Below the pieces are notes generated by a model that saw only the letters and a program-made list of their open reading frames with translations, had not been told where the DNA came from and did not search any database. 64,000 bases of DNA. It comes from a plasmid. This document shows positions 1 through 64,000 of this stretch, one piece after another (the first letter of the stretch is position 1; each line of letters opens with the position of its first letter). Location of the stretch: the sequence record NZ_CP123987.1. One strand, 5' to 3'. The translations under genes were made by a program, and so were the position numbers.

Positions 1-7
1 ATTTTCA

Positions 8-508
8 TTATTTGTCTAATCTATCTAAAATTTCTTTAGCCACTTCATGATTAGTATACATCCAGAAAATGTGACCCAATACTTCTGACAAGTGTTCTTC
101 TAAAGGTTGACGTTTAGCACTTGGAATAGTCTTCATAGCTGGCATAATTACCAAGTGGAAAGCGATCCACATAGCTACACCAAATGGAATACCTTGTTTC
201 TTAGTTAACCAATTCATTTTCTTTTCCAATGCTAATGCATATGTTGTCGCAAAAGTTACTGAAAATCCAAAGTGAATTAGGAAACTAGCCCATGGCATTC
301 TATGACCAGAATATTTATAAGTTGATTGTGTTATCTCTGCCGGTACTCCCAATTGTTGTAAGAAAGTTTGTGGAGGATTAACTTCATCGCGTTCTGGAGT
401 TCTAGGTGGCATAATATTTTCCCAACCTAATTTAACTAAACCAGAAATAATCCCTGATGCAGTTCCAGCAATTAAAACATTTTTTAGACTTTTGTTCACA
501 AAAATCAC
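8..508 (-). CDS. hypothetical integral membrane protein (DUF1440-like)
   Basis: 166-aa ORF with several hydrophobic helices; no recognisable catalytic motif. Confidence 0.45.
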   Translation of the reverse strand: MIFVNKSLKNVLIAGTASGIISGLVKLGWENIMPPRTPERDEVNPPQTFLQQLGVPAEITQSTYKYSGHRMPWASFLIHFGFSVTFATTYALALEKKMNWLTKKQGIPFGVAMWIAFHLVIMPAMKTIPSAKRQPLEEHLSEVLGHIFWMYTNHEVAKEILDRLDK

Positions 509-525
509 CCCTCTTTGAATTGCTA

Positions 526-843
526 CTAGTGTATCCCTAAAGCTAACTTAGCGTATCGACTTAAACGGTCTGTCGTCCACATTGGCTCCCATACAAATTC
601 AACATCTACGTTCTTTATCTCTGGAATATCTCTCAAAGCTCTTGTAACCATATCTGCCAAAATGTTAGTAAGTGGGCAACCCATTGTAGTCAATGTCATT
701 TCTACCAAACAGATGCCATCTTCATCTAAGTCAACGTTGTAAATTAATCCTAAGTTAACAATATCTATATTCAATTCGGGATCAACCACTGTTGTTAGCT
801 TCTCTATTATATCATCTCTGACCTCTTTATTACTTCTCATACG
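526..843 (-). CDS. DUF59 / SufT-like Fe-S cluster assembly protein
   Basis: MIP18/DUF59-like sequence (…DPELNIDIVNLGLIY…GCPL…). ATG at 841-843 with an AGGAAAGGA RBS, so the 150-aa track ORF is over-extended at the 5' end. Confidence 0.55.
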   Translation of the reverse strand, partial: RMRSNKEVRDDIIEKLTTVVDPELNIDIVNLGLIYNVDLDEDGICLVEMTLTTMGCPLTNILADMVTRALRDIPEIKNVDVEFVWEPMWTTDRLSRYAKLALGIH

Positions 844-856
844 ACTTGGTCCTTTC

Positions 857-1738
857 CTATAGATTTTTACCAAAAATACGCATTCTAATTTCTTGTCCAG
901 TTGGAGTTCCTGCCAAACCACCAATTCCAGTTTCTCGTAGTGACTCTGGCATATTTTTACCGACCTTGTCCATCGCACTAATTACTTCATCTGCTGGAAT
1001 CATACTTTCGCAACCAGCCAGTGCCATGTCTGCAGATATCAAAGCATTGCTAGAACCAATAGCATTACGATTAATACAAGGCACTTCTACTAAACCTGCA
1101 ATAGGATCACATACCAAACCTAATAAATTACTAATTACAATCGCCATTGCATTAGCACTCTGTTTAGGAGTCCCGCCTGCTACTTCTACAGCCGCAGCTG
1201 CTCCCATTCCAGAAGCACTACCTACTTCAGCTTGGCAACCACCTGTAGCACCTGCAATGCAAGCATTGTTAGCAATAACCATTCCAAATCCACCAGCAGT
1301 AAATAAAAATCTCACCATTTGTTCTTCATCTAATCCCAACCTCTTTTCAAGAGTAAATAATACTCCTGGAAGAGTACCTGAAGATCCTGCTGTTGGAGTT
1401 GCACATATAACTCCCATCGCTGCATTAACTTCATTTGTAGCAATGGCTGATTGTACTGCTGACATTATCATATCTCCAGATAATGTTTTGTGAGATTTTC
1501 GATAATCTTTTATTTTTACAGCATCACCACCTGTTAATCCTGTTTTAGAGTGTACTCCAATTCCATGGGCACCCCGACTAACTGCTAATCTCATAGTGTC
1601 TAAATTATGTTTCATTTTTCTCCATACATCATTTCTGGAAACGTTCATATCGTTACACTCAGCTTGAATAACCAATTCAGATATTGGTAAGTTTTTAATT
1701 GTAGCATCGCTAACTAATTCTTCTATACTTGCATACAT
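857..1738 (-). CDS. sdaAA: L-serine dehydratase, iron-sulfur-dependent, alpha subunit
   Basis: 293 aa; typical SdaA alpha-chain glycine/cysteine-rich motifs (…GMVIANNACIAGATGGCQAEVGSASGM…). Confidence 0.85.
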   Translation of the reverse strand: MYASIEELVSDATIKNLPISELVIQAECNDMNVSRNDVWRKMKHNLDTMRLAVSRGAHGIGVHSKTGLTGGDAVKIKDYRKSHKTLSGDMIMSAVQSAIATNEVNAAMGVICATPTAGSSGTLPGVLFTLEKRLGLDEEQMVRFLFTAGGFGMVIANNACIAGATGGCQAEVGSASGMGAAAAVEVAGGTPKQSANAMAIVISNLLGLVCDPIAGLVEVPCINRNAIGSSNALISADMALAGCESMIPADEVISAMDKVGKNMPESLRETGIGGLAGTPTGQEIRMRIFGKNL

Positions 1739-1750
1739 TTTAAATTCCTC

Positions 1751-2413
1751 TTATAGACAGATGATATTTTCATATTTATTAACAAAAAATCCTCTTATTC
1801 CTTCTTGTAATTGTTGTTTCAAATCAAATTCATATATTGTATATTCATTATTTTTTAAAACTTGTTTCTTATCAAATGGAGCTAACCTATTCAAGTCCTC
1901 AATAAGTGATATTCCGTTATTCCTTTCTGTATTGGTGGTTACGTAAAGTATAATTGATAGTGGTCCGGTTGGTTTAATATCTATTCCATGAAGTCTAATA
2001 TTACGAATCTCTATGGTTCCTCCACCAATGGAACAACCTGAAATTTGCACCCTTTTATCTCCACCAATCAAATCTAAAACTGCAGTATTAGGATGATGAA
2101 TAGGACTTTCACCGCTCTCTTCTACAAACCTAATATCTATTCCTTGTTCTCTAGCAATTTGTCTAGAATTAGGAACTCGTGGATCTGATGCATCAAATCC
2201 TAAAACTCCTGCTGCAATTGCGTAATCTGTTCCATGACCGCGATGCGTCTTAGCAAATGAACCATAGTAATGTACGATTACTCTTTCAGGAATTCCGCCA
2301 AATAAATCATTAGCTGCCCTTCCAATTGCAACCGCACCAGCAGTATGAGAACTTGAAGGACCTATCATGATCGGTCCAATAATATCAAAAACACTTCTAT
2401 ATATATTACTCAA
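1751..2413 (-). CDS. sdaAB: L-serine dehydratase, iron-sulfur-dependent, beta subunit
   Basis: 220 aa; N-terminal IIGPSSSHTAG motif of the SdaA beta chain plus a C-terminal ACT-like region; immediately upstream of sdaAA on the same strand. Confidence 0.85.
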   Translation of the reverse strand: MSNIYRSVFDIIGPIMIGPSSSHTAGAVAIGRAANDLFGGIPERVIVHYYGSFAKTHRGHGTDYAIAAGVLGFDASDPRVPNSRQIAREQGIDIRFVEESGESPIHHPNTAVLDLIGGDKRVQISGCSIGGGTIEIRNIRLHGIDIKPTGPLSIILYVTTNTERNNGISLIEDLNRLAPFDKKQVLKNNEYTIYEFDLKQQLQEGIRGFFVNKYENIICL

Positions 2414-2529
2414 ACCGAGTACCTACTTTCACTAGGATATTTGTCTACATTATTATAGCACACTGTTTAAAATATCACTTTTAATTATTTTTATATTTTT
2501 CACAAGTAATATATAATTTTTACCTACTT

Positions 2530-3340
2530 AAATCATAACCACCCGTAAAACGGGTGGTTTGCTCCACGGCTATAAGCCGTTAAGAACAGCCAGCGTCTCA
2601 AGGCGCTGGCTTTCTCTTCGTTCAAGCCAAATTGCTATGATTTCTTTGCCACCACTTTAAGTGGTATTAGTATCACTTTAACTTATTACCCTTAAAAGGG
2701 TCTGAATATTCTTTAGTTGTCAATTTATCTATCGATAAATCATGTTTTTCTTGATCTCTTATATATTTTCGAATTGTTTGTTCATTCAATCCTACTGTAC
2801 TAACATAATACCCTTCAGACCAAAAATGTCTATTTCCAAATTTGTACTTTAAATTCGCATGTCTATCAAACATCATCAATGCACTTTCCCCCTTTAAGTA
2901 TCCCATAAAACTTGATACACTCTGCTTTGGGGGAATACTTACTAAAAGATGTACATGATCTGGCATCATATGTCCTTCTATAATTTTTACTCCTTTATAT
3001 TGACATAATAACTTTATAATCTCTATTAAATCTTTTCGGTATTGATAATATATTATTTTACGTCTATACTTTGGAGTGAATACGATATGGTATTTACATA
3101 ACCATTTTGTATGGGCTAAACTATTTAGTTTATTAGCCATTTCAAATTATCTCTTTTCTTTTTTATTTTTTGGCCTGAACAACTTAATCTTAAAACCAAA
3201 AGAGTAATTTGTATATAATACTTCATTTTCCACTCGCATAGCGAGTGGTTTTTTGTTTCGTACGCTTTAGCGTACTCAACCAGGTCTAAAGACATAATAA
3301 AAATTGCTGGTAACTTATTAAAAATTACCAGCAATTGTCA
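2530..3340 (-). mobile_element. IS200/IS605-family insertion sequence (Y1 HUH transposase flanked by subterminal hairpins)
   Basis: Clusters of perfect hairpins on both sides of tnpA: 2539-2557 ccacccgtaaaacgggtgg, 2565-2580, 2587-2611, 2648-2665; and 3231-3249 ccactcgcatagcgagtgg, 3259-3276, 3304-3334. Confidence 0.75.
2673..3140 (-). CDS. tnpA: IS200/IS605 family transposase TnpA (HUH Y1)
   Basis: 155 aa with the HVHLLVSIPP (HuH) motif and overall IS200-like sequence. Confidence 0.85.
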   Translation of the reverse strand: MANKLNSLAHTKWLCKYHIVFTPKYRRKIIYYQYRKDLIEIIKLLCQYKGVKIIEGHMMPDHVHLLVSIPPKQSVSSFMGYLKGESALMMFDRHANLKYKFGNRHFWSEGYYVSTVGLNEQTIRKYIRDQEKHDLSIDKLTTKEYSDPFKGNKLK

Positions 3341-3354
3341 CATTCAAATTGTAA

Positions 3355-4860
3355 TTATTTTTTAGTATACTCTACATCGATAGTTCTAACTGTTAATCCT
3401 GTTACATCTTTTCTATATTGTGGTGTAACTAGACCTACAAGATAACTTACTACAAATGAAGTCAAGAAAGATACACTACTTGTAATGAATGGAGAAATAT
3501 TCAAGGATTGTACGTAGTATGTTAAACCAGCTGCAACAATCAAAGCAATTACAGCACTAACAGTATTTGCTTTTTCTGTAAAAATACCTGCAGCGAAAAT
3601 ACCTGCAATAAAAACACCAAATAACCCAGTTACTGCTAAGAATAAGTTCCATGTTTCTGAAGTATTACCAACTAATAAATAAATAGCAACTGCTAAACTA
3701 AATAAACCAGAAATTATAATAATCCAACGAGCTAATGCAACATCACTAACGTTCTTAAATTTATCATTAAAAAATCTTTGTTTAAAGTCAACAATGCCAC
3801 AAGAAGAGATAGCATTCAAACTAGAAGCAATAGTTGATTGAGCAGCAGCAAAAATAGCAGCAATAACTAATCCAGCAATACCAGCAGGAAGTTTGGTTAC
3901 AATGAAGTATGGTACAACTGCACTTGTATTAAATCCTTTTGGTAACATTGCTGCGTGGTTGTAGAAACTAAATAGAACTGTACCCATTCCATAAAAAATA
4001 GGAATTGTGATAAATGCTAAAATACCATTTGTCCAAAGAGATTTTTTTGTTTCTTCCATTGTTGCTGTTGTTTGATAACGTTGTACAACATCTTGACTAC
4101 CAGTGTATTGATACAAACTATTAAAGAATTGACCTGCAAATATCAAGGGTAAGAATTTGGATAAGTCACTTATTTTCATATCAAATCCAGAAATTAATTT
4201 ATGATGTGTAATTGCATCAGAAGCTACAGTAGCCCAGCCCCCATCAATATAATGTGCACCTAAAATAATAACTAATAAGGCACCACCAAGTAGTAAAATG
4301 CCTTGGATAACATCTGACCAAATAACCCCTTCAATACCACCAAGGAATGTGTAAATGATACATAATCCACCAACAAATAATGCAATGATAATTGGATTAA
4401 TATCAGAAACAGATGTAATTGCAATTATAGGTAGGTAAATAACAATAGCTACTCGAGCAATATGATAAAGCATAAATAGTAAGCTACCTAAGATTCTCAT
4501 TACTGGACCAAATCTTTCTTCTAAATATCCATAAGCTGTTGGAACTTTTAATTTTCTAAAAAATGGAACATAATATTTAACCAAAATTGGAATAATAGCA
4601 ATAATTGCTAGATTACCAATTGAGTATGCCCAGTCGTTTAAGAAAGCTTGTTCAGGAGTAGACATAAATGTTATTGCGCTTAAAGTTGTTGCATATATAC
4701 TAAATCCTGCGGCCCAAGCTGGAATTTTACCTTCGGCTGTAAAAAATGAATCTGTATTCTTACTTGCTTTTTTAGTAAAATATGCACCGACAGCTAACAT
4801 TGCTAATAAATATAGAACTAGAACAATCCAATTAAGAGTACCAAAACCTACTTTTTCCAT
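3355..4860 (-). CDS. sodium:solute symporter (SSS family), possible sialic acid transporter
   Basis: 501 aa polytopic SSS-family sequence; in the same neighbourhood as the nanK/nanA/nanE/nanR genes. Confidence 0.75.
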   Translation of the reverse strand: MEKVGFGTLNWIVLVLYLLAMLAVGAYFTKKASKNTDSFFTAEGKIPAWAAGFSIYATTLSAITFMSTPEQAFLNDWAYSIGNLAIIAIIPILVKYYVPFFRKLKVPTAYGYLEERFGPVMRILGSLLFMLYHIARVAIVIYLPIIAITSVSDINPIIIALFVGGLCIIYTFLGGIEGVIWSDVIQGILLLGGALLVIILGAHYIDGGWATVASDAITHHKLISGFDMKISDLSKFLPLIFAGQFFNSLYQYTGSQDVVQRYQTTATMEETKKSLWTNGILAFITIPIFYGMGTVLFSFYNHAAMLPKGFNTSAVVPYFIVTKLPAGIAGLVIAAIFAAAQSTIASSLNAISSCGIVDFKQRFFNDKFKNVSDVALARWIIIISGLFSLAVAIYLLVGNTSETWNLFLAVTGLFGVFIAGIFAAGIFTEKANTVSAVIALIVAAGLTYYVQSLNISPFITSSVSFLTSFVVSYLVGLVTPQYRKDVTGLTVRTIDVEYTKK

Positions 4861-4877
4861 TTTGTTTCACCTCATAA

Positions 4878-6068
4878 TTAATTAATTTGCTTCTTCGTGT
4901 AAATATCTTCTCTTTCTGTTCTTTGTATATAAAATTTTAAAATTAATGGTGCAATCAAAGTTGTAATTACAGTCACAATTATCATGGCAGTATAGTGATT
5001 CTGATCAACCACATGTGCATTCAATGCCACATTTGCTACAACTAATGCCATTTCTCCACGTGATACCATCCCTGCACCTACAACATTCGATTCATCCCAA
5101 GTTAGACCAAAAGCTTTTGCTCCAAGCCCACAACCTATTTGTTTTCCAAGAATTGCTATAATAATTAACAATATTATAAAGAAAATATCATTTTTCATTC
5201 CTTTAAAACTAATACTCAATCCAATACTTACAAAAAATACTGGTATAAATACAGCATATCCTATAGGCTCTACCTTCAGTGACAGTTTCTCTTTAAATTT
5301 CGTTTCAGAAATTGCTAGCCCTGCAAAGTACGCACCTAAAACATCACTCATTCCCATGGATACAGCTAAAGCAGCAAAACCAAAACATAAAATGATCGCT
5401 GCAGTTGTATCGTTTTCGCTTGCGTTCAATTTACTAAAAATTTCTAGAAATCTAGGAACAAACCATTTCCCTACAAAGAATGCGATTACAAAAAATAGCA
5501 TCTTTGGACCAATTAATTTTAATAATGTTATTCCCGATGCTCCATTACTTCCAACAAAACTAATACACAACCCTAATAAAATAACACAAATAATATCATC
5601 AGCTACTGCAGCACCTAGAATCATTGCACCTTCTTTACTATTCATACGATTCATCTCTCTAAGTACTTGAACTGTAATACTCACAGAAGTTGCACTTAAA
5701 ACTAATCCAATAAATAATGCGGTTTCCCAAGAAAAACCAAATACTAATGCACATAAAAGCGCTGCACTCCCAGTCGGAACAATTACACCTAATATTGCAA
5801 TTGTCACAGATGGTTTCCAATACTTCATCAACATCTGTAAATTTCCTTCCAAGCCCGCGATAAACATTAGGATAATTACTCCTAGTTCTGAAAAATAGTG
5901 AACCAAATTAGTTGGGGTTAAAATCCCAAGCACTGCAGGTCCCGCAATAATTCCTACTAATAATTCTCCGATAACACTCGGAAAATTGAATACATTAGAC
6001 ACATGAGCCCCTATTTTGGTCAAAAGTAGTATTATAAATAATTCAATGAGATACGTCATTGATAACAC
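4878..6068 (-). CDS. cation:proton antiporter (CPA2/NapA-like)
   Basis: 396 aa polytopic membrane protein with Na+/H+ exchanger family features. Confidence 0.65.
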   Translation of the reverse strand: MLSMTYLIELFIILLLTKIGAHVSNVFNFPSVIGELLVGIIAGPAVLGILTPTNLVHYFSELGVIILMFIAGLEGNLQMLMKYWKPSVTIAILGVIVPTGSAALLCALVFGFSWETALFIGLVLSATSVSITVQVLREMNRMNSKEGAMILGAAVADDIICVILLGLCISFVGSNGASGITLLKLIGPKMLFFVIAFFVGKWFVPRFLEIFSKLNASENDTTAAIILCFGFAALAVSMGMSDVLGAYFAGLAISETKFKEKLSLKVEPIGYAVFIPVFFVSIGLSISFKGMKNDIFFIILLIIIAILGKQIGCGLGAKAFGLTWDESNVVGAGMVSRGEMALVVANVALNAHVVDQNHYTAMIIVTVITTLIAPLILKFYIQRTEREDIYTKKQIN

Positions 6069-6800
6069 CTACCGTTTCATCAGTACATCCTCTACCTTCT
6101 TCATTTCATCAATTATTTTATTCTCATCAATTCCATACTCTAGAAATACTGGTATATTTTCACCTAGTTTATTTAACATATATCTCCAATCTGTATCTCC
6201 ATTATTTAACATCATCGTATTTTTGCTTTTAATATCTTTTAAATGAAATACAGAAATATTTTCTCTCAATTCATCAAAAGCAACATGAGGGTTTTCATTT
6301 ATCCAATACCAATTTCCAGAATCAAATGTATACCCTAATTTAATGTGATTATCATTCAAATAATTAAGTGCTTTTTTCATTTCTACTAAGGAACCATTAT
6401 CATTAGGTTGATTTTCAATAGTCACATTTACAGATGTATTATTTAAAATATCATTTAATTCATTAATATCTGTATTTTTAACATTTATATGACCTAAACT
6501 GTATTTTAAGTTTGAAACATTATATTTTTCTGCTAATGCAATTTTATTTTCTATATCTTGATTGAAACCATCTGAATTAAATAATTCTTGTGGAACGGAG
6601 TAAAATAATTTCCATCTATTCTTTTCACATAAATTAGAAATTTCTTCTAATTCTTCTTCAACTCTTTCTTCATCAAAAAATTCTCCACGTACTTCAATAC
6701 TATCTATTATTTTATCTGGTAATCTTTCTAAACATTCTAACTGACTTTTACCTTTTTTTATTTCATCTTCGAAAACAGCTGTGTTTATAGATAAATGCAT
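6069..6800 (-). CDS. sugar-phosphate isomerase/epimerase-like TIM-barrel protein
   Basis: 243 aa; weak resemblance to the xylose-isomerase-like TIM barrel family; located in the nan region. Confidence 0.4.
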   Translation of the reverse strand: MHLSINTAVFEDEIKKGKSQLECLERLPDKIIDSIEVRGEFFDEERVEEELEEISNLCEKNRWKLFYSVPQELFNSDGFNQDIENKIALAEKYNVSNLKYSLGHINVKNTDINELNDILNNTSVNVTIENQPNDNGSLVEMKKALNYLNDNHIKLGYTFDSGNWYWINENPHVAFDELRENISVFHLKDIKSKNTMMLNNGDTDWRYMLNKLGENIPVFLEYGIDENKIIDEMKKVEDVLMKR

Positions 6801-7095
6801 TTATATCCAACCGCCTTTCTTAATATTAACCCGGTGCAGTATTATATCCGAAGGTAGCACGTTTAAATAAAACGTTTTCATAAAACAACATTATTATATA
6901 AAAAGAAAATAAATATTTCAACACTTAAAAAAGATATTTATTTTCAAAACAAGGTTATAATTCTCTTATATCAGCATTTTATAGAAAGTAAATTTTTTTA
7001 TTTTGATAAAAGTAAAAATATAATATCTGTAAAATAAAGAAAGCTAAGAATCACGTTAAATTAGTGTAATTCTTAGCTTTCATCTTTATTTACTT

Positions 7096-7533
7096 CTAAA
7101 AATTAAATTCTGGAAACCATATTTTAATTTCACGTTGCGCACTTTCTACACTATCTGATGTATGCACCACGTTTTGGATATGTTTATAAGGCCATTCTCG
7201 CCCATAATCTCCACGGATAGTTCCAAATTCAGCTTCTCCTGGATTTGTATTACCAGCCATTCGATGCATTGCTTTAGTAATATTTGTACCTGCCGCAACT
7301 ATCCCCACAATTGGACCTGATTGCATGTAAGATAACATATCTGGAAAATATGGTTTGTCAACCTTATCATTGTAATGTTGTTTTAATTGATCCTCTGTAG
7401 CTGATACAACCTTTAAAGCTTCAATTTCATATCCTTTGCGCTCAATTCTAGTGATAATTTCACCTACATGACGACTTGAAACTCCATCTGGTTTAACTAA
7501 GATAAGTGTTCTTTCTTCTGCCAAATTTGTCAC
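7096..7533 (-). CDS. ndk: nucleoside diphosphate kinase
   Basis: 145 aa; LILVKPDGV…NVVHTSDS motifs of NDK with the active-site His. Confidence 0.85.
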   Translation of the reverse strand: MTNLAEERTLILVKPDGVSSRHVGEIITRIERKGYEIEALKVVSATEDQLKQHYNDKVDKPYFPDMLSYMQSGPIVGIVAAGTNITKAMHRMAGNTNPGEAEFGTIRGDYGREWPYKHIQNVVHTSDSVESAQREIKIWFPEFNF

Positions 7534-7617
7534 TTCTCTTTCTCTTCTCGTTAAATTTACCTATCATTACCTATAAGTATAATCTAACACTAATGAATAC
7601 TCAACAAATTTTTTTAT

Positions 7618-8481
7618 TTATATATTTACTAGCTCAGCAATTCCACCTAAAAGTTGTGCTTTATTTGCTAAATGACTAACCTTAATTTGTGTCTGTATCA
7701 ATCCTTTAGGAACATATTCTTCAAGATGTCTTTCTACTAAATCAACTAGATATTCTCCTTGTTTAGCAACTGCTCCACCTAATAAGATAAGTTCAGGATC
7801 AAATAACAAAATAATTTCTGCCACACCTCGTGCTACTTCATCTCCCCAATCTTCAATAATCTTTTCAAATCTTTCATCACCAGCTTTAGCTTTTTCAAAA
7901 GCATCAATTACAGATATATCAAATTTTTTCAAGTAAGCTTCTAGACTTAAAGTAGCTGCTCTTTTCTGATAGTCTGTTTTAGTATTTTTATCATAAAGAG
8001 TATAACCAATAGAATTAGCACCAGCATGAGCACCAGAAAATAATTTCCCTTCATAAAAATATGCACCACCTATACCAGTACCTAACGCTATACAATAAAC
8101 ATTGTCACTGCCTTTCGCACCACCAGCTAAACGTTCTCCTAATAAAGCAGCATCTACATCATTAACTACTGATACTGGTAATCCAGATAATTCCTCTAAC
8201 TCCTTCTTTATAGGTGTTCCTATATATCCTGGGATTGTTGGACCAGCATATTGAATTTCACCATTTTTACCAACAATACCAGCTGTACTAACACCAATTC
8301 CTAGTAAAGTGTAAGAATTCATCATTTCTTCAGTAATTTTCTTTAGGCTTTTTAAAATATGACCATCTTTATTTTCTAAAGTTGGACAACTACTACTTTC
8401 GATAATATTTAATTCAGAATCAATCAAGCCATATTTAATGGTAGTACCACCTACATCAAAACCTAAATAATATTTTTTCAT
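7618..8481 (-). CDS. nanK: ROK-family sugar kinase, probable N-acetylmannosamine kinase
   Basis: 287 aa; DVGGT N-terminal ATP motif and ROK signature; divergent from nanA. Confidence 0.7.
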   Translation of the reverse strand: MKKYYLGFDVGGTTIKYGLIDSELNIIESSSCPTLENKDGHILKSLKKITEEMMNSYTLLGIGVSTAGIVGKNGEIQYAGPTIPGYIGTPIKKELEELSGLPVSVVNDVDAALLGERLAGGAKGSDNVYCIALGTGIGGAYFYEGKLFSGAHAGANSIGYTLYDKNTKTDYQKRAATLSLEAYLKKFDISVIDAFEKAKAGDERFEKIIEDWGDEVARGVAEIILLFDPELILLGGAVAKQGEYLVDLVERHLEEYVPKGLIQTQIKVSHLANKAQLLGGIAELVNI

Positions 8482-8670
8482 TTGATTACCTTCTTTCTAA
8501 AGGAATTTATTATAACCGCTTTCAATATAGCATAAGATACTTTTTTTCTCAAATTAATTTTATAAAAATAATTATCACATTGATATAACAACGTTTACAG
8601 CTAATTATGATAATTATTATCTAAATATGTTGTTGAAATAATTTTTTTCGTATTGTATAGTATAAACGAA

Positions 8671-8686
8671 GGTAGTTAAAGCGTTA
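8671..8686 (+). promoter_or_regulatory. candidate cre (CcpA) operator upstream of nanA
   Basis: TTAAAGCGTTATCA matches the cre consensus TGWAANCGNTNWCA at 13 of 14 positions; about 30 bp upstream of the nanA ATG. Confidence 0.35.
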
Positions 8687-9010
8687 TCAAAAATGAATTG
8701 TGAGGTAATAGATTATGAAAAAACTTTATTCTGCTCTTATGACTGCATTTAACGAAGATGGTTCTGTTAACTTAGACGGTGTTCGTGAAATGGTTCGTTA
8801 CAATATTGATGTAAATCATATCGATGGACTTTATGTAGGTGGTAGTACTGGTGAAACTTTCATGCTTAGTACAGAAGAAAAAAAGAGTATCTTCAAGGTT
8901 GCTTATGAAGAAGCTGCTGGCAAAACACATCTTATTGTAAACACACTATAGTGTGACATTACAGATAAAAAGGCCCTCAAAATCACATTTTCCTAGTGAT
9001 TTTGAGGGCC

Positions 9011-10537
9011 TTACTTTGTACAAATTTCTTTAACTTTAGAATTCCATGGCAAATAAGCTCCAACCTTGACATTTTCTCGTTTTTCTAATAGTGAGAAAAT
9101 GTAGTTGAAATACTTGAATATATCTAAGCCATTCAACTTGGCTGTTTGAACTAAACTATAAAATATTGCACTAGCTTTGGCACCATCAACGCTTCTCGCA
9201 AACAATGAGTTCTTACGAACTAAGGTAGATAGCCTAATCACTTGTTCTATCGGATTGTTTGATAGAGGGAGTTCGCCAATTTTATATATATTTTCTAATC
9301 TAGGCTGAAATTTTTTGGCATATTCAACAGCTTTCTTTAATTTACTGCTAGGATTAGGGATAGTATCCAGAAAATCGTAGAATTCATCAACATATTTTTT
9401 CAAATGAAGCTTCCGCTTCAGTACTTTTTCTTCTGCATTTTGATACTCAAGCTTCTTTTCTTCTTTAAAAATACGATTTAATAATTCTACCGCTCTTACT
9501 GCATATGATCCTCTTCCTTGTTTTAAAGATTTGACTATTTCCACAAAATGTCTGCGTATATGCACCAAACAGCTACCATATGTAATTTGTGGATACATTT
9601 CACTGCTATAGGCATTATAACCATCACACATAATTGCTCCAGTGTAAGCTCCAACCAGATTAGAAATATTTTCTTGCTTTCGGCTACTAGAGTAATTAAA
9701 CACCACTATTTGATGATTTGAAAATTCTTCTGTCGTTCTCATTACCCAAAAATACGATTTACTTCGATTCTTTTCTTCCAACACCTGAAAAGGAGTTTCG
9801 TCCATATGAATAACCGGATTTTTCAATAAAATCTTAGTAAGTTCATCGTGAACCGTTTCTAACTGTTCACTCAATTTAATGATGGCACGTGCCATATGCT
9901 TTGTATCTATTGGTAAGCCAATATGTTTAAAATATATTGCTTGTCTATTCAATGGTACAGCCATTAAATATTTAGAAGTAACTACTTGAGCCAATACACT
10001 ACTGGAAAAATAACTATGTGGAAAAATAGGACTAGTAGGTACTTTACCGGCAACTATTTTATCGCCACCTTTTGGGTGGCAATTTTCACATTTATAGGTT
10101 TGCTGATAATGATTACGACAAAAAAGCTCAGGTTGTTTCAAGCCTACCTCTCGATAAACACATTTTTTGCCAATTAGAGTGAGTTTTTCATGACAATCAG
10201 CACAATTTTTTTGTTCAAGATCATGAACGACATCTACTTGTACTAAAGTATCAAGAAACTCAGCTCGTTGACCACGTGGTTTAACTTTTCGGTGGCAAAC
10301 TACTCTAAGCTCTACTTCAACTTCTTCATTTTCTTTAGATGAAATATCAGAATCTATATCTAATTCTTCTAATTCAGCCTCTGAAAAAAATGAAAGTTGA
10401 TTTTTATCTAATTTTTCCGTTTTTTTTCCAAAAATACGGGCATTGAGAAGCTTAATAGTTTCAGACAATTCTTCAATCTTTTTATGAAGTTGTTGATTTT
10501 CCTTTTCAAGCTCCTCTATTCTTTTGTCTTTATCCAT
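9011..10537 (-). CDS. tnpC: IS66 family transposase TnpC
   Basis: 508 aa with a leucine-zipper N-terminus, a Cys-rich Zn-finger region and a DDE domain. Confidence 0.85.
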   Translation of the reverse strand: MDKDKRIEELEKENQQLHKKIEELSETIKLLNARIFGKKTEKLDKNQLSFFSEAELEELDIDSDISSKENEEVEVELRVVCHRKVKPRGQRAEFLDTLVQVDVVHDLEQKNCADCHEKLTLIGKKCVYREVGLKQPELFCRNHYQQTYKCENCHPKGGDKIVAGKVPTSPIFPHSYFSSSVLAQVVTSKYLMAVPLNRQAIYFKHIGLPIDTKHMARAIIKLSEQLETVHDELTKILLKNPVIHMDETPFQVLEEKNRSKSYFWVMRTTEEFSNHQIVVFNYSSSRKQENISNLVGAYTGAIMCDGYNAYSSEMYPQITYGSCLVHIRRHFVEIVKSLKQGRGSYAVRAVELLNRIFKEEKKLEYQNAEEKVLKRKLHLKKYVDEFYDFLDTIPNPSSKLKKAVEYAKKFQPRLENIYKIGELPLSNNPIEQVIRLSTLVRKNSLFARSVDGAKASAIFYSLVQTAKLNGLDIFKYFNYIFSLLEKRENVKVGAYLPWNSKVKEICTK

Positions 10538-10611
10538 AGTTCGCCACCTCCTCTTTTAAGATTATGCTTAAAAGCATACCAGTAGGCAGCGTTTTTAGTA
10601 AAGAAAAATTT

Positions 10612-10968
10612 TTAATAAAATGCACCTTTTGGTGCTAAATGTACTTTGGGTTGTGGTAAAGGATTAAGTCCACTTAAAAGTAAGTCAATTTGTTGGTTAT
10701 CTAATTCTTTAACTTCTTCACTAGTTTTCGGCCAAGTTAAATTACCATTTTCGAAACGTTTATAGAGTAGTATAAAACCTTCACCATCCCAATAAAGAGC
10801 TTTAAATCTGTCGTTTCTTCGACCACAGAACAAGAAGATTGAATCATTATAAAGATTCATACCAAAATTATCGGCAATTAAAATTGCCAGTGTATCGATT
10901 CCTTTACGTAAATCAGTGTTGCCACAAACAATATATACATGTTTAGGAGAGTGATAATTAACTAACAT
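10612..10968 (-). CDS. tnpB: IS66 family accessory protein TnpB (Orf2)
   Basis: 118 aa, typical IS66 Orf2. Confidence 0.8.
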   Translation of the reverse strand: MLVNYHSPKHVYIVCGNTDLRKGIDTLAILIADNFGMNLYNDSIFLFCGRRNDRFKALYWDGEGFILLYKRFENGNLTWPKTSEEVKELDNQQIDLLLSGLNPLPQPKVHLAPKGAFY

Positions 10969-11146
10969 ATTTCTTTATCAACTCCCAGACGTCATTCATT
11001 ACTTCAGTATCAACTCCGTGACACAACAAAATTTTCACCTTATCAAATTTAATTTCAGCATCTAAATTCAATTTGGTTGTTTTAATTTTAGTTGCTGTTT
11101 TCCGTTTTTTAGTTGGTTTTACTTCAACAATTTCAGTTTCTTCCAT
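10958..11146 (-). CDS. IS66 family Orf1 (TnpA, small HTH protein)
   Basis: Probable start at MEETEIVEV with an AGGAGG RBS; the upstream part of the track ORF lies inside the terminal IR. Confidence 0.6.
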   Translation of the reverse strand: MEETEIVEVKPTKKRKTATKIKTTKLNLDAEIKFDKVKILLCHGVDTEVMNDVWELIKKYVS

Positions 11147-11904
11147 TGTATAAAAAATCCTCCTATACTTTTTATGATAATAGTATAGGGGGATTTCAAA
11201 TTTTTTCATATTCAGCTCATTATAAAGTACTTACATCTTATTGCTCAAGTAGGGTCTTTGAATTTAAATGAAGCAAAAGAATTAGCTAAATATGTGACTG
11301 ATTTAGGTTACCCTATGATTTCTGCTGTTACACCTTTCTATTATAATTTCTCATTTGAACAAATTAAGAATTATTATAATTCAATTCTTGAAGGTGTAGA
11401 TAATAAACTTATTATTTATTCTATTCCAGCTTTAACAGGTGTAGCATTATCTCTAGATCAATTTGCTGAATTGTTTGAAAATCCAAAAATTGTAGGTATT
11501 AAATATACTAATGCCGATTTCTATCTCCTAGAACGTGTTCGTAATCGTTTCCCAGATAAGTTAATTCTTTCAGGTTTTGACGAAATGCTATTACCTGCTC
11601 TTGCATTGGACGTTGATGGTGCAATTGGTTCAACATTTAACTTAAACGCTCCTCGTGTTAAAGAAGAAATTGCAGCTTTCGAGGCTGGAGATATAGAAAA
11701 AGCTCGTGAACTTCAAACATTAAGTAATGACTATATTACTGATCTTTTAAATAATGATTTATATCCAACTATTAAGTTAGTATTTGAAAAAATTGGTGTT
11801 CATGCTGGCTACTGCAAAGAACCTATGAGCAAGCCAACTCCTGAAATGGAAGCTGGAGCTCAAAAGATTTATGAAAAATATTTCAAAGAATAGTAGAAAT
11901 TGGG

Positions 11905-12603
11905 GTGAAGATTATGGAAAATACCTTTCTTGATCAAGTTCATGGAAAATTAATTATTTCTTGTCAAGCACTTGAAGGTGAGCCTTTACATAGCTCCTTC
12001 ATTATGGCACGTATGGCACGTGCTGCTAAAATGGCTGGTGCTCCTGCAATTAGAGCTAATTCTGTCGTTGATATTCAAGCTATTCAAGACGAGACTGGAC
12101 TTCCAATTATTGGAATTATAAAAAAAGATTATCCAGATTCTGACGTATATATTACTCCAACTCTTAAAGAAATGCGTCAAGTTGCTGCTACTGGAGTTGA
12201 AGTTGTTGCTTGCCAAGTAACAGGACAAGCACGTCCTAATGGAGAAAAATTGGAAGAAATCATTCCTCAATTCCGCGAAGAATTTCCTAATACTCTTCTT
12301 ATGGCTGATACTGGTGATCTCAATGATGTCAAAGAAGCTAATAGACTTGGTTTCGATATTATCGGTACGACTATGCATGGCTATACCCCTACTACTAAAG
12401 GTATGAATATTGCTGATAATGATTTTGAATATTTAAAAGAAGTTCTAAAAGTTGCTGAGCATCCAGTTATTGCTGAAGGTAAAATTGATCTCCCCCAAAA
12501 AGCTAAACGTGTTTTAGAATTAGGTGTACATGCCTTAGTAGTTGGTGGCGCGATTACTCGTCCACTAGAAATTGCAAATAAATTTATGGACGCAATTAAG
12601 TAA
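11905..12603 (+). CDS. nanE: N-acetylmannosamine-6-phosphate 2-epimerase
   Basis: 232 aa NanE family sequence immediately downstream of nanA. Confidence 0.8.
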   Translation: MKIMENTFLDQVHGKLIISCQALEGEPLHSSFIMARMARAAKMAGAPAIRANSVVDIQAIQDETGLPIIGIIKKDYPDSDVYITPTLKEMRQVAATGVEVVACQVTGQARPNGEKLEEIIPQFREEFPNTLLMADTGDLNDVKEANRLGFDIIGTTMHGYTPTTKGMNIADNDFEYLKEVLKVAEHPVIAEGKIDLPQKAKRVLELGVHALVVGGAITRPLEIANKFMDAIK

Positions 12604-12639
12604 AAAATTGTGCTATACTTGAGATAAATTATATCAGGG

Positions 12640-13473
12640 GTGATGTTGATGAATTTGCTTAATAATATAGAAGCAATTTTCTCCACACTTTCTCGCCAAG
12701 AACGTAAAGTAGCTTTAAAAGTTCTTCAAAATCCTCAAGAAGTACAATCTATGAATATTACTAAATTAGCTAAAAAAGCGGGTGTTAGTAATGCTACTAT
12801 CACTCGCTTTGTGCGTAGAATGGAATGTTCTGATTTTCATGATTTTAAATTAAAGCTCGCTATATCTGCTGCTAGCTCTCCTGAGGTTCCAGTTTCTTCT
12901 GAAAGCGATTCTATGGGAGATAAAGTTTACGAATTCTATCAAAAAGTACTTCAAGGTACTTGGAAGCAACTAGATACTGACACTATTCATAATATTGTCC
13001 ATGCTATTACTAAGGCTCGTCGTGTCTACGTTTACGGTTTAGGAAGTTCAGGTTATACTGCACAAGAATTCACTCAACGACTAATTCGTATGGGAATTGC
13101 TGCTTTTTGTACAGTCGATAGCCATATGATGTTTATAGATAGTACTATTGTAAACTCTGATGATGTTATCATCGCCATTAGTCAATCTGGTAATACTGAT
13201 GATGTAAATGTTGCTTGTTCTTTAGCAAAACAAAAAGGAACAAAAATTATCAGCATCACTGGATTTTATCAAAGTCCACTTATCGAACTCTCTACTTGGA
13301 GTGTAGTTGTTAAAAACAGTAATTTTGTTGATAATACTCGCTTTATTAATTCTCAGCTAGCGATCGTTTATGTTATCGATATTATTACAATGGAACTGAT
13401 GGAAAAATCTGAATATAGTTCTACTATGAATAAGACCGTTGAATTAATCATGGATCGAAAATTATCTAAATAA
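12640..13473 (+). CDS. RpiR/MurR-family transcriptional regulator (HTH + SIS domain), probable nan regulator
   Basis: 277 aa with an N-terminal HTH_6 and a C-terminal SIS domain. Confidence 0.75.
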   Translation: MMLMNLLNNIEAIFSTLSRQERKVALKVLQNPQEVQSMNITKLAKKAGVSNATITRFVRRMECSDFHDFKLKLAISAASSPEVPVSSESDSMGDKVYEFYQKVLQGTWKQLDTDTIHNIVHAITKARRVYVYGLGSSGYTAQEFTQRLIRMGIAAFCTVDSHMMFIDSTIVNSDDVIIAISQSGNTDDVNVACSLAKQKGTKIISITGFYQSPLIELSTWSVVVKNSNFVDNTRFINSQLAIVYVIDIITMELMEKSEYSSTMNKTVELIMDRKLSK

Positions 13474-13524
13474 CAACACCAATTGGGGTTTCTCAGTTGG
13501 TGTTTTTTGAAAGAAGGCATCGCT

Positions 13525-14142
13525 ATGAAAATTACCGTCGTTGGTGGAACTGGATTAGTCGGTCAAGGGATATTGTCCGAACTATCTAAAGATAAATCAC
13601 TAGATCTCCACTCTATTTCACGTAATGGTAAACGTCCTAATTCCATTACTGGTATCACCTACCACTCTTTTGACTTAGCTCATGACACTAATTGGCATTA
13701 TTTACTTCAAACTTCTGATTGGGTTATTGATTGTATAGGAATTCTTTTCCCTAATAAGTCAAAAAATCAGACTTATGAAAATAGCAGCATTCAACCTGCT
13801 AAGTTAATTATTGATAATATCGTTGATTCTGATAATAAATTTTTGTTCATCTCTGCCAATTCAGCTCCATTCTTTTTAAATAATTATTTACAAGCTAAAA
13901 GAACTGTTGAAAATTATGCTAGTAGAAAACTAGGTAATCGTGCAATATCAGTCTATCCTGGATTAATTTATTCTAGATTTAGAAGAAGCAACTATTATCC
14001 TGCTGTAATATTAGACTTTTTATTAAAATTCAAACTATTTAGTTTCCTAAGAAAATTTCGCCCAATTAGTAGAGAAAGATTTGCTAAAGAAATACATTAC
14101 ATAATAGAAGGAAAAAATAGTAGTCTTACTTATAGAATTTAA
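13525..14142 (+). CDS. NAD(P)H-binding oxidoreductase (NmrA/SDR-like)
   Basis: MKITVVGGTGLVG Rossmann motif; ATG at 13525 with a GAAAGAAGG RBS. Confidence 0.6.
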   Translation: MKITVVGGTGLVGQGILSELSKDKSLDLHSISRNGKRPNSITGITYHSFDLAHDTNWHYLLQTSDWVIDCIGILFPNKSKNQTYENSSIQPAKLIIDNIVDSDNKFLFISANSAPFFLNNYLQAKRTVENYASRKLGNRAISVYPGLIYSRFRRSNYYPAVILDFLLKFKLFSFLRKFRPISRERFAKEIHYIIEGKNSSLTYRI

Positions 14143-14314
14143 AAGCAATTAAATTTAATCATAATTTAATTTTTTATCATTATAATTTAAATATATTTAC
14201 AGAAGATATTAAATCAATCAATTATTAAATTAATCATCTTTTTCTTAATTACTCAACTTTGTTTTAATCATTATATGCTAAAATAATCTTTATCATTTTT
14301 AAAGGAGATTTTTT

Positions 14315-15802
14315 ATGAATGATAAAAATAAAAAAATAGGCTTATTTAGCTTAATCATGATGATTTTTTCAAGTATTTTTGGTTTTGCTAACATGCCAGT
14401 TGCTTTTTTGCAAATGGGATATGCTAGTATCATCTGGTATATTTTTGCAGCCATCTTTTTCTTTCTGCCAGTATCTATGATGCTTGCAGAATATGGCTCA
14501 ACTTTTAAAGATGAGCAAGGTGGTATTTATGCTTGGTTAAGTAATACTATTGGTGAAAAGCTTGCATTTATCGGAACTTTCATCTGGCTTTCTAGTTGGA
14601 TAGTTTGGTTAATAAATATTTCATCAAAAGTATTTATCCCCTTCTCTGCCTTATTATTTGGTAAAGATATGACACAAACTTGGGCTTTTGGTCCTTTCAG
14701 TGCTACCCAAGTAGTTGGAATTTTAGCTATTCTTTGGATTATTTTCGTTACTTTCTTTGCAAGTCGTGGTGCAGATGTTATTTCTAAGGTTTCTAGTATT
14801 GGCGGAACTTTCGTAACTGGAATGATTTTTGTATTTTTAATTGCTACTTTCATTTCTTTGTTTGTTACTCATGGACACTTCGAACAACCAATTACAGCAT
14901 CTGCATTTGTTAAATCACCTAACCCTGCTTTTACTAACCCGGTTGCTACTCTATCTTTTGTTGTATATGCTATTTTTGCTTATGCTGGCATGGAATCTTT
15001 AGGTGGAATGATTGATAATATTGAGGAGCCTGAAAAAACTTTTCCTAAGGGTTTATTGATTTCTTCAATATTAATTGCAGTTGCTTACTCCTTCATGATT
15101 CTTTTATGGGGTGTCAGCGTAAATTGGAAAGATGTTCTTTCTAGTGACTCTGTTAACCTAGGAAATATCACTTATATAATGATGCAACATCTTGGTATCT
15201 ACCTCGGACATAGCTTAGGATTATCTGCAAGTGTAAGTAATTTAATCGGAAATATTTTTATCCGTTTTGTTGGTTTAGGAATGTTTTTAGCTTATGTTGG
15301 TTCATTCTTTATTTTGATTTATTCTCCAATTAAATCATTTATCTTAGGATCTAAACACTTATGGCCAGAAAAAATGACTAAACTTAACAAGCACGGCATT
15401 CCAGAATTTGCAATGTGGATGCAGGCTCTACTTGTATGTATCTTGATATTCTTAATTTCATTTGGCGGTGGTCAAGCTAAGAGTTTCTACACGATTTTAA
15501 CTGATATGTCTAACATATCAACTTCGTTTCCTTACTTATTCTTAGTTGGTGCCTTCCCTATATTTAAGAAAAAAGGATTTAAGCAACCATTTATTGCTTA
15601 TAAAAATCATACTTGGACAAAAATTATTACCTATATATGTTTCTCAATTATCTTATTTGGTATCATTTTCACTTGCGTTGATCCATTTATACAAGGTGAT
15701 TGGGTAACCGGATTTTGGACTGTTATTGGACCAATTTTCTTTGGTTCTCTAGCTCTAGGAATTTATACTCGAGCAACAAAGAAAAATAAGAATAAAAATT
15801 AA
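14315..15802 (+). CDS. APC-superfamily amino acid permease
   Basis: 495 aa, 12-TM APC transporter features. Confidence 0.75.
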   Translation: MNDKNKKIGLFSLIMMIFSSIFGFANMPVAFLQMGYASIIWYIFAAIFFFLPVSMMLAEYGSTFKDEQGGIYAWLSNTIGEKLAFIGTFIWLSSWIVWLINISSKVFIPFSALLFGKDMTQTWAFGPFSATQVVGILAILWIIFVTFFASRGADVISKVSSIGGTFVTGMIFVFLIATFISLFVTHGHFEQPITASAFVKSPNPAFTNPVATLSFVVYAIFAYAGMESLGGMIDNIEEPEKTFPKGLLISSILIAVAYSFMILLWGVSVNWKDVLSSDSVNLGNITYIMMQHLGIYLGHSLGLSASVSNLIGNIFIRFVGLGMFLAYVGSFFILIYSPIKSFILGSKHLWPEKMTKLNKHGIPEFAMWMQALLVCILIFLISFGGGQAKSFYTILTDMSNISTSFPYLFLVGAFPIFKKKGFKQPFIAYKNHTWTKIITYICFSIILFGIIFTCVDPFIQGDWVTGFWTVIGPIFFGSLALGIYTRATKKNKNKN

Positions 15803-15855
15803 ATTTAAAGCCCTAATTAGTTGCGATGATTTATCGGACTAACTAAGGCTTTTTC

Positions 15856-15963
15856 TTATTTATTCTTTTTATGTGCTTTAATTATTTTAAGCGCACGTTT
15901 CTTAGTCTTACGATTACTGCTTCGCAAACGACGATAAGCACTTGATAAATCTGTCTTTTCCAT
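15856..15963 (-). CDS. small basic protein (35 aa) cotranscribed with rpsN paralog
   Basis: ATG preceded by a GAGAGGTGA RBS; MEKTDLSSAYRRLRSSNRKTKKRALKIIKAHKKNK; not in the ORF track because it is short. Confidence 0.4.
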   Translation of the reverse strand: MEKTDLSSAYRRLRSSNRKTKKRALKIIKAHKKNK

Positions 15964-15982
15964 TATATTCACCTCTCTTTAA

Positions 15983-16252
15983 CTACCAACTTGCTTTATG
16001 GACACCTGGTATTTTTCCTTGATGTGCCAACTCTCTAAAATTAATACGTGACATTTTAAACTTACGCATATATGCACGTGGACGACCATCAATTTCATCT
16101 CTATTTTTTAATCGTATAGGGTTAGAATCTTTAGGTAATTTTCGCAAGCTCTCATAATCATGATTTACTTTCAACTGTTTTCTTATCTCTGCATATTTAG
16201 CAACTAACATTTGCTGTTTTCTATATTTAGCAATTTTTGATTTTTTAGCCAA
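15983..16252 (-). CDS. rpsN: 30S ribosomal protein S14, Zn-independent (C-) paralog
   Basis: 89 aa S14 without CxxC motifs; a Zur-box-like palindrome lies in its promoter. Confidence 0.85.
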
Positions 16253-16271
16253 AATTATACCTCATTTCATT

Positions 16272-16326
16272 TAAATAGTAATTATTACTTTTTTAAATGA
16301 TAACAATTACTATTTAAAAAGTCAAT
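16272..16326. promoter_or_regulatory. candidate Zur boxes in the rpsN / GTPase divergent promoter
   Basis: AAATAGTAATTATTACTTTT (core GTAATnATTAC identical to the Firmicutes Zur-box core) and a second degenerate copy AAATGATAACAATTACTATTT. Confidence 0.5.
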
Positions 16327-16453
16327 AAAAATTATCATATTCAGAGTAAAGTTAAATAATTTGATTACTTTTTTTCAATTTTCTACAATTATCTTATTAA
16401 CTACTCTAAGATTAGAAGGGAGAACGGCATTTTTTTTATTGCCTATTAATTCA

Positions 16454-18373
16454 TTGAAATATATTGTTACTGGAATTATTGCCAATGTTGATGCAGGAAA
16501 AACTACTCTTTCTGAAGCATTACTATATCAAACGGGAAATCTACTCAATTTAGGTCGCGTTGATAACGGCAATACTTTCTTAGATACTGACCAACTAGAA
16601 AAAAAGCGTGGTATTACTATTTTTTCACACCAAGCAAATTTAGAATATAATGATCTTTCACTGACAATTTTAGATACTCCAGGACACGTTGATTTTGTTA
16701 CTCAAACCGAACAAGTTTTAAGTGTTCTTGACTATGCTATATTAGTTATTTCTGCTACTGATGGAATTACTAGTCACACTAGATCTCTTTGGAATTTGCT
16801 AAATCATTACCATATTCCTGTATTTATTTTTGTTAATAAAATTGATATCAGCACTAATAAGGCCTCACAGATTTTATCTCAATTAAAAAGTGAATTAGAT
16901 GAATCAATTATTGATTTTTCTTCTGATAATATGATTGAAGATATTGCAACGTGCAATGAATCATTATTTGAAGAGTATTTGCAAATTAATACCATATCTG
17001 ATGAAAAAATTCTATCACTAATCTCTGATAGAGTTATTTTCCCATGCTATTTTGGCTCTGCTTTAAAGTTAGATGGTATTGATAAATTTTTACAAGGATT
17101 CAATCAATGGACAAAAAAGTTACACTATCCGAATAATTTCCAAGCCAAAGTATTTAAAATTTCTCACAACGATAAAGGTGAACGTCTAACCTGGCTTCGT
17201 ATTCTAGGCGGCTCTCTAAAAACTAGAGATGAATTATTACCTGAACAAAAAATTAGTCAAATTAGAGTATATAATGGTGAAAAGTTTTCAACTTACCCAA
17301 CTGTTACTGCTGGTCAAGTTTGTACAATTCCTGGGCTAGTAAATACCTATCCTGGTTTAAGCATTGGTAAAAAACAAGTAGATACAATTCCAATCGTTAC
17401 ACCTGTTTTAAGTTATGCTCTTGACCTCAATGGCAATGATATTCAAGCTTGTTTAAAAGCTCTTCATGAATTAGAAGATGAAGATCCTAAGTTACATGTT
17501 ACTTGGTCTGAACATCTCAAAGAAATTAGTGTACAAATTATGGGAGAAATTCAGTTAGAAATCCTAGAACAAATACTCCTTGATCGATATAATTTAAACG
17601 TCACTTTTACTAAAGGAAATATTTTATATAAAGAAACTATCACTAATTCTATTGAGGGAGTTGGTCACTTCGAACCACTTCGTCATTATTCAGAAGTACA
17701 TTTATTATTAGAACCTGGAGAAAGAGGCAGTGGTCTCCAGTTCGAAAATCAATGTAGTCTAGAAGTCTTAAATAAAAATTGGCAACATCAAATTATATAC
17801 AATCTCAAGTCTAAAGAGCATCTAGGTGTATTAACTGGTTCCCCTCTTACTGATGTAAAAATTACCCTTTTAGGCGGGAAAGCTAGCAATGTACATACAG
17901 TTGGTGGAGATTTTCGTCAAGCATGTAGTCGTGCAGTTCGACAAGGTTTAATGATGCTCAGAGAAAATAATAATTGCCAACTCTTAGAACCTTGGTATCG
18001 TTTCAGACTAAAAGTTGATCGTACTCAAATTGGTCGTGCAATCAATGATATTCAACGAATGCATGGTACCTTGGATGAACAACAAGTTGAGGGGATACTA
18101 ACTGGAATTGCTCCTGTTTCAGAAATGTACAATTATGCCACCAATGTACGCGCATATACTCATGGGAATGGCACACTAGAATTGGAAATTGCTGGTTATT
18201 ATCCTTGTCATAATTCGACAGATATAGTATCTCAACAAAATTATGATCCTGTATCAGATTTAGAAAATACTCCACAATCTGTTTTCTGTGCTCATGGAGC
18301 TGGATATACAGTTGACTGGAAAGATGTACCTACAACTATGCATTGCGAGTATTTTTGGAATGGGATGAATTAG
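16454..18373 (+). CDS. EF-G/TetM-like translational GTPase (ribosomal-protection-type protein)
   Basis: G1-G4 motifs (AHVDAGKTTL, DTPGH, NKID); the domain order parallels Tet(M)/Tet(O) and EF-G; start uncertain (TTG 16439 or 16454; the track ORF begins at 16361). Confidence 0.7.
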   Translation: MKYIVTGIIANVDAGKTTLSEALLYQTGNLLNLGRVDNGNTFLDTDQLEKKRGITIFSHQANLEYNDLSLTILDTPGHVDFVTQTEQVLSVLDYAILVISATDGITSHTRSLWNLLNHYHIPVFIFVNKIDISTNKASQILSQLKSELDESIIDFSSDNMIEDIATCNESLFEEYLQINTISDEKILSLISDRVIFPCYFGSALKLDGIDKFLQGFNQWTKKLHYPNNFQAKVFKISHNDKGERLTWLRILGGSLKTRDELLPEQKISQIRVYNGEKFSTYPTVTAGQVCTIPGLVNTYPGLSIGKKQVDTIPIVTPVLSYALDLNGNDIQACLKALHELEDEDPKLHVTWSEHLKEISVQIMGEIQLEILEQILLDRYNLNVTFTKGNILYKETITNSIEGVGHFEPLRHYSEVHLLLEPGERGSGLQFENQCSLEVLNKNWQHQIIYNLKSKEHLGVLTGSPLTDVKITLLGGKASNVHTVGGDFRQACSRAVRQGLMMLRENNNCQLLEPWYRFRLKVDRTQIGRAINDIQRMHGTLDEQQVEGILTGIAPVSEMYNYATNVRAYTHGNGTLELEIAGYYPCHNSTDIVSQQNYDPVSDLENTPQSVFCAHGAGYTVDWKDVPTTMHCEYFWNGMN

Positions 18374-18421
18374 CAAAAAGCGAAGTTAGACGAAAAGGTT
18401 AATATATTGGTTGTGTAATAT

Positions 18422-18462
18422 TTAGGACTGATAATGTAGAATTTTTTACATTACGGTCCTTC
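18422..18462 (+). terminator. rho-independent terminator after the GTPase gene
   Basis: GGACTGATAATGTA…TACATTACGGTCC hairpin followed by a T-rich tract. Confidence 0.5.
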
Positions 18463-18696
18463 TTTTATTTTCTTCATTTTGCGTCAAAATAAAAGAGAGA
18501 GCCCACACGTCAATCTAATTAAAAAAAGGACACCATCTCTATGGATATACTTTTACTTGGAATTACAGACCCTAATTTAACTATTGATCTTAAATATCAA
18601 TATATTTCGTATATTGAAGAAAAAACTATTAAAAATAGTAAGGTTTTGCTCTGTCATCTATAGCGGTCGCCCATCTATTTCACCTTTATTTTTTTA

Positions 18697-18840
18697 CGTA
18701 CAAGATTAGAATCCTTAGGTAATTTCCGTAAACTCTCATAATTGTGAGCTGTTTTTAATTTTTTCTTAGCTCCACATATTTAGTAATCAATATTTGTTGC
18801 TTTCTGTACTTTGTAATTTTTGATTTTTTAGTATTGGCTA
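18697..18840 (-). pseudogene. truncated duplicate of the S14 (rpsN) 5' region
   Basis: ~75% nucleotide identity to 16128-16258. It encodes IANTKKSKITKYRKQQ…[12 protein letters not shown], which aligns with the S14 N-terminus ([14 protein letters not shown]…). The ATG is mutated to ATA and the ORF is truncated after ~50 codons. Confidence 0.7.
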
Positions 18841-19643
18841 TTCTTCCAGAAGCATGGTTTGTTAATTTTATTATTTTAAGTGTGCTTCTAATTCTCTTAC
18901 TTGCTTGTTTGTCAGCAACGGCAAGAAGACTTAGAGACGTTGGATATAGTGGTTGGTTTACTTTCCTATCTTTTATTCCTTATTGTGTAGGACTTATAAT
19001 ACTTTTATTTTTCACAACAAAACCCTCTAAAAAAGAAAACAATAAGTACATAGAAGATACACAATCTAATTTGGGCAAGTTTCTTATGCAATCGAATAGA
19101 TCATTTATTGGTTCTTTATTAGTATTAGCTTTATTATTTGGTGCTATTGGCGCAACAGATACTGATAATAACAGTGGAAATAACAATAGTTCTTTTGCTG
19201 CGAATAAACACAGTTCAAAGCATAAGAATAATAGCAGTCGCCATAAAAAGAAAAGTAGTTCTTCAAGTAAAAAGGATGAAGATAAACATGAAAGTAGTAG
19301 TTCTTCTGAAAATTCTAGTTCATCTAGCGTAGTAGAAGATTATCATCCTATAACTTATGATGAATTAGCTCGTAATCCCCAAAGTCATATGAGTGAGCAT
19401 ATTCAAGTTTCTGGTAGTGTAGTACAGGTTGTAGAGAGTTCTAAAGCGTTACTCGTAGACTTAAATGATGACCCAGACCAAGCAGTTATTGTAAGAATGT
19501 TAAAGAGTAATAATAATAACCGTATTTTAGAAGGTGATTGGGTAAACATTCAAGGAACCAGTGTTGGAACAATAGATTATAAAACTGTAATGGGAAACAC
19601 AAGAACTGTTCCTGCTATTACCACTACAAATATAACAAGATAA
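18834..19643 (+). CDS. membrane protein with a DUF805-type motif, Ser/Asn-rich linker and C-terminal domain
   Basis: RRLRDVGYSGWF motif typical of DUF805; the N-terminal part appears to be replaced by the rpsN fragment; start uncertain. Confidence 0.5.
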   Translation: MAILPEAWFVNFIILSVLLILLLACLSATARRLRDVGYSGWFTFLSFIPYCVGLIILLFFTTKPSKKENNKYIEDTQSNLGKFLMQSNRSFIGSLLVLALLFGAIGATDTDNNSGNNNSSFAANKHSSKHKNNSSRHKKKSSSSSKKDEDKHESSSSSENSSSSSVVEDYHPITYDELARNPQSHMSEHIQVSGSVVQVVESSKALLVDLNDDPDQAVIVRMLKSNNNNRILEGDWVNIQGTSVGTIDYKTVMGNTRTVPAITTTNITR

Positions 19644-19699
19644 ATAACCATACAGGTATTGGTTCTGATGAGCTAATACCTATTTTTGTATGCAAATAT

Positions 19700-20140
19700 G
19701 CCTGTTAGACGTACTTTAAGCATAAGTTCAAGTTATAATATGAATAAATCTCACAAAATGAGTTGCCAGATAAAATTATAAAACTTAGCTTTAATCGTTA
19801 TAATACACGGAAAGATAAGTATGGGTTTAAGAGAAATTTAAAGATATATCAAGCTAACAAAATTCAACTATCATCAAAGTTAGATAAACTAGCTAAAACG
19901 CCTAGTAGACGTCAATAACAAATTCAAGTTAATCAAACTTGGAATTATTATAAAGAAAAAATAAAAGAAAACCTCTCTAGTGATGAAGGACAGGCCATTT
20001 ATCGTCGTCGTAAGTATGATGTAGAACCTGTTTTTGGTCGTATGAAGAGGAATTTTGGTGTGCGAAGAACACATCTTAGAGGACAAAAATCCGTTGAAAA
20101 CGATATAGGATTAGTTTTAATGAGTATGAATTTAGTAAAA
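19700..20140 (+). pseudogene. IS1182-family transposase C-terminal remnant
   Basis: Translation …AIYRRRKYDVEPVFGRMKRNFGVRRTHLRGQKSVENDIGLVLMSMNL matches the conserved C-terminus of IS1182-type DDE transposases; no start codon and no N-terminal part. Confidence 0.65.
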
Positions 20141-20165
20141 TGATAGCTCAGTTTAGTGCTAGATA

Positions 20166-20215
20166 TATAGAATATATAAAAATTCGACTCCAAATTTTGA
20201 ATTATTCAGAATTTT
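20166..20215. terminator. bidirectional rho-independent terminator / IS-end hairpin
   Basis: AATTCGACTCCAAA…TTTGGAGTCGAATT perfect 14-bp stem flanked by A and T runs. Confidence 0.5.
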
Positions 20216-22193
20216 GGAGTCGAATTATTTTTTAGGAGCTAGAAATCAATAGTTTTTTCATCCTCTTTATCAGTATATTATACATTATATTTTATTTATT
20301 TATATTATGGTAATTCATTAACACAATGTTATTGTTTATCTTTTGTGATAGTTTAAAGATATCTCATTCCTACATTTAGATTCTACTTTCCACCAAATAT
20401 TTTCCCAAAGAATCCTTTTTTCTTTTTATTTCTCTCATCCATTGCGTCAACCACTTGTTTAACTAGATCTTTTTGTAAATCCATTTGAATTTGTGCTTGC
20501 ATCTTAACTTGCCTATATGTTTCCTCTTTCTTATCAGTAATTCCGTGAGTATCCTCATACTTTTTGCGAAGAACAGGCTCTCCCATCCATTTATCGAAGT
20601 TATCTACATCGATCATGAATCCAGAAGTACCATACTTACTACTATCAGAAATTTCATACTTACGCGGAAGATTATTATAGTACAACCCCATCTGTGAACT
20701 ACCATTATTTTTATTGGTCCCATCTGACAATTTATTAAACGCTTGTTTATTAAATTGTGCTTGTAGCTGCTTTCTATAAAAGAAAAATCGTCTGGTTCTT
20801 TTACCTGTTCTATTAACATATGCCAATCTGACTTACCTCTATATAAAGCATAGTCATAGTTATCTTTTTCAAAAAATTTCTCAATTTCTTGAAAAAGATC
20901 ATATTTAACAAGTAAGTCCTTTAAGATTTTCTTAATTGGATACAAAAAGTCTGCCTGAATTTTTATAGCATCCTCTTCTGAAATATCTTTAAAATATTCT
21001 TCCAATAATTGTTGGCATAAGTAATATAGATCAGAGTCAGCACGATTTAGTAGTTCATCTACTTTCAAATCTCCTTCTTTACTGTTACCTTTAAATGATG
21101 ATTCAAAAGATAAGAACCAAATACGTCTTGCAATTTCATGACGATTAGATACAACGCCCTTAGAATCATCCTCTTTATTCATTGTAAATATTGCAGTAGG
21201 CATTGGGCCAGTTATAGAGTTTGAATTGCGTTTAATCATATCTTCAAAATATTGTCTAGTTGTTAAATCAGGACGAACATCATCAATCATTAATGGACTA
21301 ACTGGACCTGATGTTTGTAAATATTCATTAATAACATCACTTATTGCTTTGTTAACATATTTATTTCTTTCTTCAAACTCACCACTACCCGTAAAATTTA
21401 GTGCACCTGTCAACTTAGCGGCTAATCTTCTACCTAATGTCGATTTTCCCGTCTTACCTTGTCCAATCAAAGCAACTGCTATTGGAACATCTTCTCTATG
21501 TTTGCTTTTATCCGCTAAATCATATAAATCTCTTACCCTCCAAATAAAAGGTGCTTCATATAAATATAATAAAAATCCTAACGTCTGCCATCCTTCTCCT
21601 GATAACTTATACGTATCATACTCGTTGACAATATCGCAGAATAATTGTAATTTTTCTTTTAATTCTTCATCACTCAATGAAACTTGTTTTAAAACTTGAC
21701 CACCTTCGCCTACTTTGGATGCAGTAAATAATTTTTCAAATTCATTATTCCAAATTAAAGCTGGTTTAGGGAAATAATCCACATCATTTTTTTTCTTAGA
21801 TGATTTTTTTGAATTTTCTTGATACTCAATAATTTGATTTAAGTTTAAGATTTCACTAGTAGCTTTCTTTAAGGTCTTTTCTTTTCTCAGATTACCTAGT
21901 TCTGTAAATAACTTAATTGTTTGATTAACAGTTACAGCTTCCTTTTTACCTAAATTGCCATTTTGAATTTCCTTAGTTGTATCATTTAAATACACTTTTA
22001 CTTCATCAGAAGGAAAGTTTACCTTTTCATCTGTATCGGCAGAATTACTTAACATATTGATAGAATCAGTGTACACATTAAGCTGTGTTTGTTTTGAATT
22101 ATCTTTTACAAGAAAACCTTTTAAGCGTTTTGAATCTTGAAGTGCCTTACAATTGTTAGACAAAGTCTAGCGATTGTGAGGTGCTTTTTTCGT

Positions 22194-22712
22194 ATGACTA
22201 AATATACTCAAAAATTCAAATTAGATCTTATTCAGGAATACCTAGATACTGGCTGTTCACAACGATGGATAGAAAATAAGTATTCTTTACCAAAGGATAC
22301 CTTAAAAAAATGGTGGACTGTATACAATTTAAAAGGACCCGAAGGGTTGAAATTACGACATTTCAAACGTAAATTTACTGTTGATTTTAAACTTCGTGTG
22401 ATAAACTACTACCTAAATAATGATGTTTCAATGTCCAAAGTGGCAGCTTCCCATAATCTTTTGTGTTCACAGATATCTATCTGGTTGAAGTTGTTTATGG
22501 AAGGTGGATCTGAGGCCTTGAAACCCAAGAAGAAAGGTAGGCCAAGTAAGATGTCAAAAATGACAAAGAAGGATGCACGCAAAATCTTAAAAAAGGAAAG
22601 TGATGAAATTGCGGCACTAAAGAGTGAATTACGTCAAGTCAAAATGGAGCGTGATATCTTAAAAAAATCGTTGACCCTGTTCGGACCCTCAAAGCCAAGG
22701 AGAAAACAATAA
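22194..22712 (+). CDS. IS3 family transposase OrfA (HTH)
   Basis: Typical IS150 OrfA; an A7 slippery run (TTAAAAAAATCG, ~22659-22670) allows a -1 frameshift into OrfB. Confidence 0.75.
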   Translation: MTKYTQKFKLDLIQEYLDTGCSQRWIENKYSLPKDTLKKWWTVYNLKGPEGLKLRHFKRKFTVDFKLRVINYYLNNDVSMSKVAASHNLLCSQISIWLKLFMEGGSEALKPKKKGRPSKMSKMTKKDARKILKKESDEIAALKSELRQVKMERDILKKSLTLFGPSKPRRKQ

Positions 22713-22714
22713 TT

Positions 22715-23612
22715 GTGGATCAGATCAGGGTGGACCAACAAAACTTGCCCAAAAAGGAACGATATGGGATTGGTGAGCTTCTAAAAACGATTGACTTGAA
22801 GCGACCAACCTATTACGATGAACGCAAACGTATCATCAATAAAAATGATAAGTATGCTGATGTTAAGGTGGTAATCAAGGAAATAGCGGAAAAAGGTAAA
22901 TGGAGAGGTTCTTACACATACGGCTATCGCCGTATAATGCCACTTCTTGAAAAAGCTGGATATCACATGGCTGAAGCCACTTTACGTCGCCTAATGAACG
23001 AATTAGGTGTACAACCAGCTATGTATAATCGTCGTAAAAATAATCACTATTCTTCTTATAAAGGTACAGTTGGTAAGGTAGCTGATAACTTGTTAAACCA
23101 AACATTTGATGCTACATCTCCTTTTACCGTTCTTCATACGGATGTTTCACAGGTACGTCTAGGTGATTCGACCTGGGCTTACATGTCAGTCATTTTAGAT
23201 CAAGCTACCAAGGAAGTTTTAGCCGCTTCTGTTAGCCAAAGCCCAAATAAATTGTTGATTATGGATACATTAAACCAGCTTGAGGATAACCTCCCTAATA
23301 ACTTTAGTCCAATTATCCATTCTGACCAAGGATGGCACTACCAATTAGAATATTACCGTGAAAAGATTGATTCGTTAAGTTTAATTCAAAGTATGTCCCG
23401 CAAGGGAAACTGCCTAGATAATGCCCCCAATGGAAAGCTTTTTCTATCTTTTTAAAGTTGAATCACAGCCTGAAATAAAGAAATGTAAGAGTATTTCTCA
23501 GTTCACACATTTCTTTAACAAGTATGTCAATTGGTACAATAATGACCGAATTTCCAATAAAACAAAAAACATGAGTCCGGTTGATTACCGAACCCATGTC
23601 TTAGCTGCTTAA
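22715..23612 (+). pseudogene. IS3 family transposase OrfB (DDE integrase) with a +1 indel in a C-run
   Basis: DDE domain HTDxG…D…NAP then a frame change at GCCCCCA (~23425): …GNCLDNAP|MESFF… continues in the 63-aa ORF 23421-23612. Confidence 0.7.
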
Positions 23613-24364
23613 AAATATTTTATTTTTGTCTAACTTTTTTGTTGCACTTCATCTAGATATGTAGCAGAATTTTTCTTTATATCATCATACATTTGCTTAT
23701 ACAATTGATATAAATCATCATTTTTACTTCCATAATCCCATATCAATTGCTCAAAGTTCTTTGACACTGCAGTTTCAGTTAAATTCATTGAACCTGTAAA
23801 ACATTGATAAGTATTTTGTTCTTTATTTTCCATCAAGTAAACTTTAGAATGGATCAACTTATCTTTAGTAAATCGCAATCTTAAAGAGCCATCTAATATT
23901 CTTTTGGCAAATTCACTTTCCAAATTATTTTCAACATAATTTACCCACGAAACACGCTTATCCATCAATTCCTGCATTCTTTATCCAATAGAATTATTAC
24001 CATTATCTGATAGGCCTAGAATTAACTCTATATCTTGATAAAATGGTAACAACTTTTCTTCAATAAATTTTATAGATGAAACAAAACTTACTCCATAAAA
24101 ACAATCATTCTCTTCTTTCCTACTTAATTCCCAGAAATTTCCATCTGAATATAATTTATTTTTTTCTCTATCTAGGATTTGCAATGTCATTCTGCTCACA
24201 CCCTTTCTTTTCTTATTTAATCGTTTGTTTATACACTAGACTCTTAACATAGCTTTCTTTGTCATTATAAACTTTTTTGTTTACTTTTTCATATTTAACT
24301 TCTTGTTATAATATAGATAGTTAAATATTAATTTTGGTTCGTTATTTAAAAGGGGGGAAGTTAC

Positions 24365-24532
24365 ATGACATATTTTTGGATTAGAACAATTGCTGGTATC
24401 CTAGTAGTAGCTACCATTTCTACATCATACTATTTAAAAACCGGACACGCCTGGATTTTTATTGTTGTGGTAATATCTGCCCTAATAGAAATTCCTTTAT
24501 CTTACTATCAGGAAAAGAAGAAAAATAAATAG
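24365..24532 (+). CDS. small membrane protein (56 aa)
   Basis: AGGGGGGAAG RBS, two predicted TM helices. Confidence 0.35.
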   Translation: MTYFWIRTIAGILVVATISTSYYLKTGHAWIFIVVVISALIEIPLSYYQEKKKNK

Positions 24533-24564
24533 CCCAAAAGTTCAATAAACTTTCAGGCTATTTA

Positions 24565-25062
24565 TTAAAAATTCCATTCCCAAAAAGCATTGCCATTCGC
24601 TACAATAAACATCTCTAACCATTTTAGAAAAGTACATTTAAAACACTTATCCATTTCCATACCTGGATAAGTTAAATAATCCTTTTTTTGCTTATAATTT
24701 CTGATATTGATACACATTTCACCATAATCACGGAAAAGTAGTATAGGAATTAAGTCTTTATCTATTGATTCTTGATATCTTTGTAAAATTTCCTGTCCAG
24801 AATAAATTTTACAAACAGGTCCACCTAATTCCATACCTTTGAATTCATCTTCGAATAAATTCAATCCATTAGTATACCTTAGTAGTTCAATTACTTCATC
24901 AGGTAAATTAAGTTCAATAAGTTTATTTGCTACATCATTAGGAATTTTATCAAAAAAAGTTATTCTAAAATTAAATACTCCACCAAAATCAGTGACAGGA
25001 TATTTCTTATTTCCATTATCTGATATTTCTTTCAACATCGAAATAATACTTTCAGCTGTCAT
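24565..25062 (-). CDS. SMI1/KNR4 (SUKH-1) family protein, putative polymorphic-toxin immunity protein
   Basis: 165 aa with typical SMI1/KNR4 family features; no cognate toxin gene adjacent. Confidence 0.6.
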   Translation of the reverse strand: MTAESIISMLKEISDNGNKKYPVTDFGGVFNFRITFFDKIPNDVANKLIELNLPDEVIELLRYTNGLNLFEDEFKGMELGGPVCKIYSGQEILQRYQESIDKDLIPILLFRDYGEMCINIRNYKQKKDYLTYPGMEMDKCFKCTFLKWLEMFIVANGNAFWEWNF

Positions 25063-25186
25063 ATTATCCCCTCTCTAATTTAAATAAACATATCTCTTCC
25101 TATTATATATAATAAATTTCAGAGTGTAAGGTTAGTCTATAAAAATAAATTTTTAATTCATAAACATTATAGATATACATAATGTA

Positions 25187-25233
25187 AAAAACACATAACA
25201 TTACCACAATGTATAATGTTATGTGTTTTTGAT
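25187..25233. repeat. 17-bp perfect inverted repeat in the plasmid-origin region
   Basis: AAAAACACATAACATTA…TAATGTTATGTGTTTTT. Confidence 0.7.
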
Positions 25234-25735
25234 ACTATTTTTACACTTCGAACATTATATTGTGCTCGAGGTGTAAAAATAGTCTTTTTTATACAGACTA
25301 TTTTTACACTCCGAATAGATTCTGTCCCTTTTCCCTGTATTTCCTTACATTCCAACTTCTTTTTTTAGCTCTATTTAGACTATTCTTACACTTCGAAGTG
25401 GTCAATATGACCATTTCGGAGTGGAAAAATATCTTATTCCCCTTTTTCTTTTATTTTAAAAGACTATTCTTACACTTCGAACATTATATTGTTGCAAAAA
25501 AGGCCTTAAATTGCGCGTGTAAGCCTTGACATATCAAGATTCTTCAATTTTAATAAAATTATCAATTATATACTAAAGTGTTCTTTTCTCACTGTTATTA
25601 GATTTCTTGTGATTCGCATAATTACAAGCTTTATCTATGTAAAAAGTGCATAAGACCGGGATTGGTTTATGTCGAGGTGTAAAAATAGTCTGTAATGTAT
25701 ATCTATTTTTTCGCTGTGTAAGAATGGTCTATAAA
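25230..25735. repeat. iteron array of a theta-type plasmid origin (~22-bp repeats in direct and inverted orientation)
   Basis: GACTATT(T/C)TTACACT(T/C)CGAA occurs at ~25236, 25297, 25386 and 25458. Inverted copies (TCGAGGTGTAAAAATAGTC) lie at ~25266, 25415, 25672 and 25704. The array is directly upstream of a Rep_3 gene. Confidence 0.75.
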
Positions 25736-25851
25736 TTCATTCAATTATATTGTAATTATTAATTCTATATGATTATAATAAACATAATGATAATTTATAG
25801 ATGTTTCTATGATAATTCTTAGTTACATCTTGTGTATTGTGAGGTGTTTGT

Positions 25852-26616
25852 ATGTCTAAAGAACCTGTTGTCCAACAGGAAATTGTAACAGCCTTCCCTA
25901 ATACCAAGGAAGTTCGTTACGATAATGAATTAAACCGTATTCCTATTGGGTTTATGAATGAAAGTGAACAGAATATTTTCTTCGCTATCCTAAGTCAGGT
26001 TAAAGAAACTAGTGAAAGAAAGACCAAATTATCTTTTACTCAAATTCGTGAATTAGCAAGTTTTCAGAAGACTTCAAACAAAGAGTTAATCAAGTCTCTT
26101 GATAATATGACAACAAAACTAGCCTCTTTAAATGTTCGAATCCATAACCAACAACAAATTATTAAGTTTACCCTATTCCCAACTTTTCAAATAGATGGGG
26201 ATCAGCAAACTCTAACTGTTGCTGTTAACGAAGATTTTCGCTATATCGTTAATGATTTAGCCAAAGGATTCGTAACTAACTTTGACATTGAAGAATTTAC
26301 TTCTATCAAATCTAAATATGCGAAAACAGCTTTTCGTTTAGCTAGAGAACACGAAAATGAAGTCTTTGATGTTGTATTAAAGGATTTTAAAGAACTTTTC
26401 TCTATTCCTAAATCTTATCGACCAACGGATATCAATAGATTAATTTTAACAAAAGTTAGTAAAATCCTACAGGAGTATTTTACTGTTTTTGAAATTACAC
26501 CTGTACAAGATGAAAAAGGTAAAGCTCATCGAATTATAGCTTACCGTTTTAATATTGGAAAACGTATTTTAAGAAATCTTGACGAACCACGTCAAATTTC
26601 ATTATTGGATGACTAA
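25852..26616 (+). CDS. rep: Rep_3-family plasmid replication initiator
   Basis: 254 aa; N-terminal NELNRIPIGFMNESEQNIFFAILSQV matches Rep_3 (pfam01051-type) initiators; an iteron array lies upstream. Confidence 0.8.
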   Translation: MSKEPVVQQEIVTAFPNTKEVRYDNELNRIPIGFMNESEQNIFFAILSQVKETSERKTKLSFTQIRELASFQKTSNKELIKSLDNMTTKLASLNVRIHNQQQIIKFTLFPTFQIDGDQQTLTVAVNEDFRYIVNDLAKGFVTNFDIEEFTSIKSKYAKTAFRLAREHENEVFDVVLKDFKELFSIPKSYRPTDINRLILTKVSKILQEYFTVFEITPVQDEKGKAHRIIAYRFNIGKRILRNLDEPRQISLLDD

Positions 26617-26900
26617 ATAAAAAAGCCCCTACCGACCAAAGTAAGGAGCTTAGAAACTGTATGTGACCAGCATACAGTAAAATCTCAGTCAAGTACCACC
26701 AAGACTAAGAACAAATAATTAATATCAAACTTACGATAGCTCTTTATAAAAGTTAATTAAGCACCACCAAAATTAACTTGAGTTTTTTGCACTCATTTTT
26801 CGCTATCTATGTTTCTAATTATAGCATTATTATGTCTTTTTTTCATCATTTTTAGTCTTGTGTGTACTTCAAATATTTTTTATGGAAGGAAGTTTACACA

Positions 26901-27893
26901 ATGAAAAGTCTTACATCTCGTGCATTTTTACCAATAAACACTGATTTATTCAACAATCCTAAGTATCAAGAATTAAGTTGCGATGCTATGGTTTTATATT
27001 CACTATATTCTCAAAGAAAAGAAGTATCTGCTTTTCATTCTCAAACCGGTAATGACACTTTTACAGATTCAGAAGGTATTTTTATCTATTTTTCTAATGA
27101 CGAAGCTTCAAAAATCCTTCGTATGTCTGTAAGAAAAATCTCTACTTTACGCTCTCAACTTATTGACTGTGGCCTAATAAGTGTTGTTCGTCATGGTCTT
27201 AAGAATTTTAAGATCTATGTAAATACACCAGAAACAACTCCGGCTGAAACAGATCTTGTTTTGCCTTGGGCCAATTTTGACTTTGAAAAGCCTATTAAAT
27301 CCGTTCCTGCAAATTCTGCTAGTACGAAGTCGCAAAAATTGCCTATAAATCAATCTAACAATAATCAAACCAAATTATTATTATCAAAAGAATCAAATGA
27401 ATCAGTACCACAAAATCAGAGTAATACTCCGGTTACACCTAAAAAATCCGAAAAAGATGGTTTAAATGATCTATCTTTAGATTCAATTATTACAAGACTT
27501 AAAGATACATTTAGTCTTCCTGTAGTTTCTAGATTGAAAGTATTAGCAAACAATTCATATACAAAATTAAAATGGTTTAGTGACACTATTTTTAAAGCTA
27601 AAAGTCAAGTAACTAAAAAATTATTATCTAATGCTAAATGGCTATATAATCCTGCTAGTCAAGAAGCAACTCATTTTGAATCCAACGAGTTGTTAAAACG
27701 AGGATTGGAATCTGCTTTACTTCAGATTGCTGAAATAGTCTATAAGGGTAAAGAAAAAGTACAAAATGAAGCCAAGTTTATTTATGTTTACTTACGTAAT
27801 TTTATGGCAAATGCAGTAAAACAATATTTGATAGACAATTATGAATTAACTGAGGATGATGAAATAGATTTGAATTTATTATTAAGATTCTAA
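26901..27893 (+). CDS. RepA_N-family (Firmicutes plasmid) replication protein
   Basis: N-terminal …NPKYQELSCDAMVLYSLYSQR…IFIYFSNDEASKILRMSVRKISTLRSQLIDCGLISV… matches the RepA_N wHTH domain; ATG 26901 with a GGAAGGAAG RBS. Confidence 0.65.
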   Translation: MKSLTSRAFLPINTDLFNNPKYQELSCDAMVLYSLYSQRKEVSAFHSQTGNDTFTDSEGIFIYFSNDEASKILRMSVRKISTLRSQLIDCGLISVVRHGLKNFKIYVNTPETTPAETDLVLPWANFDFEKPIKSVPANSASTKSQKLPINQSNNNQTKLLLSKESNESVPQNQSNTPVTPKKSEKDGLNDLSLDSIITRLKDTFSLPVVSRLKVLANNSYTKLKWFSDTIFKAKSQVTKKLLSNAKWLYNPASQEATHFESNELLKRGLESALLQIAEIVYKGKEKVQNEAKFIYVYLRNFMANAVKQYLIDNYELTEDDEIDLNLLLRF

Positions 27894-27943
27894 AAAAAGA
27901 ACCTGTAATCATACAGATTCTTCTGGAAAACTTTTATATTAAA

Positions 27944-31296
<3,353 letters not shown>

Positions 31297-31321
31297 TATA
31301 AAATCCTCCATTTGAATTTAG

Positions 31322-31360
31322 TAAATGAAGGTTTAGCCAACTGAATGTAACTATCCAATA
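31322..31360 (-). promoter_or_regulatory. RAT (ribonucleic antiterminator) element in the bglP leader
   Basis: Minus-strand GGATAGTTACATTCAGTTGGCTAAACCTTCA resembles the RAT consensus GGATTGTTACTG…GCAGGCAAAACC. Confidence 0.5.
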
Positions 31361-31368
31361 ATGATTTA

Positions 31369-32217
31369 CTAATCTGTATTTGTGTGTCTAATTAATTTTT
31401 CAATATGTATAGTTAGATAGATTAATTCATCACTTGCGAGTTCACAATGATATTCGTTTTGTATAAATTCCAGCACCTTTTTAGCAGCCTGGTAGGCCTC
31501 AGGATATTGAAGACTAATCATATCAAGCATAGAAGAATCATTTTTCTCTACAGATATTTGTTTAGAAAAAATTCTTTGTGCTAAATAACGTAAGTGAGTT
31601 ATAAAGCGATAATAATAAGCTGAGTGCTCATTAATTTCTTGATGACAAGCATATTTTAGAATTTGAATTACTTTTTGGATAAACTGTGTCAATCCATCTA
31701 AATCGTCAATAGTCTGATTCATTTGTGCTTCTACAATATGCATTGTAATAAAACCTGCCTCATCTTCAGGTAGTTTAATTCCAAATTGTTGATTAATAAT
31801 ATCTAGTGCTTCTTTACCGACTTTGAATTCTTCAGGATAGAATCTTTTAATTTTCCAAAGTAAATTATTTTTTAATTCAATACCAGAATTATATCGTTCT
31901 AATGCACTATGGATATGGTCACTAAGAGCAATAACTTTTGAGTCACTAACTTTGGTATTAAAAATATCTTCGGCATAATTTAAAATCTGGGTGGCAACCC
32001 TAATATCTTCTAAAGAAATATTGGATAATAATTGAGAGACTGAAGATTCTTCATTATCTGATGAACTAAGAGAAAAACGTTTTTCAATTAAATTTTCATC
32101 GATATTATTTCCAGGTCGTTGTTTGAAACCTAATCCTCTACCCATCAAAATAATTTCTTGATTATTTTGATCGAGAGTAATGACAATATTATTATTAATA
32201 ACTTTAAAAATTTTCAT
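31369..32217 (-). CDS. licT: BglG/LicT-family transcriptional antiterminator
   Basis: CAT RNA-binding N-terminus (MKIFKVINNNIV) plus two PRD domains. Confidence 0.85.
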   Translation of the reverse strand: MKIFKVINNNIVITLDQNNQEIILMGRGLGFKQRPGNNIDENLIEKRFSLSSSDNEESSVSQLLSNISLEDIRVATQILNYAEDIFNTKVSDSKVIALSDHIHSALERYNSGIELKNNLLWKIKRFYPEEFKVGKEALDIINQQFGIKLPEDEAGFITMHIVEAQMNQTIDDLDGLTQFIQKVIQILKYACHQEINEHSAYYYRFITHLRYLAQRIFSKQISVEKNDSSMLDMISLQYPEAYQAAKKVLEFIQNEYHCELASDELIYLTIHIEKLIRHTNTD

Positions 32218-32239
32218 GGTATCCTCCTTTCTGAATAGT

Positions 32240-32300
32240 AATAAAAAAACCAATATACATCTTTGTAGAGACTACAACAAAAAAGATGTATATTGGTTTA
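32240..32300 (-). terminator. RAT-overlapping terminator upstream of licT (autoregulatory attenuator)
   Basis: Minus strand: RAT-like GGATAGTTATTGCGCTTGGGTAAGCTAAACC overlaps the hairpin AAACCAATATACATCTTT…AAAGATGTATATTGGTTT, which is followed by a T-run. Confidence 0.45.
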
Positions 32301-32389
32301 GCTTACCCAAGCGCAATAACTATCCAAACTTATACAAGAAGAATATAACACAAGGTAACAAAATTAGCAACCGTTTTCTTTTGTAACAT

Positions 32390-32490
32390 ATAACATTTAT
32401 TAAATACATTATATATAATATAAATATATAAATCATTAATATAATTAATTAACATTATATTAATATATAATGTATTAATATAATGTTATA
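32390..32490. repeat. AT-rich palindromic repeat cluster (ACATTATA/TATAATGT family) upstream of parA
   Basis: TAACATTATATTAATATATAATGTATTAATATAATGTTA; related copies at 33800-33900, 34420-34480 and 37140-37270. Confidence 0.6.
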
Positions 32491-32609
32491 ATTAAACAAA
32501 AAGAATTAACACATTGTGGGAGATTGTGGTAAACTAATTAAAGATACAAGGCTACAAAGATAAAAAGCTACAAGTATAAATGTGTAAATGTAGAAAGGTA
32601 GGTTAAAAG

Positions 32610-33422
32610 ATGACTGCCACAGTATTATCATTTTTAAATTTTAAAGGTGGCGTTGGTAAAACTAGCGCTACTGCATTAGTAAGTTACAACTTAGCAAAAA
32701 TGGGTAAAAAGTGTCTAGTTATAGACTTTGACCCTCAGGCTAATATTACTGCCCTATTTTTAAAAACTAAGTATCAAAATAAAGATAAAGTTGCAACTAT
32801 TGAATCATCATTAATGACCGCTTTGAATAGAGAAGAAAGTTTAGATTCAATAACGATTGAAATTGAAGACAACTTATACCTTATTCCAAACGCTGTTGAC
32901 TTTAGTATGTATAGTCGTTTTTTGGAAAGAAACTTTATGGATGAAAAAGAACGTATTGGTTTCTTCAAAAAGAAAGTTGATTCATTACGTGATAAATACG
33001 ACTTTATCTTCATAGATGTTCCACCAACAATTTCATTACCAAACGATACAGCTTTCTATGCATGTGATCAAATTATTGTAGTTCTTCAAACTCAAGAACG
33101 TTCGTTGCAAGGCGCAGAAGTTTTGATTGAGTATTTACAAAATAGTATTGTTGATGCATATGATTCTAAAGTTGATATTTTAGGAATTTTGCCTTTCTTA
33201 TCAAAAAGAAGTGCTAGCGTAGATAAAGAAATTTTGGATGCTGCTTCAGAAGAATTTGGTGATGAAAATATCTTTAATGCAAAAATTATGCAAATGGAAC
33301 GTGTTAAGAGAATGGATATGACAGGAATTACCGATAATCCAAGTGATTCGTGGGATAAGAAAACACATGCAGCTTTCAAGGGAGTTGCTAATGAAATTTT
33401 AGAAAGGTTAGGTGAAGAATAA
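32610..33422 (+). CDS. parA: ParA/Soj-family partition ATPase
   Basis: KGGVGKT deviant Walker A, 270 aa. Confidence 0.85.
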   Translation: MTATVLSFLNFKGGVGKTSATALVSYNLAKMGKKCLVIDFDPQANITALFLKTKYQNKDKVATIESSLMTALNREESLDSITIEIEDNLYLIPNAVDFSMYSRFLERNFMDEKERIGFFKKKVDSLRDKYDFIFIDVPPTISLPNDTAFYACDQIIVVLQTQERSLQGAEVLIEYLQNSIVDAYDSKVDILGILPFLSKRSASVDKEILDAASEEFGDENIFNAKIMQMERVKRMDMTGITDNPSDSWDKKTHAAFKGVANEILERLGEE

Positions 33423-33757
33423 TGGCTGGTGGATTACTTAATCATTCTAAAAAAAGTGGACAAAATAAATTAGTTCATAGTGGACCAGTAAAAGTTGAAA
33501 ATCAGGTTGAACGTGGCGATGTAGTTACTGATGAAAATACAGTAACCTTTCCTGCTAATGTTCGTGTAGATAATCATATTAGAAATCAAATAACAGCTTT
33601 AAATAATATAGGGATTGGATCAACCCAAAAAGAAGTTGTAGGGAATCTGTTGAGTGAAAGAATTGAAAAGTTAAGCGATAGTGACAGGCAAAGATTTAAT
33701 CGCATCTTGAATATTTTGGAACAAAAAGATTATCTTACATCACTAAGTAAAAAGTAA
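33422..33757 (+). CDS. small ParB/ParG-like partition protein
   Basis: 111 aa, translationally coupled to parA (ATG overlaps the stop codon). Confidence 0.45.
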   Translation: MAGGLLNHSKKSGQNKLVHSGPVKVENQVERGDVVTDENTVTFPANVRVDNHIRNQITALNNIGIGSTQKEVVGNLLSERIEKLSDSDRQRFNRILNILEQKDYLTSLSKK

Positions 33758-33955
33758 TGGTGAAACAGAGGATAGTTTGATACTATCCTCTGTTTTTGTA
33801 GTGTTAAATGTAAATAGATTATATATAATGAATAATGTATTTATATAATGTTAATAGGATAATATTATGTAGACAACATTTATATAAAGTGTATAATAAA
33901 GAAAATTATTAATATGTGGCGTTAAAAGATAATCTTGAATGGAGGGAAAGTAACG

Positions 33956-34420
33956 ATGAAAAATGTATGGCTGATATTAAAGTTAATAAGGTATTTGCTA
34001 GTGGGTATAATTTGTCTAACTCTAATATTTATTTATAAAGAGGATATTACTTTTCACCCGACGAAGTATACATTTGAAATGCAACATATGTATTTTTTTA
34101 TTACCACAGCTATTCTCCCATTCTTTAGATTGAAACACCAAAGTTGGTTTATATCCGATGGTGAACCAGTAGTTTCTTATAAGCAGAAAGCGTTAGATTT
34201 ACATCATCAGGATCTTGCGCAAAATCATAAAGATAGAAAATGGACATCAAATGGAGTCTACACAAATCCATACGAATATACGAGTGTAGATACAATGTCG
34301 CATGATAATATGTCGGAATGGCTATATAGTGTAGCTAAAAGTGTGATTATGAGTATATTATTTATTTTTTTTGGACCAATTTTTATCGCAATAGGGATAT
34401 ATGTTAAATATAAAAGTTAA
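33956..34420 (+). CDS. hypothetical membrane protein
   Basis: Two TM regions; flanked by AT-rich palindromes. Confidence 0.4.
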   Translation: MKNVWLILKLIRYLLVGIICLTLIFIYKEDITFHPTKYTFEMQHMYFFITTAILPFFRLKHQSWFISDGEPVVSYKQKALDLHHQDLAQNHKDRKWTSNGVYTNPYEYTSVDTMSHDNMSEWLYSVAKSVIMSILFIFFGPIFIAIGIYVKYKS

Positions 34421-34424
34421 ATAC

Positions 34425-34470
34425 ATATGTTAAATGTTAATGTATAATGTTATAAACATTATACATTAAC
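34425..34470. repeat. perfect 16-bp-arm palindrome GTTAATGTATAATGTT-ATAA-ACATTATACATTAAC
   Basis: Visible in the sequence at 34430-34465. Confidence 0.7.
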
Positions 34471-34543
34471 ATTAACACAAAATAAGAGTTAGAAAAAAGG
34501 GCTAGGAAAATCTTTTTCCTAGCCCTTTTCTTATTATATATAT

Positions 34544-37078
34544 TTAATCAAGGATATTTGAAATAGCAGCATTTACATGATCTCTTTCACGTTCAATCAT
34601 AGCAACACGACTTTCGATAACTTTAGTATCCATGATAATTTCACGTGTTAAACCTGGAGTATTAAGTTTAGGTTCAAAGAACTTTTTGAATTCAACTAAT
34701 CGTGATTCGGTATGCAATGCACGTGCAGTAACTGTGATATAAGATGTAAATTCCATATCACCACCAACTGTATCTTCAAGCCATTGCCATTCGTTGCGAA
34801 TCCAATCCCAAGCTGCTTGTTCGCCTAGATTGTTTGAAAGAGTTCTGAAGTACCAAGTGCGCAAATCTTGAGGCTTGATGGTATCTGCATCTTCGAAATA
34901 AGATACAATTTGTTGAATTTGGTCAGCATTTTTTGTTGAAGTTAATGCGAACAAGATGTCTTGCTTATATGAACTATCACTAGTTTTACGATAATCTTCT
35001 AGTAAGGATTCAAATAATTGGGAAGAGTTATAATTTTTAACTTCATTTTGTAATACAAGAGCACGAATATCAGAAGACAAACTTAATAATTTATCTTGAT
35101 TTTGAGTAAAGATTTCATGTGCTTCAGATTCTGCAGAAGGATTTTCAGCATATAAAGCAGCGTTCAAAACAAGTGGACGAACTAGTTGATCGTCATTGCT
35201 ATCAGTATCCTTTGGTAACCAAGATAATCGTTGAACTTGGTCAGCACTTAAAGTATTAACAAATTTCTTTAAGTTTGTTTCATCAGTGGAATATGGAGTA
35301 ACAAAGAATTTCAAATTATTAACAATGCTATATAAAGTTTCATTAACAATAGCTGAATCACTATTTGAAAATTCTTTTAATAATGGAATAACCTTGGAAT
35401 AAGAAGTTAAACCACTATCAGCAAGGAGACGTAAATCTTGCAATAATTGTAATTTATCAATATGTGTTAGATTTTGCGAGTTAACTAAAATATCTTCTAA
35501 TAGTTCAGGAGAGTAATTAACTACAACATGAGAAGTATTTCCCACATTAAAGCGTAGAGGTTTGTCAGCTGCTTTTCTCAATTCTTGATAGTCACCTAAG
35601 TCTAATTCTTTCTGTGTAAGTAACTTAGGAGCTTGAGCAAAGTCTGCATGTAGAGGAACTTGCCATAAACGATCTACTTCTTTACCTTCACCAATGAAGA
35701 ATTGATTTTGTTCAACTACTAAATGACCATTTTTAACATTGACATTAAGGACTGGATAACCAGGTTGTTCTAGCCATGAGTTCATAATAGAGCCAATATC
35801 AAGATTTGAAGCTTCACCAAGTGCTTTCCATAAGTCAGAACCAACTGCATTATTGTATTTATGTGACTTAAAGTAAGCTTTTAGTCCAGAACGTAAAGCT
35901 TCATCGCCAATTAAAGCACGAACCATTACTAATAAACGAGAACCTTTTGCATAAACAATAGCTGGATCAAATAGAGAATCGATTTCAGCAGGATCCTTAA
36001 CTTCAACGTGAACGGATTGAACGCCATCAGTTGCATCGCGTTGTAGAGCTTGAGGTGCTTCAGATGTTTGGAATAATTCCCAGATATTCCAGTCAGGTTG
36101 TAGTGCATCGATAGCAACATATTCCATCATATTGGCGAAACTTTCATTTAACCATAGATCGTCCCACCATTTCATAGTTACTAAATCACCGAACCATTGA
36201 TGAGCAAGTTCATGAGCAATAACAGTTGCAACAATACGCTTTGTATCTAAAGATGTGTTATCAGGATTTAATAATAGATAAGCTTCACGATAAGTTACCA
36301 AGCCCCAATTTTCCATGGCTCCGGCTGAAAAGTCAGGTAAGGCTAGTTGCCAGGAGTGAGGGAGTGGATATGGAGTTTGATAATAATCTTCGTAAAATTC
36401 AATTGAACGTTTAGCAATATCTAAAGCAAAATCTAGTTCTTTTTTGGCATGAGTTTTAGTTGAAAATACACCGATTTTAACACCAGATTTAGTTTCAGTA
36501 AGTTTGCTTTGTAGTTCACCAAAGGCAAAGGCTACAAGGTAAGTTGACATTCTCACAGTAGTGTCAAAGTAATGAACACCATTTTCTGTCTTAACTTCTG
36601 GCATGTTGCTAAGGACAGTTTCACCTTCATGCTCGTCAAACTTTATAGCAAGATCGAAAGTAGCTTTAGCAACTGGTTCGTCAATAGAAGGAAATGCTTG
36701 ACGCGCAAATGTAGTTTCAAATTGCGTACCGATAAGTTGTTTTTTTACACCATCAACTTCATAGTAAGAAGGATAGATCCCCATCATAGAATCAGTAAGC
36801 TTAGCGGAATATGATACTTCTAAATTAAGATCTCCAGTATTAGGAACATTAAAAGAGACAGTTTCAGAATTATCATCGAATTTAAAATCGGTAGAATTAC
36901 CATTAACCTTTACTTCAAGAATGTTAAGAAATTTTTGATGTAAAGCAATTTCTTTTTGAGAAGCATTCCCAGAAATTTTTGTAACTCCAGTGAATGTTTT
37001 CTTTTCACGATTAATATCTAAATAAATTTGATAATGTTTTGGTTGGAATAAATCATATAAATGTGATACTTGTCCCAT
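34544..37078 (-). CDS. pepN: aminopeptidase N (M1 family)
   Basis: GAMENWG and HELAHQWFGDLVT…E zinc-binding motifs; 844 aa; GAAAGGTGG RBS before the ATG at 37078. Confidence 0.9.
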   Translation of the reverse strand: MGQVSHLYDLFQPKHYQIYLDINREKKTFTGVTKISGNASQKEIALHQKFLNILEVKVNGNSTDFKFDDNSETVSFNVPNTGDLNLEVSYSAKLTDSMMGIYPSYYEVDGVKKQLIGTQFETTFARQAFPSIDEPVAKATFDLAIKFDEHEGETVLSNMPEVKTENGVHYFDTTVRMSTYLVAFAFGELQSKLTETKSGVKIGVFSTKTHAKKELDFALDIAKRSIEFYEDYYQTPYPLPHSWQLALPDFSAGAMENWGLVTYREAYLLLNPDNTSLDTKRIVATVIAHELAHQWFGDLVTMKWWDDLWLNESFANMMEYVAIDALQPDWNIWELFQTSEAPQALQRDATDGVQSVHVEVKDPAEIDSLFDPAIVYAKGSRLLVMVRALIGDEALRSGLKAYFKSHKYNNAVGSDLWKALGEASNLDIGSIMNSWLEQPGYPVLNVNVKNGHLVVEQNQFFIGEGKEVDRLWQVPLHADFAQAPKLLTQKELDLGDYQELRKAADKPLRFNVGNTSHVVVNYSPELLEDILVNSQNLTHIDKLQLLQDLRLLADSGLTSYSKVIPLLKEFSNSDSAIVNETLYSIVNNLKFFVTPYSTDETNLKKFVNTLSADQVQRLSWLPKDTDSNDDQLVRPLVLNAALYAENPSAESEAHEIFTQNQDKLLSLSSDIRALVLQNEVKNYNSSQLFESLLEDYRKTSDSSYKQDILFALTSTKNADQIQQIVSYFEDADTIKPQDLRTWYFRTLSNNLGEQAAWDWIRNEWQWLEDTVGGDMEFTSYITVTARALHTESRLVEFKKFFEPKLNTPGLTREIIMDTKVIESRVAMIERERDHVNAAISNILD

Positions 37079-37334
37079 TATTTGACCACCTTTCATTTAC
37101 TAGATAAGTCAATAATACGCTTTTAAATGAGAAAAATCTATTAATACAATTAAAAATATATAATTATATATAATATAAATGGATTATATATTTAACATAA
37201 TTCATAAAATTAATATATAAACATTATGTATTTAACACTATACATATACATTAACATAAAAGCAAGTAATATAGTGATTTGTAAATTTTAAAAATTTTGT
37301 TTAAAATATAATAGCCAATTAATATTTATACAAG

Positions 37335-38615
37335 GTGATTTATATGAGAATTTATATTTTTGGAATGCTTTCAACTTTGATGATAGAGGTAATTACATTA
37401 TCTTATTCAAGCAAAGTAAAGTTTGATTTTTTGCATATAATTGCATTTGTTTTGTTAATGATTATTTGCATACCGATTAAAATTAGTAATTTAATTATGA
37501 TTATCGGTGGAGTATTGATTACCTATCATCAAGATAATGGAAGAGACAGTTGGTTGAGATACATAATTTTTGTAATGTATTCTTTTATCACGACTTAGAT
37601 TTTACAAGTAGTTTTGAATTTTTATGGAAATAAAATCTACGATTGGTTTAACTACAATAATTATTTAGGAACTTTGGTTTGTCAAAGTATAATCTTTTTA
37701 ATGCAGATAGGAATTATCTATTGGTTTAAAGATAGTTTGGAAATTTTATCAATGTCCGATTCAAGTAAAAAGAGAAAGATGGAATTAGTGGCTATTGCAT
37801 TTTTAGCAATCTATTTAATTTATGGATCAACATTTAATGATAATTACAATAGTTGGTGGATAAGCGTTTATGTAATAGGATTGATTTTATTTTGGGGATA
37901 TATAAGAGCGATTGCCTTATTGGAAACTAAACGAGAACTTGATGAACTAAAAGATTTTGAATTACAGAATATTGAAAATTACGCGAACAAGATTGAAGAA
38001 ATGTATCAAGGTCTTAGAAGGTTCAGACATGATTATTTAAATATCTTACTTAGCATGGATCAAGCAATAAAAAGTGGAAATTTAGAGTTGATAGAAGAAA
38101 CGTATACTAAAATTATGGAACCAAGTAAAGAAAAGATTAACGCAGCTTACTATGATTTGGGTAAACTGAAACATGTAAAAACTTCAGCAATTAAAAGTAT
38201 TCTTTATAATAAATTTAGTTATGCGGCTCGTGAAGGAATTGAATTGGAAATTGAAATAAATGATGATGTTACGGTTCAATACACAAGATTGCTAGATGCA
38301 GTTAGAATACTATCTATATTGTTGGATAATGCAATTGAAGCGGCGTTGGAAAGTAAGGAACCACGATTATTAGTGGCATATATTAAAGATGCTGATATTG
38401 AAAGAGTAATTATTGAGAATAGTACTAAAGTAGGAAGAGTAGAGATAGCCCCACTGTTTAAGGAAAATTATACGACTAAGAGTGGAAATAGAGGGCAAGG
38501 ATTAGCGACTGTTAAAAGGTTGATCGGTCATTATCCCAATGTATCCTTAAAAACAAGTAGTAGTGACTATACATTTACTCAGGAGTTAGTTTTAAATAAG
38601 GAAGAAAAAAGATGA
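37335..38615 (+). pseudogene. AgrC/ComD-like (HPK10) quorum-sensing histidine kinase with an in-frame TAG
   Basis: The 87-aa ORF (3 TM) and the 333-aa ORF (3 TM + HisKA_3-like + HATPase) are in the same frame, separated by TAG at 37596-37598. Confidence 0.7.
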
Positions 38616-39305
38616 AAATATTTATTTTAGAGGATGATTCACTTCAAATTTTACGCTTAAAGTTGGTTTTAGAGAGTATTCAACCAAACTTAGTGATTCA
38701 AACTTTTAAAGAATCAGATAAATTATTGCAACATATTACTCAGCCAGATGAAAATAATATTTATTTGCTGGATATTGAATTAAAAAATTCTAGATATGGT
38801 GGTTTTGAAGCTTCTCGAAGAATTAGAGAAGTTGATAATTTAGGTACAATTATTTTTATTACTACGCATTCAGAATTTATGAGAAAAACATATGAGTACA
38901 GAGTAGCGGCGCTAGACTTTATTGATAAAATCCAAACAAATGATGAAATTAAACAGAGTTTGGTTACAGATTTTCAATTGATAAAAGAAAGACAAAACTT
39001 AAATGAAGAAACTGAATTTATTGAATTAGAAAGTAATTCTGAAATTTTTAGAATACCGGTATCTGATATATATTTTTTTGAAACAATCACTGACTTAACA
39101 AAAAGGAAATTTAAAAAGCATAGAAACTAAGAGCGATAGTTTTATGAGAGTACATAGATCATTTGTCGCAAATGTAAATAATATCAAGAGATTTGATAGT
39201 AAGGAAAAGAAACTATATTTTAGCGAAAAGACTTATTGTTTAGTTTCTCGAAAAAATGTAGTTCCATTAAAAAATATACTTAAAGAAGGATTTGTGGAAA
39301 TGTAA
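38612..39305 (+). pseudogene. LytTR-family response regulator (AgrA-like) with a frameshift
   Basis: The receiver domain (38612-~39070) is followed by the LytTR start …FRIPVSDIYFFE. The frame breaks near the A-runs at ~39100-39145, and the rest of the LytTR domain (MRVHRSFVANVNNIKRFD…) is in another frame, 39146-39305. Confidence 0.7.
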
Positions 39306-39417
39306 AAAATTACCATTTGGTGTAAATTTAGTACCATTCAGTGCAAATTTCTAAAAAATCATAATATTTTGGCTATACTAACAACAGTTTTTAAGGAAAG
39401 GAGGATATGTTTTTATA

Positions 39418-40746
39418 ATGAAGGTTATGCGGGAAATTGTTGTTGGTTTAGTATTTTTATTAGGTTTTGTAATTAATTTTCATTTTGGAAATAGCAATGT
39501 TTCGGCTGATAACATTGATCGTTATATCGCTTATGTGGGGCAATCACAGGATTCATACGGAATGCCAATTTATGTACAAAATTTAAGTACAGGAAAAGTT
39601 GATGTTGCTTATTGTATAAATGAATCAAAGAAATTACCTTACTCAGCAGTATATAACAGATTTGATGCAACGCCGGAACGATTGATGGCATTAGATAATC
39701 CACTGGTAGATAGGGAGCAGTTACCAGATATTATTAAAAGAATCATATACAATGGTTATCTATTGAATGCTACTAAGTTGCAAGGAAAACTATCCGACGG
39801 TGCTTTCAGAAGACTTACTCAACTTGCAATTTGGCATTATAGTGATTCATATAATGTAAATGAAAATGAATTAACACAAGAAGAAAGAATGGTATATAAC
39901 GAATTGATACAAAGCGTCAATCCGGTACCAGTAAATCTAAACTTAAATATATATGTAAAAGATGACAGTACATATCAAGACTTGCTAGGGACAAGTTTTG
40001 GTAAATTACCTGAACACCCACAATTTAGTTCAAGTAGTTCAGTTTCAAGTAGCTCGAGTTCGAAACCTTCAAGTTCTAGTTCCTCATCAAGCATTGAATC
40101 TTCAAGTTCAAGTGTATCTAGTTCTTCGAGCTCAAGTTCTTCAAGTTCAGTAACTAAGGCTGAAAGTACTTCGAGTTCTTCTTCAGTAAGTTCAAGCAGT
40201 TCTGTTTCTAGTAGCGTACCCCAGATTGAAACTTCAACTGTTAGTTCAAGTAGTTCGAGCTTAAGTAGTTCAAGCTCAGTAACAAAAGCTGAAAGTACTT
40301 CATCCAGTTCAAGTAGCTCAAGTGAACAACAAGAATCAAGTTCCTCGTCTAGTATTCCAAGTTCAAGTAGCTCAAGTTCTGTGGAAAGTTCTAATGTAAG
40401 TTCAACTTCCAGTGTAAGTAGTAGCTCAAGTAGTGAGCAAACCTCCAAAGTCTCAAGTGAACAAAGCAGCTCATCTTCTTCAGAAATTAGTATTGTACCA
40501 TCTGTTGCGACATCTACAAGTAGTTCGAGTTCTACTAATAGTGAAAAGGTGATTCCTGTTGAGACAAGTTCAAGTTCATCAAAGAAAGAATTAGTAAGTA
40601 AGAAAGTTAATTCATCGGTCAAAGTAGATAAGAAAAAAGATTTACCGCAGACAGGTGAGAAGCATAATGAAGTCTTATGGCTAAGCATACTAGGGTGTAT
40701 AGTTCTTGCTGGTTCGCTTTGGATATTTGAAAGAAAATACAAATAA
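39418..40746 (+). CDS. LPXTG-anchored surface protein with an N-terminal thioester (TQXA) adhesin domain and a serine-rich stalk
   Basis: Signal peptide; Cys in VAYCINE and Gln in TQLAIWHY match the thioester-domain (TED) Cys–Gln pair; ~190-aa Ser-rich region; LPQTGE + TM + KRKYK sorting signal. Confidence 0.75.
   Translation: MKVMREIVVGLVFLLGFVINFHFGNSNVSADNIDRYIAYVGQSQDSYGMPIYVQNLSTGKVDVAYCINESKKLPYSAVYNRFDATPERLMALDNPLVDREQLPDIIKRIIYNGYLLNATKLQGKLSDGAFRRLTQLAIWHYSDSYNVNENELTQEERMVYNELIQSVNPVPVNLNLNIYVKDDSTYQDLLGTSFGKLPEHPQFSSSSSVSSSSSSKPSSSSSSSSIESSSSSVSSSSSSSSSSSVTKAESTSSSSSVSSSSSVSSSVPQIETSTVSSSSSSLSSSSSVTKAESTSSSSSSSSEQQESSSSSSIPSSSSSSSVESSNVSSTSSVSSSSSSEQTSKVSSEQSSSSSSEISIVPSVATSTSSSSSTNSEKVIPVETSSSSSKKELVSKKVNSSVKVDKKKDLPQTGEKHNEVLWLSILGCIVLAGSLWIFERKYK
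40020..40560 (+). repeat. serine-codon tandem-repeat region inside the adhesin gene
   Basis: Reiterated AGTTCAAGTAGCTCAAGT-type units. Confidence 0.8.
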
Positions 40747-41039
40747 AGCTAATAGTTTCAAAAAAGAGAATATATAATTTATTTATCCTGAATTAATACG
40801 TTTATCGTAATTATAGTAGAAATAGGCACTTTTCGTGAGTGTCTATTTTTGCTTTGAATATGTAATGGTTAAAATCCAATATAATTTGTTTTGCACTATA
40901 ATTGCATAATTAGAATTTACGTTCTATCTGAATTCTATTTAAACCAGTCGATTTGAGAGGAGGGGTGCAAAAATTTTAATTTCATTTATTTAGATTGGAA
41001 AATTCTACTAACTAAAATATTATTAATTTTTTCCGTCAA

Positions 41040-41307
41040 ACTATAATGGCTAGGGTAAAGAAATTTATAAGGTTAAAGATGTTCCCACAATTCCTGTTCA
41101 TCCTAATTGCAGATGTGCGGTTGGTGCTTATTGGGTGGATGAGAAGAGTAATTTATATAAAGAAACTATAAAGAAAAATCTTGTTTCCGGGCTAGAACGT
41201 AAGAAAAATAAATCCAAACGTATAACCATCAACAAAGAAAGATTACGGCTGGCTTCAGAAAAAATGGTGGAAAAATTTGGCAAGATGCTGGAGCAGAAGC
41301 ATATTTA
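41040..41307 (+). pseudogene. C-terminal fragment of a phage MuF/SPP1-gp7-like (head morphogenesis / MuF-toxin) protein
   Basis: A stop-to-stop ORF without a start codon encodes …DVPTIPVHPNCRCAVGAYWVDE… (the HPNCRC motif of the Mu F family). Confidence 0.5.
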
Positions 41308-41382
41308 AAAGTGAGAGGGTTAAACGCTGTTGCATTAAGTGAAGATCTTATAGCTTAAAAAAATAGACCAACTGTAAGTGAA

Positions 41383-41598
41383 ATGTTAGAAGAACTGTAT
41401 CACGTTGAACAATTTAAAGATGGCAAGATAGACGTAACAAATATTTCTAGATATAAGGCTGAAATTGAAGCACAAAATTATTTGTTATCGCTAAAAAAGT
41501 TATATAATACATCTGAGGAAGAAATTTTAGAAACTAAGGCTAATTTACAATACTGGAAGGAGAAACTGGAAAATGAACGAAAGAAAAATTACTTATAA
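41383..41598 (+). CDS. hypothetical small protein
   Basis: 71-aa ORF downstream of the MuF fragment. Confidence 0.3.
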   Translation: MLEELYHVEQFKDGKIDVTNISRYKAEIEAQNYLLSLKKLYNTSEEEILETKANLQYWKEKLENERKKNYL

Positions 41599-41794
41599 AT
41601 TTTCAGCTCCTGGGCATACAGTTTTAATTGTAGATGAAGAATTACCTAAAGGAATATGGATTGGAGATAAAGTCAAAGCAGATAATTTAGTGTTTACTAT
41701 TACAGGCATCCCTATTTCAGATAGAAATACGTTTATGGTAGATGAAACTGATAAGATAGATGTAAATCAAATTGTTGAGTTTTATAAAGCTTAA
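41573..41794 (+). CDS. hypothetical small protein
   Basis: 73-aa ORF overlapping the end of the previous ORF. Confidence 0.3.
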   Translation: MNERKITYKFSAPGHTVLIVDEELPKGIWIGDKVKADNLVFTITGIPISDRNTFMVDETDKIDVNQIVEFYKA

Positions 41795-42551
41795 GCATTC
41801 ACAATAAAAATTGTGGGTGCTTTTTTTATACATGAATTTAGGAGGTATGGATTATGTTTGAGCTTATATATTGGTGTAGAATTAATAACAACCAAGGAGA
41901 ATTCATTACTGAAATAGTTGAGATTGACAGAATTGCATTACATAAATTTTGGCATTAATAAATTTCTAAAATTTACCAATGAATCCGGTCAAGTAAATAT
42001 AATACCTATTGACAATATTAATCGGTTGAAAGAATTGAATTAGTATTTTGCCTTTTTCCTGCTTGCAGGCGTTAAAAACTGAGTACTCTCTCAAGGCTTT
42101 AACTGCGAGAAAAAGGAGTTTTGTGATGGATAACGAAAATCAAGAAGTAGAAAACTAAGACAATACCGGTAAAGCTGCTAAAACAGTCGAAAAACTTCAA
42201 AAACGTTTAGGAAAATTAACTGGTGATAAGCACGACTTGGAAGAAGAATTAGTCAATGCTAAGTTGAGCTTGAAGCATATAAATTAGGTAAAAAGATAGT
42301 TAAAAAGTTATCTGAAGAAGAATAAGGTTAAAAAAGAGAAAAGATGTTAAAGATAAGGTTTACACAATGATACAAGAGCGTGACATTGAATTTTATGTTG
42401 ACCGTCGAGATGCTGGTGAAACTAATCAAGAATTATATAATTTATTCCTACGAATGTTTGAGAGTAAGTACTTTATAATGAGCTGAATATGAAAAAATTT
42501 GAAATCCCCCTATACTATTATCATAAAAAGTATAGGAGGATTTTTTATACA

Positions 42552-42740
42552 ATGGAAGAAACTGAAATTGTTGAAGTAAAACCAACTAAAAAACGGAAAA
42601 CAGCAACTAAAATTAAAACAACCAAATTGAATTTAGATGCTGAAATTAAATTTGATAAGGTGAAAATTTTGTTGTGTCACGGAGTTGATACTGAAGTAAT
42701 GAATGACGTCTGGGAGTTGATAAAGAAATATGTTAGTTAA
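42552..42740 (+). CDS. IS66 family Orf1
   Basis: Same protein as 10958-11146. Confidence 0.6.
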   Translation: MEETEIVEVKPTKKRKTATKIKTTKLNLDAEIKFDKVKILLCHGVDTEVMNDVWELIKKYVS

Positions 42741-43086
42741 TTATCACTCTCCTAAACATGTATATATTGTTTGTGGCAACACTGATTTACGTAAAGGAAT
42801 CGATACACTGGCAATTTTAATTGCCGATAATTTTGGTATGAATCTTTATAATGATTCAATCTTCTTGTTCTGTGGTCGAAGAAACGACAGATTTAAAGCT
42901 CTTTATTGGGATGGTGAAGGTTTTATACTACTCTATAAACGTTTCGAAAATGGTAATTTAACTTGGCCGAAAACTAGTGAAGAAGTTAAAGAATTAGATA
43001 ACCAACAAATTGACTTACTTTTAAGTGGACTTAATCCTTTACCACAACCCAAAGTACATTTAGCACCAAAAGGTGCATTTTATTAA
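42730..43086 (+). CDS. tnpB: IS66 family TnpB
   Basis: Identical to the copy-1 protein. Confidence 0.8.
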   Translation: MLVNYHSPKHVYIVCGNTDLRKGIDTLAILIADNFGMNLYNDSIFLFCGRRNDRFKALYWDGEGFILLYKRFENGNLTWPKTSEEVKELDNQQIDLLLSGLNPLPQPKVHLAPKGAFY

Positions 43087-43160
43087 AAATTTTTCTTTAC
43101 TAAAAACGCTGCCTACTGGTATGCTTTTAAGCATAATCTTAAAAGAGGAGGTGGCGAACT

Positions 43161-44687
43161 ATGGATAAAGACAAAAGAATAGAGGAGCTTGAAAAGGAAA
43201 ATCAACAACTTCATAAAAAGATTGAAGAATTGTCTGAAACTATTAAGCTTCTCAATGCCCGTATTTTTGGAAAAAAAACGGAAAAATTAGATAAAAATCA
43301 ACTTTCATTTTTTTCAGAGGCTGAATTAGAAGAATTAGATATAGATTCTGATATTTCATCTAAAGAAAATGAAGAAGTTGAAGTAGAGCTTAGAGTAGTT
43401 TGCCACCGAAAAGTTAAACCACGTGGTCAACGAGCTGAGTTTCTTGATACTTTAGTACAAGTAGATGTCGTTCATGATCTTGAACAAAAAAATTGTGCTG
43501 ATTGTCATGAAAAACTCACTCTAATTGGCAAAAAATGTGTTTATCGAGAGGTAGGCTTGAAACAACCTGAGCTTTTTTGTCGTAATCATTATCAGCAAAC
43601 CTATAAATGTGAAAATTGCCACCCAAAAGGTGGCGATAAAATAGTTGCCGGTAAAGTACCTACTAGTCCTATTTTTCCACATAGTTATTTTTCCAGTAGT
43701 GTATTGGCTCAAGTAGTTACTTCTAAATATTTAATGGCTGTACCATTGAATAGACAAGCAATATATTTTAAACATATTGGCTTACCAATAGATACAAAGC
43801 ATATGGCACGTGCCATCATTAAATTGAGTGAACAGTTAGAAACGGTTCACGATGAACTTACTAAGATTTTATTGAAAAATCCGGTTATTCATATGGACGA
43901 AACTCCTTTTCAGGTGTTGGAAGAAAAGAATCGAAGTAAATCGTATTTTTGGGTAATGAGAACGACAGAAGAATTTTCAAATCATCAAATAGTGGTGTTT
44001 AATTACTCTAGTAGCCGAAAGCAAGAAAATATTTCTAATCTGGTTGGAGCTTACACTGGAGCAATTATGTGTGATGGTTATAATGCCTATAGCAGTGAAA
44101 TGTATCCACAAATTACATATGGTAGCTGTTTGGTGCATATACGCAGACATTTTGTGGAAATAGTCAAATCTTTAAAACAAGGAAGAGGATCATATGCAGT
44201 AAGAGCGGTAGAATTATTAAATCGTATTTTTAAAGAAGAAAAGAAGCTTGAGTATCAAAATGCAGAAGAAAAAGTACTGAAGCGGAAGCTTCATTTGAAA
44301 AAATATGTTGATGAATTCTACGATTTTCTGGATACTATCCCTAATCCTAGCAGTAAATTAAAGAAAGCTGTTGAATATGCCAAAAAATTTCAGCCTAGAT
44401 TAGAAAATATATATAAAATTGGCGAACTCCCTCTATCAAACAATCCGATAGAACAAGTGATTAGGCTATCTACCTTAGTTCGTAAGAACTCATTGTTTGC
44501 GAGAAGCGTTGATGGTGCCAAAGCTAGTGCAATATTTTATAGTTTAGTTCAAACAGCCAAGTTGAATGGCTTAGATATATTCAAGTATTTCAACTACATT
44601 TTCTCACTATTAGAAAAACGAGAAAATGTCAAGGTTGGAGCTTATTTGCCATGGAATTCTAAAGTTAAAGAAATTTGTACAAAGTAA
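43161..44687 (+). CDS. tnpC: IS66 family transposase TnpC
   Basis: Identical to the copy-1 protein. Confidence 0.85.
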   Translation: MDKDKRIEELEKENQQLHKKIEELSETIKLLNARIFGKKTEKLDKNQLSFFSEAELEELDIDSDISSKENEEVEVELRVVCHRKVKPRGQRAEFLDTLVQVDVVHDLEQKNCADCHEKLTLIGKKCVYREVGLKQPELFCRNHYQQTYKCENCHPKGGDKIVAGKVPTSPIFPHSYFSSSVLAQVVTSKYLMAVPLNRQAIYFKHIGLPIDTKHMARAIIKLSEQLETVHDELTKILLKNPVIHMDETPFQVLEEKNRSKSYFWVMRTTEEFSNHQIVVFNYSSSRKQENISNLVGAYTGAIMCDGYNAYSSEMYPQITYGSCLVHIRRHFVEIVKSLKQGRGSYAVRAVELLNRIFKEEKKLEYQNAEEKVLKRKLHLKKYVDEFYDFLDTIPNPSSKLKKAVEYAKKFQPRLENIYKIGELPLSNNPIEQVIRLSTLVRKNSLFARSVDGAKASAIFYSLVQTAKLNGLDIFKYFNYIFSLLEKRENVKVGAYLPWNSKVKEICTK

Positions 44688-44794
44688 GGCCCTCAAAATC
44701 ACTAGGAAAATGTGATTTTGAGGGCCTTTTTATCTGTAATGTCACACTATAGTGTGTTTACGTTTGAGATATGCGATTCTCAAACTTTTTTTGT

Positions 44795-44835
44795 AAAAAA
44801 ATACCGATTAGAATTTTACGAATTCCAATCGGCAT
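44795..44835 (-). terminator. rho-independent terminator of the aldo/keto reductase gene
   Basis: Minus strand CCGATTGGAATTCG…ATTCTAATCGG followed by a T-run. Confidence 0.5.
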
Positions 44836-44845
44836 AAGTTAATTA

Positions 44846-45694
44846 TTAGAATGTAGCAGTATCTGGATCAGTTGCTAAATGAGTAACTCCACGTAATCCA
44901 TCTAATTTCTTCATTTCATCATCAGTCAATTCAAAATCAAAAATATCAGTATTAGATTTAATATATTCAGCATGAACAGATTTTGGAAGTGGGAGGAAAT
45001 CATGTTGCAACGACCAGCGAAGTAGAACTTGAGGTACACTATGATTGTGAGCTGCAGCAACTTCAGCAACTAATTCATTACGCAACAAATCACCAGTACC
45101 TAAAGGACTATAAGCTTCATTTAAAATATCGTATTCCTTATTAGCAGCTAGTACATCTGGTTGAAGATCACTAGGATTTAAGTAGTTTTGGTTAACTGCA
45201 GGAACGATATTAGCAGTCTTCAATAATTCATCTAAATGATGCTTGCGGAAATTAGAAATACCAATTGCACGAATTTTACCAGCTTTAACGGCTTCTTCCA
45301 TAGCTTGCCAGCTTTCAGCATTTAATTCAGCCCAATGTTCGCGTACTGATACTGGGTTTGACCAATGAATTAAGTATAGATCTAAATAATCAGTATCTAG
45401 TTTCTGTAAACTTAAATCAATAGCTTTTTTAGTAGCTTTATAACCATGGGAATCGTTCCAAAGTTTAGTTGTCAGAAAAATATCCCCTCTGTTGACACCG
45501 CTTTCTTTTATCCCCTGACCAACGCTAGTTTCATTGCCGTAAATTGCTGCTGTATCAATATGACGATAACCAACTTCAAGCGCAGTTTTTACAGATTCAC
45601 GAGCAACGTCACCATCTGGAGTTTGCCATGTACCGAAACCGATAATAGGAATTTCTACACCATTATTTAATTTATATGTATCTGTTAGTGCCAT
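44846..45694 (-). CDS. aldo/keto reductase
   Basis: 282 aa AKR with the catalytic tetrad context (…GYRHIDTA…). Confidence 0.85.
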   Translation of the reverse strand: MALTDTYKLNNGVEIPIIGFGTWQTPDGDVARESVKTALEVGYRHIDTAAIYGNETSVGQGIKESGVNRGDIFLTTKLWNDSHGYKATKKAIDLSLQKLDTDYLDLYLIHWSNPVSVREHWAELNAESWQAMEEAVKAGKIRAIGISNFRKHHLDELLKTANIVPAVNQNYLNPSDLQPDVLAANKEYDILNEAYSPLGTGDLLRNELVAEVAAAHNHSVPQVLLRWSLQHDFLPLPKSVHAEYIKSNTDIFDFELTDDEMKKLDGLRGVTHLATDPDTATF

Positions 45695-45781
45695 CTTAAC
45701 ACCTCCTAATAAGGTTATAATTCATTATAAATCTTATTATTAGTAAGCAGCAAATGATATATCTTGAGAAGAAAAAATTTG

Positions 45782-46561
45782 TTAATAGATTAACTTTACT
45801 TTATTTTCTTTTAATAAATTAACAAATTTATCATCAGGCTTTTTATCAGTAATTAAATAATCAAAATCTTCTAAGGAACAAAGTTTAATAAAATCGCTCT
45901 TTACTTTAAATTTAGAATGATCGACTAATAAAACTGATAAGTCGGCATTTTCTATCATTTTCTTTTTACAATGCGTTTGGCGAATATCGGCCATAAAAAC
46001 TCCATTTTCATTAATAGATGAACAAGATATTAGTGATAATCTTGGATGAAATTGACTAAGATATTCTAGTGCTTCGGAGCCAAGAACGGTTTCTGAATAG
46101 GGACGTAAGAATCCACCGGCTAGAAAAACACGAATATTTTTTTGGTTGTGACCTTGCATAGCGATATAGATATTATTAGTAATAACATTAACTTTTTCTC
46201 TATCTGTCAAATTTTGAATAATATATTTATTAGTAGTAGAAGAATCAATGAATACAGAATCATTGTCAAAAATCAAATCTGAAGCTAGTCTACAAATTTT
46301 TCGCTTTTCATTAGGATGTTGGGTAGAACGAAAACTTGCAGTATACTCGATATTATCTTTTCTAAGTAGTGTAACTAATCCAAATGATCGTTTTATAATA
46401 CCATTAGTTTCTAACTCAATTAAATCTCGACGTAATGTAGATACTGAGCTATCAACAAGTTGTTGTAGTTTATGTATATGTATAGAGGAATTACTGCTAA
46501 GAATATCCAATAGATAAGAAATCCTATCTTCTTTTTTCAAATAAATCACATCCTTGAACAA
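45782..46561 (-). CDS. DeoR/GlpR-family transcriptional regulator
   Basis: N-terminal HTH (…HIHKLQQLVDSSVSTLRRDLIELE…) plus a C-terminal sugar-binding domain. Confidence 0.8.
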   Translation of the reverse strand: MFKDVIYLKKEDRISYLLDILSSNSSIHIHKLQQLVDSSVSTLRRDLIELETNGIIKRSFGLVTLLRKDNIEYTASFRSTQHPNEKRKICRLASDLIFDNDSVFIDSSTTNKYIIQNLTDREKVNVITNNIYIAMQGHNQKNIRVFLAGGFLRPYSETVLGSEALEYLSQFHPRLSLISCSSINENGVFMADIRQTHCKKKMIENADLSVLLVDHSKFKVKSDFIKLCSLEDFDYLITDKKPDDKFVNLLKENKVKLIY

Positions 46562-46688
46562 ATTTTGAACATTTGACCTAAATTTTAACTCAAATTTGAA
46601 TGTTTTTCAAATATCCATGATTTTTTATATTATTTTTAATATGTATGATATACTAAAAATGTAAAAAGAAACAGGGAGTGTGAAAAGC

Positions 46689-47150
46689 ATGAATTACAAG
46701 GATATGTTACACAGAGAGTTAATTTTTTTAGATGAAAATTCGAATAATAGAGAGGAATTATTTGAATCTATTAGTCATAAATTAATGGATTTAGGATATG
46801 TGAAAAGTTCATATCAGGTGGCTTTAAATTCAAGAGAAGATGAATTTCCAACAGGTCTAATTACTAAATTCTTACCTATTGCTTTACCTCATGCAGATCC
46901 TGAAAATGTAAATAAAGCATTTATAGCAGTTGCTAGAAACAATCAAGAAATTCCAATGCTTCAAATGGGGAGCAATGAAGAAATGAGAACAAAATATTTC
47001 TTTTTCTTAGGAATTACAGATTCTTTACATCAAGTTATTTTATTACAAAAATTTATGCAATTATTACAAGATAAGGAATTTGTAGATAAATTAGTATCAG
47101 CTAATAGTGTTGATGAAGTTTATTCATTGTTAGATGAATATTTTGATTAA
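46689..47150 (+). CDS. PTS EIIA, galactitol/fructose type (EIIA_2)
   Basis: Matches the EIIA_2 family; an AGGGAG RBS precedes the ATG at 46689. Confidence 0.7.
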   Translation: MNYKDMLHRELIFLDENSNNREELFESISHKLMDLGYVKSSYQVALNSREDEFPTGLITKFLPIALPHADPENVNKAFIAVARNNQEIPMLQMGSNEEMRTKYFFFLGITDSLHQVILLQKFMQLLQDKEFVDKLVSANSVDEVYSLLDEYFD

Positions 47151-47175
47151 TAAAGAAATAATTTTAGATTAGGAG

Positions 47176-47496
47176 ATGTTTATTATGGCAAATATTGTTG
47201 TAGCTTGTGGTAGTGGAGTTGCTACTAGTGAAACAGTTGTAAGTTTGATTAAAGGATTTTTTGAAGATCATAATATTTCAGGTGTTAATGTTGAAGCAAC
47301 AGACTTTAAGGGGTTAGCAGGGGTATTACCTAATTATGATATTTATGTGTGGATAGCTAAACCTACTAAGGAAATCCAAGATATCTGTGATAGAGAAGGA
47401 ATTGTTGATGTTAATGGGGTTAATATTTTAACTGGAAATAATTCAGATGATTCATACAAGAAAATTTTGTGGGCTCTACAAAAGATGACTATGTAA
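47176..47496 (+). CDS. PTS EIIB, galactitol type
   Basis: VVACGSG active-site Cys loop. Confidence 0.75.
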   Translation: MFIMANIVVACGSGVATSETVVSLIKGFFEDHNISGVNVEATDFKGLAGVLPNYDIYVWIAKPTKEIQDICDREGIVDVNGVNILTGNNSDDSYKKILWALQKMTM

Positions 47497-47509
47497 GGAG
47501 TTGAGTAAA

Positions 47510-49060
47510 ATGGAAGTCTTAAAAAGTGTAGTTAATTACATTTTAAATTTAGGTGGACCAGTATTTGTTCCGTTGGTAATGCTGATAATTGCACTTATCG
47601 CAGGATTATCTTTTAAGAAATCAATTATTGCCTCAATTACATTAGGTGTTGCCTTTTCTGGAATGAATTTAGTTGTTAATTACATGCAAGAAATTATATC
47701 TCCTGCTGGTAAAGCAATGTCTAAAGCCATAGGTGTTACTTTAAATGCTGTTGATGCTGGTTGGACAGGAGTAGCTGCTATTACCTGGTCATATAAAGTT
47801 GCATTCCTATTTTTCCCACTATTACTAGCTATCAACTTTATAATGTTGACTTTTAATTGGACAACTACTTTAAATGTTGATATGTGGAATGTATGGAATA
47901 AGATATTCACTTATGTAATCGTTTACTATTTCACAGGAAGCATGCTTATTGGATTTTTAGTTTCAAGTATTCAAATTATTTTCGAATTAAAAGCAGGTGA
48001 TGTATGGCAAAGACACATAGAGGATATGACTGGAATGCCAGGGGTTACAGTGCCTCATTTTATTACACTATTCGCAGTAATTTTAAATCCTTTAAATAAA
48101 TTACTTGACTTTATTCCTGTATTTAACAAACCATTTGACTCAGAAGCTATTCAAAAAAAGATTGGTATCTTCGGAGAAAATAAAGTAATGGGATTTATTA
48201 TCGGTATATTATTGGGATTTGGAGCTGGATATGGTTTATCCAAGTCTTTGATGTTAGCTGTAGAAGCTGCAACTGCAATGACATTATTCCCAATGATCTC
48301 TAAATTATTTATGGAAGCATTGAATCCGATTGCTGACGCAATGGGGAACTTCATGAAGAAACACTTTAAAGATAGACAAGTATATATTGGATTAGATTGG
48401 CCTATCTTGGCTGGACGAAGTGAATTATGGGTTACAGTAATTCTTTTGGTTCCAGTAGAACTTTTATATGCTATCATCCTACCACATAATAATGTACTAC
48501 CTTTTGCTGGAATTATTAATCTTTCTTTTGTAGTTGCTGCATTATTGGTTACAGGTGCTAACTTATTGAGAATGCTAGTATTAGGTTTGATAACAACTCC
48601 TATTTTCTTATATGGTGGCACATACTTTGCTCCAATGATAACTAAATTGGCGCGTTCAACTAATAGTTTCAAAGTTCCAGCTGGTCAACAATTATCATGG
48701 TCTACATTTGAAGGCCCAGATTTTAGATTATTCTTTGGTCAAGCTTTCACAGGTAAATGGTGGGCAATATTAGCAGTAGTTATTTGGGTATTAGGATTCA
48801 TTTGGTTATATTTAGATCAAAAGAAAATTCCATTACCTAGTCAAAGATATCAAGTAGCTATTCCAAACGTTGGAAACAGTAGTGATGAAAATAAGCAAGT
48901 AACTGTTGAACAAAATGATTATAAAGATATTAATTTAGACGATTTTAATGGTGCTAATTTTAGTAATACTAAAAAAGTAGCACAAAATAATGAAGGCGAT
49001 TACAAGAATATCTCATTAGATGATTTTGATGGAATGAATTTTGGAAATAGAAAAAGGTGA
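47510..49060 (+). CDS. PTS EIIC, galactitol type, with a C-terminal repeat extension
   Basis: GatC-like membrane domain; the C-terminal ~60 aa contain two copies of DYK(D/N)I(N/S)LDDF(N/D)G(A/M)NF. Confidence 0.8.
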   Translation: MEVLKSVVNYILNLGGPVFVPLVMLIIALIAGLSFKKSIIASITLGVAFSGMNLVVNYMQEIISPAGKAMSKAIGVTLNAVDAGWTGVAAITWSYKVAFLFFPLLLAINFIMLTFNWTTTLNVDMWNVWNKIFTYVIVYYFTGSMLIGFLVSSIQIIFELKAGDVWQRHIEDMTGMPGVTVPHFITLFAVILNPLNKLLDFIPVFNKPFDSEAIQKKIGIFGENKVMGFIIGILLGFGAGYGLSKSLMLAVEAATAMTLFPMISKLFMEALNPIADAMGNFMKKHFKDRQVYIGLDWPILAGRSELWVTVILLVPVELLYAIILPHNNVLPFAGIINLSFVVAALLVTGANLLRMLVLGLITTPIFLYGGTYFAPMITKLARSTNSFKVPAGQQLSWSTFEGPDFRLFFGQAFTGKWWAILAVVIWVLGFIWLYLDQKKIPLPSQRYQVAIPNVGNSSDENKQVTVEQNDYKDINLDDFNGANFSNTKKVAQNNEGDYKNISLDDFDGMNFGNRKR

Positions 49061-49065
49061 AAAAA

Positions 49066-49305
49066 ATGAAAAGTAGATTATTCTGGTTAACACTTTTATT
49101 TATAGACTTACTTATATTTTTACAAGCAATTATTAGTAATAATGTTATTTTACTAATAGTTGTTGGAGGTATTGCTGGAGTAATTTATTTCAAAGGATAC
49201 GATCAATTGTTTGAGGAGTTTGATAGAAAACAAAAAATCAAGAGAGAAAAAAGAAAACAAGAGATCCTAGAATTACGAAAAGTTGGAAGGAAGTATTCAA
49301 AATGA
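49066..49305 (+). CDS. small membrane protein
   Basis: Two TM helices followed by a charged tail; translationally coupled. Confidence 0.4.
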   Translation: MKSRLFWLTLLFIDLLIFLQAIISNNVILLIVVGGIAGVIYFKGYDQLFEEFDRKQKIKREKRKQEILELRKVGRKYSK

Positions 49306-50027
49306 CAGAAAGTTTTGTTTTCGAAGAGCAACGGAGAGATTTAGCAAAAGTAGCTAAAAAGATGTTTGATAGAAAAATGACAAACGTAGCAGGTGGAAAT
49401 ATCTCGCAAAAGATTGTAGCTGATCAAAGTTTAGACTATGGTCATGTTCATATTGAAAAAGATAGAGAATATTTAATCATAACTCCAACATATATGTCTG
49501 AAGCTTGGTATGGAGAATTATCTCCAGCTCAAATTTTAGTGGTAGATCTGGAGACTGGAGAACAAATTGATGGTTCAGGAAGATTGACAAGGGAAATTAA
49601 TATGCATAGAGAAGCATATGAAGCAAATGAAAATATAAAAGTTGTATATCATTCTCATACACCTGCATCAATGTTTTGGGCAACAATAGGTGAAGATATG
49701 CCTAATGTTACTGAAGCCACTTCACACGATTTAGATTTAGGTACAATTAAATGCTTGCCTTATAAACCTGCGTGTTCAAAAGAATTAGCAGATCAAGTAC
49801 ATGATGAATTAGTAAAATTAGGTGATAAAGCTGCCAATAATATTTTCCTTTTAAATAGTCATGGTGTTTTAATTACAACCAATGATTTACATCATGCTAC
49901 ATGTATTTTAGAAACAGTAGAATGGAATGCAGAAATTGCATATAAGCAAGCAGTCTTTAAGAAGTTAGGACTAATAGATGGATACATGTCTAAAGGAAAA
50001 TTGAGTGATGGTTTGGTAAGTAAATAG
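49302..50027 (+). CDS. class II aldolase/adducin-family protein (ketose-phosphate aldolase/epimerase-like)
   Basis: His-rich metal-site motif YHSHTP and the family fold; in an operon with the PTS genes. Confidence 0.7.
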   Translation: MTESFVFEEQRRDLAKVAKKMFDRKMTNVAGGNISQKIVADQSLDYGHVHIEKDREYLIITPTYMSEAWYGELSPAQILVVDLETGEQIDGSGRLTREINMHREAYEANENIKVVYHSHTPASMFWATIGEDMPNVTEATSHDLDLGTIKCLPYKPACSKELADQVHDELVKLGDKAANNIFLLNSHGVLITTNDLHHATCILETVEWNAEIAYKQAVFKKLGLIDGYMSKGKLSDGLVSK

Positions 50028-50155
50028 TTAAAAAATTAATATTTATTTAACTTATAACATTAACTCTGAAGGCATCTCATACAGAAATGTATGGGATGTC
50101 TTTTAGTTTACTGCGTAATTGTATAATATTAAAATGTAAGCACAAGGTAATAATA

Positions 50156-50308
50156 ATGGAAGAATTTAATAATGAAGAACTAGAATTAAAAACTAAAAAG
50201 GCTACTACTTTCCTGAAAAAAGAAGAAGTTTCTTCAAGTGTGTCAAAACTTATAGATCAAGGTATTAAAGAGAATAGAGAATTATTAGAATGGCTGAAGG
50301 ATAAATAA
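50156..50308 (+). CDS. hypothetical small protein
   Basis: MEEFNNEELELK…; short acidic ORF. Confidence 0.3.
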   Translation: MEEFNNEELELKTKKATTFLKKEEVSSSVSKLIDQGIKENRELLEWLKDK

Positions 50309-50339
50309 AAAATATACAACAAAATAAAGAGGTATGACT

Positions 50340-50759
50340 ATGAACAAAAGAGAAGAAATAATCAGTTTATGGTTTGAAATGTGGTTACAAAAGAAAGACC
50401 TAGGAATTTTTAAGATATTTTCGAATAATGCTACATATATTGAAAGTTGGGGGCCGAGATATGATAGTTCTAAAAAAATTAAACTTTGGTTTGATGAGTG
50501 GAATAGTCGTGGAACTGTTCTTAAATGGGATATTAAGCAATTTTTTCACAAGGAAAATCAAACAATAGTTGAATGGTACTTTGAATGTCAAATGGAAGCA
50601 GAAGAGGCTACAGCGTTTGACGGAATGTCTCTAATAGAATGGACAGATGATAATAAAATAAAGTTTCTTAAGGAATTTGGCTGCAACATTAATAATTACG
50701 ATCCATATAAGTCTGGAAATATGCCTAAATTTAAAGACACAGAAGTTGGCTGGTTTTAG
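50340..50759 (+). CDS. SnoaL/NTF2-like family protein
   Basis: ~139 aa NTF2-like fold signature. Confidence 0.5.
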   Translation: MNKREEIISLWFEMWLQKKDLGIFKIFSNNATYIESWGPRYDSSKKIKLWFDEWNSRGTVLKWDIKQFFHKENQTIVEWYFECQMEAEEATAFDGMSLIEWTDDNKIKFLKEFGCNINNYDPYKSGNMPKFKDTEVGWF

Positions 50760-50929
50760 TTATGGAATATATTACTTATATATATTCTCTATTATCCTAT
50801 GGAAGATGCAAGTTGAATCTTTAGTAGTTTTCCCTGATAGGTATTATTCATATATGACGCCAGGAACAAACATATTTACAAGTACAAAAAAGCCCCAATA
50901 TAAATTGAGGCTAAGTGTAGTATTTATAA

Positions 50930-52645
50930 TTACTTCAAGTTATGGTTGGTAAATTTTGTTACGTTCCCAATACTTTGTCCATTAACAACGTTAGCTTTGA
51001 AACTGACGTTGTCACCACTTCTAAGCAAGTTAGCTTTGACAAAATCATCAGTATCGATGGTGTAAACAATTTGATTATCTTTGAGAGTAAACATTACTTT
51101 GTTTTTATTAGATACTATTGCTACTCTATCTACAGTTCCTGTAATCTGCTTCAGATTACTATTAGGTGTATTTGATGCTTTAGCTCCACTGTTTACTAAT
51201 GCTTGTCTAAAATCATCTAAGGCACTAATTGGGGAAGGACCTGTTCCGTAAATAGATTGGTCTTCAGCATCGAGATAATAATATCCTCTGATTGCGTGTG
51301 TTTTATCTAAAATAGTCATGATCCATGTTGGTCGTCCATCAACGTTATATAGGATAGGCATGTTAGCTGTCCATTGTTGAGCTTTGTAATTTTGGTTAGC
51401 GTTACTCTTTGCACCAGAACTATCCATGATTCCATTAGCTTTGTAATAAGTTAATTCACCTGTACGAGCATTAATCATGGAGTACCCTAAAGCGGAATCA
51501 GATTTAGTATTAGGGTTAGTAAAGTCTGTGAAATAGCTAATGGTTCCATTTTCATTGAATATTGAAGTTACGCCGTCTTCTGGGCCATTATTAGTTGGTT
51601 CTTCCATATCTGTTTTACCCAAGAAACGATTCCAAAATCCGTGCTTGTAACTACCATAATTACTGTTTATTTCTGCTGCAACATCTGAAGTGATACCTTC
51701 ATCAACAAATTTTGGCAAATTAGATAATTTGTATGTTTTAGTTTTTCCTGTAACAGCGTTCATAACAATGACTCTTAGTTTTTTGTAGTTAATTCTGTGA
51801 CTTAGGAATTCAGATTTATATACTGTTTCTACCCAATAAGGATTTCCATTATTGTCAATTTCTAGCTGTGCGCCGCCATCACCTAATTTCAACCATTGTG
51901 GATTATTTCGATATAGTTGTCTTTCGGCATCTCTTTTGAAATAGGCACTTGTAGTATATTTGTACGGTTTTTTGATAAATTTTGGTGTCGCATTTTGACT
52001 CGTTGCATCAATCATAAAATATCCAGGAATATTTTTTGCCTTCATCATCGCAAAGAATCCTTGGTATTCAACGGGGACAATATAGACTGCTTTACCATGA
52101 ATATATTGTGCTTGCACAGTTCCGGCAATTTTGTAGTACTGACTATTTGGTAAATCAGAAACTGCTTTTCTTACTCGATTCAAAACAGTTTTAGGTGCTA
52201 AGGCTACAGGAGTCTCACCACGTTTAAATGTTGGAGCTTGTTTGGAACTGACTTTTTTGACTGAAATTGAATTATAAGTTGGCTTAACTGATAGTATTGA
52301 ATATAGTTCACCGCCAACTGCTATCAAAAGTGTAATCATAACTACTGATAATCCAATTGAAAAAGATTTATTAACCCATAATTTTCCTCGGCGAATATCA
52401 TCATCAAAATTTCCAATAAATAGATTTAAAATTAAGAAAATTCCACCGAAAATGGCATTTCCTAGTAACAATGAGAGTAAGTTTCTCGATGGGAGTAAGA
52501 AATATACAAAAATAAAAATTAATAATATTTCTAGTAATAAAATACTTAATGATATTAATGTTTGCTTTTTATTTCTTAAAAATATCGACTTACATACAAA
52601 AATTATGATAGCTAAGAGACTGTACATTAAGGTCATAACTAACAT
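50930..52645 (-). CDS. membrane-anchored protein with a large extracytoplasmic domain
   Basis: 3-4 N-terminal TM helices and a ~430-aa hydrophilic domain; function unknown. Confidence 0.5.
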   Translation of the reverse strand: MLVMTLMYSLLAIIIFVCKSIFLRNKKQTLISLSILLLEILLIFIFVYFLLPSRNLLSLLLGNAIFGGIFLILNLFIGNFDDDIRRGKLWVNKSFSIGLSVVMITLLIAVGGELYSILSVKPTYNSISVKKVSSKQAPTFKRGETPVALAPKTVLNRVRKAVSDLPNSQYYKIAGTVQAQYIHGKAVYIVPVEYQGFFAMMKAKNIPGYFMIDATSQNATPKFIKKPYKYTTSAYFKRDAERQLYRNNPQWLKLGDGGAQLEIDNNGNPYWVETVYKSEFLSHRINYKKLRVIVMNAVTGKTKTYKLSNLPKFVDEGITSDVAAEINSNYGSYKHGFWNRFLGKTDMEEPTNNGPEDGVTSIFNENGTISYFTDFTNPNTKSDSALGYSMINARTGELTYYKANGIMDSSGAKSNANQNYKAQQWTANMPILYNVDGRPTWIMTILDKTHAIRGYYYLDAEDQSIYGTGPSPISALDDFRQALVNSGAKASNTPNSNLKQITGTVDRVAIVSNKNKVMFTLKDNQIVYTIDTDDFVKANLLRSGDNVSFKANVVNGQSIGNVTKFTNHNLK

Positions 52646-52799
52646 GATTTGACAACCCCTTTAATAAAAATTAGTTAATTAATTATATCATACTGTCAGT
52701 ATCTATATTGTTAAATGATCGAAAACGCAAACATTATACGTTGAAATATCATAAATAGTTTATAATTACATTAGGTAGCAAAGAAAGGTTGTGGAAACA

Positions 52800-53966
52800 A
52801 TGAATATAATCACCACAAATGAAAATAAGAAGATAGCAGATAAAATTTGGGATAAAAATGATATTAATTGGATACTTAGGAAGAATGGATTTAAAGCAGT
52901 GAAAGATGCAAAATTTGCAGACTGGAAATTAGATAGTATTAAAGTAAATGGACTAGATTTTTATGTATTAGCGCAAGAGGATCTGGCTACATATGCAATT
53001 TTTGATGAAGAAATGGCAAAATTTTCAATTTCAATTGTAGTAGATGCATTAGAGCAGATTGATATTATTCCACAACAACAAATGGTTTTATATGAAAATG
53101 CATTATTTAATGGCAATGTTATGAAGATCAAAACAAGAAAGAATGTTAAGGTGAACTTGTCTGATGATGACCTGGACTTTATTAGTAATTATCTTGATTC
53201 GCGTTTTTATACCCCAGGAATGTCGGAAAATGAAAAAATCGAGTGTTTCCTTGAGATAAGCGGATATTTATCTTTTCGCAACCAAATTGATGAAAATAAG
53301 CTAAATGATTATTATCAAATCAAACTTGGAAAAGCAAATAAAAAATACAGCTATGTTACATTGGAACGTAATTTTAGATACTTTGAAAATTGGGACAAGT
53401 ATGCAGATTTAAGTAAGGATGATGAAAAATACGAAAGAGTGAAGAGTAAACTTATAGAAAATAATAATAAGATGATTGATCAATATTTGAACTTTGTAAA
53501 ATCAGAAAAAAATTTCACAAGCATGCCTCCAATTAGTCAGCAAAAGGAAATATTGGAGGATTACCTAAACAAGTATCTCCTAAAAGACAAAATACAAACA
53601 GTTATAACAAATGCAGCTGAATTATATACTTATAAAATTAGTATTGGCGAAACTGGTATTACAGAGTATATCGCGATTATGACGGAATTATTTAATTTCT
53701 TGCAAAAAACTGGTGCGGTTAAGAAGAATGATGGTAAAAAAGTAAAAGATATACTGGAGGAATTAAGCATTATCACAGGTGATAACGAGGATCATTCAAT
53801 GGAAGATAGTTTACTTGATGCATTAAATGATTTAAGTGATGAAGAGCTAGATCTTTTGGGAGAAGTCATGTCTTCAATAGAAAGACCTGTCGATCCAGAA
53901 GTTATTTCAGATGATAGTCAAAATCTTGAAGTTCCATACATGAGACTTTTAAAAAGAGATGAATAG
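52800..53966 (+). CDS. hypothetical acidic protein
   Basis: ~389 aa; no recognisable motifs; the terminator-like hairpin at 54093-54139 lies ~127 bp downstream, across an unannotated gap. Confidence 0.45.
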   Translation: MNIITTNENKKIADKIWDKNDINWILRKNGFKAVKDAKFADWKLDSIKVNGLDFYVLAQEDLATYAIFDEEMAKFSISIVVDALEQIDIIPQQQMVLYENALFNGNVMKIKTRKNVKVNLSDDDLDFISNYLDSRFYTPGMSENEKIECFLEISGYLSFRNQIDENKLNDYYQIKLGKANKKYSYVTLERNFRYFENWDKYADLSKDDEKYERVKSKLIENNNKMIDQYLNFVKSEKNFTSMPPISQQKEILEDYLNKYLLKDKIQTVITNAAELYTYKISIGETGITEYIAIMTELFNFLQKTGAVKKNDGKKVKDILEELSIITGDNEDHSMEDSLLDALNDLSDEELDLLGEVMSSIERPVDPEVISDDSQNLEVPYMRLLKRDE

Positions 53967-54092
53967 TCTATAATTAAATATAAAAAAATGGAAGGCAAAA
54001 ACAGCCCTCCATTTCTTTAAAAAGAATTTTTAACAAAAATAAATGGCAGTGGTTTCCAGTCATTTAAATTGCTAGTTATTTTTGAACATAAA

Positions 54093-54139
54093 TTAAGGCA
54101 CTTTGTTTTACTCTAACTGAGTAGAAATAAAGTGCCTTT
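54093..54139 (+). terminator. rho-independent terminator
   Basis: AAGGCACTTTG…AAAGTGCCTTTT hairpin followed by a T-run. Confidence 0.5.
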
Positions 54140-54185
54140 TGAGTTATTAAAATAAGTAAAATGACAAATACAACTATGTATATTC

Positions 54186-55112
54186 CTACAATTCTTTCAA
54201 ATGTTTTAAAATTTTCCGATTATCTTTAGTTTCAAGTTCTTTAATGATATGTAGATATGTTTCTTGAGTAGTCGTAACATTAGCGTGTCCCAATCTTCGT
54301 GATACACTCAAGACTGATACACCTTGGAATAATAGTAGCGATGCATGTGTATGCCTTAGACCATGTATGGAAATTGTAGGAATGTTGGCATGTCGACATA
54401 ATGTTGCTAGTCTGCTGTTGACGGTAGAGTTAAATATTTTTTGATTCTGATTAACGAAAATAGGTTGGTCAGGGTCTTTTTCTTTCGTCAATTTCTTGAA
54501 AGCTTTTAAAGTACTATCATCAACGAAGATTTTCCGATTAGAGCTTTTATTTTTGGTGGGTTGAAAGCCATAATCTTTGAACTTGTAATTCCAAGATTTA
54601 TTAATGTTTATTTGTTGATTTTTATAGTCAAAGTCAGCAGGTGTTAGGGCTAACGCTTCAGCAAATCGCAATCCAGTTTTGCTAATCAAATAGATGAACC
54701 AATCCCAATTTACTTCAGCAGGTAGGTTCAATTCATATAATAAAGCTTGTAATTCATTCATATTCAAGAATTTCTTCTTTTTCTTTCTTTTTTGAATTCC
54801 TTTAATAATAGCTTTTCTTGTAGGGTTAATTCTAATAATTCCATCTTCATATGCATCTACAAGACATGGCTTTAAATGATGATGAAAGTCGAGTGTTGTT
54901 TCACGTTCATGATTTTCAGCAAATTTATTTAAAAGTAATTGATAACTCTTACGATCAAGTTGGTGTAAATGTAAATCAGGGCAAAGTTCTTTAACATGTT
55001 TGTGAGCGAGCTCGTATTTTACTAGAGTCGCATGACGTACTGCATCTTTCTTATATAGCTCAATCCACTCTTTATAGTATTTATGGAACAATTTTGTACT
55101 TTTTCTTGGCAC
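54186..55112 (-). CDS. tyrosine site-specific recombinase (phage-integrase family)
   Basis: C-terminal R…HxxR…Y catalytic-box context (…HGLRHTHASLL…ETYLHI…); adjacent to hsdS. Confidence 0.8.
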   Translation of the reverse strand: MPRKSTKLFHKYYKEWIELYKKDAVRHATLVKYELAHKHVKELCPDLHLHQLDRKSYQLLLNKFAENHERETTLDFHHHLKPCLVDAYEDGIIRINPTRKAIIKGIQKRKKKKKFLNMNELQALLYELNLPAEVNWDWFIYLISKTGLRFAEALALTPADFDYKNQQININKSWNYKFKDYGFQPTKNKSSNRKIFVDDSTLKAFKKLTKEKDPDQPIFVNQNQKIFNSTVNSRLATLCRHANIPTISIHGLRHTHASLLLFQGVSVLSVSRRLGHANVTTTQETYLHIIKELETKDNRKILKHLKEL

Positions 55113-55322
55113 TAGCCATCACCTCTCTAATTATTTAGCTGAATTAAATATATCAGTAATCTATTTTTGATTGAATATTGTGGACCTCCAAAATTATTTT
55201 TAGGTAATATGATGAAATTACCAAAAAAATTGTTGAAATTTTAGAGAAGTGAGATATAATAAAATTGTAATAGGGGTTAATTACAACATTAATATAGATA
55301 GAAATAAGGAGTTGAAAATTTT

Positions 55323-55880
55323 ATGAAGTTAAACGAATTGGTAAAAATCGAAAGTGGAATTAATTCAGTTCGTGTAAAGGATCAAAATTATACGCTATAT
55401 ACCATAGAAGACGTCAATTATGACTTGGGGCATGGTGAGGATTATCAACACGATAAGGCTAGTGGTAAAAGTATTACAGCAAGGGGAGATATTGTGATAA
55501 ATACTGTAAGTAATCTAGCAAGTGTTGTTCATTCTAGAAATGCTGGTAAGATGCTTAATCAAATTTTTCTTCGTTTAAATATCCTTGATGAGAATACATT
55601 AGACCCTTGGTATTTATGCTATCTATTAAATAAGTCCGAATACATTAGGTACCAAGAAGCAGCCATTATGGATGGATCTGTTATTAGAAAGCTAACTAAA
55701 GCTAATCTTGAAGATTTAGAGATTAATCTGCCGGGAGTAGTTGACCAAAAGAAGATGGGGGAAGCTTACAAAGAAATTATGAAAAAGTATACATTAGCTA
55801 TGGAGAAAGCGGAGTTAGAAAAAGATCTGTACTTACAAATGTTAGGGGAAAAAGATTTAAACAACAGAGAGGCGGTTTAA
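55323..55880 (+). CDS. hsdS: type I R-M specificity subunit, half-size (single TRD)
   Basis: 185 aa; one target-recognition domain plus a conserved C-terminal coiled-coil spacer (…LPGVVDQKKMGEAYKEIMKKYTLAMEK…). Confidence 0.7.
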   Translation: MKLNELVKIESGINSVRVKDQNYTLYTIEDVNYDLGHGEDYQHDKASGKSITARGDIVINTVSNLASVVHSRNAGKMLNQIFLRLNILDENTLDPWYLCYLLNKSEYIRYQEAAIMDGSVIRKLTKANLEDLEINLPGVVDQKKMGEAYKEIMKKYTLAMEKAELEKDLYLQMLGEKDLNNREAV

Positions 55881-55881
55881 T

Positions 55882-57273
55882 ATGGATAAGGATTTAGAAG
55901 AAAGATTAGCAGTTAAAGATAGCTATATCACTATTCATGACTTTTATGTGTTAATGGCATTTTATCAATCAATTTCACAAAAAGTTTTACGAAAATTTGA
56001 TAAAGATGGCAGCATTTTAGAAGTACAAAAAAAATATGAAGAAAGTAGGGAGACTGTTCAGGATGCTCAATTCGTAATAGCGCCACAAGATACATATTAT
56101 CATCATTACCAAATGTATAAGGCCAATAAATTTGAATATGTTGAACTCGTAAAATCTCTATATAATATAGAAGAAAAAAATCCAAAATTAAAAAATATCT
56201 TCCAAGATGTTAGCGGAAGTACTTCAAGTTTACCGAGTGAAACTGCTTTTGAAAAGATAGATTCACGTAATGAAGTAAGTTTTGAAGAAAATTTAGAAAT
56301 AATTAAGCGAAGCAGTGGCGCTAGGGATAATTACGATTATACTTCGAAAAATATCCGTAAGTTGATTACTAAATTAGTTGGAAGTAAAAAAGAAGGAGTA
56401 TCAATTTATGATCCAGCTTTGGGAACAGCGAGTTTACTGTTAGGTATAAATCGAGATGCACTTAAAGAAAATAAATATTATGGACAAGAAATCAATACTC
56501 AAGTGATAAAAATAGCCATTATGAACGCAATAGTTAATGATGTAGATGATGATAAATTTGAATTTAAGAATGAAAATACATTGGCTAATAACTGGGAATT
56601 TGGCAAGGTTGATATAGTAGTGTCTGATCCACCTATAAATATGAAATGGAATGTTGATAGAAATTTAAGTCAAGATAGACGTTACCGAGATTATGGTGAG
56701 ATGCCTAACAAAGCTGATTGGGGATTCATTTTAGATGGAATAGATAAATTATCAGACAATGGCATGATGGTTGTGTCAGTTGTTCAAGGTACGCTGTTTA
56801 GAGGAGCCAAAGAATACAATATTAGACGTAAACTTCTAGAAGATGGAAAGATTAGGGCGGTAATCCAGTTGCCAGGGAATACAAAAATTTCAACTACAAT
56901 CGCAACTTGCTTATTAGTGCTTAGAAAATCATCAGAAGATAAAGATGTCTTCTTTATTAATGCAAGCCAAGAGTATGAGAAGAAAGGCTTGGAAAATATT
57001 CTAACAGAAGCCAATGTCGATAAAATTGTAGATATTTTTAATGAAAAGAAAGAAGAAAAAGGATTCTCACATGTAGCGAGCTATGAAGAAATTGAGAAAA
57101 ATGATTTTAACCTATCAGTAGCACGTTATGTAAATCAGTATAAGTTTAAAGAAAAATTAGATTATCAAGAAGAAATAAAAAATCTTGAAAAGTTAGATGA
57201 AAAACTAAGTCAAACTGATGCGACATTGAAGAATTTGATGGGTGATTTAGGTTTGATGGAGATTAATAACTAG
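55882..57273 (+). CDS. hsdM: type I HsdM-like N6-adenine methyltransferase with atypical catalytic motifs
   Basis: HsdM architecture with the C-terminal FNLSVARYV motif. Motif I reads IYDPALGTASLLLG (canonical DPACGSGGFL) and motif IV reads VVSDPPI (canonical NPPF/Y). Confidence 0.7.
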   Translation: MDKDLEERLAVKDSYITIHDFYVLMAFYQSISQKVLRKFDKDGSILEVQKKYEESRETVQDAQFVIAPQDTYYHHYQMYKANKFEYVELVKSLYNIEEKNPKLKNIFQDVSGSTSSLPSETAFEKIDSRNEVSFEENLEIIKRSSGARDNYDYTSKNIRKLITKLVGSKKEGVSIYDPALGTASLLLGINRDALKENKYYGQEINTQVIKIAIMNAIVNDVDDDKFEFKNENTLANNWEFGKVDIVVSDPPINMKWNVDRNLSQDRRYRDYGEMPNKADWGFILDGIDKLSDNGMMVVSVVQGTLFRGAKEYNIRRKLLEDGKIRAVIQLPGNTKISTTIATCLLVLRKSSEDKDVFFINASQEYEKKGLENILTEANVDKIVDIFNEKKEEKGFSHVASYEEIEKNDFNLSVARYVNQYKFKEKLDYQEEIKNLEKLDEKLSQTDATLKNLMGDLGLMEINN

Positions 57274-57291
57274 AAATTAAGGGGGATAAAA

Positions 57292-57534
57292 ATGATTAAA
57301 CTAGAAAAAATGATCAAAAAATTAGAGTTAATACTGGCAGGGGTTATGTTACCCACAATGATAATCTTTGTCGTTCTTGAATTGAATAGGTTAATGACAG
57401 GAACTGAAACAGACTATGGGTATTTGGCAATAACAATGATAATGACACTACTACTAGGAACTTTAGAAGTCCAGTTTTCAATGAAAGAAGAAATTAAAGA
57501 GTTAAAAATGGAACTCAAAAATATTGATAAGTAA
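57292..57534 (+). CDS. small membrane protein
   Basis: 80 aa, 2 TM helices; inside the operon. Confidence 0.4.
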   Translation: MIKLEKMIKKLELILAGVMLPTMIIFVVLELNRLMTGTETDYGYLAITMIMTLLLGTLEVQFSMKEEIKELKMELKNIDK

Positions 57535-57685
57535 AATTTCCAAATTTGCCAATTTAGATATAGGAGAAATTAGAAAATTTGTGCAAATAGTAGATTTCTT
57601 AGATTAAAAACTAAATTTTTGCATAAATTAGAAAATTGGTCCTGTGTCTAGAATGGAAAATTGGAGAAAAAGGAGAAAAAAGAAG

Positions 57686-59650
57686 ATGAAGTTATTTAAT
57701 AAAAGTCATTCTAAAAATAGTGAGTGGTATTTTCCAGGTGGTAAAGACTTACAAATGGAATCTGGATCTAATGCGAGTTTAGAAATGTTTAAGGATAATC
57801 CTTTAGACTCTTTAGCTAGAGAAATATGTCAAAATTCGTTAGATGCTGGGATAGAGGGTAGTAATAAGCCTGTTCGAGTAGAGTTTACAAGTTTCAAGGT
57901 TAAAGCTGAAAATATTCCAGGATATCTGGAGCTAAAATATGAAGTTATAAATAAGGCGATGAAACAATGGCCTAATGAGCAAAAAACAATGTCTATGTTA
58001 AGAAAAATGGACAGGATTTTGAAAAATAAATTTGTTAATGTTTTAAAAATTAGTGATTATAACACTACTGGTTTACGAAAAGAAAATTGGAAATCATTAA
58101 TTGAACAAGTTGGTTCATCTGTAAAGAAAGATTCATCATCAGCCGGATCATTTGGTATTGGTAAAGGGGCACCATTTGCTGTTAGTGATTTACGAATGGT
58201 ACTGTATAGTACTTTGGCTGATGAAGGTATTAAGTCCATTGGTGTAATGAAGTTTGTATCTTATAAAGATAAGCTTAATGGGAAAACTATAATTACCCAA
58301 GGTACAGGATATTATGGGGAAAATGGGAGTAAGAAACCAATTTCAAAAGATTTTGGATTAGGAGGAGAAATATCTAGAACTGAAAAGGGAACAGATATCT
58401 ATATTATTGGTTTTAATCAAGAATTGATGGAGAACTGGACTAAAGAAATAACATATTCTTTAGCAAATAACTTCTTATTTTCTTTCTATACTAATAAATT
58501 AGAAGTAGTTATTGATAATAAATATATGCTTGACTACAGTAAGATGAACAAGATTATTGAGGAAATTCGTAATGATAAGAAATTACTAAGGAAATATGAG
58601 TATTTACCAGGTTATTATGATGTTTTACAAGATGAAGATCATAAAGAATTTAATTTAACTGGATTCAAAGAATATGGTATTAAAGATGGGGAAGCAATAC
58701 TTTATACCTCAAATAAGGGCGATGTAAATCGTAGAGTATTAATGACAAGAAATGCAGGTATGAAGATTAAAGATCTAAATAGAATCAGTTCCATTATTAA
58801 ATTTTCCGGAATATTCTATGCTCATGGAAAAAATATCAACGGAATACTTAAACAACTAGAAAATCCTAATCATAATGATTGATCCAAGGATAGATCTGAA
58901 ACGCCTAAAAAAGCTGGCAGATTCTTAAAAGGTATGAATAGATTTATAAAAGAAACTATCAAAGATACATATACTGAAAAAGTAGCTGATGAAGTTGATG
59001 CATATGGGGTTAGTGATTTCCTCCCAGAGGATATAAATTCGATAAGACTGTCAAATAAAAAAGTCAAAGATAAAGGTCATAAAAAAGTAGCTATTGAGAT
59101 TGAAAAAATAAATACAAAGTCTAAAGTAGCTAGAGTTAGAGAAAATAATCATATTACTGGCGGCGATGATAAAGGTGTTACTAAAGGTGGAGTAGGTCAA
59201 GGAGATAGTTTTGGTACAGCTTATGATGGAAGAGGACATAGAGGTGGATCTAGTACAGGAAATAACTTTGGTTATGGCGATAGACCTGGGGAAAATGGAC
59301 CTAATAACAATGATGATATGTTTATAAAAAATAGAAATAGTCAAAAAAAGATAACCAATGTGAAATACAGATGTATAGAAGTTGATCATCAAAGTGGAAT
59401 GTATAGGCTGATGGTAAAGCCTGATAAGAGTTTAAGCAATGTGCGTATTGATTTAGATGTTATTGGTGATTCAGGTAAAAAAGATACAGTTCAGATAACA
59501 AAGGCGACCTATCGAGGAAAACAATTAAATATAGGATATTCAAATGTATATATCCAATCTTTACTTGCAGGATCTTGGCAGCCTATCATGATAAAACTTA
59601 ATGGAAATACACGGTTGAAATTGGAGGTAGAAATTTATGCGAATATCTGA
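57686..59650 (+). pseudogene. MORC-like GHKL ATPase (HATPase_c_3-type) with an in-frame TGA
   Basis: Bergerat-fold N box LAREICQNSLDAG and G-box SAGSFGIGKGAPFAVSD. TGA at 58880-58882 lies in frame between the 412-aa and 238-aa ORFs, so a single reading frame covers the whole length. Confidence 0.65.
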
Positions 59651-62406
59651 CAGTATTTATCCTTATCCAGTATTATCAGTAGATGATGAAGATTATATTC
59701 AAGATTCAGAATTTGATGTCGAGTTTACTAGTGTTACAGCAACACCATTTAAAAATGCAATTGTAAAATGTAGATTTATTTTACAGTGCGCCCGGCATGG
59801 TCGATAACTAGGTGGTGAAAGTCCGCTGTGGGCCGTAGTAGTAGGAACCACGAGCCAAGGGCAAGGGTGTCCATCGTGAGGTGGAATCTGAAGGAAGCTC
59901 GATGAGCAAACCACTGCACTGATGAACAAAAATCGACTGTAAGGCCAAGGGGAGAGGATAAGGTTGCTGTACAAACTGAAGTCCAATACTACTCGAAACA
60001 AACCTTGGTAAAGTCGGCAGTGACATGGTGGGAAAGTTATCGTCCTTACCCGGGGAGGTCTGGTCTGCAAGTTTCCGACAAGAGGAATACCTATAATTCC
60101 ACAGAAACAAGCGTTTCAGTGATGGAACGTTGAGCAGAGCAGAAGTCAGCAGAGGTCATAGTAGCCTAAATTAGGCGAAGGACTGAACGACAATAACTCA
60201 TAAATTATATTGGAGGTGAAGTTGGTGCGACAATCGCAGAAAACAGAAATACAAGCTGGCCGCTTGTCGAGGATAGATTTGGAAAATCAAAAGTACACAA
60301 GGGTGCGTAGCACCAATTTTGGTGAAAATAAAGGTATGAGTGTCACTATTCAAGACGAAGTCTTAGACCGCAACAACCTAAATAAGGCATACTTGCGTGT
60401 CAAAAGTAACAGAGGAGCAGCTGGCATTGATGAAATGACAGTTGACGAATTATTCCAATACCTTAGAGAAAATAAAGAGGAACTTACCACAAGTTTGCGA
60501 GAAGGAAGTTATAAACCACTTCCAGTTAAACGTGTAGAAATTCCTAAGCTAAATGGGGGAACGAGAAAGTTAGGAATACCGACAGTAATTGACCGTATGG
60601 TCCAACAAGCAGTAGTTCAAGTACTAACACCCATATTTGAAGAAATTTTCTCTGAAAACAGTTTTGGTTTTCGACCAAACAGAGGAGCTCAAGATGCGAT
60701 AGATAAGGTAATTAGTTATTATAATCAAGGATATAAACGAGTAGTAGATTTGGATCTTAAATCCTACTTCGATAATGTTAATCATGATTTAATGATAAAA
60801 TACTTACAGCAATATATAGATGATGAATGGACGTTAAAACTCATACGTAAATTTCTAACAAGTGGAATATTAGACAATGGGTTATTCGTCAAAAGTGAGA
60901 AAGGAACTCCACAAGGAGGGCCTTTATCACCACTATTAGCCAACATCTATCTTAATGAGCTAGATAAGGAATTAACTAAACGTGGACATCGTTTCGTTAG
61001 ATACGCAGATGACTGTAATATCTACGTTAAAAGTCAGCGAGCAGGTGAAAGGGTAATGCGTAGCATTACGAAGTTTCTAGAAAAACAACTAAAAGTTAAG
61101 GTAAACACAGATAAAACACGAGTAGGCAGTCCTATAAAACTGAAATTCTTAGGTTTCTCTTTGGGAGTAGATAATAAAGGAGGATATGCTCGACCATCAA
61201 AAGAATCTCAGAAACGCGTGAGACAAGCACTTAAAATGACAACCAAGCGAAATAGAGGAATTTCTCTGAACGATATGTTCAAAGAAATATACCAGAAAAT
61301 GCGTGGTTGGTTACAGTATTACTCAATAGGGAGAATGACTACTTTTATCAGACGTCTTGACCAATGGCTAAGGTCAAGAATAAGGCAATATATCTGGAAA
61401 CAATGGAAGAAACCTAAAACAAGATTTGTTAACTTGAAGAAGTTAGGGTTGTCACAACAAGATGCATATACATTTGCCATGACTCGTAAGGGTTACTGGC
61501 GAACTGCACATAGTAAGACATTAACGTATACCCTAACTAATAGAAAACTGGAGCAACTAGGACTAATAAATATGTCCAAAGTACTCCAGTCAATACAAAG
61601 TGATTAAATTGTCGAACCGCCGTATACGGATCCGTACGTACGGTGGTGTGAGAGGTCGATAATTGAACTAATCAATTATCTCCTACTCGATTGATCGCAA
61701 TTTAGAAAGATTAATAAGCTTAGGTAAAGCAGGATTGTATTTACGTGTAGAAAATAGTCTCACTGCATATCGTAAACTATACGCATTAGAACCTGGGAAA
61801 TATACGTTTGAATTAGAAATAGATCCTAAATATATGAGAAAAAAAGTAGAGGTAACAGGCTTACTTTTAGCAAAACAAAATATCACAGATTTTATTAGTG
61901 ATACTATCAATACTGACCTATATGGAAAAGATTATGTATTTCCTGATTTAAATACTGGGGACCCATTAGCTGTTGCATTTACTACTAATGTTGTTGTAAA
62001 TGACGAAGATAGTTTTAAAAGTGTATCTTCAATTATGAAGGTAGCTAAATCAAAAAAGGAGTATATGGTAGTAGATCCAGATGGAGAAATCATATACGTA
62101 TATTTGCCAGAAACTTTATATGAACAATATATTAGATACCAATCAGTACCAGATATAGCTTTATCAATAGTAATATTACCGGCACTTATACAGGTTTTAA
62201 GTTATATGGTATTAAACCGAGGTAATGATATTGATGAACAAAAATGGTATATGGTAATTGAGAAGAAAATAAGGAGTTTAGATAAGGATATTAATGATTT
62301 ATTTAACGAAAAAATTTCACCACTAGAGTTAGCACAAATGATCTTAGAAAATCCAGTAGAAAGATCATTCAATGAAATAAAGGGGATTGTTGGAATTGAA
62401 GATTAA
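59637..62406 (+). CDS. hypothetical protein encoded by two exons interrupted by a group II intron (exon 1 59637-59785, exon 2 61692-62406)
   Basis: Exon 1 (50 codons, RBS GGAGGTAG) ends at the GTGCG intron 5' end. The in-frame open region upstream of the 223-aa ORF extends back to ~61681. Joining 59785 to 61692 keeps the frame, giving a ~288-aa product. Confidence 0.5.
59786..61691 (+). mobile_element. group II intron (~1.9 kb) with an ORF in domain IV
   Basis: 5' GTGCGCCCGG…; structured G/C-rich RNA 59786-60200 that contrasts with the AT-rich surroundings; IEP; domain V-like hairpin GAACCGCCGTATACGG…CGTACGTACGGTGG at ~61614-61650; domain VI-like stem and an …AT end at 61691. Confidence 0.75.
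60222..61607 (+). CDS. ltrA: group II intron reverse transcriptase/maturase (no endonuclease domain)
   Basis: RT domains 0-7 including FVRYADDCNIY (YADD) and maturase domain X; a GGAGG RBS before TTG/GTG at 60222/60225. Confidence 0.85.
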   Translation: MVRQSQKTEIQAGRLSRIDLENQKYTRVRSTNFGENKGMSVTIQDEVLDRNNLNKAYLRVKSNRGAAGIDEMTVDELFQYLRENKEELTTSLREGSYKPLPVKRVEIPKLNGGTRKLGIPTVIDRMVQQAVVQVLTPIFEEIFSENSFGFRPNRGAQDAIDKVISYYNQGYKRVVDLDLKSYFDNVNHDLMIKYLQQYIDDEWTLKLIRKFLTSGILDNGLFVKSEKGTPQGGPLSPLLANIYLNELDKELTKRGHRFVRYADDCNIYVKSQRAGERVMRSITKFLEKQLKVKVNTDKTRVGSPIKLKFLGFSLGVDNKGGYARPSKESQKRVRQALKMTTKRNRGISLNDMFKEIYQKMRGWLQYYSIGRMTTFIRRLDQWLRSRIRQYIWKQWKKPKTRFVNLKKLGLSQQDAYTFAMTRKGYWRTAHSKTLTYTLTNRKLEQLGLINMSKVLQSIQSD

Positions 62407-63190
62407 GGCGAAAACTTGCGATGAGAATTTTTTAGAGGAAATAAAACGAAATTTTGATACTAAATACATAGATTTATATCGTAATTTCGATAAGAAGGGT
62501 ATTCAAGAATTATTCGATAATGAGTTAGTGTATGATATAGAACATGAATTTGAATACTTAGAATTGTTTGATCCTAAATCTTTTAGTGATTTATTTACAA
62601 ATAATATAAAAAATACTTATGAGGCGTTGAAATTTTTAACACCTGCCCAAGCATCTAGAGAAGAATTTTGGTTTACTATGATTAATACTGTATATTTAGA
62701 TTATTTATTGGATTATTTAAAAACGGTATCGGATCGTAAAGATTTTGATCAAAAGATTAAAAATAGTATTTTTTATAATAGCTCAATTACTAAGGCACAA
62801 ACAATTCAAAGAATATCTCGATATTGGTGGTTAGGTTATAGGACATATGATGAAAAAAATATTTCAAATCCATATTGGCTGACAGAATATTTCTTTGAAC
62901 GTGATGGTTCCAGTAAAATTATTGCATTCTTTTCTAGTAATTTGACTAACAATAAAGATATTGCATTAGGAATAATTGAAGGTATCAAAAATAGAAATGA
63001 TAAGATAGTAAATAATAGATGGGCATATTTAATTATGAATAAATATTTTAATGCTATGGGTGGCGTTAGAATCATAGATATTATGACTAGGGAAGAAATT
63101 AAAAAAGAAACAATGAAATATATTGATTATATAGTAGAGAACCCAGAACTATTATCATTAGAAGAGAGAAAGGGAATAATAAAGGGTTAG
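62390..63190 (+). CDS. hypothetical protein (operon member, unknown function)
   Basis: ~266 aa; overlaps the upstream gene end; no known motifs recognised; start uncertain. Confidence 0.45.
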   Translation: MELKIKAKTCDENFLEEIKRNFDTKYIDLYRNFDKKGIQELFDNELVYDIEHEFEYLELFDPKSFSDLFTNNIKNTYEALKFLTPAQASREEFWFTMINTVYLDYLLDYLKTVSDRKDFDQKIKNSIFYNSSITKAQTIQRISRYWWLGYRTYDEKNISNPYWLTEYFFERDGSSKIIAFFSSNLTNNKDIALGIIEGIKNRNDKIVNNRWAYLIMNKYFNAMGGVRIIDIMTREEIKKETMKYIDYIVENPELLSLEERKGIIKG

Positions 63191-63245
63191 CAGCATGATA
63201 TAATTTTTATAAAAGACACAAACACTAATCGGAGGAGAAAGCAAG

Positions 63246-64000
63246 CATGGCTATTACGGAGTATGAAGATAAAATAAAGGATATTGTAGAGAATCTAGAC
63301 AAAGAAGAATTTATCTTTGAATTTTTGAGTGTTTATAGCAAAATTGCAAAATCTACAATTACTAAATTACGCAAGGGGACTAATAATTTATCTAAGGTGC
63401 CTGGTGAATACCATTTAAAAAATAAATTATATTTTAAACAAGTTTCAGGAGATACATTACAAGCTTTTACTGACTTGGTTAGTAAAATATCTCAACAAAA
63501 TGTGAATCCAAGATACATTATGGTAACTGATTTTAAAAACTTAATTGCAAGGGACACAAAAACTCAAGAAACAATAGACATTGATTTTAAGAAGTTACCA
63601 AGAAACTTTGAATTTTTTTTAGCTTGGAATGGCATTGAAAAAGCTGATTTCGAAAGAGAAAATCCAGCTGATTTAAAGGCTGCTGAGAGATTTGCAAAGT
63701 TGTATGATACATTGTTAAAAGACAACGAGCGCATATCCAGACATGGACTAAATTTATTTTTAATTCGATTACTCTTTTGTTTATTTGCAGAAGATACAGG
63801 AGTGTTTGAAAAAGATATTTTTACTAATACAATTAAGAGCATGACAAAAGAAGACGGCAGTGATTTAAACTGCCGAATTCAAGAATTATTCGAATTTTTA
63901 GATACTAAAATTAGACCGGAAGATACACCTGCATGGTTGAGAAAATTTCCTTACGTCAACGGGCAGCTATTTACTGAACAACATACAAACGTTGTCTTTT
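63246..64000 (+). CDS. MmeI/PglX-family (Type IIL R-M / BREX methyltransferase-like) protein, N-terminal part (gene continues beyond the window)
   Basis: …LNLFLIRLLFCLFAEDTGVFEK…GSDL…FPYVNGQLF matches the conserved MmeI N-terminal region (…LYLVRLLFCLFAEDTTIFEK…FPYINGKLF); GGAGGAGAAAG RBS. Confidence 0.7.

Follow-up and report, generated by a model that had tools for sequence, protein, structure and literature searches.

The nan locus of Staphylococcus aureus reportedly contains nanE, nanR, nanK, nanA and nanT and has an RpiR-type regulator, NanR, and the IS66 family of insertion sequences includes IS66 of Agrobacterium Ti plasmids and IS679 of E. coli. The features of the IS66 family have been summarised (PMC11946415; PMC6778807), and a nan cluster has already been described in Ligilactobacillus salivarius, on pMP118 of strain UCC118 (Almagro-Moreno & Boyd 2009, PMC2693436; Severi et al. 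2021, PMC8461474). The 64-kb stretch of DNA analysed here (the window) comes from an L. salivarius megaplasmid of the repA type, and its nan locus resembles those of other L. salivarius megaplasmids in its nanK / nanA-nanE-RpiR core (94–100% DNA identity) and in its repA-type megaplasmid setting. It differs from UCC118 and CECT 5713, which have an MFS (NanG), oxidoreductase and YhcH module where the window has a SiaT-like sodium:solute symporter (SSS), a CPA2 antiporter and a TIM-barrel protein; the counterpart of this SSS module in pMP1046A is variable region R8 (PMC4165912). It also differs from the known cluster in that nanA is interrupted. The S. aureus nan locus likewise combines an RpiR-family regulator with an SSS-type transporter, but its gene order and operon structure are different.

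We consider the probability to be about 90% that the interruption is an ordinary IS66-family knockout of nanA on a known nan megaplasmid, giving a likely null allele and, as we infer, polar effects within an operon. The mutation is real but ordinary, and involves no new mechanism or kind of system. The sequence comparisons directly show the insertion with its boundaries, place the element in its family, and establish that relatives have an empty site and that the remainder of the locus is intact.

Table 1. Coordinates of the nan locus, the inserted element and associated features in the window.
Feature	Coordinates	Strand	Details
SiaT-like sodium:solute symporter (SSS), probable sialic-acid transporter	3355-4860	-	PDB 5nv9, E=1.4e-118
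CPA2 cation:proton antiporter, between transporter and nanK	4878-6059	-	TIGR00932 247 bits (cut-off 238.3)
Xylose-isomerase-like TIM-barrel protein	6069-6800	-	PF01261 3.2e-08; annotated 'TIM barrel protein'
ndk, nucleoside-diphosphate kinase	7096-7533	-	NF001908 160.9 bits (cut-off 155)
nanK, ROK-family kinase, probable N-acetylmannosamine kinase	7618-8481	-	PF00480 3.5e-37
nanK-nanA intergenic region	8482-8714		233 bp
nanA 5' fragment	8715-8936	+	codons 1-74
Left target-site duplication copy	8929-8936		ATCTTATT
IS66-family insertion sequence	8937-11234	-	2298 bp, genes antisense to nanA
Hairpin, candidate bidirectional terminator	8970-9012		17-bp stem; tnpC-distal IS end
tnpC, IS66-family DDE transposase, 508 aa	9011-10537	-	PF03050 4.4e-74; NF033517
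tnpB, IS66 accessory protein, 118 aa	10612-10968	-	PF05717 3.9e-33; NF033819
Small ORF in tnpA position	10958-11146	-	62 aa in public genome annotations
Right target-site duplication copy	11235-11242		ATCTTATT
nanA 3' fragment	11243-11893	+	codons 75-290 + stop
nanE, N-acetylmannosamine-6-phosphate 2-epimerase	11914-12603	+	PF04131 5.1e-63
RpiR/MurR-family regulator, putative NanR	12649-13473	+	HTH_6 + SIS domains
Hairpin + U run, probable terminator of nanA-nanE-nanR operon	13475-13508	+	
Second IS copy	42464-44761	+	100% identical, inverted; duplication GTTTGAGA

A base-for-base check of the window places the 2298-bp element and its 8-bp target-site duplication after codon 74 of nanA, in agreement with the initial annotation. 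Codon 74 (ATT, 8934-8936) is the last native codon ahead of the element, and the reading frame continues into it for four residues (VNTL) before a stop at 8949-8951. Precise excision had been predicted to restore the gene, and removal of the element in silico with one copy of ATCTTATT kept does yield an in-frame N-acetylneuraminate lyase of 290 residues. The initial annotation would have been refuted had the two halves failed to align contiguously with NanA homologues, but they do so, end to end and without a gap at the junction (...THLIAQVGS...), as seen with PDB 4woq (E=4e-115, residues 1-288) and PDB 5zka (E=1.4e-106, residues 1-289). The reconstructed protein matches the NanA equivalog NF003164 over its full length with 426.8 bits (cut-off 281), and scores 356.6 against the older TIGR00683, under its 382 cut-off. 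It has the residues of the class I aldolase sub-family, namely the GxxGE motif (GSTGE at 43), the catalytic tyrosine (Y133 in YSIP) and the Schiff-base lysine (K161 in GIKYT), and in an alignment with 1f5z Y133 and K161 correspond, with an offset of +3, to Y136 and K164 in what we take to be the numbering of the H. influenzae lyase. At the junction the rejoined halves also have the sequence found in sister plasmids whose nanA is uninterrupted, and no second nanA is present within the 64-kb window.

Assignment of the element to the IS66 family, as first proposed, is upheld by matches of TnpC and TnpB above curated cut-offs, with 295.6 bits for TnpC against the NF033517 equivalog (cut-off 180) and 103.9 bits for TnpB against NF033819 (cut-off 50). 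The LZ_Tnp_IS66 domain of TnpC is also above its cut-off, and its zf-IS66 (23.3 bits vs 27.3) and IS66 C-terminal (25.9 vs 30) domains are both below theirs. The gene layout resembles that of the family, with a TnpC carrying IS66 domains, a TnpB_IS66 gene just upstream (74 nt, same strand) and a small ORF in the tnpA position that shares 11 nt with the start of tnpB and extends to 83 aa if started at ATG 11209; the 8-bp target duplications and the GTAA at both ends are further resemblances. Unlike other members, however, this first ORF matches no TnpA family, and searches relaxed to E of 1 to 10 yield no Pfam or NCBIfam family for it either. IS66 terminal inverted repeats are 20-30 bp and start GTAAGCG (PMC11946415), whereas those of this element (GTAAACAC... 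and GTAAGTAC...) are shorter and more degenerate, start GTAAAC and GTAAGT, and agree at 12 of the first 17 positions, a level reached by random window pairs at P ~2.5e-4. The host, a low-GC lactobacillus, also sets it apart from most described IS66 members, which are proteobacterial.

The window contains a second, inverted copy of the element with its own 8-bp duplication (GTTTGAGA at 42456-42463 and 44762-44769), and because the two copies are 100% identical the label 'exact' given to the element earlier is justified. The insertion site of this second copy is empty in Ren pR1. Other L. salivarius genomes contain nine further copies of 2298-2299 bp: seven are 2298 bp long with no mismatches, one has a single mismatch and one is 2299 bp. 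The duplication is perfectly matched in eight of these nine (10/11 of all copies), the copy in L006 differing at one base (ACTAATTT/GCTAATTT). The element is clearly multi-copy and currently active in L. salivarius. A multi-copy exact repeat is also a classic source of misjoins, and with two identical copies in the window the IS contig might have been misplaced into nanA during assembly of a plasmid whose gene is really intact. Such an artefact is barely credible, because both junctions carry the exact 8-bp duplication expected from transposition and a misjoin would not create one; moreover, a separate short-read assembly (Logan, SRR24294555), which may be of the same strain, covers the left junction and extends 26 bases into the element.

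A search of assemblies of related strains found the site vacant in all 31 of the public PLSDB L. salivarius megaplasmids with this nan locus, which match only the flanks of the insertion, at no more than 76% coverage. In pLS2102-15_1 the match is 7428 bp, exactly the length expected without the element, and this plasmid differs from the window at three bases over 19.4 kb of flank (1137, 5925 and 16460), none of them in nanK, nanA, nanE or nanR. A single ATCTTATT is present at the site in both L001 and L012, and the window flanks are 99.98-99.99% identical to those of L012. Elsewhere the insertion allele was found only in SRR24294555, which is 100% identical to the window across a 5248-bp stretch with the left junction in it and is the one other dataset with the truncated 78-aa product. 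Given the 31 empty sites, the three-base difference in the flanks and the single additional dataset, the insertion is, as judged from these comparisons, recent and restricted to a single strain or lineage, agreeing with the earlier description of it as a recent loss; the identity of the IS copies in the window is in keeping with this.

A reversible switch had been offered as an alternative to recent loss, in which the element excises precisely and re-inserts often, toggling sialic-acid catabolism by IS-mediated phase variation. The activity of the element in the species and the intact direct repeats, from which precise excision would in principle give wild-type nanA, are compatible with this. 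However, no feature singles out the nanA site as a hotspot, the 11 insertion sites examined being unrelated, AT-rich targets, and among the 32 alleles of the locus that have been sequenced just one has the insertion. Precise excision of DDE-type elements via short flanking repeats is rare and independent of transposase. In the one IS66-family study found, the element ISDge4 is reported to behave in a copy-and-paste manner with donor copies retained, although it is a member of the single-ORF ISBst12 group and the authors note that IS66 transposition mechanisms are still poorly characterised (PMC12898284). We found no evidence supporting a switch and regard it as very improbable; the pattern fits a plain insertion mutation.

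The genes around the insertion form a sialic-acid cluster as originally annotated, with nanK, nanA, nanE and an RpiR regulator encoded together and nanK divergent from nanA. The best solved relative of NanK is 6q26 (1.8e-54), deposited under the names 'Glucokinase' and 'N-acetylmannosamine kinase' and presumably the S. aureus ManNAc kinase, a further likeness to the S. aureus locus. NanK scores 87.7 against the NCBIfam NanK equivalog, under its 450 cut-off, and its substrate assignment therefore rests on similarity and context. NanE is matched by NF002231 (297.9 bits, cut-off 189) and PDB 5zkn (1.9e-70), and its gene starts 20 nt after the nanA stop. Intergenic gaps within nanA-nanE-nanR are short, and a hairpin of -18.0 kcal/mol with a 13-bp stem followed by UUUUUUG (ViennaRNA) lies beyond nanR; we infer that the three genes constitute one operon.

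The SSS transporter included in the cluster by the initial annotation does exist and is SiaT-like, but is three genes beyond nanK and outside the interval 8715-13473 to which the cluster had been assigned. It aligns over residues 5-444 with 5nv9, deposited as 'Putative sodium:solute symporter' and which we take to be Proteus mirabilis SiaT, and its score of 178.2 bits against TIGR00813 (sss superfamily) is slightly under the cut-off of 184. Among the functional residues of 5nv9, the equivalents of T58, S60, T63, R135 and D182 are kept and three are changed (Q82 to N, S343 to T and S345 to A). The protein is a real SiaT-like symporter, with sialic acid as its probable substrate. The CPA2 antiporter assignment is also made in the PGAP annotation of a near-identical plasmid.

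It could be argued that the insertion is phenotypically silent, marking relaxed selection on a locus already non-functional or redundant rather than causing a loss. The transporter module has been swapped between strains, the neighbouring yjeM is interrupted by other IS elements, nanK and a transporter next to it are missing from ZLp4b, and the CECT 5713 nanA is frameshifted in its record, though this may be a sequencing error because the record contains ambiguous bases. In the window, however, the nanK, nanE, nanR and SiaT-like genes are all intact, and their sequences are the same or almost the same as on plasmids whose nanA is uninterrupted; we think a silent hit unlikely.

Under the favoured reading, a knockout by plain insertion, an active multi-copy IS66-family element of L. 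salivarius transposed between codons 74 and 75 of nanA, producing the 8-bp target duplication usual for IS66 elements. The truncated NanA consists of 74 native residues and four encoded by the element, and the 3' portion lacks the N-terminal TIM-barrel strands, including the GSTGE substrate-binding motif, so that no active lyase is expected and cleavage of Neu5Ac to ManNAc and pyruvate would not take place. The sequence thus suggests that this nanA is likely a null allele, with a presumed loss of growth on sialic acid; the literature searched contained no report of Neu5Ac growth by L. salivarius strains with the SiaT-type locus.

The insertion is probably also polar on nanE and nanR. Read along the sense strand of nanA, the hairpin near the tnpC-distal end lies 34 nt past the insertion point; it is very stable (minimum free energy -31.4 kcal/mol, z = -9.45), with a tail that is only moderately U-rich and was not called by a terminator scan; a consensus promoter scan found no promoter-like site on the + strand at 10884-11348, near the right end of the element. 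Because the element lies in antisense orientation within the operon's first gene and contributes this hairpin, transcription of nanE and nanR would probably be lowered.

The main value of these observations is in strain characterisation, as probiotics are being developed from L. salivarius strains and the 'contingency' metabolism of their megaplasmids, here including use of sialic acid derived from host mucin, varies among strains. For the window strain the prediction is that Neu5Ac is not catabolised, whereas the plasmid of strain 2102-15 should allow it, and the two would form a natural near-isogenic pair for testing sialic-acid use in gut fitness. The two identical inverted copies bracket 31 kb that carries the plasmid replication genes, and this segment could invert, which would part the two halves of nanA and leave the loss with no way back. 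That the insertion is more than a dead-end knockout, whether through uptake of Neu5Ac without degradation or a contingency trait restored by excision, seems quite improbable. If it were, the intact SiaT-like importer would bring in Neu5Ac that is then not degraded, or else rare precise excision via the 8-bp repeats could make sialic-acid use a contingency trait of the megaplasmid.

The cre-like site reported to precede nanA is present as a one-mismatch pattern match, but it is not a consensus cre, and the exact CcpA cre consensus TGWNANCGNTNWCA has no match in the nanK-nanA intergenic region. This region contains three one-mismatch sites (8511-8524, 8586-8599 and 8676-8689), all of them without the G at position 2, and the middle one is not conserved in L016, L017 and L018; the whole 64 kb has 12 such matches vs 6.15 expected. 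The intergenic region is conserved among related plasmids and has promoter-like hexamers on both strands (+ strand, 8633-8661; - strand, 8552-8524), with the cre-like site nearest nanA sitting between the -10 hexamer and the RBS.

The nanA reading frame starts at 8715 and runs to codon 74 (ATT), the last native codon, before entering a 2298 bp insert (8937–11234) that lies between two copies of ATCTTATT (8929–8936 and 11235–11242); there it gains the residues VNTL and stops at 8949–8951. The boundaries and repeats are exactly those of the initial annotation, which described an IS66-family element splitting nanA after codon 74 with an 8 bp target-site duplication (TSD). It also held that precise excision would restore the gene, and removal in silico of the insert and one repeat copy does yield an in-frame 290-aa open reading frame. 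The reconstructed product scores 426.8 bits with the N-acetylneuraminate lyase equivalog model NF003164 (cut-off 281) and 356.6 with the older TIGR00683, which is under the cut-off of 382. It aligns over its full length with the solved lyases 4woq (4e-115) and 5zka (1.4e-106), ungapped at the junction (...kthLIAQVGS...), and retains the GSTGE motif, Y133 and K161. Once the insert is removed, the two parts of nanA thus align contiguously with NanA homologues, and the result that was named beforehand as refuting the interpretation did not occur. A tblastn search found no second nanA in the 64 kb window.

The minus strand of the insert encodes a 508-aa protein with an IS66 DDE domain (PF03050, 4.4e-74) and an IS66 leucine-zipper domain; it scores 295.6 bits with the NCBIfam model NF033517 (cut-off 180), and its matches to the zinc-finger and C-terminal IS66 domains are under the curated cut-offs. 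The element also encodes a 118-aa TnpB_IS66 protein (PF05717, 3.9e-33; NF033819, 103.9 bits against a cut-off of 50), and upstream of tnpB, overlapping it by 11 nt, is a small open reading frame (62–83 aa) that gave no family match. The ends, GTAAACAC... and GTAAGTAC..., agree at 12 of the first 17 positions (P ~2.5e-4 for random pairs from the window) and are a degenerate form of the GTAAGCG-type terminal repeats quoted for the IS66 family (PMC11946415), of which an 8 bp duplication is a hallmark (PMC6778807; PMC11946415). The window contains a second copy, inverted, 100% identical and with its own duplication, GTTTGAGA. Nine additional copies were compared, eight from the chromosome CP116812.1 and one from a metagenome-assembled genome. 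Seven of them, each 2298 bp, show no mismatch, another shows a single one, and the last is 2299 bp long. Perfectly matched 8 bp duplications, differing in sequence, flank eight of the nine, and that of the ninth (L006) is one base off. The transposase domains, duplications and identical copies therefore identify a real, active, multi-copy IS with the boundaries first assigned to it, and both the family designation and the exact 2298 bp length hold.

In the assembly collection, 3639 indexed blocks contain this exact TnpC sequence, mostly on contigs of 2–5 kb, as a collapsed repeat would give. PGAP labels the element as IS66 family in public genomes, and no specific name or earlier description of this L. 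salivarius IS was found in the literature searched. Among GTDB species representatives the IS end has a single exact match, the 2486 bp Scaffold63 of 'Pedobacter miscanthi RS10' (L020, NZ_QNQU01000063.1), a Bacteroidota genome; this 2.5 kb scaffold shows 100% identity with the L. salivarius element, a 56 bp stretch is duplicated within it, and its AT-rich flank resembles the sites where the element inserts in L. salivarius. The scaffold probably contaminates the Pedobacter assembly and is thus uninformative as to host range. At the nanA site a promoter-like sequence on the minus strand (11219–11248) reads into the element, with its −10 hexamer (TATAAT) within the IS end and its −35 (TTGAGC) in the flanking nanA DNA, possibly forming a hybrid promoter for the IS genes.

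L. salivarius Ren carries the NanE of the window on its plasmid pR1 (CP011404.1), adjoining an intact 290-aa nanA. The locus matches 31 PLSDB records, all of them Ligilactobacillus salivarius megaplasmids (rep_cluster_1685 in those inspected), and in none of the 31 is the IS part of the query covered. The match to pLS2102-15_1 is 7428 bp, precisely the IS-less length, at 100.0% identity, and two sister sequences with the empty site (L001 and L012) read ...AAAACACATCTTATTGCTCAAG..., with only one ATCTTATT. Comparison with pLS2102-15_1 across 19.4 kb of flank shows three mismatches (at 1137, 5925 and 16460), none of them within nanK, nanA, nanE or nanR. The 78-aa truncated product is recorded in only one other place, a 5.7 kb contig from run SRR24294555 that matches the window at 100% identity and stops 26 bases inside the IS; the left junction has no matches in JGI metagenome contigs. 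As judged from the empty relatives, the near-identical flanks and the single further record of the allele, in SRR24294555, the insertion is recent, as had been proposed, and restricted to one strain or clone. An assembly artefact was considered and rejected, given the matched duplications at every IS copy. The initial observation and its main interpretation are thus correct: the feature is a commonplace insertional knockout of recent origin, in which both the IS and the locus were already known. Only this insertion allele is new to the record; set against strain 2102-15, it offers a natural near-isogenic comparison of some practical use.

The suggestion that the insertion is a reversible switch finds no support, as the 11 copies of the element lie in target sequences unrelated to one another and only one of 32 alleles of the locus is filled. 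In the only mechanistic report on an IS66-family member found in the literature searched, a single-ORF element of the ISBst12 group transposes by copy-and-paste and donor copies are retained (PMC12898284). Rare precise excision through the flanking repeats is possible. A cre-like site had also been placed before nanA, but the exact consensus is absent; the 233 bp nanK–nanA spacer contains three one-mismatch sites, compared with 12 in the whole 64 kb (6.15 expected), all three lacking the G at position 2, and the one closest to nanA (8676–8689) is between the −10 hexamer and the ribosome binding site. Footprinting with seven spacer sequences showed similarity too high to tell functional sites from background. 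The three one-mismatch sites could be operators for NanR or degenerate forms of cre.

Profile or structure matches support the assignments of nanK, nanA, nanE and the RpiR regulator, although the NanK product is under the cut-off of the NCBIfam NanK equivalog. The SSS transporter is likewise present, but lies outside the 8715–13473 interval in which it had been included; it has strong similarity to the solved symporter 5nv9, which is P. mirabilis SiaT. Between it and nanK are genes for a CPA2 antiporter and a TIM-barrel protein, and ndk.

Coordinates of the nan genes and of other features in the window
Feature	Coordinates	Strand	Remarks
IS200/IS605-family tnpA	2673–3140		NF033573, 155 bits; just past the SiaT-like gene; shared with pLS2102-15_1
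SSS transporter	3355–4860		1.4e-118 to solved symporter 5nv9
nanK	7618–8481	minus	ROK kinase; best solved relative 6q26 (N-acetylmannosamine kinase entry), 1.8e-54
nanE	11914–12603		Family assignment clear-cut
Regulator	12649–13473		HTH_6 + SIS architecture, RpiR/MurR family
yjeM-type amino-acid permease	14315–15802		Downstream of the nan locus
670-aa GTPase	15983–18373
Plasmid replication genes	25852–26616; about 26901–27893
ORF with serine-rich repeats	39418–40746		Tandem-like repeats at 40117–40403
Second IS copy	42464–44761		Flanks 42368–42463 and 44762–44800

The gaps between nanA, nanE and nanR are only 20 and 45 nt, and nanR is followed by a hairpin with a 13 bp stem and a U run, suggesting that the three genes form an operon. 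Most of the TIM barrel is missing from the 5' product of the interrupted nanA, and residues 1–74, GSTGE included, are missing from the 3' part, which predicts a null allele. The IS lies antisense to nanA, a scan of the plus strand near its right end gave no promoter-like site, and 34 nt past the junction the sense strand has a very stable hairpin (17 bp stem, −31.4 kcal/mol, z = −9.45), which a consensus terminator scan does not call because of its 9 nt loop and weak U-tail. From these features, transcription of nanE and nanR is probably lowered. Loss of the lyase beside an intact importer could lead to accumulation of Neu5Ac, which inhibits growth in E. coli; nanA mutants of that species are sialic-acid sensitive.

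The module adjoining ndk and nanK (3355–6800 in the window; 1–3016 in L013, CECT 5713 pHN3) is swapped among strains. The window, Ren, 2102-15 and JCM1046 carry the SiaT-like transporter, CPA2 antiporter and TIM-barrel protein, a module that appears among the variable regions of pMP1046A as R8 (PMC4165912). In UCC118 and CECT 5713 its place is taken by an MFS transporter, a Gfo/Idh/MocA oxidoreductase and YhcH, a set of the NanG/NanOx type, which is associated with 2,7-anhydro-Neu5Ac; a 2021 paper describes the variant with MFS (NanG) and oxidoreductase (PMC8461474). The nan cluster of L. salivarius and the abundance of transposases nearby had been described in 2009 (PMC2693436).

The inverted IS pair brackets 31.2 kb (11235–42463), including both plasmid replication genes. 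If the two copies recombined homologously, this stretch could be inverted and the halves of nanA parted. We reject an inversion having already happened, because the TSDs at each copy still match. The second copy, whose site is empty in Ren pR1, lies within the hairpin stem of a terminator-like structure (GTTTGAGA...TCTCAAAC, then a T run) following a small open reading frame that starts at 42368.

The nan neighbourhood is an IS landing zone. In IBB3154 an IS200/IS605-TnpB element interrupts or replaces the yjeM-type gene (L017, about 6300–10000), as an IS3 element does in B4311 (L018, 7531–8948). The nan locus itself has other lesions: the ZLp4b plasmid (L016, 1590–2474) has neither nanK nor an adjacent transporter. 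The CECT 5713 nanA (L013, 4724–5579) is frameshifted near codon 225, which may be a sequencing error since the record has ambiguous bases; with this the only other candidate, we do not regard recurrent nanA inactivation as a theme. Sister plasmids label the 670-aa GTPase a TetM/TetW/TetO/TetS-type ribosomal protection protein, and another record only a 'translation factor GTPase family protein'; its gene adjoins an rpsN (S14) paralogue and a 38-aa 'metal homeostasis' ORF. Similarity to pLS2102-15_1 stops at ~40649, within the ORF whose serine-rich repeats consist of 56 nt units with 61–84% identity to the reference copy.

Follow-up and report, generated by a model that had tools for sequence, protein, structure and literature searches.

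The rpsN2-zinP gene pair

The DNA analysed here, a stretch of 64,000 nucleotides (the window), has 100% identity to NZ_CP090412.1, the L. salivarius megaplasmid pLS2102-15_1. It matches 31 records, all of them L. salivarius megaplasmids, and the replicon is a repA-type megaplasmid of Ligilactobacillus salivarius. The locus comprises two genes on the minus strand, rpsN2 and zinP, a divergent gene for a translational GTPase and, beyond the GTPase gene, fragments of a second rpsN2 gene, of an ISL3-family transposase gene and of a gene for a DUF805-domain protein.

The product of rpsN2 (rpsN; 15983-16252, minus strand) is a long-form ribosomal protein S14 of 89 aa and of the zinc-independent type. 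The start codon is TTG, and the ribosome binding site GAGG lies 7 nt upstream. The first-pass annotation described a cysteine-less S14 paralog with Zur-type operators in its promoter, and this description is borne out: none of the 89 residues is a cysteine, the CxxC...CxxC zinc ribbon is absent, and the boxes described below overlap the predicted promoter. The protein reads NRDEIDGRP...MSRINFRE at what we take to be the positions of the four cysteines in type Z forms. It matches NF006477 (112.3 bits, cut-off 77) and PF00253 (92.6 bits, cut-off 27) at full length and above both cut-offs. Many megaplasmid contigs of L. salivarius encode an identical S14 protein. The rpsN2 of the type-strain assembly has an in-frame stop at codon 13. 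Thus, the gene is dispensable at least in that strain, or the assembly contains an error.

Protein-database searches with cluster and contig look-ups found type Z S14 in congeners only, namely L. pabuli, L. pobuzihii and L. ruminis, with the L. ruminis gene in the spc operon; no match was attributable to L. salivarius. The L. salivarius chromosome presumably encodes a zinc-binding S14 of type Z. Nothing relevant was found in the literature on pMP118 or on L. salivarius S14.

The second gene of the operon, zinP (15856-15963, minus strand), begins 19 nt past the rpsN2 stop codon, with the ribosome binding site GAGAGGTG 7 nt ahead of its ATG. It encodes a peptide of 35 aa (WP_003699379.1 in RefSeq) of the RsaX20/ZinP "putative metal homeostasis protein" family, which matches NF038026 at 61.7 bits (cut-off 30, E = 3.9e-17, profile positions 1-32 of 32). 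A precomputed match of the small ORF to Pfam PF28144 exists; a direct Pfam profile search returned no match. The first-pass annotation opened its region at 15856, which is the stop codon of this operon member, and did not mention the ORF. Small ORFs of the zinP type are also found directly 3' of rpsN2 in loci of Enterococcus, Vagococcus, Granulicatella, Lentilactobacillus and Companilactobacillus. As in S. aureus ZinP/RsaX20 (NF038026, PF28144), the product is a basic peptide of 34-35 aa with Zur boxes ahead of its gene. The S. aureus peptide is directly repressed by Zur and induced by zinc starvation, and the authors of that study speculate that it inhibits zinc efflux (bioRxiv 10.1101/2025.08.23.671911).

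Between zinP and the convergent yjeM is a hairpin (15807-15852), likely a bidirectional intrinsic terminator that ends the rpsN2-zinP transcript. The minus-strand RNA folds at -21.1 kcal/mol (z = -6.1; 0 of 200 shuffles fold equally well), and U-rich tracts are present 3' of the hairpin on both strands. A simple terminator scan called no terminators, this one included; the strong hairpin was revealed by RNA folding. An Rfam scan of 13000-22000 (E up to 1) returned three chance eukaryotic matches only, with no leader, riboswitch or RsaX20-like RNA. The setting differs from that in S. aureus, where ZinP is encoded within the dual-function sRNA ZinS next to gpmA: in L. salivarius, zinP is the second cistron after rpsN2, in a region that matches no Rfam RNA family.

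Zur-type boxes at the rpsN2 promoter

We defined a Zur box as a 7-1-7 inverted repeat TCGTAATnATTACGA within AAAT...ATTT flanks. Two sites of this type, each of 21 nt, lie side by side upstream of rpsN2. The proximal box (16273-16293), AAAAAGTAATAATTACTATTT on the gene strand, agrees with AAATCGTAATNATTACGATTT at 17 of 20 positions and covers the predicted +1 and the early leader. Within it is the palindrome AGTAATTATTACT (16277-16289), correctly recognized in the first-pass annotation as a match to the Zur-box core. The distal box (16295-16315) follows directly. Its gene-strand sequence is AAATAGTAATTGTTATCATTT; it overlaps both the spacer and the -10 hexamer and scores 16 of 20 in the window. 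In allele B (L013) the distal box is AAATAGTAATTGTTACTATTT and scores 17 of 20. Both boxes are kept in the diverged L. salivarius alleles L013, L014 and L094, at an allele difference of ~11%.

The predicted rpsN2 promoter (16297-16325, minus strand) is TTGACT-17 nt-TATCAT with an extended TG. It has 10 of 12 positions in a consensus scan and is kept in alleles A and B; promoter consensus matches in this very AT-rich DNA are not enriched overall (19 found vs 15.6 expected).

A search of the 64 kb for the pattern AAATNGTAATNATTACNATTT, with up to 3 mismatches, gave 3 matches where 0.53 are expected, a number that none of 100 shuffles reached. The two best matches are the tandem pair at rpsN2. 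The third (39298-39318) was rejected, as it has 3 mismatches and falls within direct repeats. These repeats are situated between the genes for a histidine kinase/response regulator pair and a downstream gene for a thioester-domain LPXTG protein.

Enrichment of the motif at other zinc-regulated genes had been named as a check, and in other Firmicutes it is enriched ~110-fold upstream of long S14 paralogs (2.8 sites per kb near long-S14 loci vs 0.025 per kb elsewhere). A site with at least 17 of 20 positions occurs within 200 nt upstream of the long-S14 gene at 26 of 53 Firmicute loci. A Zur homolog, the lack of which would have counted against the first-pass reading, is published for the species: the ortholog in L. 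salivarius UCC118 is LSL_1450 (Ravcheev et al. 2013, PMC3616900, supplement 3), and rpsN2 is placed in the Lactobacillaceae Zur regulon in the same work (Ravcheev et al. 2013, PMC3616900).

The divergent GTPase and the rpsN2 relic

The divergent gene (ORF 16361-18373, plus strand) encodes a TetM/EF-G-like translational GTPase of 644 aa from the PGAP start at 16439, or of 639 aa from an alternative TTG start at 16454. The architecture is that of Tet(M)/Tet(O) and EF-G, with five domains (GTP_EFTU and EF-G domains II to V), and the DTPGH motif is intact. Among solved structures (PDB), the best matches are TetM and TetO at 231 bits; EF-G scores 199 bits. The earlier description as a divergent TetM/EF-G-like protein holds for orientation and architecture, but the protein scores far below the cut-offs of both families: 379 bits against tet_protect (NF012153, cut-off 775), 273 against tet_protect_M_W (NF033148, cut-off 1100) and 254 against EF-G (TIGR00484, cut-off 659), in each case less than half of the curated value. 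RefSeq/PGAP names the product "TetM/TetW/TetO/TetS family tetracycline resistance", a label that these scores leave unsupported.

In TetM, loop 3 of domain IV dislodges tetracycline. The Y-S-P-V-S of this loop in TetM/TetO aligns to A-S-N-V-H-T in the GTPase, and the replacement, AS(N/I)VH(T/S), is a family-specific motif conserved in 12 Lactobacillaceae orthologs. Orthologs with ~60% identity occur across the Lactobacillaceae, often on chromosome-sized contigs of 2-2.8 Mb. The GTPase is a member of an orthologous group that is vertically widespread in the Lactobacillaceae, rather than the product of a mobile resistance gene.

The GTPase gene has a predicted promoter of its own (16361-16389, plus strand; TTGATT-17 nt-TACAAT, 9 of 12 in a consensus scan). 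In the form TTGA(T/C)T-17-TACAAT, this promoter is kept in all five sequence contexts compared, which differ from one another upstream of ~16355. Homology with insertion-type megaplasmids begins at 16355. Other megaplasmids have 1.5-13 kb inserted between the GTPase gene and rpsN, and the alignment of contexts shows that promoter and ribosome binding site stay with the GTPase gene despite the inserts. The insert is a 13-kb block in ~9 megaplasmids, and genes for ArsR and DsbA are found at this place in strains from Meles meles.

On the 3' side of the GTPase gene is a pseudogene relic of rpsN2 (18665-18846, minus strand). It consists of codons 2 to ~57 (18665-18831) and ~15 nt of a former 5'UTR, with no promoter left, and it contains two frameshifts and stops in all frames. 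Its alignment to the resident rpsN2 covers 169 nt at 78.7% identity with two 1-nt indels (blastn E = 1e-33), and the homology within the window ends at codon 2. Relic and resident gene have the same orientation and lie 2583-2585 nt apart, start to start. The first-pass annotation had reported a degenerate copy of ~140 nt at ~75% identity, 2.4 kb away. Copy and orientation are real; the measured values are ~170 nt, ~79% and 2.58 kb. Its further statement that an ATG had mutated to ATA is incorrect, as the true start codon of rpsN2 is TTG. The relic is present in 8 of the 31 megaplasmid records, always 3' of the GTPase gene.

Both ends of the relic abut other truncated genes. Next to its truncated end are the first 40 codons of an ISL3-family transposase gene (18541-18663, plus strand), with 89% identity (tblastn) to the N-termini of annotated intact ISL3 transposases in 17 L. 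salivarius megaplasmids. A complete ISL3 transposase with terminal inverted repeats was not found, and we regard the fragment as a remnant rather than an element. L094 and L095 have another IS, which starts at window position 18538. At the other end, the relic is fused at ~18846/18847 to an ORF with a DUF805 domain (18834-19643, plus strand). This ORF covers positions 44-109 of the 111 in PF05656, so that ~43 N-terminal profile positions are missing. Homology between the window and L012, a locus in which the GTPase gene lies away from rpsN2, also stops at 18846. In L012, the same relic still has half a Zur box, along with a start (TTG to TTA) and a ribosome binding site (GAGG to GAAG) that have both decayed. 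The retention of a 5'UTR and a half box of its own indicates that the relic was once a complete, separate locus. It is best read as a dead second rpsN2 locus from another allele lineage, trimmed by two deletions, the first of which reached into an ISL3 element and the other into a DUF805 gene.

A probable zinc-limitation operon on a megaplasmid

Given the gene identities, the sequences and conservation of the boxes, their position relative to the predicted promoter and the published listing of Zur for the species, we consider it probable that rpsN2 and zinP form a two-gene zinc-limitation operon under chromosomal Zur in trans, that the GTPase gene is a mere neighbour, and that the repeat is what remains of a dead second rpsN2. 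When zinc is sufficient, the Fur-family Zur (the LSL_1450 ortholog) would block transcription of rpsN2 by occupying the two boxes, which extend from the promoter spacer across the -10 hexamer and over the first ~20 nt of the transcript. When zinc is scarce, Zur would leave the DNA, and the cysteine-free S14 and the 35-aa ZinP would be made from a transcript that would stop at the strong hairpin shared with yjeM. The cysteine-free S14 could then join new 30S subunits without zinc. This role is taken from B. subtilis YhzA/RpsN2, which has a fail-safe, zinc-sparing function. Judged from the DNA, both Zur binding and zinc-responsive expression of rpsN2-zinP are expected.

Other readings of the locus were weighed against this one. 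The palindromes may instead be sites of another Fur-family regulator such as PerR, or mere AT-rich palindromes ahead of a constitutive rpsN2-zinP. PerR is present in the species, the half-site TGATAAC of the distal box is as Fur/PerR-like as it is Zur-like, the surrounding DNA is very AT-rich, and a survey of long-S14 loci in other taxa found no Zur box at roughly half of them. We nevertheless find this explanation unlikely, because the GTAAT/ATTAC core, which is Zur-specific, occurs in three of the four half-sites, and because the distal box of allele B is Zur-like in both halves. The position of the boxes also agrees strongly with that of the canonical Zur boxes ahead of rpsN2 in Staphylococcus, Enterococcus, Listeria and Bacillaceae. 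Elsewhere, control by Zur has been demonstrated for zinP, the co-transcribed gene, and the rest of the 64 kb is free of the pattern except for the one match with 3 mismatches in an unrelated direct-repeat operator. The arrangement of the repeats could also suggest that insertion of the GTPase gene, or a rearrangement, duplicated the 5' end of the resident rpsN2, since two copies in the same orientation flank the GTPase gene, and the first-pass annotation took this view. The locus has indeed been rearranged in the past, but in connection with ISL3 and on the 3' side of the GTPase gene. The distal copy is closer to allele B (87.6% to L013 and 85.8% to L014) than to the resident gene, from which it would have been duplicated; it retained its own leader and half box in L012, and its other end abuts the ISL3 fragment. 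In UCC118, CECT 5713 and the type strain, rpsN2 and the GTPase gene are adjacent without any distal copy, and where the two genes are separated the breakpoint (16335-16355) is outside the repeat. Thus, bracketing of an inserted GTPase gene is very unlikely. We also rejected repeat-mediated deletion of the GTPase gene as the cause of rpsN2 lacking an adjacent GTPase gene in some plasmids; the breakpoints at 16335-16355 trace to the 13-kb insertion.

The GTPase could alternatively be a functional and regulatory partner of rpsN2, with one bidirectional Zur control region and a role in ribosome remodelling or protection under zinc limitation. Many L. salivarius megaplasmids, that of the type strain among them, have the two genes side by side in divergent orientation, and both products act at the ribosome. 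The idea also suggests itself because the Zur regulon classically includes GTPases of the COG0523 family. Against it, the boxes stop 46 nt short of the GTPase -35 and overlap the rpsN2 promoter only, so a shared divergent promoter, as proposed in the first-pass annotation, is unsupported. The 13-kb and ArsR-DsbA inserts part the genes and leave the GTPase promoter intact, and L012 and L095, the two retrieved loci with the GTPase gene away from rpsN2, have no Zur-like site with at least 16 of 20 positions. In 52 other species, the 3.5 kb around rpsN2 contain no GTPase gene, so the pairing is seen only in L. salivarius, and orthologs elsewhere are often on chromosome-sized contigs. Partnership is therefore highly unlikely. 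It is more doubtful still, and we would call it a long shot, that the GTPase, the zinc-free S14 and ZinP constitute a plasmid-borne ribosome-adaptation unit in which adjacency is functional rather than accidental. If they did, the GTPase would act on the 30S subunit when zinc is limiting, for example by helping the alternative S14 to be exchanged or accommodated in the head, close to its tetracycline/A-site region.

The rpsN2-zinP operon, our preferred reading, is of an ordinary and already understood zinc-starvation kind, and RefSeq already names both genes. Zinc-free S14 paralogs under Zur control are textbook knowledge. Like B. subtilis yhzA/rpsN2, S. aureus rpsN2 and the predicted Lactobacillaceae rpsN2, the L. 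salivarius gene encodes a long S14 of 89 aa without the four zinc-ligand cysteines; also shared with the known Zur-repressed systems are 7-1-7 boxes over the promoter and a Zur ortholog published for the host. Unlike these systems, the L. salivarius copy is on a megaplasmid, has two tandem boxes instead of one and is co-transcribed with zinP rather than standing alone, in what would be the same mode of regulation. The plasmids L. brevis pl12108-1 and P. damnosus pL21532-4, from beer-spoilage Lactobacillaceae, encode rpmF-hyp-rpmG-rpsN-zinP-(amidase)-zinc ABC binding protein operons. These resemble the L. salivarius locus in plasmid location, in the rpsN-zinP pair and in Zur-box-like sites at the operon start. 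The L. salivarius module differs in comprising rpsN2-zinP only, and DNA identity is just ~68-70%.

The field is changed little by these results, which hold two modest points of value and one practical point. Safety screens of probiotics should not score the GTPase as conferring resistance. The one species in which ZinP has been characterised to date is S. aureus; in L. salivarius and many other Lactobacillales the peptide is encoded by a plain cistron after rpsN2, and this arrangement is a cleaner setting for its study. The module is on a megaplasmid and must answer in trans to a chromosomal repressor. Given that rpsN-zinP modules recur on beer-spoilage plasmids, in company with genes for a zinc-uptake protein and for paralogs of L32 and L33, zinc-sparing ribosomal paralogs look like mobile niche-adaptation cargo in the Lactobacillaceae.

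A cysteine-free S14 gene and zinP on Ligilactobacillus salivarius megaplasmids

Between 15800 and 19700, the window is 100% identical to pLS2102-15_1 (NZ_CP090412.1, 140.8 kb) of Ligilactobacillus salivarius. The PLSDB matches are 31 records, every one an L. salivarius megaplasmid of a single replicon cluster, and the identical S14 protein is present on many megaplasmid-sized contigs of this species. The gene, rpsN (here also rpsN2; 15983-16252, minus strand), codes for an S14 of 89 aa that lacks cysteine, as recognized in the first-pass annotation, and its product exceeds curated cut-offs (NF006477, 112 bits vs. 77; PF00253 likewise). The start codon is TTG, so the change from ATG to ATA that had been described for a nearby duplicate is incorrect.

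The left boundary originally drawn for the locus, 15856, coincides with the stop codon of an ORF of 35 aa (15856-15963) that the first-pass annotation did not include. RefSeq labels it "putative metal homeostasis protein", and it belongs to the RsaX20/ZinP sORF family (NF038026, 61.7 bits; cut-off 30). This second gene of the operon, zinP, begins 19 nt beyond the rpsN stop codon, behind an RBS of its own. RNA folding predicts a hairpin 3' of zinP (-21 kcal/mol, z = -6.1) that is common to the convergent permease gene yjeM. In Staphylococcus aureus, the ZinP coding sequence lies inside the sRNA ZinS; Zur represses it directly, and zinc starvation induces it (bioRxiv 10.1101/2025.08.23.671911). 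Among the loci retrieved with the S14 protein, rpsN2 has a zinP homolog directly 3' of it in Enterococcus, Vagococcus, Granulicatella, Lentilactobacillus kefiri, Companilactobacillus and others. Thus, rpsN2-zinP is a recurrent Lactobacillales module.

In the L. salivarius type strain DSM 20555 (L014:3501-3770, NZ_AYYT01000020.1), codon 13 of rpsN2 is an in-frame TAA; the Zur boxes, zinP and the neighboring GTPase gene are all intact. Either rpsN2 is naturally a pseudogene there, or the assembly contains an error. If the stop is real, rpsN2 is dispensable in that strain.

Tandem Zur-type boxes at the predicted rpsN2 promoter

The palindrome AGTAATTATTACT, earlier reported as a Zur-box core, was located at 16277-16289. 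The pattern AAATNGTAATNATTACNATTT, with at most three mismatches, has three matches in the 64 kb where 0.53 would be expected, a number that no shuffle attains. The two best matches are adjacent: a proximal box (16273-16293, gene strand AAAAAGTAATAATTACTATTT, 17/20) and a distal box (16295-16315, gene strand AAATAGTAATTGTTATCATTT, 16/20). The distal box spans the spacer and -10 element of the predicted rpsN2 promoter (16325-16297, TTGACT-17-TATCAT with extended TG) and the proximal box spans the transcript start, as is usual for a repressor. Alleles of rpsN2 that have diverged by ~11% (the Meles meles plasmid allele, L013; the type-strain allele, L014; and L094) retain both boxes and the promoter, and the distal box matches the Zur pattern more closely (17/20) in the L013-type allele.

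We rejected the third match, at 39298, as a Zur site because it falls in an unrelated direct-repeat operator. Three direct repeats, GTAAAnnTTACCATT-like, occupy 39290-39350 and are the source of this weak match. They are situated between a GHKL histidine kinase/response regulator pair (37614-39130), on the upstream side, and a gene for a thioester-domain LPXTG surface protein (39418-40746), and probably constitute a LytTR-type operator.

Sites scoring at least 17/20 occur within 200 nt upstream of the gene in 26 of 53 Firmicute long-S14 loci, a density of 2.8 per kb compared with 0.025 per kb in the remainder of the same loci. The site-free loci among the 53 are mostly from Streptococcus, Limosilactobacillus and Leuconostoc; in streptococci, the literature credits zinc control to AdcR instead. 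Ravcheev et al. (2013, PMC3616900) assign znuA, znuCB, zur and rpsN2 to the Lactobacillaceae Zur regulon and give LSL_1450 as the ortholog of Zur in L. salivarius UCC118. The species is thus reported to have the regulator whose absence, according to the first-pass annotation, would refute its reading of the locus.

The divergent GTPase and the rpsN2 relic

Profile matches bear out that the divergent ORF (16439-18373) encodes an EF-G/TetM-like GTPase, in which the five EF-G domains are present and the DTPGH motif is intact. Its scores are 379 bits for the tetracycline-protection model (cut-off 775), 273 for the TetM/W model (cut-off 1100) and 254 for the EF-G model (cut-off 659). Among solved structures, TetM and TetO (~231 bits) are just above EF-G (~199 bits). 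The sequence ASNVHT aligns with the TetM loop YSPVS, and the motif AS(N/I)VH(S/T)VGGDF is common to the homologs. Genera with a homolog of ~60% identity are Companilactobacillus, Paucilactobacillus, Pediococcus, Levilactobacillus, Lactiplantibacillus, Loigolactobacillus and Lactobacillus; several of these homologs lie on 2-2.8 Mb contigs. Given the sub-cut-off scores, the loop motif and these homologs, we conclude that this is a vertically widespread Lactobacillaceae translational GTPase rather than a Tet determinant. RefSeq/PGAP names it [quoted passage not shown]; its scores are below half of the NCBIfam cut-offs, and orthologs are variously named EF-G, TetM, TetO or GTP-binding protein. The resistance naming is probably a systematic misannotation, and this matters for probiotic safety screens. 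On a metagenome contig otherwise identical to the window (ERZ28636211 scaffold_29, L003:3881-5458), the GTPase is called at 525 aa without the G domain, suggesting a frameshift or stop in the 5' part.

The GTPase gene has its own predicted promoter (16361-16389, TTGA(T/C)T-17-TACAAT) and RBS. These are kept across five upstream contexts, and the sequence left of ~16355 varies with context. In about nine megaplasmids a 13-kb block (IS1380, TMEM175, GNAT, fucose-utilisation genes and alcohol dehydrogenase) separates rpsN2 from the GTPase gene; in Meles meles isolates, ArsR/SmtB and DsbA genes lie between them. The intergenic stretch at 16335-16355 is an insertion hotspot, and the sequence beside the GTPase promoter is identical between both insertion types. 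The Zur boxes always stay with rpsN2, and neither L012 nor L095, the two retrieved loci with the GTPase gene apart from rpsN2, has a Zur-like site of at least 16/20. In no other sampled species does such a GTPase lie within 3.5 kb of rpsN2. Taken together, the two genes have long been neighbors in this plasmid lineage, and nothing points to co-regulation.

A degenerate copy of the rpsN 5' part does lie in the same orientation, at 18665-18831, although its spacing is 2.58 kb rather than the 2.4 kb first given. It aligns with rpsN over 169 nt (78.7% identity, two 1-nt indels, E = 1e-33) and has stop codons in all frames. The two copies had been read as direct repeats that bracket the GTPase gene, left by a past rearrangement or insertion. 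Against a duplication of the resident gene by such an insertion, the relic is 87.6% identical to L013 and 85.8% to L014 but only 78.7% to the resident gene, and the rpsN2/GTPase arrangement is the same in UCC118, CECT 5713 and the type strain, which lack the relic. In L012 (NZ_CP101686.1), the same relic extends upstream into a recognisable, decayed 5'UTR (RBS GAGG to GAAG, start TTG to TTA) with half of the proximal Zur box left and the remaining operator and promoter eroded. Thus, it was once a complete second rpsN2 locus. Window homology to L012 ends at 18846, the point of fusion between the relic and a DUF805 ORF. The relic's other end (18664/18665) adjoins the 40 N-terminal codons of an ISL3 transposase, which share 89% identity with intact transposases present elsewhere on these plasmids. 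The relic occurs in 8 of the 31 megaplasmid records, each time just 3' of the GTPase gene. Allele affinity, the L012 context, the ISL3 junction and the relic-free plasmids lead us to conclude that it is what an IS-associated deletion left of a second copy with a distinct allele, and not a duplicate produced by GTPase gene insertion.

The DUF805 ORF (18834-19643), annotated as intact in RefSeq despite lacking ~43 N-terminal profile positions, has a TTG start inside the relic, a long Ser/Asn-rich linker and a C-terminal part without assignment. Farther right, at 20383-23455 within a variable, IS-rich region, a 516-aa ORF without Pfam match lies beside a short annotated "transposase" and fragments of IS3 transposases.

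Probable zinc control of a plasmid-borne operon

The L. salivarius rpsN2 groups by sequence with the Zur-regulated, zinc-independent S14 paralogs of Bacillus subtilis and S. aureus, would work as they do, and also belongs to the predicted Lactobacillaceae Zur regulon. It is notable for lying on a megaplasmid, for having two boxes in tandem and for being co-transcribed with zinP. Carriage of rpsN-zinP by plasmids is not confined to L. salivarius. Beer-spoilage plasmids of L. brevis (pl12108-1, L100:2461-3640) and P. damnosus (pL21532-4, L101:2287-3560) have a bigger operon of rpmF (L32), a hypothetical gene, rpmG (L33), rpsN (S14), zinP and a zinc ABC binding protein gene, with an additional amidase gene in P. 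damnosus; Zur-box-like sites (16-18/20) lie directly upstream of rpmF. A long-form rpsN is further present on 17 L. plantarum plasmids, whose match-table entries have no zinP annotation.

The gene identities, the box sequences, their geometry relative to the predicted promoter, their conservation and the published report of a Zur in the species are established. We infer that Zur binds the boxes and that rpsN2-zinP expression responds to zinc. A zinc-binding, cysteine-containing S14 is presumably encoded on the L. salivarius chromosome, as demonstrated for congeners only. When zinc is replete, chromosomal Zur would most likely repress the plasmid-borne rpsN2-zinP operon in trans. Under zinc limitation the operon would be derepressed, providing zinc-free S14 for new ribosomes together with ZinP.

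Follow-up and report, generated by a model that had tools for sequence, protein, structure and literature searches.

The replication region of the repA-type megaplasmids of Ligilactobacillus salivarius is already described, and our finding is largely ordinary in this respect. The plasmid type is named after repA (PMC4165912, PMC5610712) and is marked by repA, repE and parA (PMC5610712), and a replication region resembling that of pMP118 has been described for its members (PMC4165912). pMP118 of L. salivarius UCC118 and further repA-type megaplasmids such as pMP1046A and pHN3 share the order iterons, repE, repA, bgl, parA and DUF5388 gene, and pMP118 numbering begins at the Rep_3 start codon. 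The window, i.e., the whole stretch of 64,000 nucleotides of plasmid record NZ_CP123987.1 analyzed here, follows the same order. Its origin DNA is 92% identical to that of pMP118 with gaps counted, and its RepA 94.5%. The bgl operon is decayed in pMP118 and intact in the window, whereas a 29-bp iteron unit of the pMP118-type relatives is missing from it. We consider it very probable that the window holds the region for replication and maintenance of a repA-type L. salivarius megaplasmid of the pMP118 family that is autonomous, circular and kept at low copy number. This region is composed of two modules that point in the same direction.

The first module resembles iteron-type Rep_3 theta replicons (pSK639 and pCI305/pWV02-type in Firmicutes; F RepE, R6K pi and pPS10 RepA in Proteobacteria) in its WH1-WH2 initiator and in its repeats of about 21 bp upstream of rep, with copies near the promoter and AT-rich flanks. 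In contrast to their three to seven head-to-tail 22-bp units, the sites described here lie dispersed on both strands within 600 bp, and the host replicon is a 140–360-kb megaplasmid rather than a small plasmid. The second module shares the RepA_N N-terminal domain with the pSK41/pSK1-type replicons of staphylococci. A candidate two-stem-loop antisense RNA against the leader, about 90–100 nt upstream of the start codon, is reminiscent of their RNAI, as is a hairpin predicted to be able to hide the ribosome-binding site (PMC5703833). Unlike RNAI with its approximately 83 nt, however, the candidate extends over about 195 nt and shows similarity neither in sequence nor by Rfam; furthermore, a Rep_3 gene precedes repA here, the two probably sharing an operon, and no Rep boxes were recognized inside repA. 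In Staphylococcus aureus, too, a plasmid can carry a pair of unrelated theta initiators; two initiator types occur on 11% of its theta plasmids (PMC5703833). The pair in the window is adjacent, co-oriented, conserved across the whole species and its sister species, and under purifying selection in both genes, unlike a sporadic co-integrate in which one copy is often inactivated. The genes and neighboring elements of the region are as follows.

25852 to 26616, plus strand: repE, Rep_3-family initiator of 254 amino acids with WH1 and WH2 (Pfam)
26617 to 26846, minus strand: candidate countertranscript of about 195 nt between repE and repA (promoter, terminator and folding signals)
26901 to 27893, plus strand: repA, RepA_N-family initiator of 330 amino acids, marker gene of the repA-type megaplasmids (Pfam, annotation of relatives)
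27944 to 32253, minus strand: beta-glucoside operon (GH1 6-phospho-beta-glucosidase, PTS IIABC, LicT)
32399 to 32573: AT-rich tandem repeats upstream of parA, a possible centromere or parA operator
32610 to 33757, plus strand: partition module of a ParA ATPase (32610 to 33422) and a small DUF5388 protein (33422 to 33757)

The initial annotation had let its replicon stand or fall with the Rep_3 assignment. Both Pfam domains were found above their cut-offs, Rep3_N with 81 bits (cut-off 22.4) and Rep3_C with 29.8 bits (cut-off 21.1). A sequence-only PDB search with Rep_3 gave no matches. The predicted RepE model is of moderate confidence (mean pLDDT 67.6); in a fold search its first matches, with TM-scores around 0.4, were the iteron-binding initiators pi of R6K, RepE of F, RctB and RepA of pPS10 (2nra at E 3e-8, 2z9o, 1rep). 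The gene is under purifying selection with dN/dS values of 0–0.06. Outside the clade, the best Rep_3 protein identities are 31–40%. The closest of these proteins (40% identity) was considered as a comparator and found uninformative, as it lies beside phage tail genes and without RepA_N.

Upstream of repE, the 21-bp repeat AGACTATTYTTACACTYCGAA occurs at 25118–25730 in eight strong copies, four per strand, and one degenerate copy. Together with the other origin elements, they are arranged as follows.

25060 to 25230: AT-rich stretch of 18–20% GC left of the iteron cluster, holding R1 and the 17-bp inverted repeat (60-bp GC profile); candidate DNA-unwinding region
25118 to 25138, minus strand: iteron R1, diverged, AGACTAACCTTACACTCTGAA on the minus strand, three mismatches to the core
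25187 to 25203 and 25214 to 25230: perfect 17-bp inverted repeat, AAAAACACATAACATTA and TAATGTTATGTGTTTTT, with a 10-nt spacer
25232 to 25252, plus strand: iteron F1 (repeat and core scans)
25265 to 25285, minus strand: iteron R2, forming inverted pairs with F1 (8 nt apart) and F2 (9 nt apart)
25295 to 25315, plus strand: iteron F2 (repeat and core scans)
25377 to 25397, plus strand: iteron F3, exact consensus
25415 to 25435, minus strand: degenerate iteron-like R3, AAGATATTTTTCCACTCCGAA on the minus strand
25461 to 25481, plus strand: iteron F4, exact consensus
25671 to 25691, minus strand: iteron R4, promoter-proximal
25710 to 25730, minus strand: iteron R5, ending 19 bp upstream of the repE -35 hexamer; candidate autoregulatory site
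25750 to 25779, plus strand: candidate repE promoter, TTGTAA-N18-TATAAT, within a 13–15% GC stretch (25720–25810)

With up to three mismatches, AGACTATTYTTACACTTCGAA has seven matches in the 64-kb window, all inside 25232–25730, against 0.01 expected by chance, and none of 100 shuffles reached seven. The 15-bp core AGACTATTTTTACAC, again with up to three mismatches, has eight matches in the origin, at 25232, 25295, 25377 and 25461 on the plus strand and at 25124, 25271, 25677 and 25716 on the minus strand. This is exactly the set of four direct and four inverted iterons that the initial annotation had listed, and Pfam, repeat scan and fold search agree with its claim that they lie upstream of a true Rep_3 gene. 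Its description of an iteron array holds only in part: the repeats are real, but they are dispersed rather than tandem. Forward copies start 63, 82 and 84 bp apart, half of the copies are inverted, and the sites are scattered on both strands over about 600 bp at intervals of 24–256 bp. Tandem Repeats Finder reports no regular head-to-tail array with a period of about 22 bp at 25100–25850; hence, we do not regard the repeats as a tandem array.

A single 29-bp pair is the only tandem pair of the relatives, and it is lost in the window. The unit AGACTATTCTTACACTTCCAAAAATTTGT, absent here directly before F4 (after 25460), is present in every relative examined, i.e., in 31 of 31 PLSDB relatives, DSM 20555, 11 metagenome contigs and L. 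hayakitensis. In L. hayakitensis, both the repeat core and its arrangement are retained: some 14 copies occupy about 0.9 kb upstream of the Rep_3 gene, including the 29-bp tandem pair and the 39-bp promoter-proximal pair; R4 and R5 with their 39-bp spacing are also found in a Logan contig. The iterons persist across species while the spacers between them diverge. With two to three mismatches, the iteron core is absent from the stretches compared around RepA_N-only replicons, and the repeats therefore belong to Rep_3. The dispersed bidirectional iterons, the loss of the 29-bp unit and the candidate countertranscript appear not to have been described before; we found no iteron description in the literature on salivarius megaplasmids, from which Claesson 2006, Li 2007 and Fang 2008 were beyond the reach of our search.

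Some further observations around the repeats were followed and set aside. Many DNA-search records gave matches in two places, which hinted at a second iteron cluster; the closest plasmid shows the same in sensitive mode, and the simplest explanation is that inverted iterons pick up the origin a second time, on the opposite strand. The abundant 520-nt lncRNA of pMP118 does not account for the repeat region, as its published position is LSL_1885, flanked by a PTS gene and an HTH regulator and away from the replication region. Short open reading frames in the origin (25260–25529, plus strand; 25167–25355, minus strand) were taken as spurious; they overlap the repeats and are unannotated in relatives.

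Against about 30% GC for the whole plasmid, three stretches fall to 13–20%, at 25060–25230, 25540–25599 and 25720–25810. The 17-bp inverted repeat is present as first annotated, and in some strains it carries one-sided changes (variants at 25188 and 25203); inspection by eye did not recognize it in L. hayakitensis. There, the repE promoter hexamers are identical. Many, albeit not all, iteron-type (class A theta) Rep_3 origins contain a DnaA box. At one mismatch or less, no DnaA box TTATCCACA was found in 25000–27900, and the origin of L. hayakitensis has a perfect one (L006, 2833–2841). Rfam searches over the whole window at gathering scores and over 23000–35000 at E ≤ 1 assigned neither the origin nor the repE–repA spacer to an RNA family. 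Elsewhere, the Rfam results comprised chance-level hairpin matches and a group II intron.

The RepA_N family call proved correct, with 41.6 bits for PF06970 (cut-off 30); Bac_RepA_C remained below its Pfam cut-off of 25 with 19.9 bits. According to the annotation of relatives, repA starts at ATG 26901 and not at GTG 26862. Its N-terminal domain matches the solved RepA domains of pSK41 and pTZ2162 (4pta, 4pql, 4pt7 and 5kbj, E 1e-4 to 4e-3). The gene is under purifying selection (dN/dS 0.08–0.25) and varies most among strains in its central part. Inside repA we found no clear Rep boxes; the repeats there are limited to short two-copy ones and a 9-bp tandem of 2.4 copies at 27383–27404.

The candidate countertranscript would start from an extended -10 promoter (ATGAAA-N17-TGcTATAAT, 26846–26818). 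It contains three hairpins, of which two carry GGUGGU loops, and a strand-specific intrinsic terminator (26647–26626) with a U-run ending at about 26617. Its folding z-scores are -3.1 and -3.4, and compensatory changes occur, with covariation coming from two clades only. Complementarity between leader and pre-RBS segment amounts to -23.1 kcal/mol, compared with -12.0 ± 2.9 in shuffles. This predicted architecture recurs, with loop sequences that differ, in two other RepA_N lineages, namely RepA_N-only Ligilactobacillus replicons. Such antisense control was described in a 2017 review as apparently absent from RepA_N plasmids outside staphylococci (PMC5703833). In the initial annotation, the RepA_N gene had counted as a passenger. 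Since the gene has its own candidate control RNA and relatives that form replicons without Rep_3, a second replication module is the better description.

From the identity of the replicon, its domain families, the non-random and conserved repeats and the purifying selection on both genes, all shown above, the following picture can be inferred. RepE monomers would bind the nine 21-bp sites in both orientations along about 600 bp, distort the DNA and open the adjacent AT-rich stretch, where host helicase and primase could start theta replication. At the two promoter-proximal sites (25671–25730), RepE may limit its own transcription, and pairing of iterons between plasmid copies might keep the copy number near one per chromosome. 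Since no plus-strand terminator follows repE, repA is probably on the same transcript. The countertranscript would probably limit repA expression by pairing with the intercistronic leader and favoring the hairpin that hides the ribosome-binding site. ParA and the DUF5388 protein, 5 kb away, would partition the copies. We may speculate further that the Rep_3 module with its iterons and the adjacent RepA_N module are no chance co-integrate but a single, conserved operon with two initiators, where a countertranscript similar to that of pSK41 throttles RepA_N, and that the iteron loss in the window is a natural copy-control variant; we offer this extended reading tentatively, as more doubtful than not.

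An arrangement with reversed roles is also conceivable. RepA_N might be the real and sufficient initiator and, like its counterparts in pSK41-type plasmids, fire at an origin within its own gene or immediately before it; Rep_3 and its iterons would then be auxiliary or co-integrated. The Rep_3 module could be a second, conditional origin, a determinant of copy number or incompatibility, or a co-integrated replicon retained for some other reason. RepA_N could be the main initiator because its relatives, at 43–55% identity, form replicons adjoining parA without Rep_3 or iteron cores; repA also has its own candidate antisense control, and it is the gene after which the plasmid type was named. However, Rep_3 is the more constrained of the two proteins. 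Besides its lower dN/dS, it is 99–100% identical within the species and 79% identical to the L. hayakitensis protein, compared with 55% for RepA across species. Moreover, the conserved iteron core and layout, the presence of both genes in the same order in every relative examined, the lack of repeated Rep boxes in repA and its variable central part all speak against this arrangement, which we hence regard as unlikely. In favor of the replication region proposed here, GC skew changes sign across the replicon neighborhood, and gene orientation diverges with a switch at 25.06–25.85 kb. The cumulative GC-skew minimum at about 31–33 kb lies away from the iterons and does not discriminate between the two modules.

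As their dispersed, bidirectional and irregularly spaced layout is unlike a textbook iteron array, the repeats might instead be operators for another DNA-binding protein, or repeat leftovers, with no role in initiation. Yet they occur only upstream of the Rep_3 genes of this clade, persist across species, are absent from the RepA_N-only replicons examined and include a promoter-proximal pair fixed in position relative to repE, which makes such a function very improbable.

We return to the two-module megaplasmid replicon and its surroundings. A parA gene with a small parB about 5 kb further on had been proposed, and a parA (AAA_31, E 1e-37) followed by a DUF5388 gene (E 2e-28) was found by Pfam; both proteins are annotated identically in NZ_CP090412.1. 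The beta-glucoside operon between repA and parA is cargo and not replication machinery. The stretch 25060–27900 matches only L. salivarius plasmids, with 31 records at 95.5–100% identity in a PLSDB DNA search, and the flanks (window positions 1–25000 and 39001–64000) match L. salivarius plasmids at 93–100%. The closest record, NZ_CP090412.1, is a circular plasmid of 140.8 kb with 100% identity apart from one indel, and ndk, rpsN and HU lie beside the same replicon there. The whole window can be aligned to circular L. salivarius repA-type megaplasmids. Compared with the 31 plasmids, Rep_3 of the window is 99–100% and its RepA 93–100% identical; a comparison with related plasmid Rep_3 proteins had been suggested at the outset. 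The marker genes repE, repA and parA lie together on one contig with at least 93% identity, the value used for typing (PMC5610712).

These plasmid-only matches of replicon and both flanks contradict the headline of the initial annotation, namely a plasmid remnant integrated among genes of a chromosome; its second alternative, a megaplasmid with core-like genes, was correct and corresponds to the described repA-type megaplasmids (PMC4165912, PMC5610712). Integration into a chromosome was suggested by usually chromosomal genes (ndk, rpsN, HU, sugar operons) and IS elements around the replicon, and it has practically no probability left, because identical flanking genes and replicon occur on complete circular plasmids of 138–360 kb, all 31 PLSDB origin matches are L. 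salivarius plasmids, the initiator and partition genes are all intact, the two initiator genes being under purifying selection, and the window shows neither chromosomal DNA on both sides nor decayed replication or partition genes.

With megaplasmid as the correct label, the repeats mark the origin of a plasmid that carries ndk, rpsN, HU, the sugar operons and a tetracycline-resistance gene. The fine map of iterons, promoter-proximal pair and candidate antisense RNA could help engineering of the probiotic species L. salivarius, and it could guide the construction of minimal megaplasmid-derived vectors or the curing of megaplasmids. If the antisense RNA is real, antisense copy control of RepA_N replicons would extend beyond the staphylococci.

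The repeats, initiator genes and partition genes of the replicon are arranged as follows, with the positions of the 15-bp repeat core AGACTATTTTTACAC given as match starts.

25232, 25295, 25377, 25461, plus strand: core of forward iterons F1-F4
25124, 25271, 25677, 25716, minus strand: core of reverse iterons
25415-25435, minus strand: R3, a degenerate ninth iteron copy
25187-25203 / 25214-25230: perfect inverted repeat, 17 bp
25060-25230, 25540-25599, 25720-25810: AT-rich stretches (13-20% GC) left of the cluster, in its middle and over the promoter
Upstream of repE: predicted promoter, TTGTAA-N18-TATAAT
25852-26616, plus strand: repE, Rep_3 family
26846-26818, minus strand: predicted extended -10 promoter
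26647-26626, minus strand: predicted intrinsic terminator, its U-run ending at the repE stop codon
26901-27893, plus strand: repA (ATG at 26901), RepA_N family
32610-33422: ParA gene, 5 kb past repA, beyond a beta-glucoside operon on the opposite strand
33422-33757: gene of a DUF5388 protein, adjoining parA

The repE product exceeded the Pfam cut-offs for both Rep3_N (81 bits) and Rep3_C (29.8 bits), and the Rep_3 assignment of the initial annotation thus holds in an HMM search. The RepA_N gene that it had placed next (41.6 bits) and the parA with a small partner gene 5 kb on were likewise recovered. In structure comparisons, the best solved matches of the repE product were R6K pi on iteron DNA, F RepE, RctB and pPS10 RepA, with a model of moderate confidence (pLDDT 67.6) and TM-scores of only about 0.4. 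Within the species Rep_3 is near-invariant (dN/dS 0-0.06); RepA_N evolves faster yet is constrained (dN/dS 0.08-0.25, 55% identity to its L. hayakitensis counterpart). Between the window and seven L. salivarius relatives, dS in repA (about 0.25) exceeds that in neighbouring repE (about 0.05) by a factor of four to five, and two haplotype groups can be told apart in the 3' half of repA; these sequence patterns suggest recombination, or nucleotide-level constraint in repE.

Upstream of repE, a 21-bp element with the consensus AGACTATT(C/T)TTACAC(T)(T)CGAA is repeated within 25100-25850. Scanning the whole 64-kb window with three mismatches allowed gave seven matches, all at 25232-25730, where 0.01 were expected by chance and none of 100 shuffles reached seven. 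The core matches eight times in the origin, four times per strand, exactly the count of direct and inverted iterons noted before, and the 17-bp inverted repeat is also confirmed. The repeats are therefore real, but they do not form a tandem array: copies are dispersed in both orientations, with forward iterons spaced by 63, 82 and 84 bp. F1-R2-F2 make up a compact alternating-orientation group (25232-25315), F3 and degenerate R3 form another pair, and a promoter-proximal reverse pair (25671-25730, 39 bp apart) ends 19 bp upstream of the repE promoter. The sign of the GC skew switches over 20-33 kb, negative before and positive after, and its cumulative minimum lies at about 31-33 kb; this pattern fits an origin nearby but is too coarse to place it.

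In a collection of 5.8 billion proteins, only two close Rep_3 relatives lie outside the species cluster, 79% and 40% identical. The former belongs to L. hayakitensis, where a RepA_N gene again follows and about 14 core copies occupy both strands of some 0.9 kb upstream of the Rep_3 gene. The promoter-proximal iteron pair is kept there at the same 39-bp spacing, plus a 29-bp tandem pair, while the sequence around the iterons, judged by eye, shows little likeness between the two species. Just 3' of the tandem pair, L006 (contig NZ_BAML01000048.1 of L. hayakitensis DSM 18933) carries a perfect DnaA box TTATCCACA at 2833-2841; the equivalent place in L. salivarius has none. RepA_N relatives with 43-55% identity are found on pMP1046B and in two metagenomic lineages, next to a divergent parA, and have neither a Rep_3 gene nor iteron cores in the stretches examined (2-3 mismatches allowed), from which it follows that the repeats belong with Rep_3 rather than RepA_N. 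On pMP1046B, clusters of TGTACA repeats lie close to parA, and repA is immediately preceded by three direct repeats of about 35 bp.

We are fairly confident of the overall description that follows, and the Rep_3/iteron module is probably an active origin. RepE would bind the dispersed iterons, open an adjoining AT-rich stretch and start theta replication; at the proximal pair it would curb its own promoter, and pairing between iterons might help to keep the plasmid's copy number close to one per chromosome. The region would work like an iteron-type Rep_3 origin, but without a regular tandem array and without a DnaA box (25000-27900 scanned with at most one mismatch). The main rival makes RepA_N the sufficient initiator and the Rep_3 module auxiliary. 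That RepA_N-only replicons exist speaks for it; that Rep_3 is the more strongly constrained protein and that both genes are always retained weaken it, and we consider it unlikely. A non-replicative role of the repeats is poorly supported and very improbable.

An integrated plasmid remnant, one of two readings initially offered, is unsupported and chromosomal integration very improbable, since replicon and flanks match plasmids, the closest record is circular with the same neighbours, and pMP118 shows the same order. The 2.8-kb replicon gave 31 PLSDB matches, all to L. salivarius plasmids (138-530 kb, 95.5-100% identity), which both window flanks match as well. The closest, NZ_CP090412.1 (circular, 140.8 kb), shares the neighbouring ndk, rpsN, HU, tet and sugar-utilisation genes; with ndk, rpsN and HU by its replicon, it bears out the other reading, a megaplasmid with core-like genes. 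Numbering of pMP118 (strain UCC118) begins at the first base of its Rep_3 gene, with repA at 1051, parA at 5306, the DUF5388 gene at 6118 and a decayed bgl operon. Judged by sequence, the region is part of the described pMP118-family replication region. "repA-type megaplasmids" have repA, repE and parA as marker genes (PMC5610712), their 6.4-kb replication region is highly similar between strains (PMC4165912), and the megaplasmid is present at about one copy per chromosome in most strains (PMC5643018). As a pMP118-family member essentially identical to a RefSeq plasmid, the region is hence already known; the iteron map, a one-iteron deletion and a candidate antisense RNA may be new, though partly perhaps contained in the 2006-2008 pMP118 papers.

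Several neighbouring features were also seen. Two inverted 2.3-kb IS copies (8937-11238 and 42461-44761, 99.96% identical, about 31 kb apart), encoding 118- and 508-aa ORFs and IS66-type by their relatives' annotation, flank the entire replication and partition region, and recombination between them could flip the enclosed segment. From a 2.3-kb gene-offset shift, the left copy seems to explain the roughly 9% of window 1-25000 uncovered by NZ_CP090412.1. A tetracycline-resistance gene of the TetM/W/O/S ribosomal protection type (16361-18373) lies 7 kb from the origin beside an rpsN paralogue; a megaplasmid-borne tet gene bears on probiotic strain safety assessment. Immediately left of the origin, a 165-aa ORF (24565-25062, minus strand) has weak SUKH/SMI1-KNR4 matches under Pfam cut-offs, a family that we take to be immunity-protein-like, and a PLD-like nuclease fragment is at 23630-23977. 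The beta-glucoside operon between repA and parA (27944-32253; GH1, PTS IIABC, LicT) is intact, whereas pMP118 retains only one PTS IIA and one CAT RNA-binding piece. Just upstream of licT, between this operon and parA, a long, AT-rich, near-perfect hairpin (32245-32301), for which Rfam gave only chance-level matches to miRNA models, may be a bidirectional terminator. A group II intron (59870-61691) has Rfam D1-D4 and domain V-VI matches exceeding gathering scores; between them, a 465-aa ORF (60210-61607) is presumably the intron-encoded protein.

The window lacks one 29-bp unit, AGACTATTCTTACACTTCCAAAAATTTGT, after 25460 that every relative compared possesses, DSM 20555 included, in tandem with iteron F4. 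The span measures 751 bp here vs 771-782 bp in 31 of 31 PLSDB plasmids, and metagenome contigs showed the tandem junction in 11 cases and the deletion junction in none. As L. hayakitensis also has the tandem pair, the loss is derived. The deletion is bounded by 19-bp direct repeats. Either the unit was lost by slippage, which would make this a genuine variant in copy control, or the assembly collapsed here and the gap is an artefact.

In the repE-repA spacer, the predicted minus-strand promoter and terminator delimit a candidate RNA of about 195 nt that folds into two hairpins with GGUGGU loops (z -3.1 vs shuffled controls); no plus-strand terminator was found after repE. Promoter, one loop hairpin and terminator are conserved in L. 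hayakitensis with compensatory changes, and several G-U pairs would be mismatches if read on the opposite strand. The repA leader segment just before the ribosome-binding site is predicted to pair with the RNA's target (-23.1 vs -12.0 +/- 2.9 kcal/mol for shuffles); as an alternative, it can form a local fold that covers the Shine-Dalgarno sequence. Two other lineages of RepA_N-only replicons, pMP1046B (L003, 180-420) and a further Ligilactobacillus replicon stretch (L029, 4700-4967), have two hairpins antisense to the repA leader, with identical loops UUCGCCAAAAC that differ from GGUGGU and a U7 run after the second hairpin; in L029, the stretch scanned for it, an antisense extended -10 promoter of the same form is present. 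As far as sequence goes, the candidate resembles RNAI of pSK41, whose site of action lies about 100 nt ahead of the start site and which masks the ribosome-binding site (PMC5703833). We propose that repA would be co-transcribed with repE and kept low by this countertranscript; the second module would then work like a pSK41-type RepA_N replicon, but no Rep boxes were found inside the gene. Comparable systems were apparently absent from RepA_N plasmids of other genera in a 2017 review (PMC5703833). Possibly, repE and repA form a conserved operon of two initiators, in which antisense control of RepA_N would extend beyond staphylococci.

Follow-up and report, generated by a model that had tools for sequence, protein, structure and literature searches.

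Gene content of the locus

The window analysed here is a 64,000-nt stretch of a repA-type megaplasmid of Ligilactobacillus salivarius, and the locus runs from position 54186 to its end. The genes and features are as follows.

54186..55112, minus strand: tyrosine recombinase of the phage-integrase type, 308 aa (Phage_integrase, 1.3e-23)
55323..55880, plus strand: half-size HsdS, 185 aa, one TRD (Methylase_S, 1.1e-5; PADLOC Specificity_I, 1.4e-14)
55882..57273, plus strand: HsdM-like N6-adenine methyltransferase, 463 aa (N6_Mtase, 8.9e-70)
57292..57534, plus strand: 80-aa protein with two predicted membrane helices (hydropathy)
57535..57685, plus strand: conserved leader after the membrane-protein gene (comparison of the window, S35 and pMP118)
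57686..59650, plus strand: PDC-M33A, GHKL + S5 ATPase, a pseudogene or split gene here
58880..58882, plus strand: in-frame TGA at codon 399 of A (TGG to TGA, Trp399; five sibling loci have TGG)
59637..59785, plus strand: PDC-M33B, exon 1 (junction as in the uninterrupted L007 gene)
59786..61691, plus strand: group II intron, 1,906 nt (Rfam RF02001, 137 bits; RF01998, 71 bits; RF00029, 49 bits)
60210..61607, plus strand: intron-encoded reverse transcriptase/maturase, maximal ORF 465 aa (RVT_1, 1.4e-42; GIIM, 1.2e-15)
61692..62406, plus strand: PDC-M33B, exon 2
62387..63190, plus strand: PDC-M33C, DUF6339 protein (DUF6339, 4.7e-44; PDC-M33C, 5.6e-49)
63247..64000, plus strand: MmeI-family Type IIG/IIL enzyme, N-terminal 251 codons (MmeI_N, 9.5e-24; MmeI_hel, 9.8e-26; REase_MTase_IIG, 2.9e-57)
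63717..64000, no strand: intragenic inverton, 284 bp, with perfect 11-bp inverted repeats AAAAGACAACG (63717-63727 and 63990-64000), in both orientations among plasmids

The original prediction for this locus, made from the sequence alone, was of seven tightly coupled genes forming one unit. The count is wrong, because two of the reading frames are one gene (A) and the next gene is split by an intron, and coupling is tight only between hsdS and hsdM (1 nt apart), A and B (14-nt overlap) and B and C (20-nt overlap). The 151-nt leader lies between the membrane-protein gene and A, and 56 nt separate C from the MmeI gene. Several of the proposed gene identities hold: the divergent tyrosine recombinase upstream, the half-size HsdS with its single TRD, the HsdM-like methyltransferase, the small membrane protein with two hydrophobic helices, and the MmeI-type gene, an MmeI_N and MmeI_hel reading frame from 63247 to the end of the window. 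Among the profiles named with that prediction, Methylase_S, N6_Mtase and MmeI_N were matched, and HsdM_N and HATPase_c_3 were not.

The recombinase shares 46-58% amino acid identity with phage integrases of Listeria and Enterococcus and only 22% with a Type I shufflon recombinase, and it is kept at the same site in L. salivarius megaplasmids (seen in pMP118, S35 and BNS11). It is a candidate for recombination of the island and its cargo or for inversion within the MmeI gene. Switching of hsdS by this enzyme, as had been suggested, found no support: its identity to the shufflon recombinase is low, and the locus has one hsdS only and no meaningful inverted repeats (those found are short, imperfect and AT-rich). 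Inversion does occur here, but within the MmeI gene.

HsdS matches one half of the PADLOC specificity models (about 390-460 positions), and a full-length HsdS with two TRDs is absent from the locus by these models. In the HsdM-like protein N6_Mtase, at residues 153-424, is the sole domain detected; HsdM_N was not found by family profile search, and the score against TIGR00497 hsdM is 194.8, under the cut-off of 242.75. Alignment places motif I at DPALGTAS and motif IV at DPPI, and the activity of the protein is uncertain because DPPI lacks the usual aromatic residue. Its close relatives are confined to L. salivarius. The half-size HsdS and the short HsdM would presumably form an M2S2 enzyme, which we take to resemble the AhdI-type 'Type I-like' methyltransferases. 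The 80-aa membrane protein (maximum Kyte-Doolittle hydropathy 2.49 for the L007 copy, 96% identical to that of the window) has no family match in profile searches and gives tblastn matches only in L. salivarius-type loci. It travels with S-M and not with A-B-C, being present in pMP118 and S35, both of which are without A-B-C. Cargo genes diverge right after ...AAAAAGGAGAAA in the leader, and gene A begins with its ATG 9 nt further downstream.

The MmeI reading frame is still open at the end of the window, at codon 251; its sibling on pBNS11 encodes 883 aa. The full-length sibling protein matches the family model with E=0 over positions 22-911 of 912, and the L097 protein carries all domains (MTase, TRD and C-terminal). 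MmeI_N, the N-terminal domain in this family, is what we take to be its endonuclease domain. With it, and with a GIY-YIG nuclease gene past the window in siblings, the earlier statement that no recognisable nuclease is present does not stand. Directly upstream of the gene, AGCATGATATAATTTT resembles an extended -10 promoter element.

The 11-mer of the inverton occurs twice in the window against 0.05 expected, and the window holds the ORF-continuous (ON) orientation. L004, L005, L007, L008, L015 and L103 share this orientation, and L001, L002, L003, L006, L096, L098-L102 and L104 have the opposite one; the comparison covers about 20 independent assemblies, that is, it is between strains and not within one culture. 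Inversion of the 284-bp segment would switch the MmeI reading frame. The adjoining recombinase may be the one that flips it, although it is closer in sequence to phage integrases than to known invertases. The literature searched yielded no account of an MmeI-type gene with an inverton in it.

A stop codon in gene A and an intron in gene B

Judged by sequence matches, A, B and the DUF6339 gene (C) are the PADLOC candidate cassette PDC-M33. The three genes lie adjacent on one strand in the order A, B, C, and all three PDC-M33 models are matched, A in two halves (5.6e-118 and, for the C-terminal half, 7.4e-28) and B at 3.5e-41. The genes are not all intact, with the TGA at codon 399 of A and the group II intron in B.

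The 412-aa 'GHKL' frame and the 238-aa 'unknown' frame that follows it had been taken for separate genes. They share one frame and are a single 654-aa gene cut by the TGA. Its product has a GHKL fold with an S5-type transducer domain, then a disordered linker rich in Gly and, at the C-terminus, a beta-sandwich. The MORC-like nature proposed for the ATPase is supported, its fold being MORC/MutL-like. The GHKL motifs (N-box ExxxNxxD, a DxGxG-like G1 and G2 GxxGxG) are present, and E46, N50, D53, D124, T127, G129, G154, G157, G159 and K160 are invariant in 101 A sequences. Directly after the transducer, E392 and H396 (ENPxH, that is ExxxH) are also invariant. Pfam HATPase_c_3 has no match in the window's A, and one of 45 homologues matches it (E 0.07).

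Gene B encodes an Fn3-like beta-sandwich with a helical tail, a generic fold, in the whole protein. The original prediction had missed the intron within it. This element begins with GTGCG, its domains V/VI finish at 61691, and it has the RNA domains recognised by Rfam, a reverse transcriptase/maturase frame in which no endonuclease domain was detected, and precise exon restoration: the joined exons recreate the uninterrupted L007 gene exactly. The intron must splice out for the 287-aa protein to be restored; as group II introns splice, B may still be made. Full-length copies of 92.5% identity lie at other sites on other L. salivarius megaplasmids, and within the window the intron is single-copy. 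All 51 C homologues scanned match DUF6339, with no other family common to them. Searches of A, B and C turned up neither a nuclease domain nor any other effector domain, and neither A nor B shows a known nuclease fold.

In the strain of the window, PDC-M33 is probably either inactive or in decay. A sequencing error might account for the TGA, or it might be partially read through, and a fully functional cassette would follow if one of these applied, or if the halves of A worked separately, and if the intron spliced efficiently. That the stop is alone in an otherwise intact gene (13 conservative differences from a sibling), together with the complete set of Rfam-recognised intron domains, the intact maturase frame and the precise exon junction, speaks for such a copy. 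We nevertheless regard it as unlikely, since the stop replaces a tryptophan that is near-invariant in the alignment of 101 sequences and invariant in a subset of 45, within the conserved ENPxHxxWSxxR block. Natural split versions of A are absent from the 120 homologues listed, fragments aside, and the downstream ATG at 58934 is preceded by no obvious, properly spaced ribosome-binding site.

Independence of the modules

The locus is a patchwork of separate defence modules and not one new seven-gene system; it is an ordinary mosaic defence island with a known candidate system, PDC-M33, inside. In the arrangement we propose, a conserved frame would comprise the phage-type tyrosine recombinase, a stand-alone Type I-like methyltransferase, the 80-aa membrane protein and the leader. 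The PDC-M33 cassette would form a second module directly after the leader, and the MmeI-family Type IIG restriction-methylation enzyme a third, with a DEAD helicase and a GIY-YIG nuclease beyond the window.

Sibling megaplasmids separate these modules. The recombinase-S-M-TM frame is followed by a Type III restriction-modification system (mod/res) in pMP118 and by MmeI in S35, both times without A-B-C. Because the same frame carries other cargo in these plasmids, PDC-M33 is an embedded, separable module, and its edges are exactly the conserved leader and the promoter-like sequence upstream of MmeI. Presence or absence of A-B-C differs among strains, and the entire array recurs in many L. salivarius megaplasmids. 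Downstream of MmeI the siblings have a 652-aa DEAD/DEAH helicase with weak PbeA/Cas3 matches and no REase_I match, then the GIY-YIG nuclease. The original prediction was right that HsdR is missing: the window has no classical HsdR, and none appears in the 12 kb that follow in sibling plasmids.

Outside the species, only the trio is conserved. In 79-82 of 83 non-redundant loci, from Bacilli, Clostridia, Negativicutes and other groups, A, B and C lie next to one another and collinear, and they occur together in about 80 species; HsdS/HsdM/TM, MmeI, the helicase and GIY-YIG stand beside them in L. salivarius only. The neighbourhood conservation that had been proposed as a check exists for the full array within the species, and elsewhere for A-B-C alone. 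Among the 55 loci with full flanks, 43 have at least one defence-type neighbour, of kinds that include Dcm with a MutH-like protein, a Type IV enzyme, GmrSD, an AAA_5 (McrB-type) ATPase with its partner and UvrD/GajB-like proteins.

It has been predicted that paraMORCs work with restriction-modification components (Iyer et al., PMC2292703), and the whole locus might be read as one system of this kind, in which methylation by HsdM and MmeI marks self and the MORC-like ATPase replaces HsdR. The shared strand, the short gaps and the recurrence of the complete array would suit this reading, as would a half-S/short-M pair that adjoins A-B-C in L. delbrueckii, on account of which a functional link of A-B-C to such methyltransferases is possible. 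That pair, however, flanks the cassette on its opposite side and shares only about 31% identity. Moreover, 50 of the 55 loci have no HsdM-like gene within 10 kb of A-B-C, 30 have neither of the two methyltransferase clusters scored (Dcm-like and HsdM-like), L. agilis has an A that is 73% identical without the other window genes nearby, and the S-M-TM frame occurs with other cargo; we consider a single integrated system highly improbable. We find it somewhat unlikely, too, that the true system is the host frame S-M-TM with MmeI, the helicase, GIY-YIG and perhaps large downstream proteins, BREX/DISARM-like or Type ISP-like, with A-B-C merely embedded. Embedded cassettes do typically lie inside multi-gene systems (10.1101/2024.01.29.577857), S35 and eight sibling plasmids have precisely S-M-TM-MmeI-helicase-GIY-YIG, and MmeI, helicase and GIY-YIG stay together in every strain seen. 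Yet S-M-TM is not tied to MmeI, because pMP118 has Type III in that place, and the promoter-like element lies directly upstream of MmeI. The helicase and GIY-YIG genes give weak matches only, PADLOC finds no BREX/DISARM core genes, and by score MmeI is a plain Type IIG enzyme (E=0), its PglX and DrmMI scores being much lower.

The trio might also have no part in immunity, for example as a DNA-maintenance or mobile-element function hitch-hiking in variable islands. PDC-M33 is a candidate by catalogue only (10.1101/2024.01.29.577857), A-B-C has no nuclease or effector domain that we could find, and 12 of the 55 loci are without a recognised defence neighbour. The many unrelated kinds of defence neighbour in the other loci argue against such a function, as do the sporadic, laterally mobile-looking spread (416 matching stretches across 185,579 species genomes), the variation between strains and the validated use of GHKL modules in defence, for instance in VcSduA; overall it seems very unlikely. 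That this is a defence locus, as originally proposed, is supported. We consider it likely that the island is a cargo-swapping defence hot spot of independent modules, namely the frame, an embedded PDC-M33 that is autonomous and probably inactive here, and an inverton-switched MmeI.

As an autonomous cassette PDC-M33 would act without an adjoining methyltransferase, because the trio travels without the other genes in about 80 species. By analogy with MORC and MutL, A would dimerise upon ATP binding and the dimer would clamp or loop DNA, with B and C presumably as its obligate partners, either in sensing or in carrying out the response. Since none of the three proteins has a recognisable effector, we infer this mechanism, and the defence role itself, by analogy. 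A stronger version, in which PDC-M33 gives nuclease-free immunity as a counterpart of eukaryotic MORC silencing, appears rather improbable; here a paraMORC2-type ATPase with B and C would topologically clamp and silence or compact invading DNA, and in L. salivarius the cassette would be embedded in, and perhaps cooperate with, a restriction-modification operon with an inverton-toggled MmeI. With a stop codon in A and an intron in B, the window copy is a poor experimental subject, and intact, near-identical alleles sit on sequenced L. salivarius megaplasmids, from which they are directly clonable.

Comparison with known systems

Several known systems were rejected as descriptions of the locus: classical Type I restriction-modification (no HsdR or HsdM_N, an hsdM score below cut-off and a half-size HsdS), BREX and DISARM (no PglZ, BrxC or DrmA/B/C in the window or 12 kb downstream in siblings, and PglX/DrmMI scores far below Type IIG) and MADS (weak mad2/mad5 matches only, below generic Type I models, and no other mad genes). 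The S-M pair is like a Type I methyltransferase with half-size S (M2S2) in its gamma-class N6-adenine methyltransferase domain and its translationally adjacent, single-TRD S subunit. It differs in the missing HsdR and HsdM_N, in falling below the hsdM equivalog cut-off and in its DPPI motif IV. The MmeI gene resembles MmeI-family Type IIG/IIL enzymes in having MmeI_N and MmeI_hel, and the sibling protein matches over its full length. The inverted-repeat-flanked segment inside its coding sequence, found in both orientations, resembles the intragenic invertons of Chanin et al. (PMC10028968), and is a concrete case of phase variation within a restriction-methylation fusion gene.

A differs from eukaryotic MORC/SMCHD1 and bacterial MutL in sequence (11-14% identity, no HATPase_c_3 match) and in architecture, having a Gly-rich linker and beta-sandwich and no CW, coiled-coil or endonuclease domain. 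VcSduA (GHKL-Shedu) is likewise an anti-phage protein that uses a GHKL ATPase as its regulatory or motor module, but there the ATPase is fused to a PD-(D/E)xK nuclease, whereas PDC-M33 has no recognisable nuclease.

The arrangement had been called not a described system, which stands only in so far as PDC-M33 is a candidate: the cassette is catalogued, and its ATPase fits a family predicted in 2008. PDC systems are candidates found as cassettes embedded in R-M, BREX or DISARM loci (Payne et al. 2024, bioRxiv 10.1101/2024.01.29.577857), and PDC-M33 is listed there among 145 untested candidates as the three-family cassette CAS_00129, with the number 98 beside the entry, which we read as an occurrence count. 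The window's genes match the A, B and C models in order and lie in an R-M-type operon, as when the candidates were discovered; the copy differs in its nonsense codon and its group II intron. By that family's description, the ATPase fits paraMORC2, a Gram-positive GHKL+S5+ExxxH family encoded near Dcm/Vsr genes (Iyer, Abhiman & Aravind 2008, PMC2292703). The likeness lies in the GHKL module followed by an S5-type transducer, the ExxxH at its C-terminal edge (E392/H396), the mainly Gram-positive distribution and the frequent Dcm and Vsr neighbours. That work stresses SF-II helicases and nucleases, whereas the invariant partners of A are B and DUF6339. The role of prokaryotic MORC-like ATPases has been a standing question since the 2008 prediction, and to it this locus adds an autonomous cassette in which the partners of the ATPase are B and DUF6339, not the adjoining methyltransferases.

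Gene map and two lesions in PDC-M33

The gene map of the window, based on an ORF listing together with Pfam, PADLOC and NCBIfam scans, bears out most of the genes named in the original prediction, namely the recombinase, the half-size HsdS, the HsdM-like protein, the 80-aa TM protein and the N-terminus of the MmeI-family enzyme. The stretch between the TM and MmeI genes had been misread: it holds a split gene A and a group II intron that had gone unnoticed. Genes A, B and C below form PDC-M33, a PADLOC candidate cassette.

Features of the locus
54186-55112, minus strand: tyrosine recombinase (ORF listing and family scans)
55323-55880: half-size HsdS
55882-57273: HsdM-like N6-adenine methyltransferase
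57292-57534: 80-aa protein with two hydrophobic helices (TM protein)
57686-59650: PDC-M33A (A)
59637-59785 and 61692-62406: PDC-M33B (B), two exons
62387-63190: PDC-M33C (C), a DUF6339 protein (Pfam and PADLOC)
63247 to window end: MmeI-family enzyme, N-terminal 251 codons

The region matches repA-type Ligilactobacillus salivarius megaplasmids at 88-95% identity. Among the assemblies looked at, L108 (P0143) was heavily fragmented and gave no information. The flank upstream of the recombinase is also variable, since the same position holds an acidic 391-aa ORF with no family match in the window (52791-53966), a 69-aa gene in sibling plasmids and hypothetical short genes of 42 and 281 aa in pMP118 (strain UCC118). 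In pBNS11-360kb (L097, 12003-14704) the recombinase and hsdS are separated by a TnpB (IS605-family) element, and the recombinase there is a shortened, 252-aa version.

What had been taken for two genes, a "GHKL" ORF of 412 aa and an "unknown" ORF of 238 aa, is a single reading frame parted by one TGA at 58880-58882. The two ORFs match positions 3-377 and 397-625 of one 627-position PADLOC model, PDC-M33A, and in databases they come closest to an intact L. salivarius protein of 654 aa (98% identity). The residue lost is Trp399, which sits inside the block ENPxHxxWSxxR, is near-invariant across 101 homologues, is invariant in a subset of 45 sequences, and is encoded by TGG in five sibling loci. 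In the AlphaFold model of A (mean pLDDT 80.5) a confident N-terminal module (residues 10-430) is joined by ~100 disordered, Gly-rich linker residues to a C-terminal beta-sandwich; truncation costs A its conserved W399/R403 block and long helix as well as the linker and C-terminal domain. The linker (residues 434-549 of protein A, P0001; window ~58985-59330) is rich in Gly, Asn and Asp, and its character is kept across the family.

The proposal that A is a GHKL, MORC-like protein holds at the level of fold and motifs, with the Bergerat motifs E46xxxN50xxD53, D124xxT127xG129 and G154xxG157xG159K160 all invariant. Membership of the MORC family by Pfam profile does not hold: the window protein gave no Pfam match, HATPase_c_3 was detected in one of 45 homologues (E 0.07), and NCBIfam returned a single match, weak, to the ATP-binding domain of sacsin.

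Rfam places a group II intron in the window with ends at 59786 (GTGCG) and 61691, enclosing an intact RT/maturase ORF (RVT_1 and GIIM, Pfam). When 59785 is joined to 61692, the result is base for base the uninterrupted allele of a sibling plasmid, with the 287-aa PDC-M33B as its product. Other full-length copies of the intron (92.5% identity) lie at different sites of other L. salivarius megaplasmids; at the PDC-M33B site it is absent from all listed plasmid records, the best of which covers 79% of the query. That no record in the collection reaches 80% coverage is expected if the sibling plasmids are without the 1.9-kb intron.

The model of B (pLDDT 85.7) comprises an Fn3/Ig-like beta-sandwich and a helical tail, and Pfam scans of 52 B homologues gave nothing recurrent. 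We considered B as the missing nuclease and rejected this, as the model contains only Fn3-like sandwiches and helices; no nuclease or other effector domain was recognisable in A or B. All 51 C homologues scanned match DUF6339, the only family they have in common, and searching all PDB sequences with profiles of A, B and C returned no match. Because A is missing everything from the W399/R403 block to its C-terminus, and because B depends on splicing, PDC-M33 is probably inactive in the source strain, judging from its sequence. The locus is PDC-M33 with two strain-specific lesions, beside an inverton-controlled MmeI gene.

Exchangeable cargo behind a conserved frame

The recombinase, HsdS, HsdM-like and TM genes (S-M-TM) and a leader form a conserved frame, and the cargo behind it is exchangeable. 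In pMP118 the recombinase, S, M and a small protein are followed by a Type III system with three split mod genes and res (REase_III 1.5e-207), and A-B-C is absent. At this cargo site (L095, 15714-24302) the three mod genes stand in tandem ahead of res, each annotated as two pieces (~180 aa and 470-500 aa), an array that could be another variable or phase-variable arrangement. A-B-C is also absent from strain S35 and eight sibling plasmids, where recombinase-S-M-TM is followed directly by MmeI, helicase and GIY-YIG genes.

Alignment of the junctions shows that the leader is conserved after the TM gene and that the cargo diverges right after ...AAAAAGGAGAAA, with the ATG of gene A 9 nt downstream. 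Past the stop of C, the S35 sequence picks up again at AGCATGATATAATTTT, a stretch that reads as an extended -10 element ahead of MmeI. By these junctions and the S35 resumption point, A-B-C is a 5.6-kb insert (intron included) embedded in an R-M-type operon. Within the leader (window 57560-57640 against 13540-13580 of S35, L096), a ~58-bp segment between direct repeats ATTAGAAAATT is missing in S35, which looks like a repeat-mediated deletion.

A single, new hsdS-hsdM-GHKL system had been proposed for these seven genes. A conservation check found the array not conserved outside the species, and within L. salivarius its modules assort independently; what lies here is a real defence locus, a catalogued PDC-M33 candidate inside a mosaic R-M island. 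The reported absence of HsdR stands, and an HsdR just outside the window was rejected, since in sibling plasmids the operon continues there with MmeI (883 aa), then a DEAD/DEAH helicase of 652 aa, a GIY-YIG/T5orf172 nuclease of 400 aa and large proteins that carry no annotation. MADS, BREX and DISARM gave weak secondary matches only and were likewise rejected.

The MmeI inverton and the methyltransferase module

Switching of hsdS by the recombinase had also been suggested, and such a shufflon was rejected: there is no second or silent hsdS, and no credible inverted repeats were found around the recombinase, hsdS or hsdM. Identity of the recombinase to Listeria and Enterococcus phage integrases is 46-58%, against 22% to a Type I shufflon recombinase.

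The window closes with a 284-bp segment (63717-64000) which encodes the MmeI_hel spacer domain of the MmeI-family gene and aligns to S35 the other way round, with 99% identity. The segment is edged by perfect 11-bp inverted repeats AAAAGACAACG (63717-63727 and 63990-64000), a sequence found at only two places in the 64-kb window, where 0.05 would be expected. Two orientations exist: the ORF is continuous (ON) in the window and in loci L004, L005, L007, L008, L015 and L103, and the segment is inverted in L001, L002, L003, L006, L096, L098-L102 and L104. As the flanks are otherwise 93-99% identical between loci, the two orientations seem to have arisen by recent site-specific inversion, which makes the segment an intragenic inverton, a known class of element (Chanin et al., PMC10028968). 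The neighbouring recombinase is the obvious candidate for the invertase.

In the inverted state the MmeI ORF ends 12 codons past the left repeat and is cut into a nuclease fragment of 167 aa and an MTase/TRD ORF of 641 aa. The split MmeI genes ("167 aa + 641 aa") annotated in many strains are explained by this inversion. The larger ORF opens at an ATG created by the segment, with no recognisable Shine-Dalgarno sequence, and that the OFF state might yield an MTase-only product is offered as a weak hypothesis. In L004 and L005 a 2-nt deletion right after the right repeat (~14425, CAAAGAAG to AAGAAG), with an additional T before the left repeat in L005, leaves MmeI frameshifted even in the ON orientation.

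The HsdM-like protein is without HsdM_N, falls below the NCBIfam hsdM equivalog cut-off and has close relatives in L. salivarius only. Its motif IV is DPPI, against (N/I/V/F)P(P)F in relatives, so that the aromatic residue is missing, and motif I is DPALGTAS. The L. salivarius copies (BNS11, pMP118) conserve both motifs, so the enzyme may have weak activity or none. Plasmids of this kind also carry a paralogue with 52% identity and a half-S of its own, placed immediately upstream of a classical phase-variable Type I locus, and the half-HsdS/short-HsdM pair is a recurrent accessory S/M module. In this layout (L105, 9433-19672; L014, 14112-22127) the pair precedes HsdM, HsdS, inverted HsdS, integrase, HsdS and HsdR; it is found in L. 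salivarius and likewise in L. delbrueckii. A literature search for an L. salivarius methylome gave nothing useful. We rejected S-M as a Type I system with a MORC protein in place of HsdR, and read it as a putative stand-alone Type I-like methyltransferase of uncertain activity.

Autonomy and possible role of PDC-M33

Eighty loci with relatives of A were collected from one-genome-per-species contigs (416 matching stretches confirmed in all), pooled with previously fetched loci and de-replicated to 83. Tblastn and unbiased ORF clustering were used to look in each locus for all genes of the L. salivarius array. In 79-82 of the 83 non-redundant loci A, B and C lie side by side, in one order and on one strand, the remainder being contig ends, and HsdS, HsdM, TM protein, MmeI, helicase and GIY-YIG are restricted in this set to L. 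salivarius-type loci. In L. agilis, where A is 73% identical, none of these six occurs within 10 kb, and in L. delbrueckii an unrelated half-S/short-M pair (~31% identical) lies on the cassette's other side. A-B-C is autonomous. Intact copies of it are present in pBNS11-360kb (NZ_CP089851.1, 331226-334824) and L. agilis DSM 20509.

The 80-aa TM protein was rejected as a fourth PDC-M33 component, being specific to L. salivarius; elsewhere an unrelated soluble ORF of 77 aa, in ~17 loci, or nothing stands upstream of A. This soluble ORF, 73-88 aa long, immediately precedes PDC-M33A on its strand in ~17 species (for example L011 9732-9965, L050 9739-9975 and L077 9750-9983), and L. salivarius does not have it. 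With the consensus ...EKFxRLAExRTNxxIxxIxLIGNLSN...YxY... and no PADLOC match, it may be an optional fourth component or a regulator.

A-B-C is flanked on either side by 5 kb or more in 55 loci, and in 43 of these one or more neighbouring genes belong to a defence-type cluster. These neighbours include a Dcm-type methylase with a MutH-like endonuclease and Vsr, a Type IV methyl-directed enzyme, GmrSD, an AAA_5 (McrB-type) ATPase with a partner gene, UvrD/GajB-like helicases and other PDC candidates. An HsdM-like gene is present in 5 of the 55, and a Dcm-like or HsdM-like gene (two methyltransferase clusters scored) in 25. Taken together, these neighbourhood counts support a defence role for A-B-C and speak against a methyltransferase as an obligatory partner.

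By analogy with MORC, MutL and the paraMORC predictions, A would dimerise on ATP and then clamp or loop DNA, B and C would be its obligate partners, and the cassette would restrict incoming DNA. We put this scheme forward tentatively, as possible rather than probable. A is likely a paraMORC2 protein, a class of GHKL+S5 proteins found mainly in Gram-positives and cyanobacteria and linked to DNA methylases and Vsr endonucleases (Iyer, Abhiman & Aravind 2008, PMC2292703). Directly past the transducer A carries the invariant E392xxxH396, and paraMORC2 has a conserved ExxxH at that position; A fits the published description, a likeness judged by that description and not by the authors' sequences.

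A main-text literature search found no paper naming PDC-M33 or DUF6339. PDC-M33 is listed in the supplementary table of Payne et al. 2024 (bioRxiv 10.1101/2024.01.29.577857) as the three-family cassette CAS_00129, beside the number 98, which we read as its occurrence count. In that work the 145 phage defence candidates of PADLOC were drawn from cassettes lying inside BREX, DISARM and Type I loci, and the position of A-B-C inside an R-M-type operon is exactly this discovery setting.
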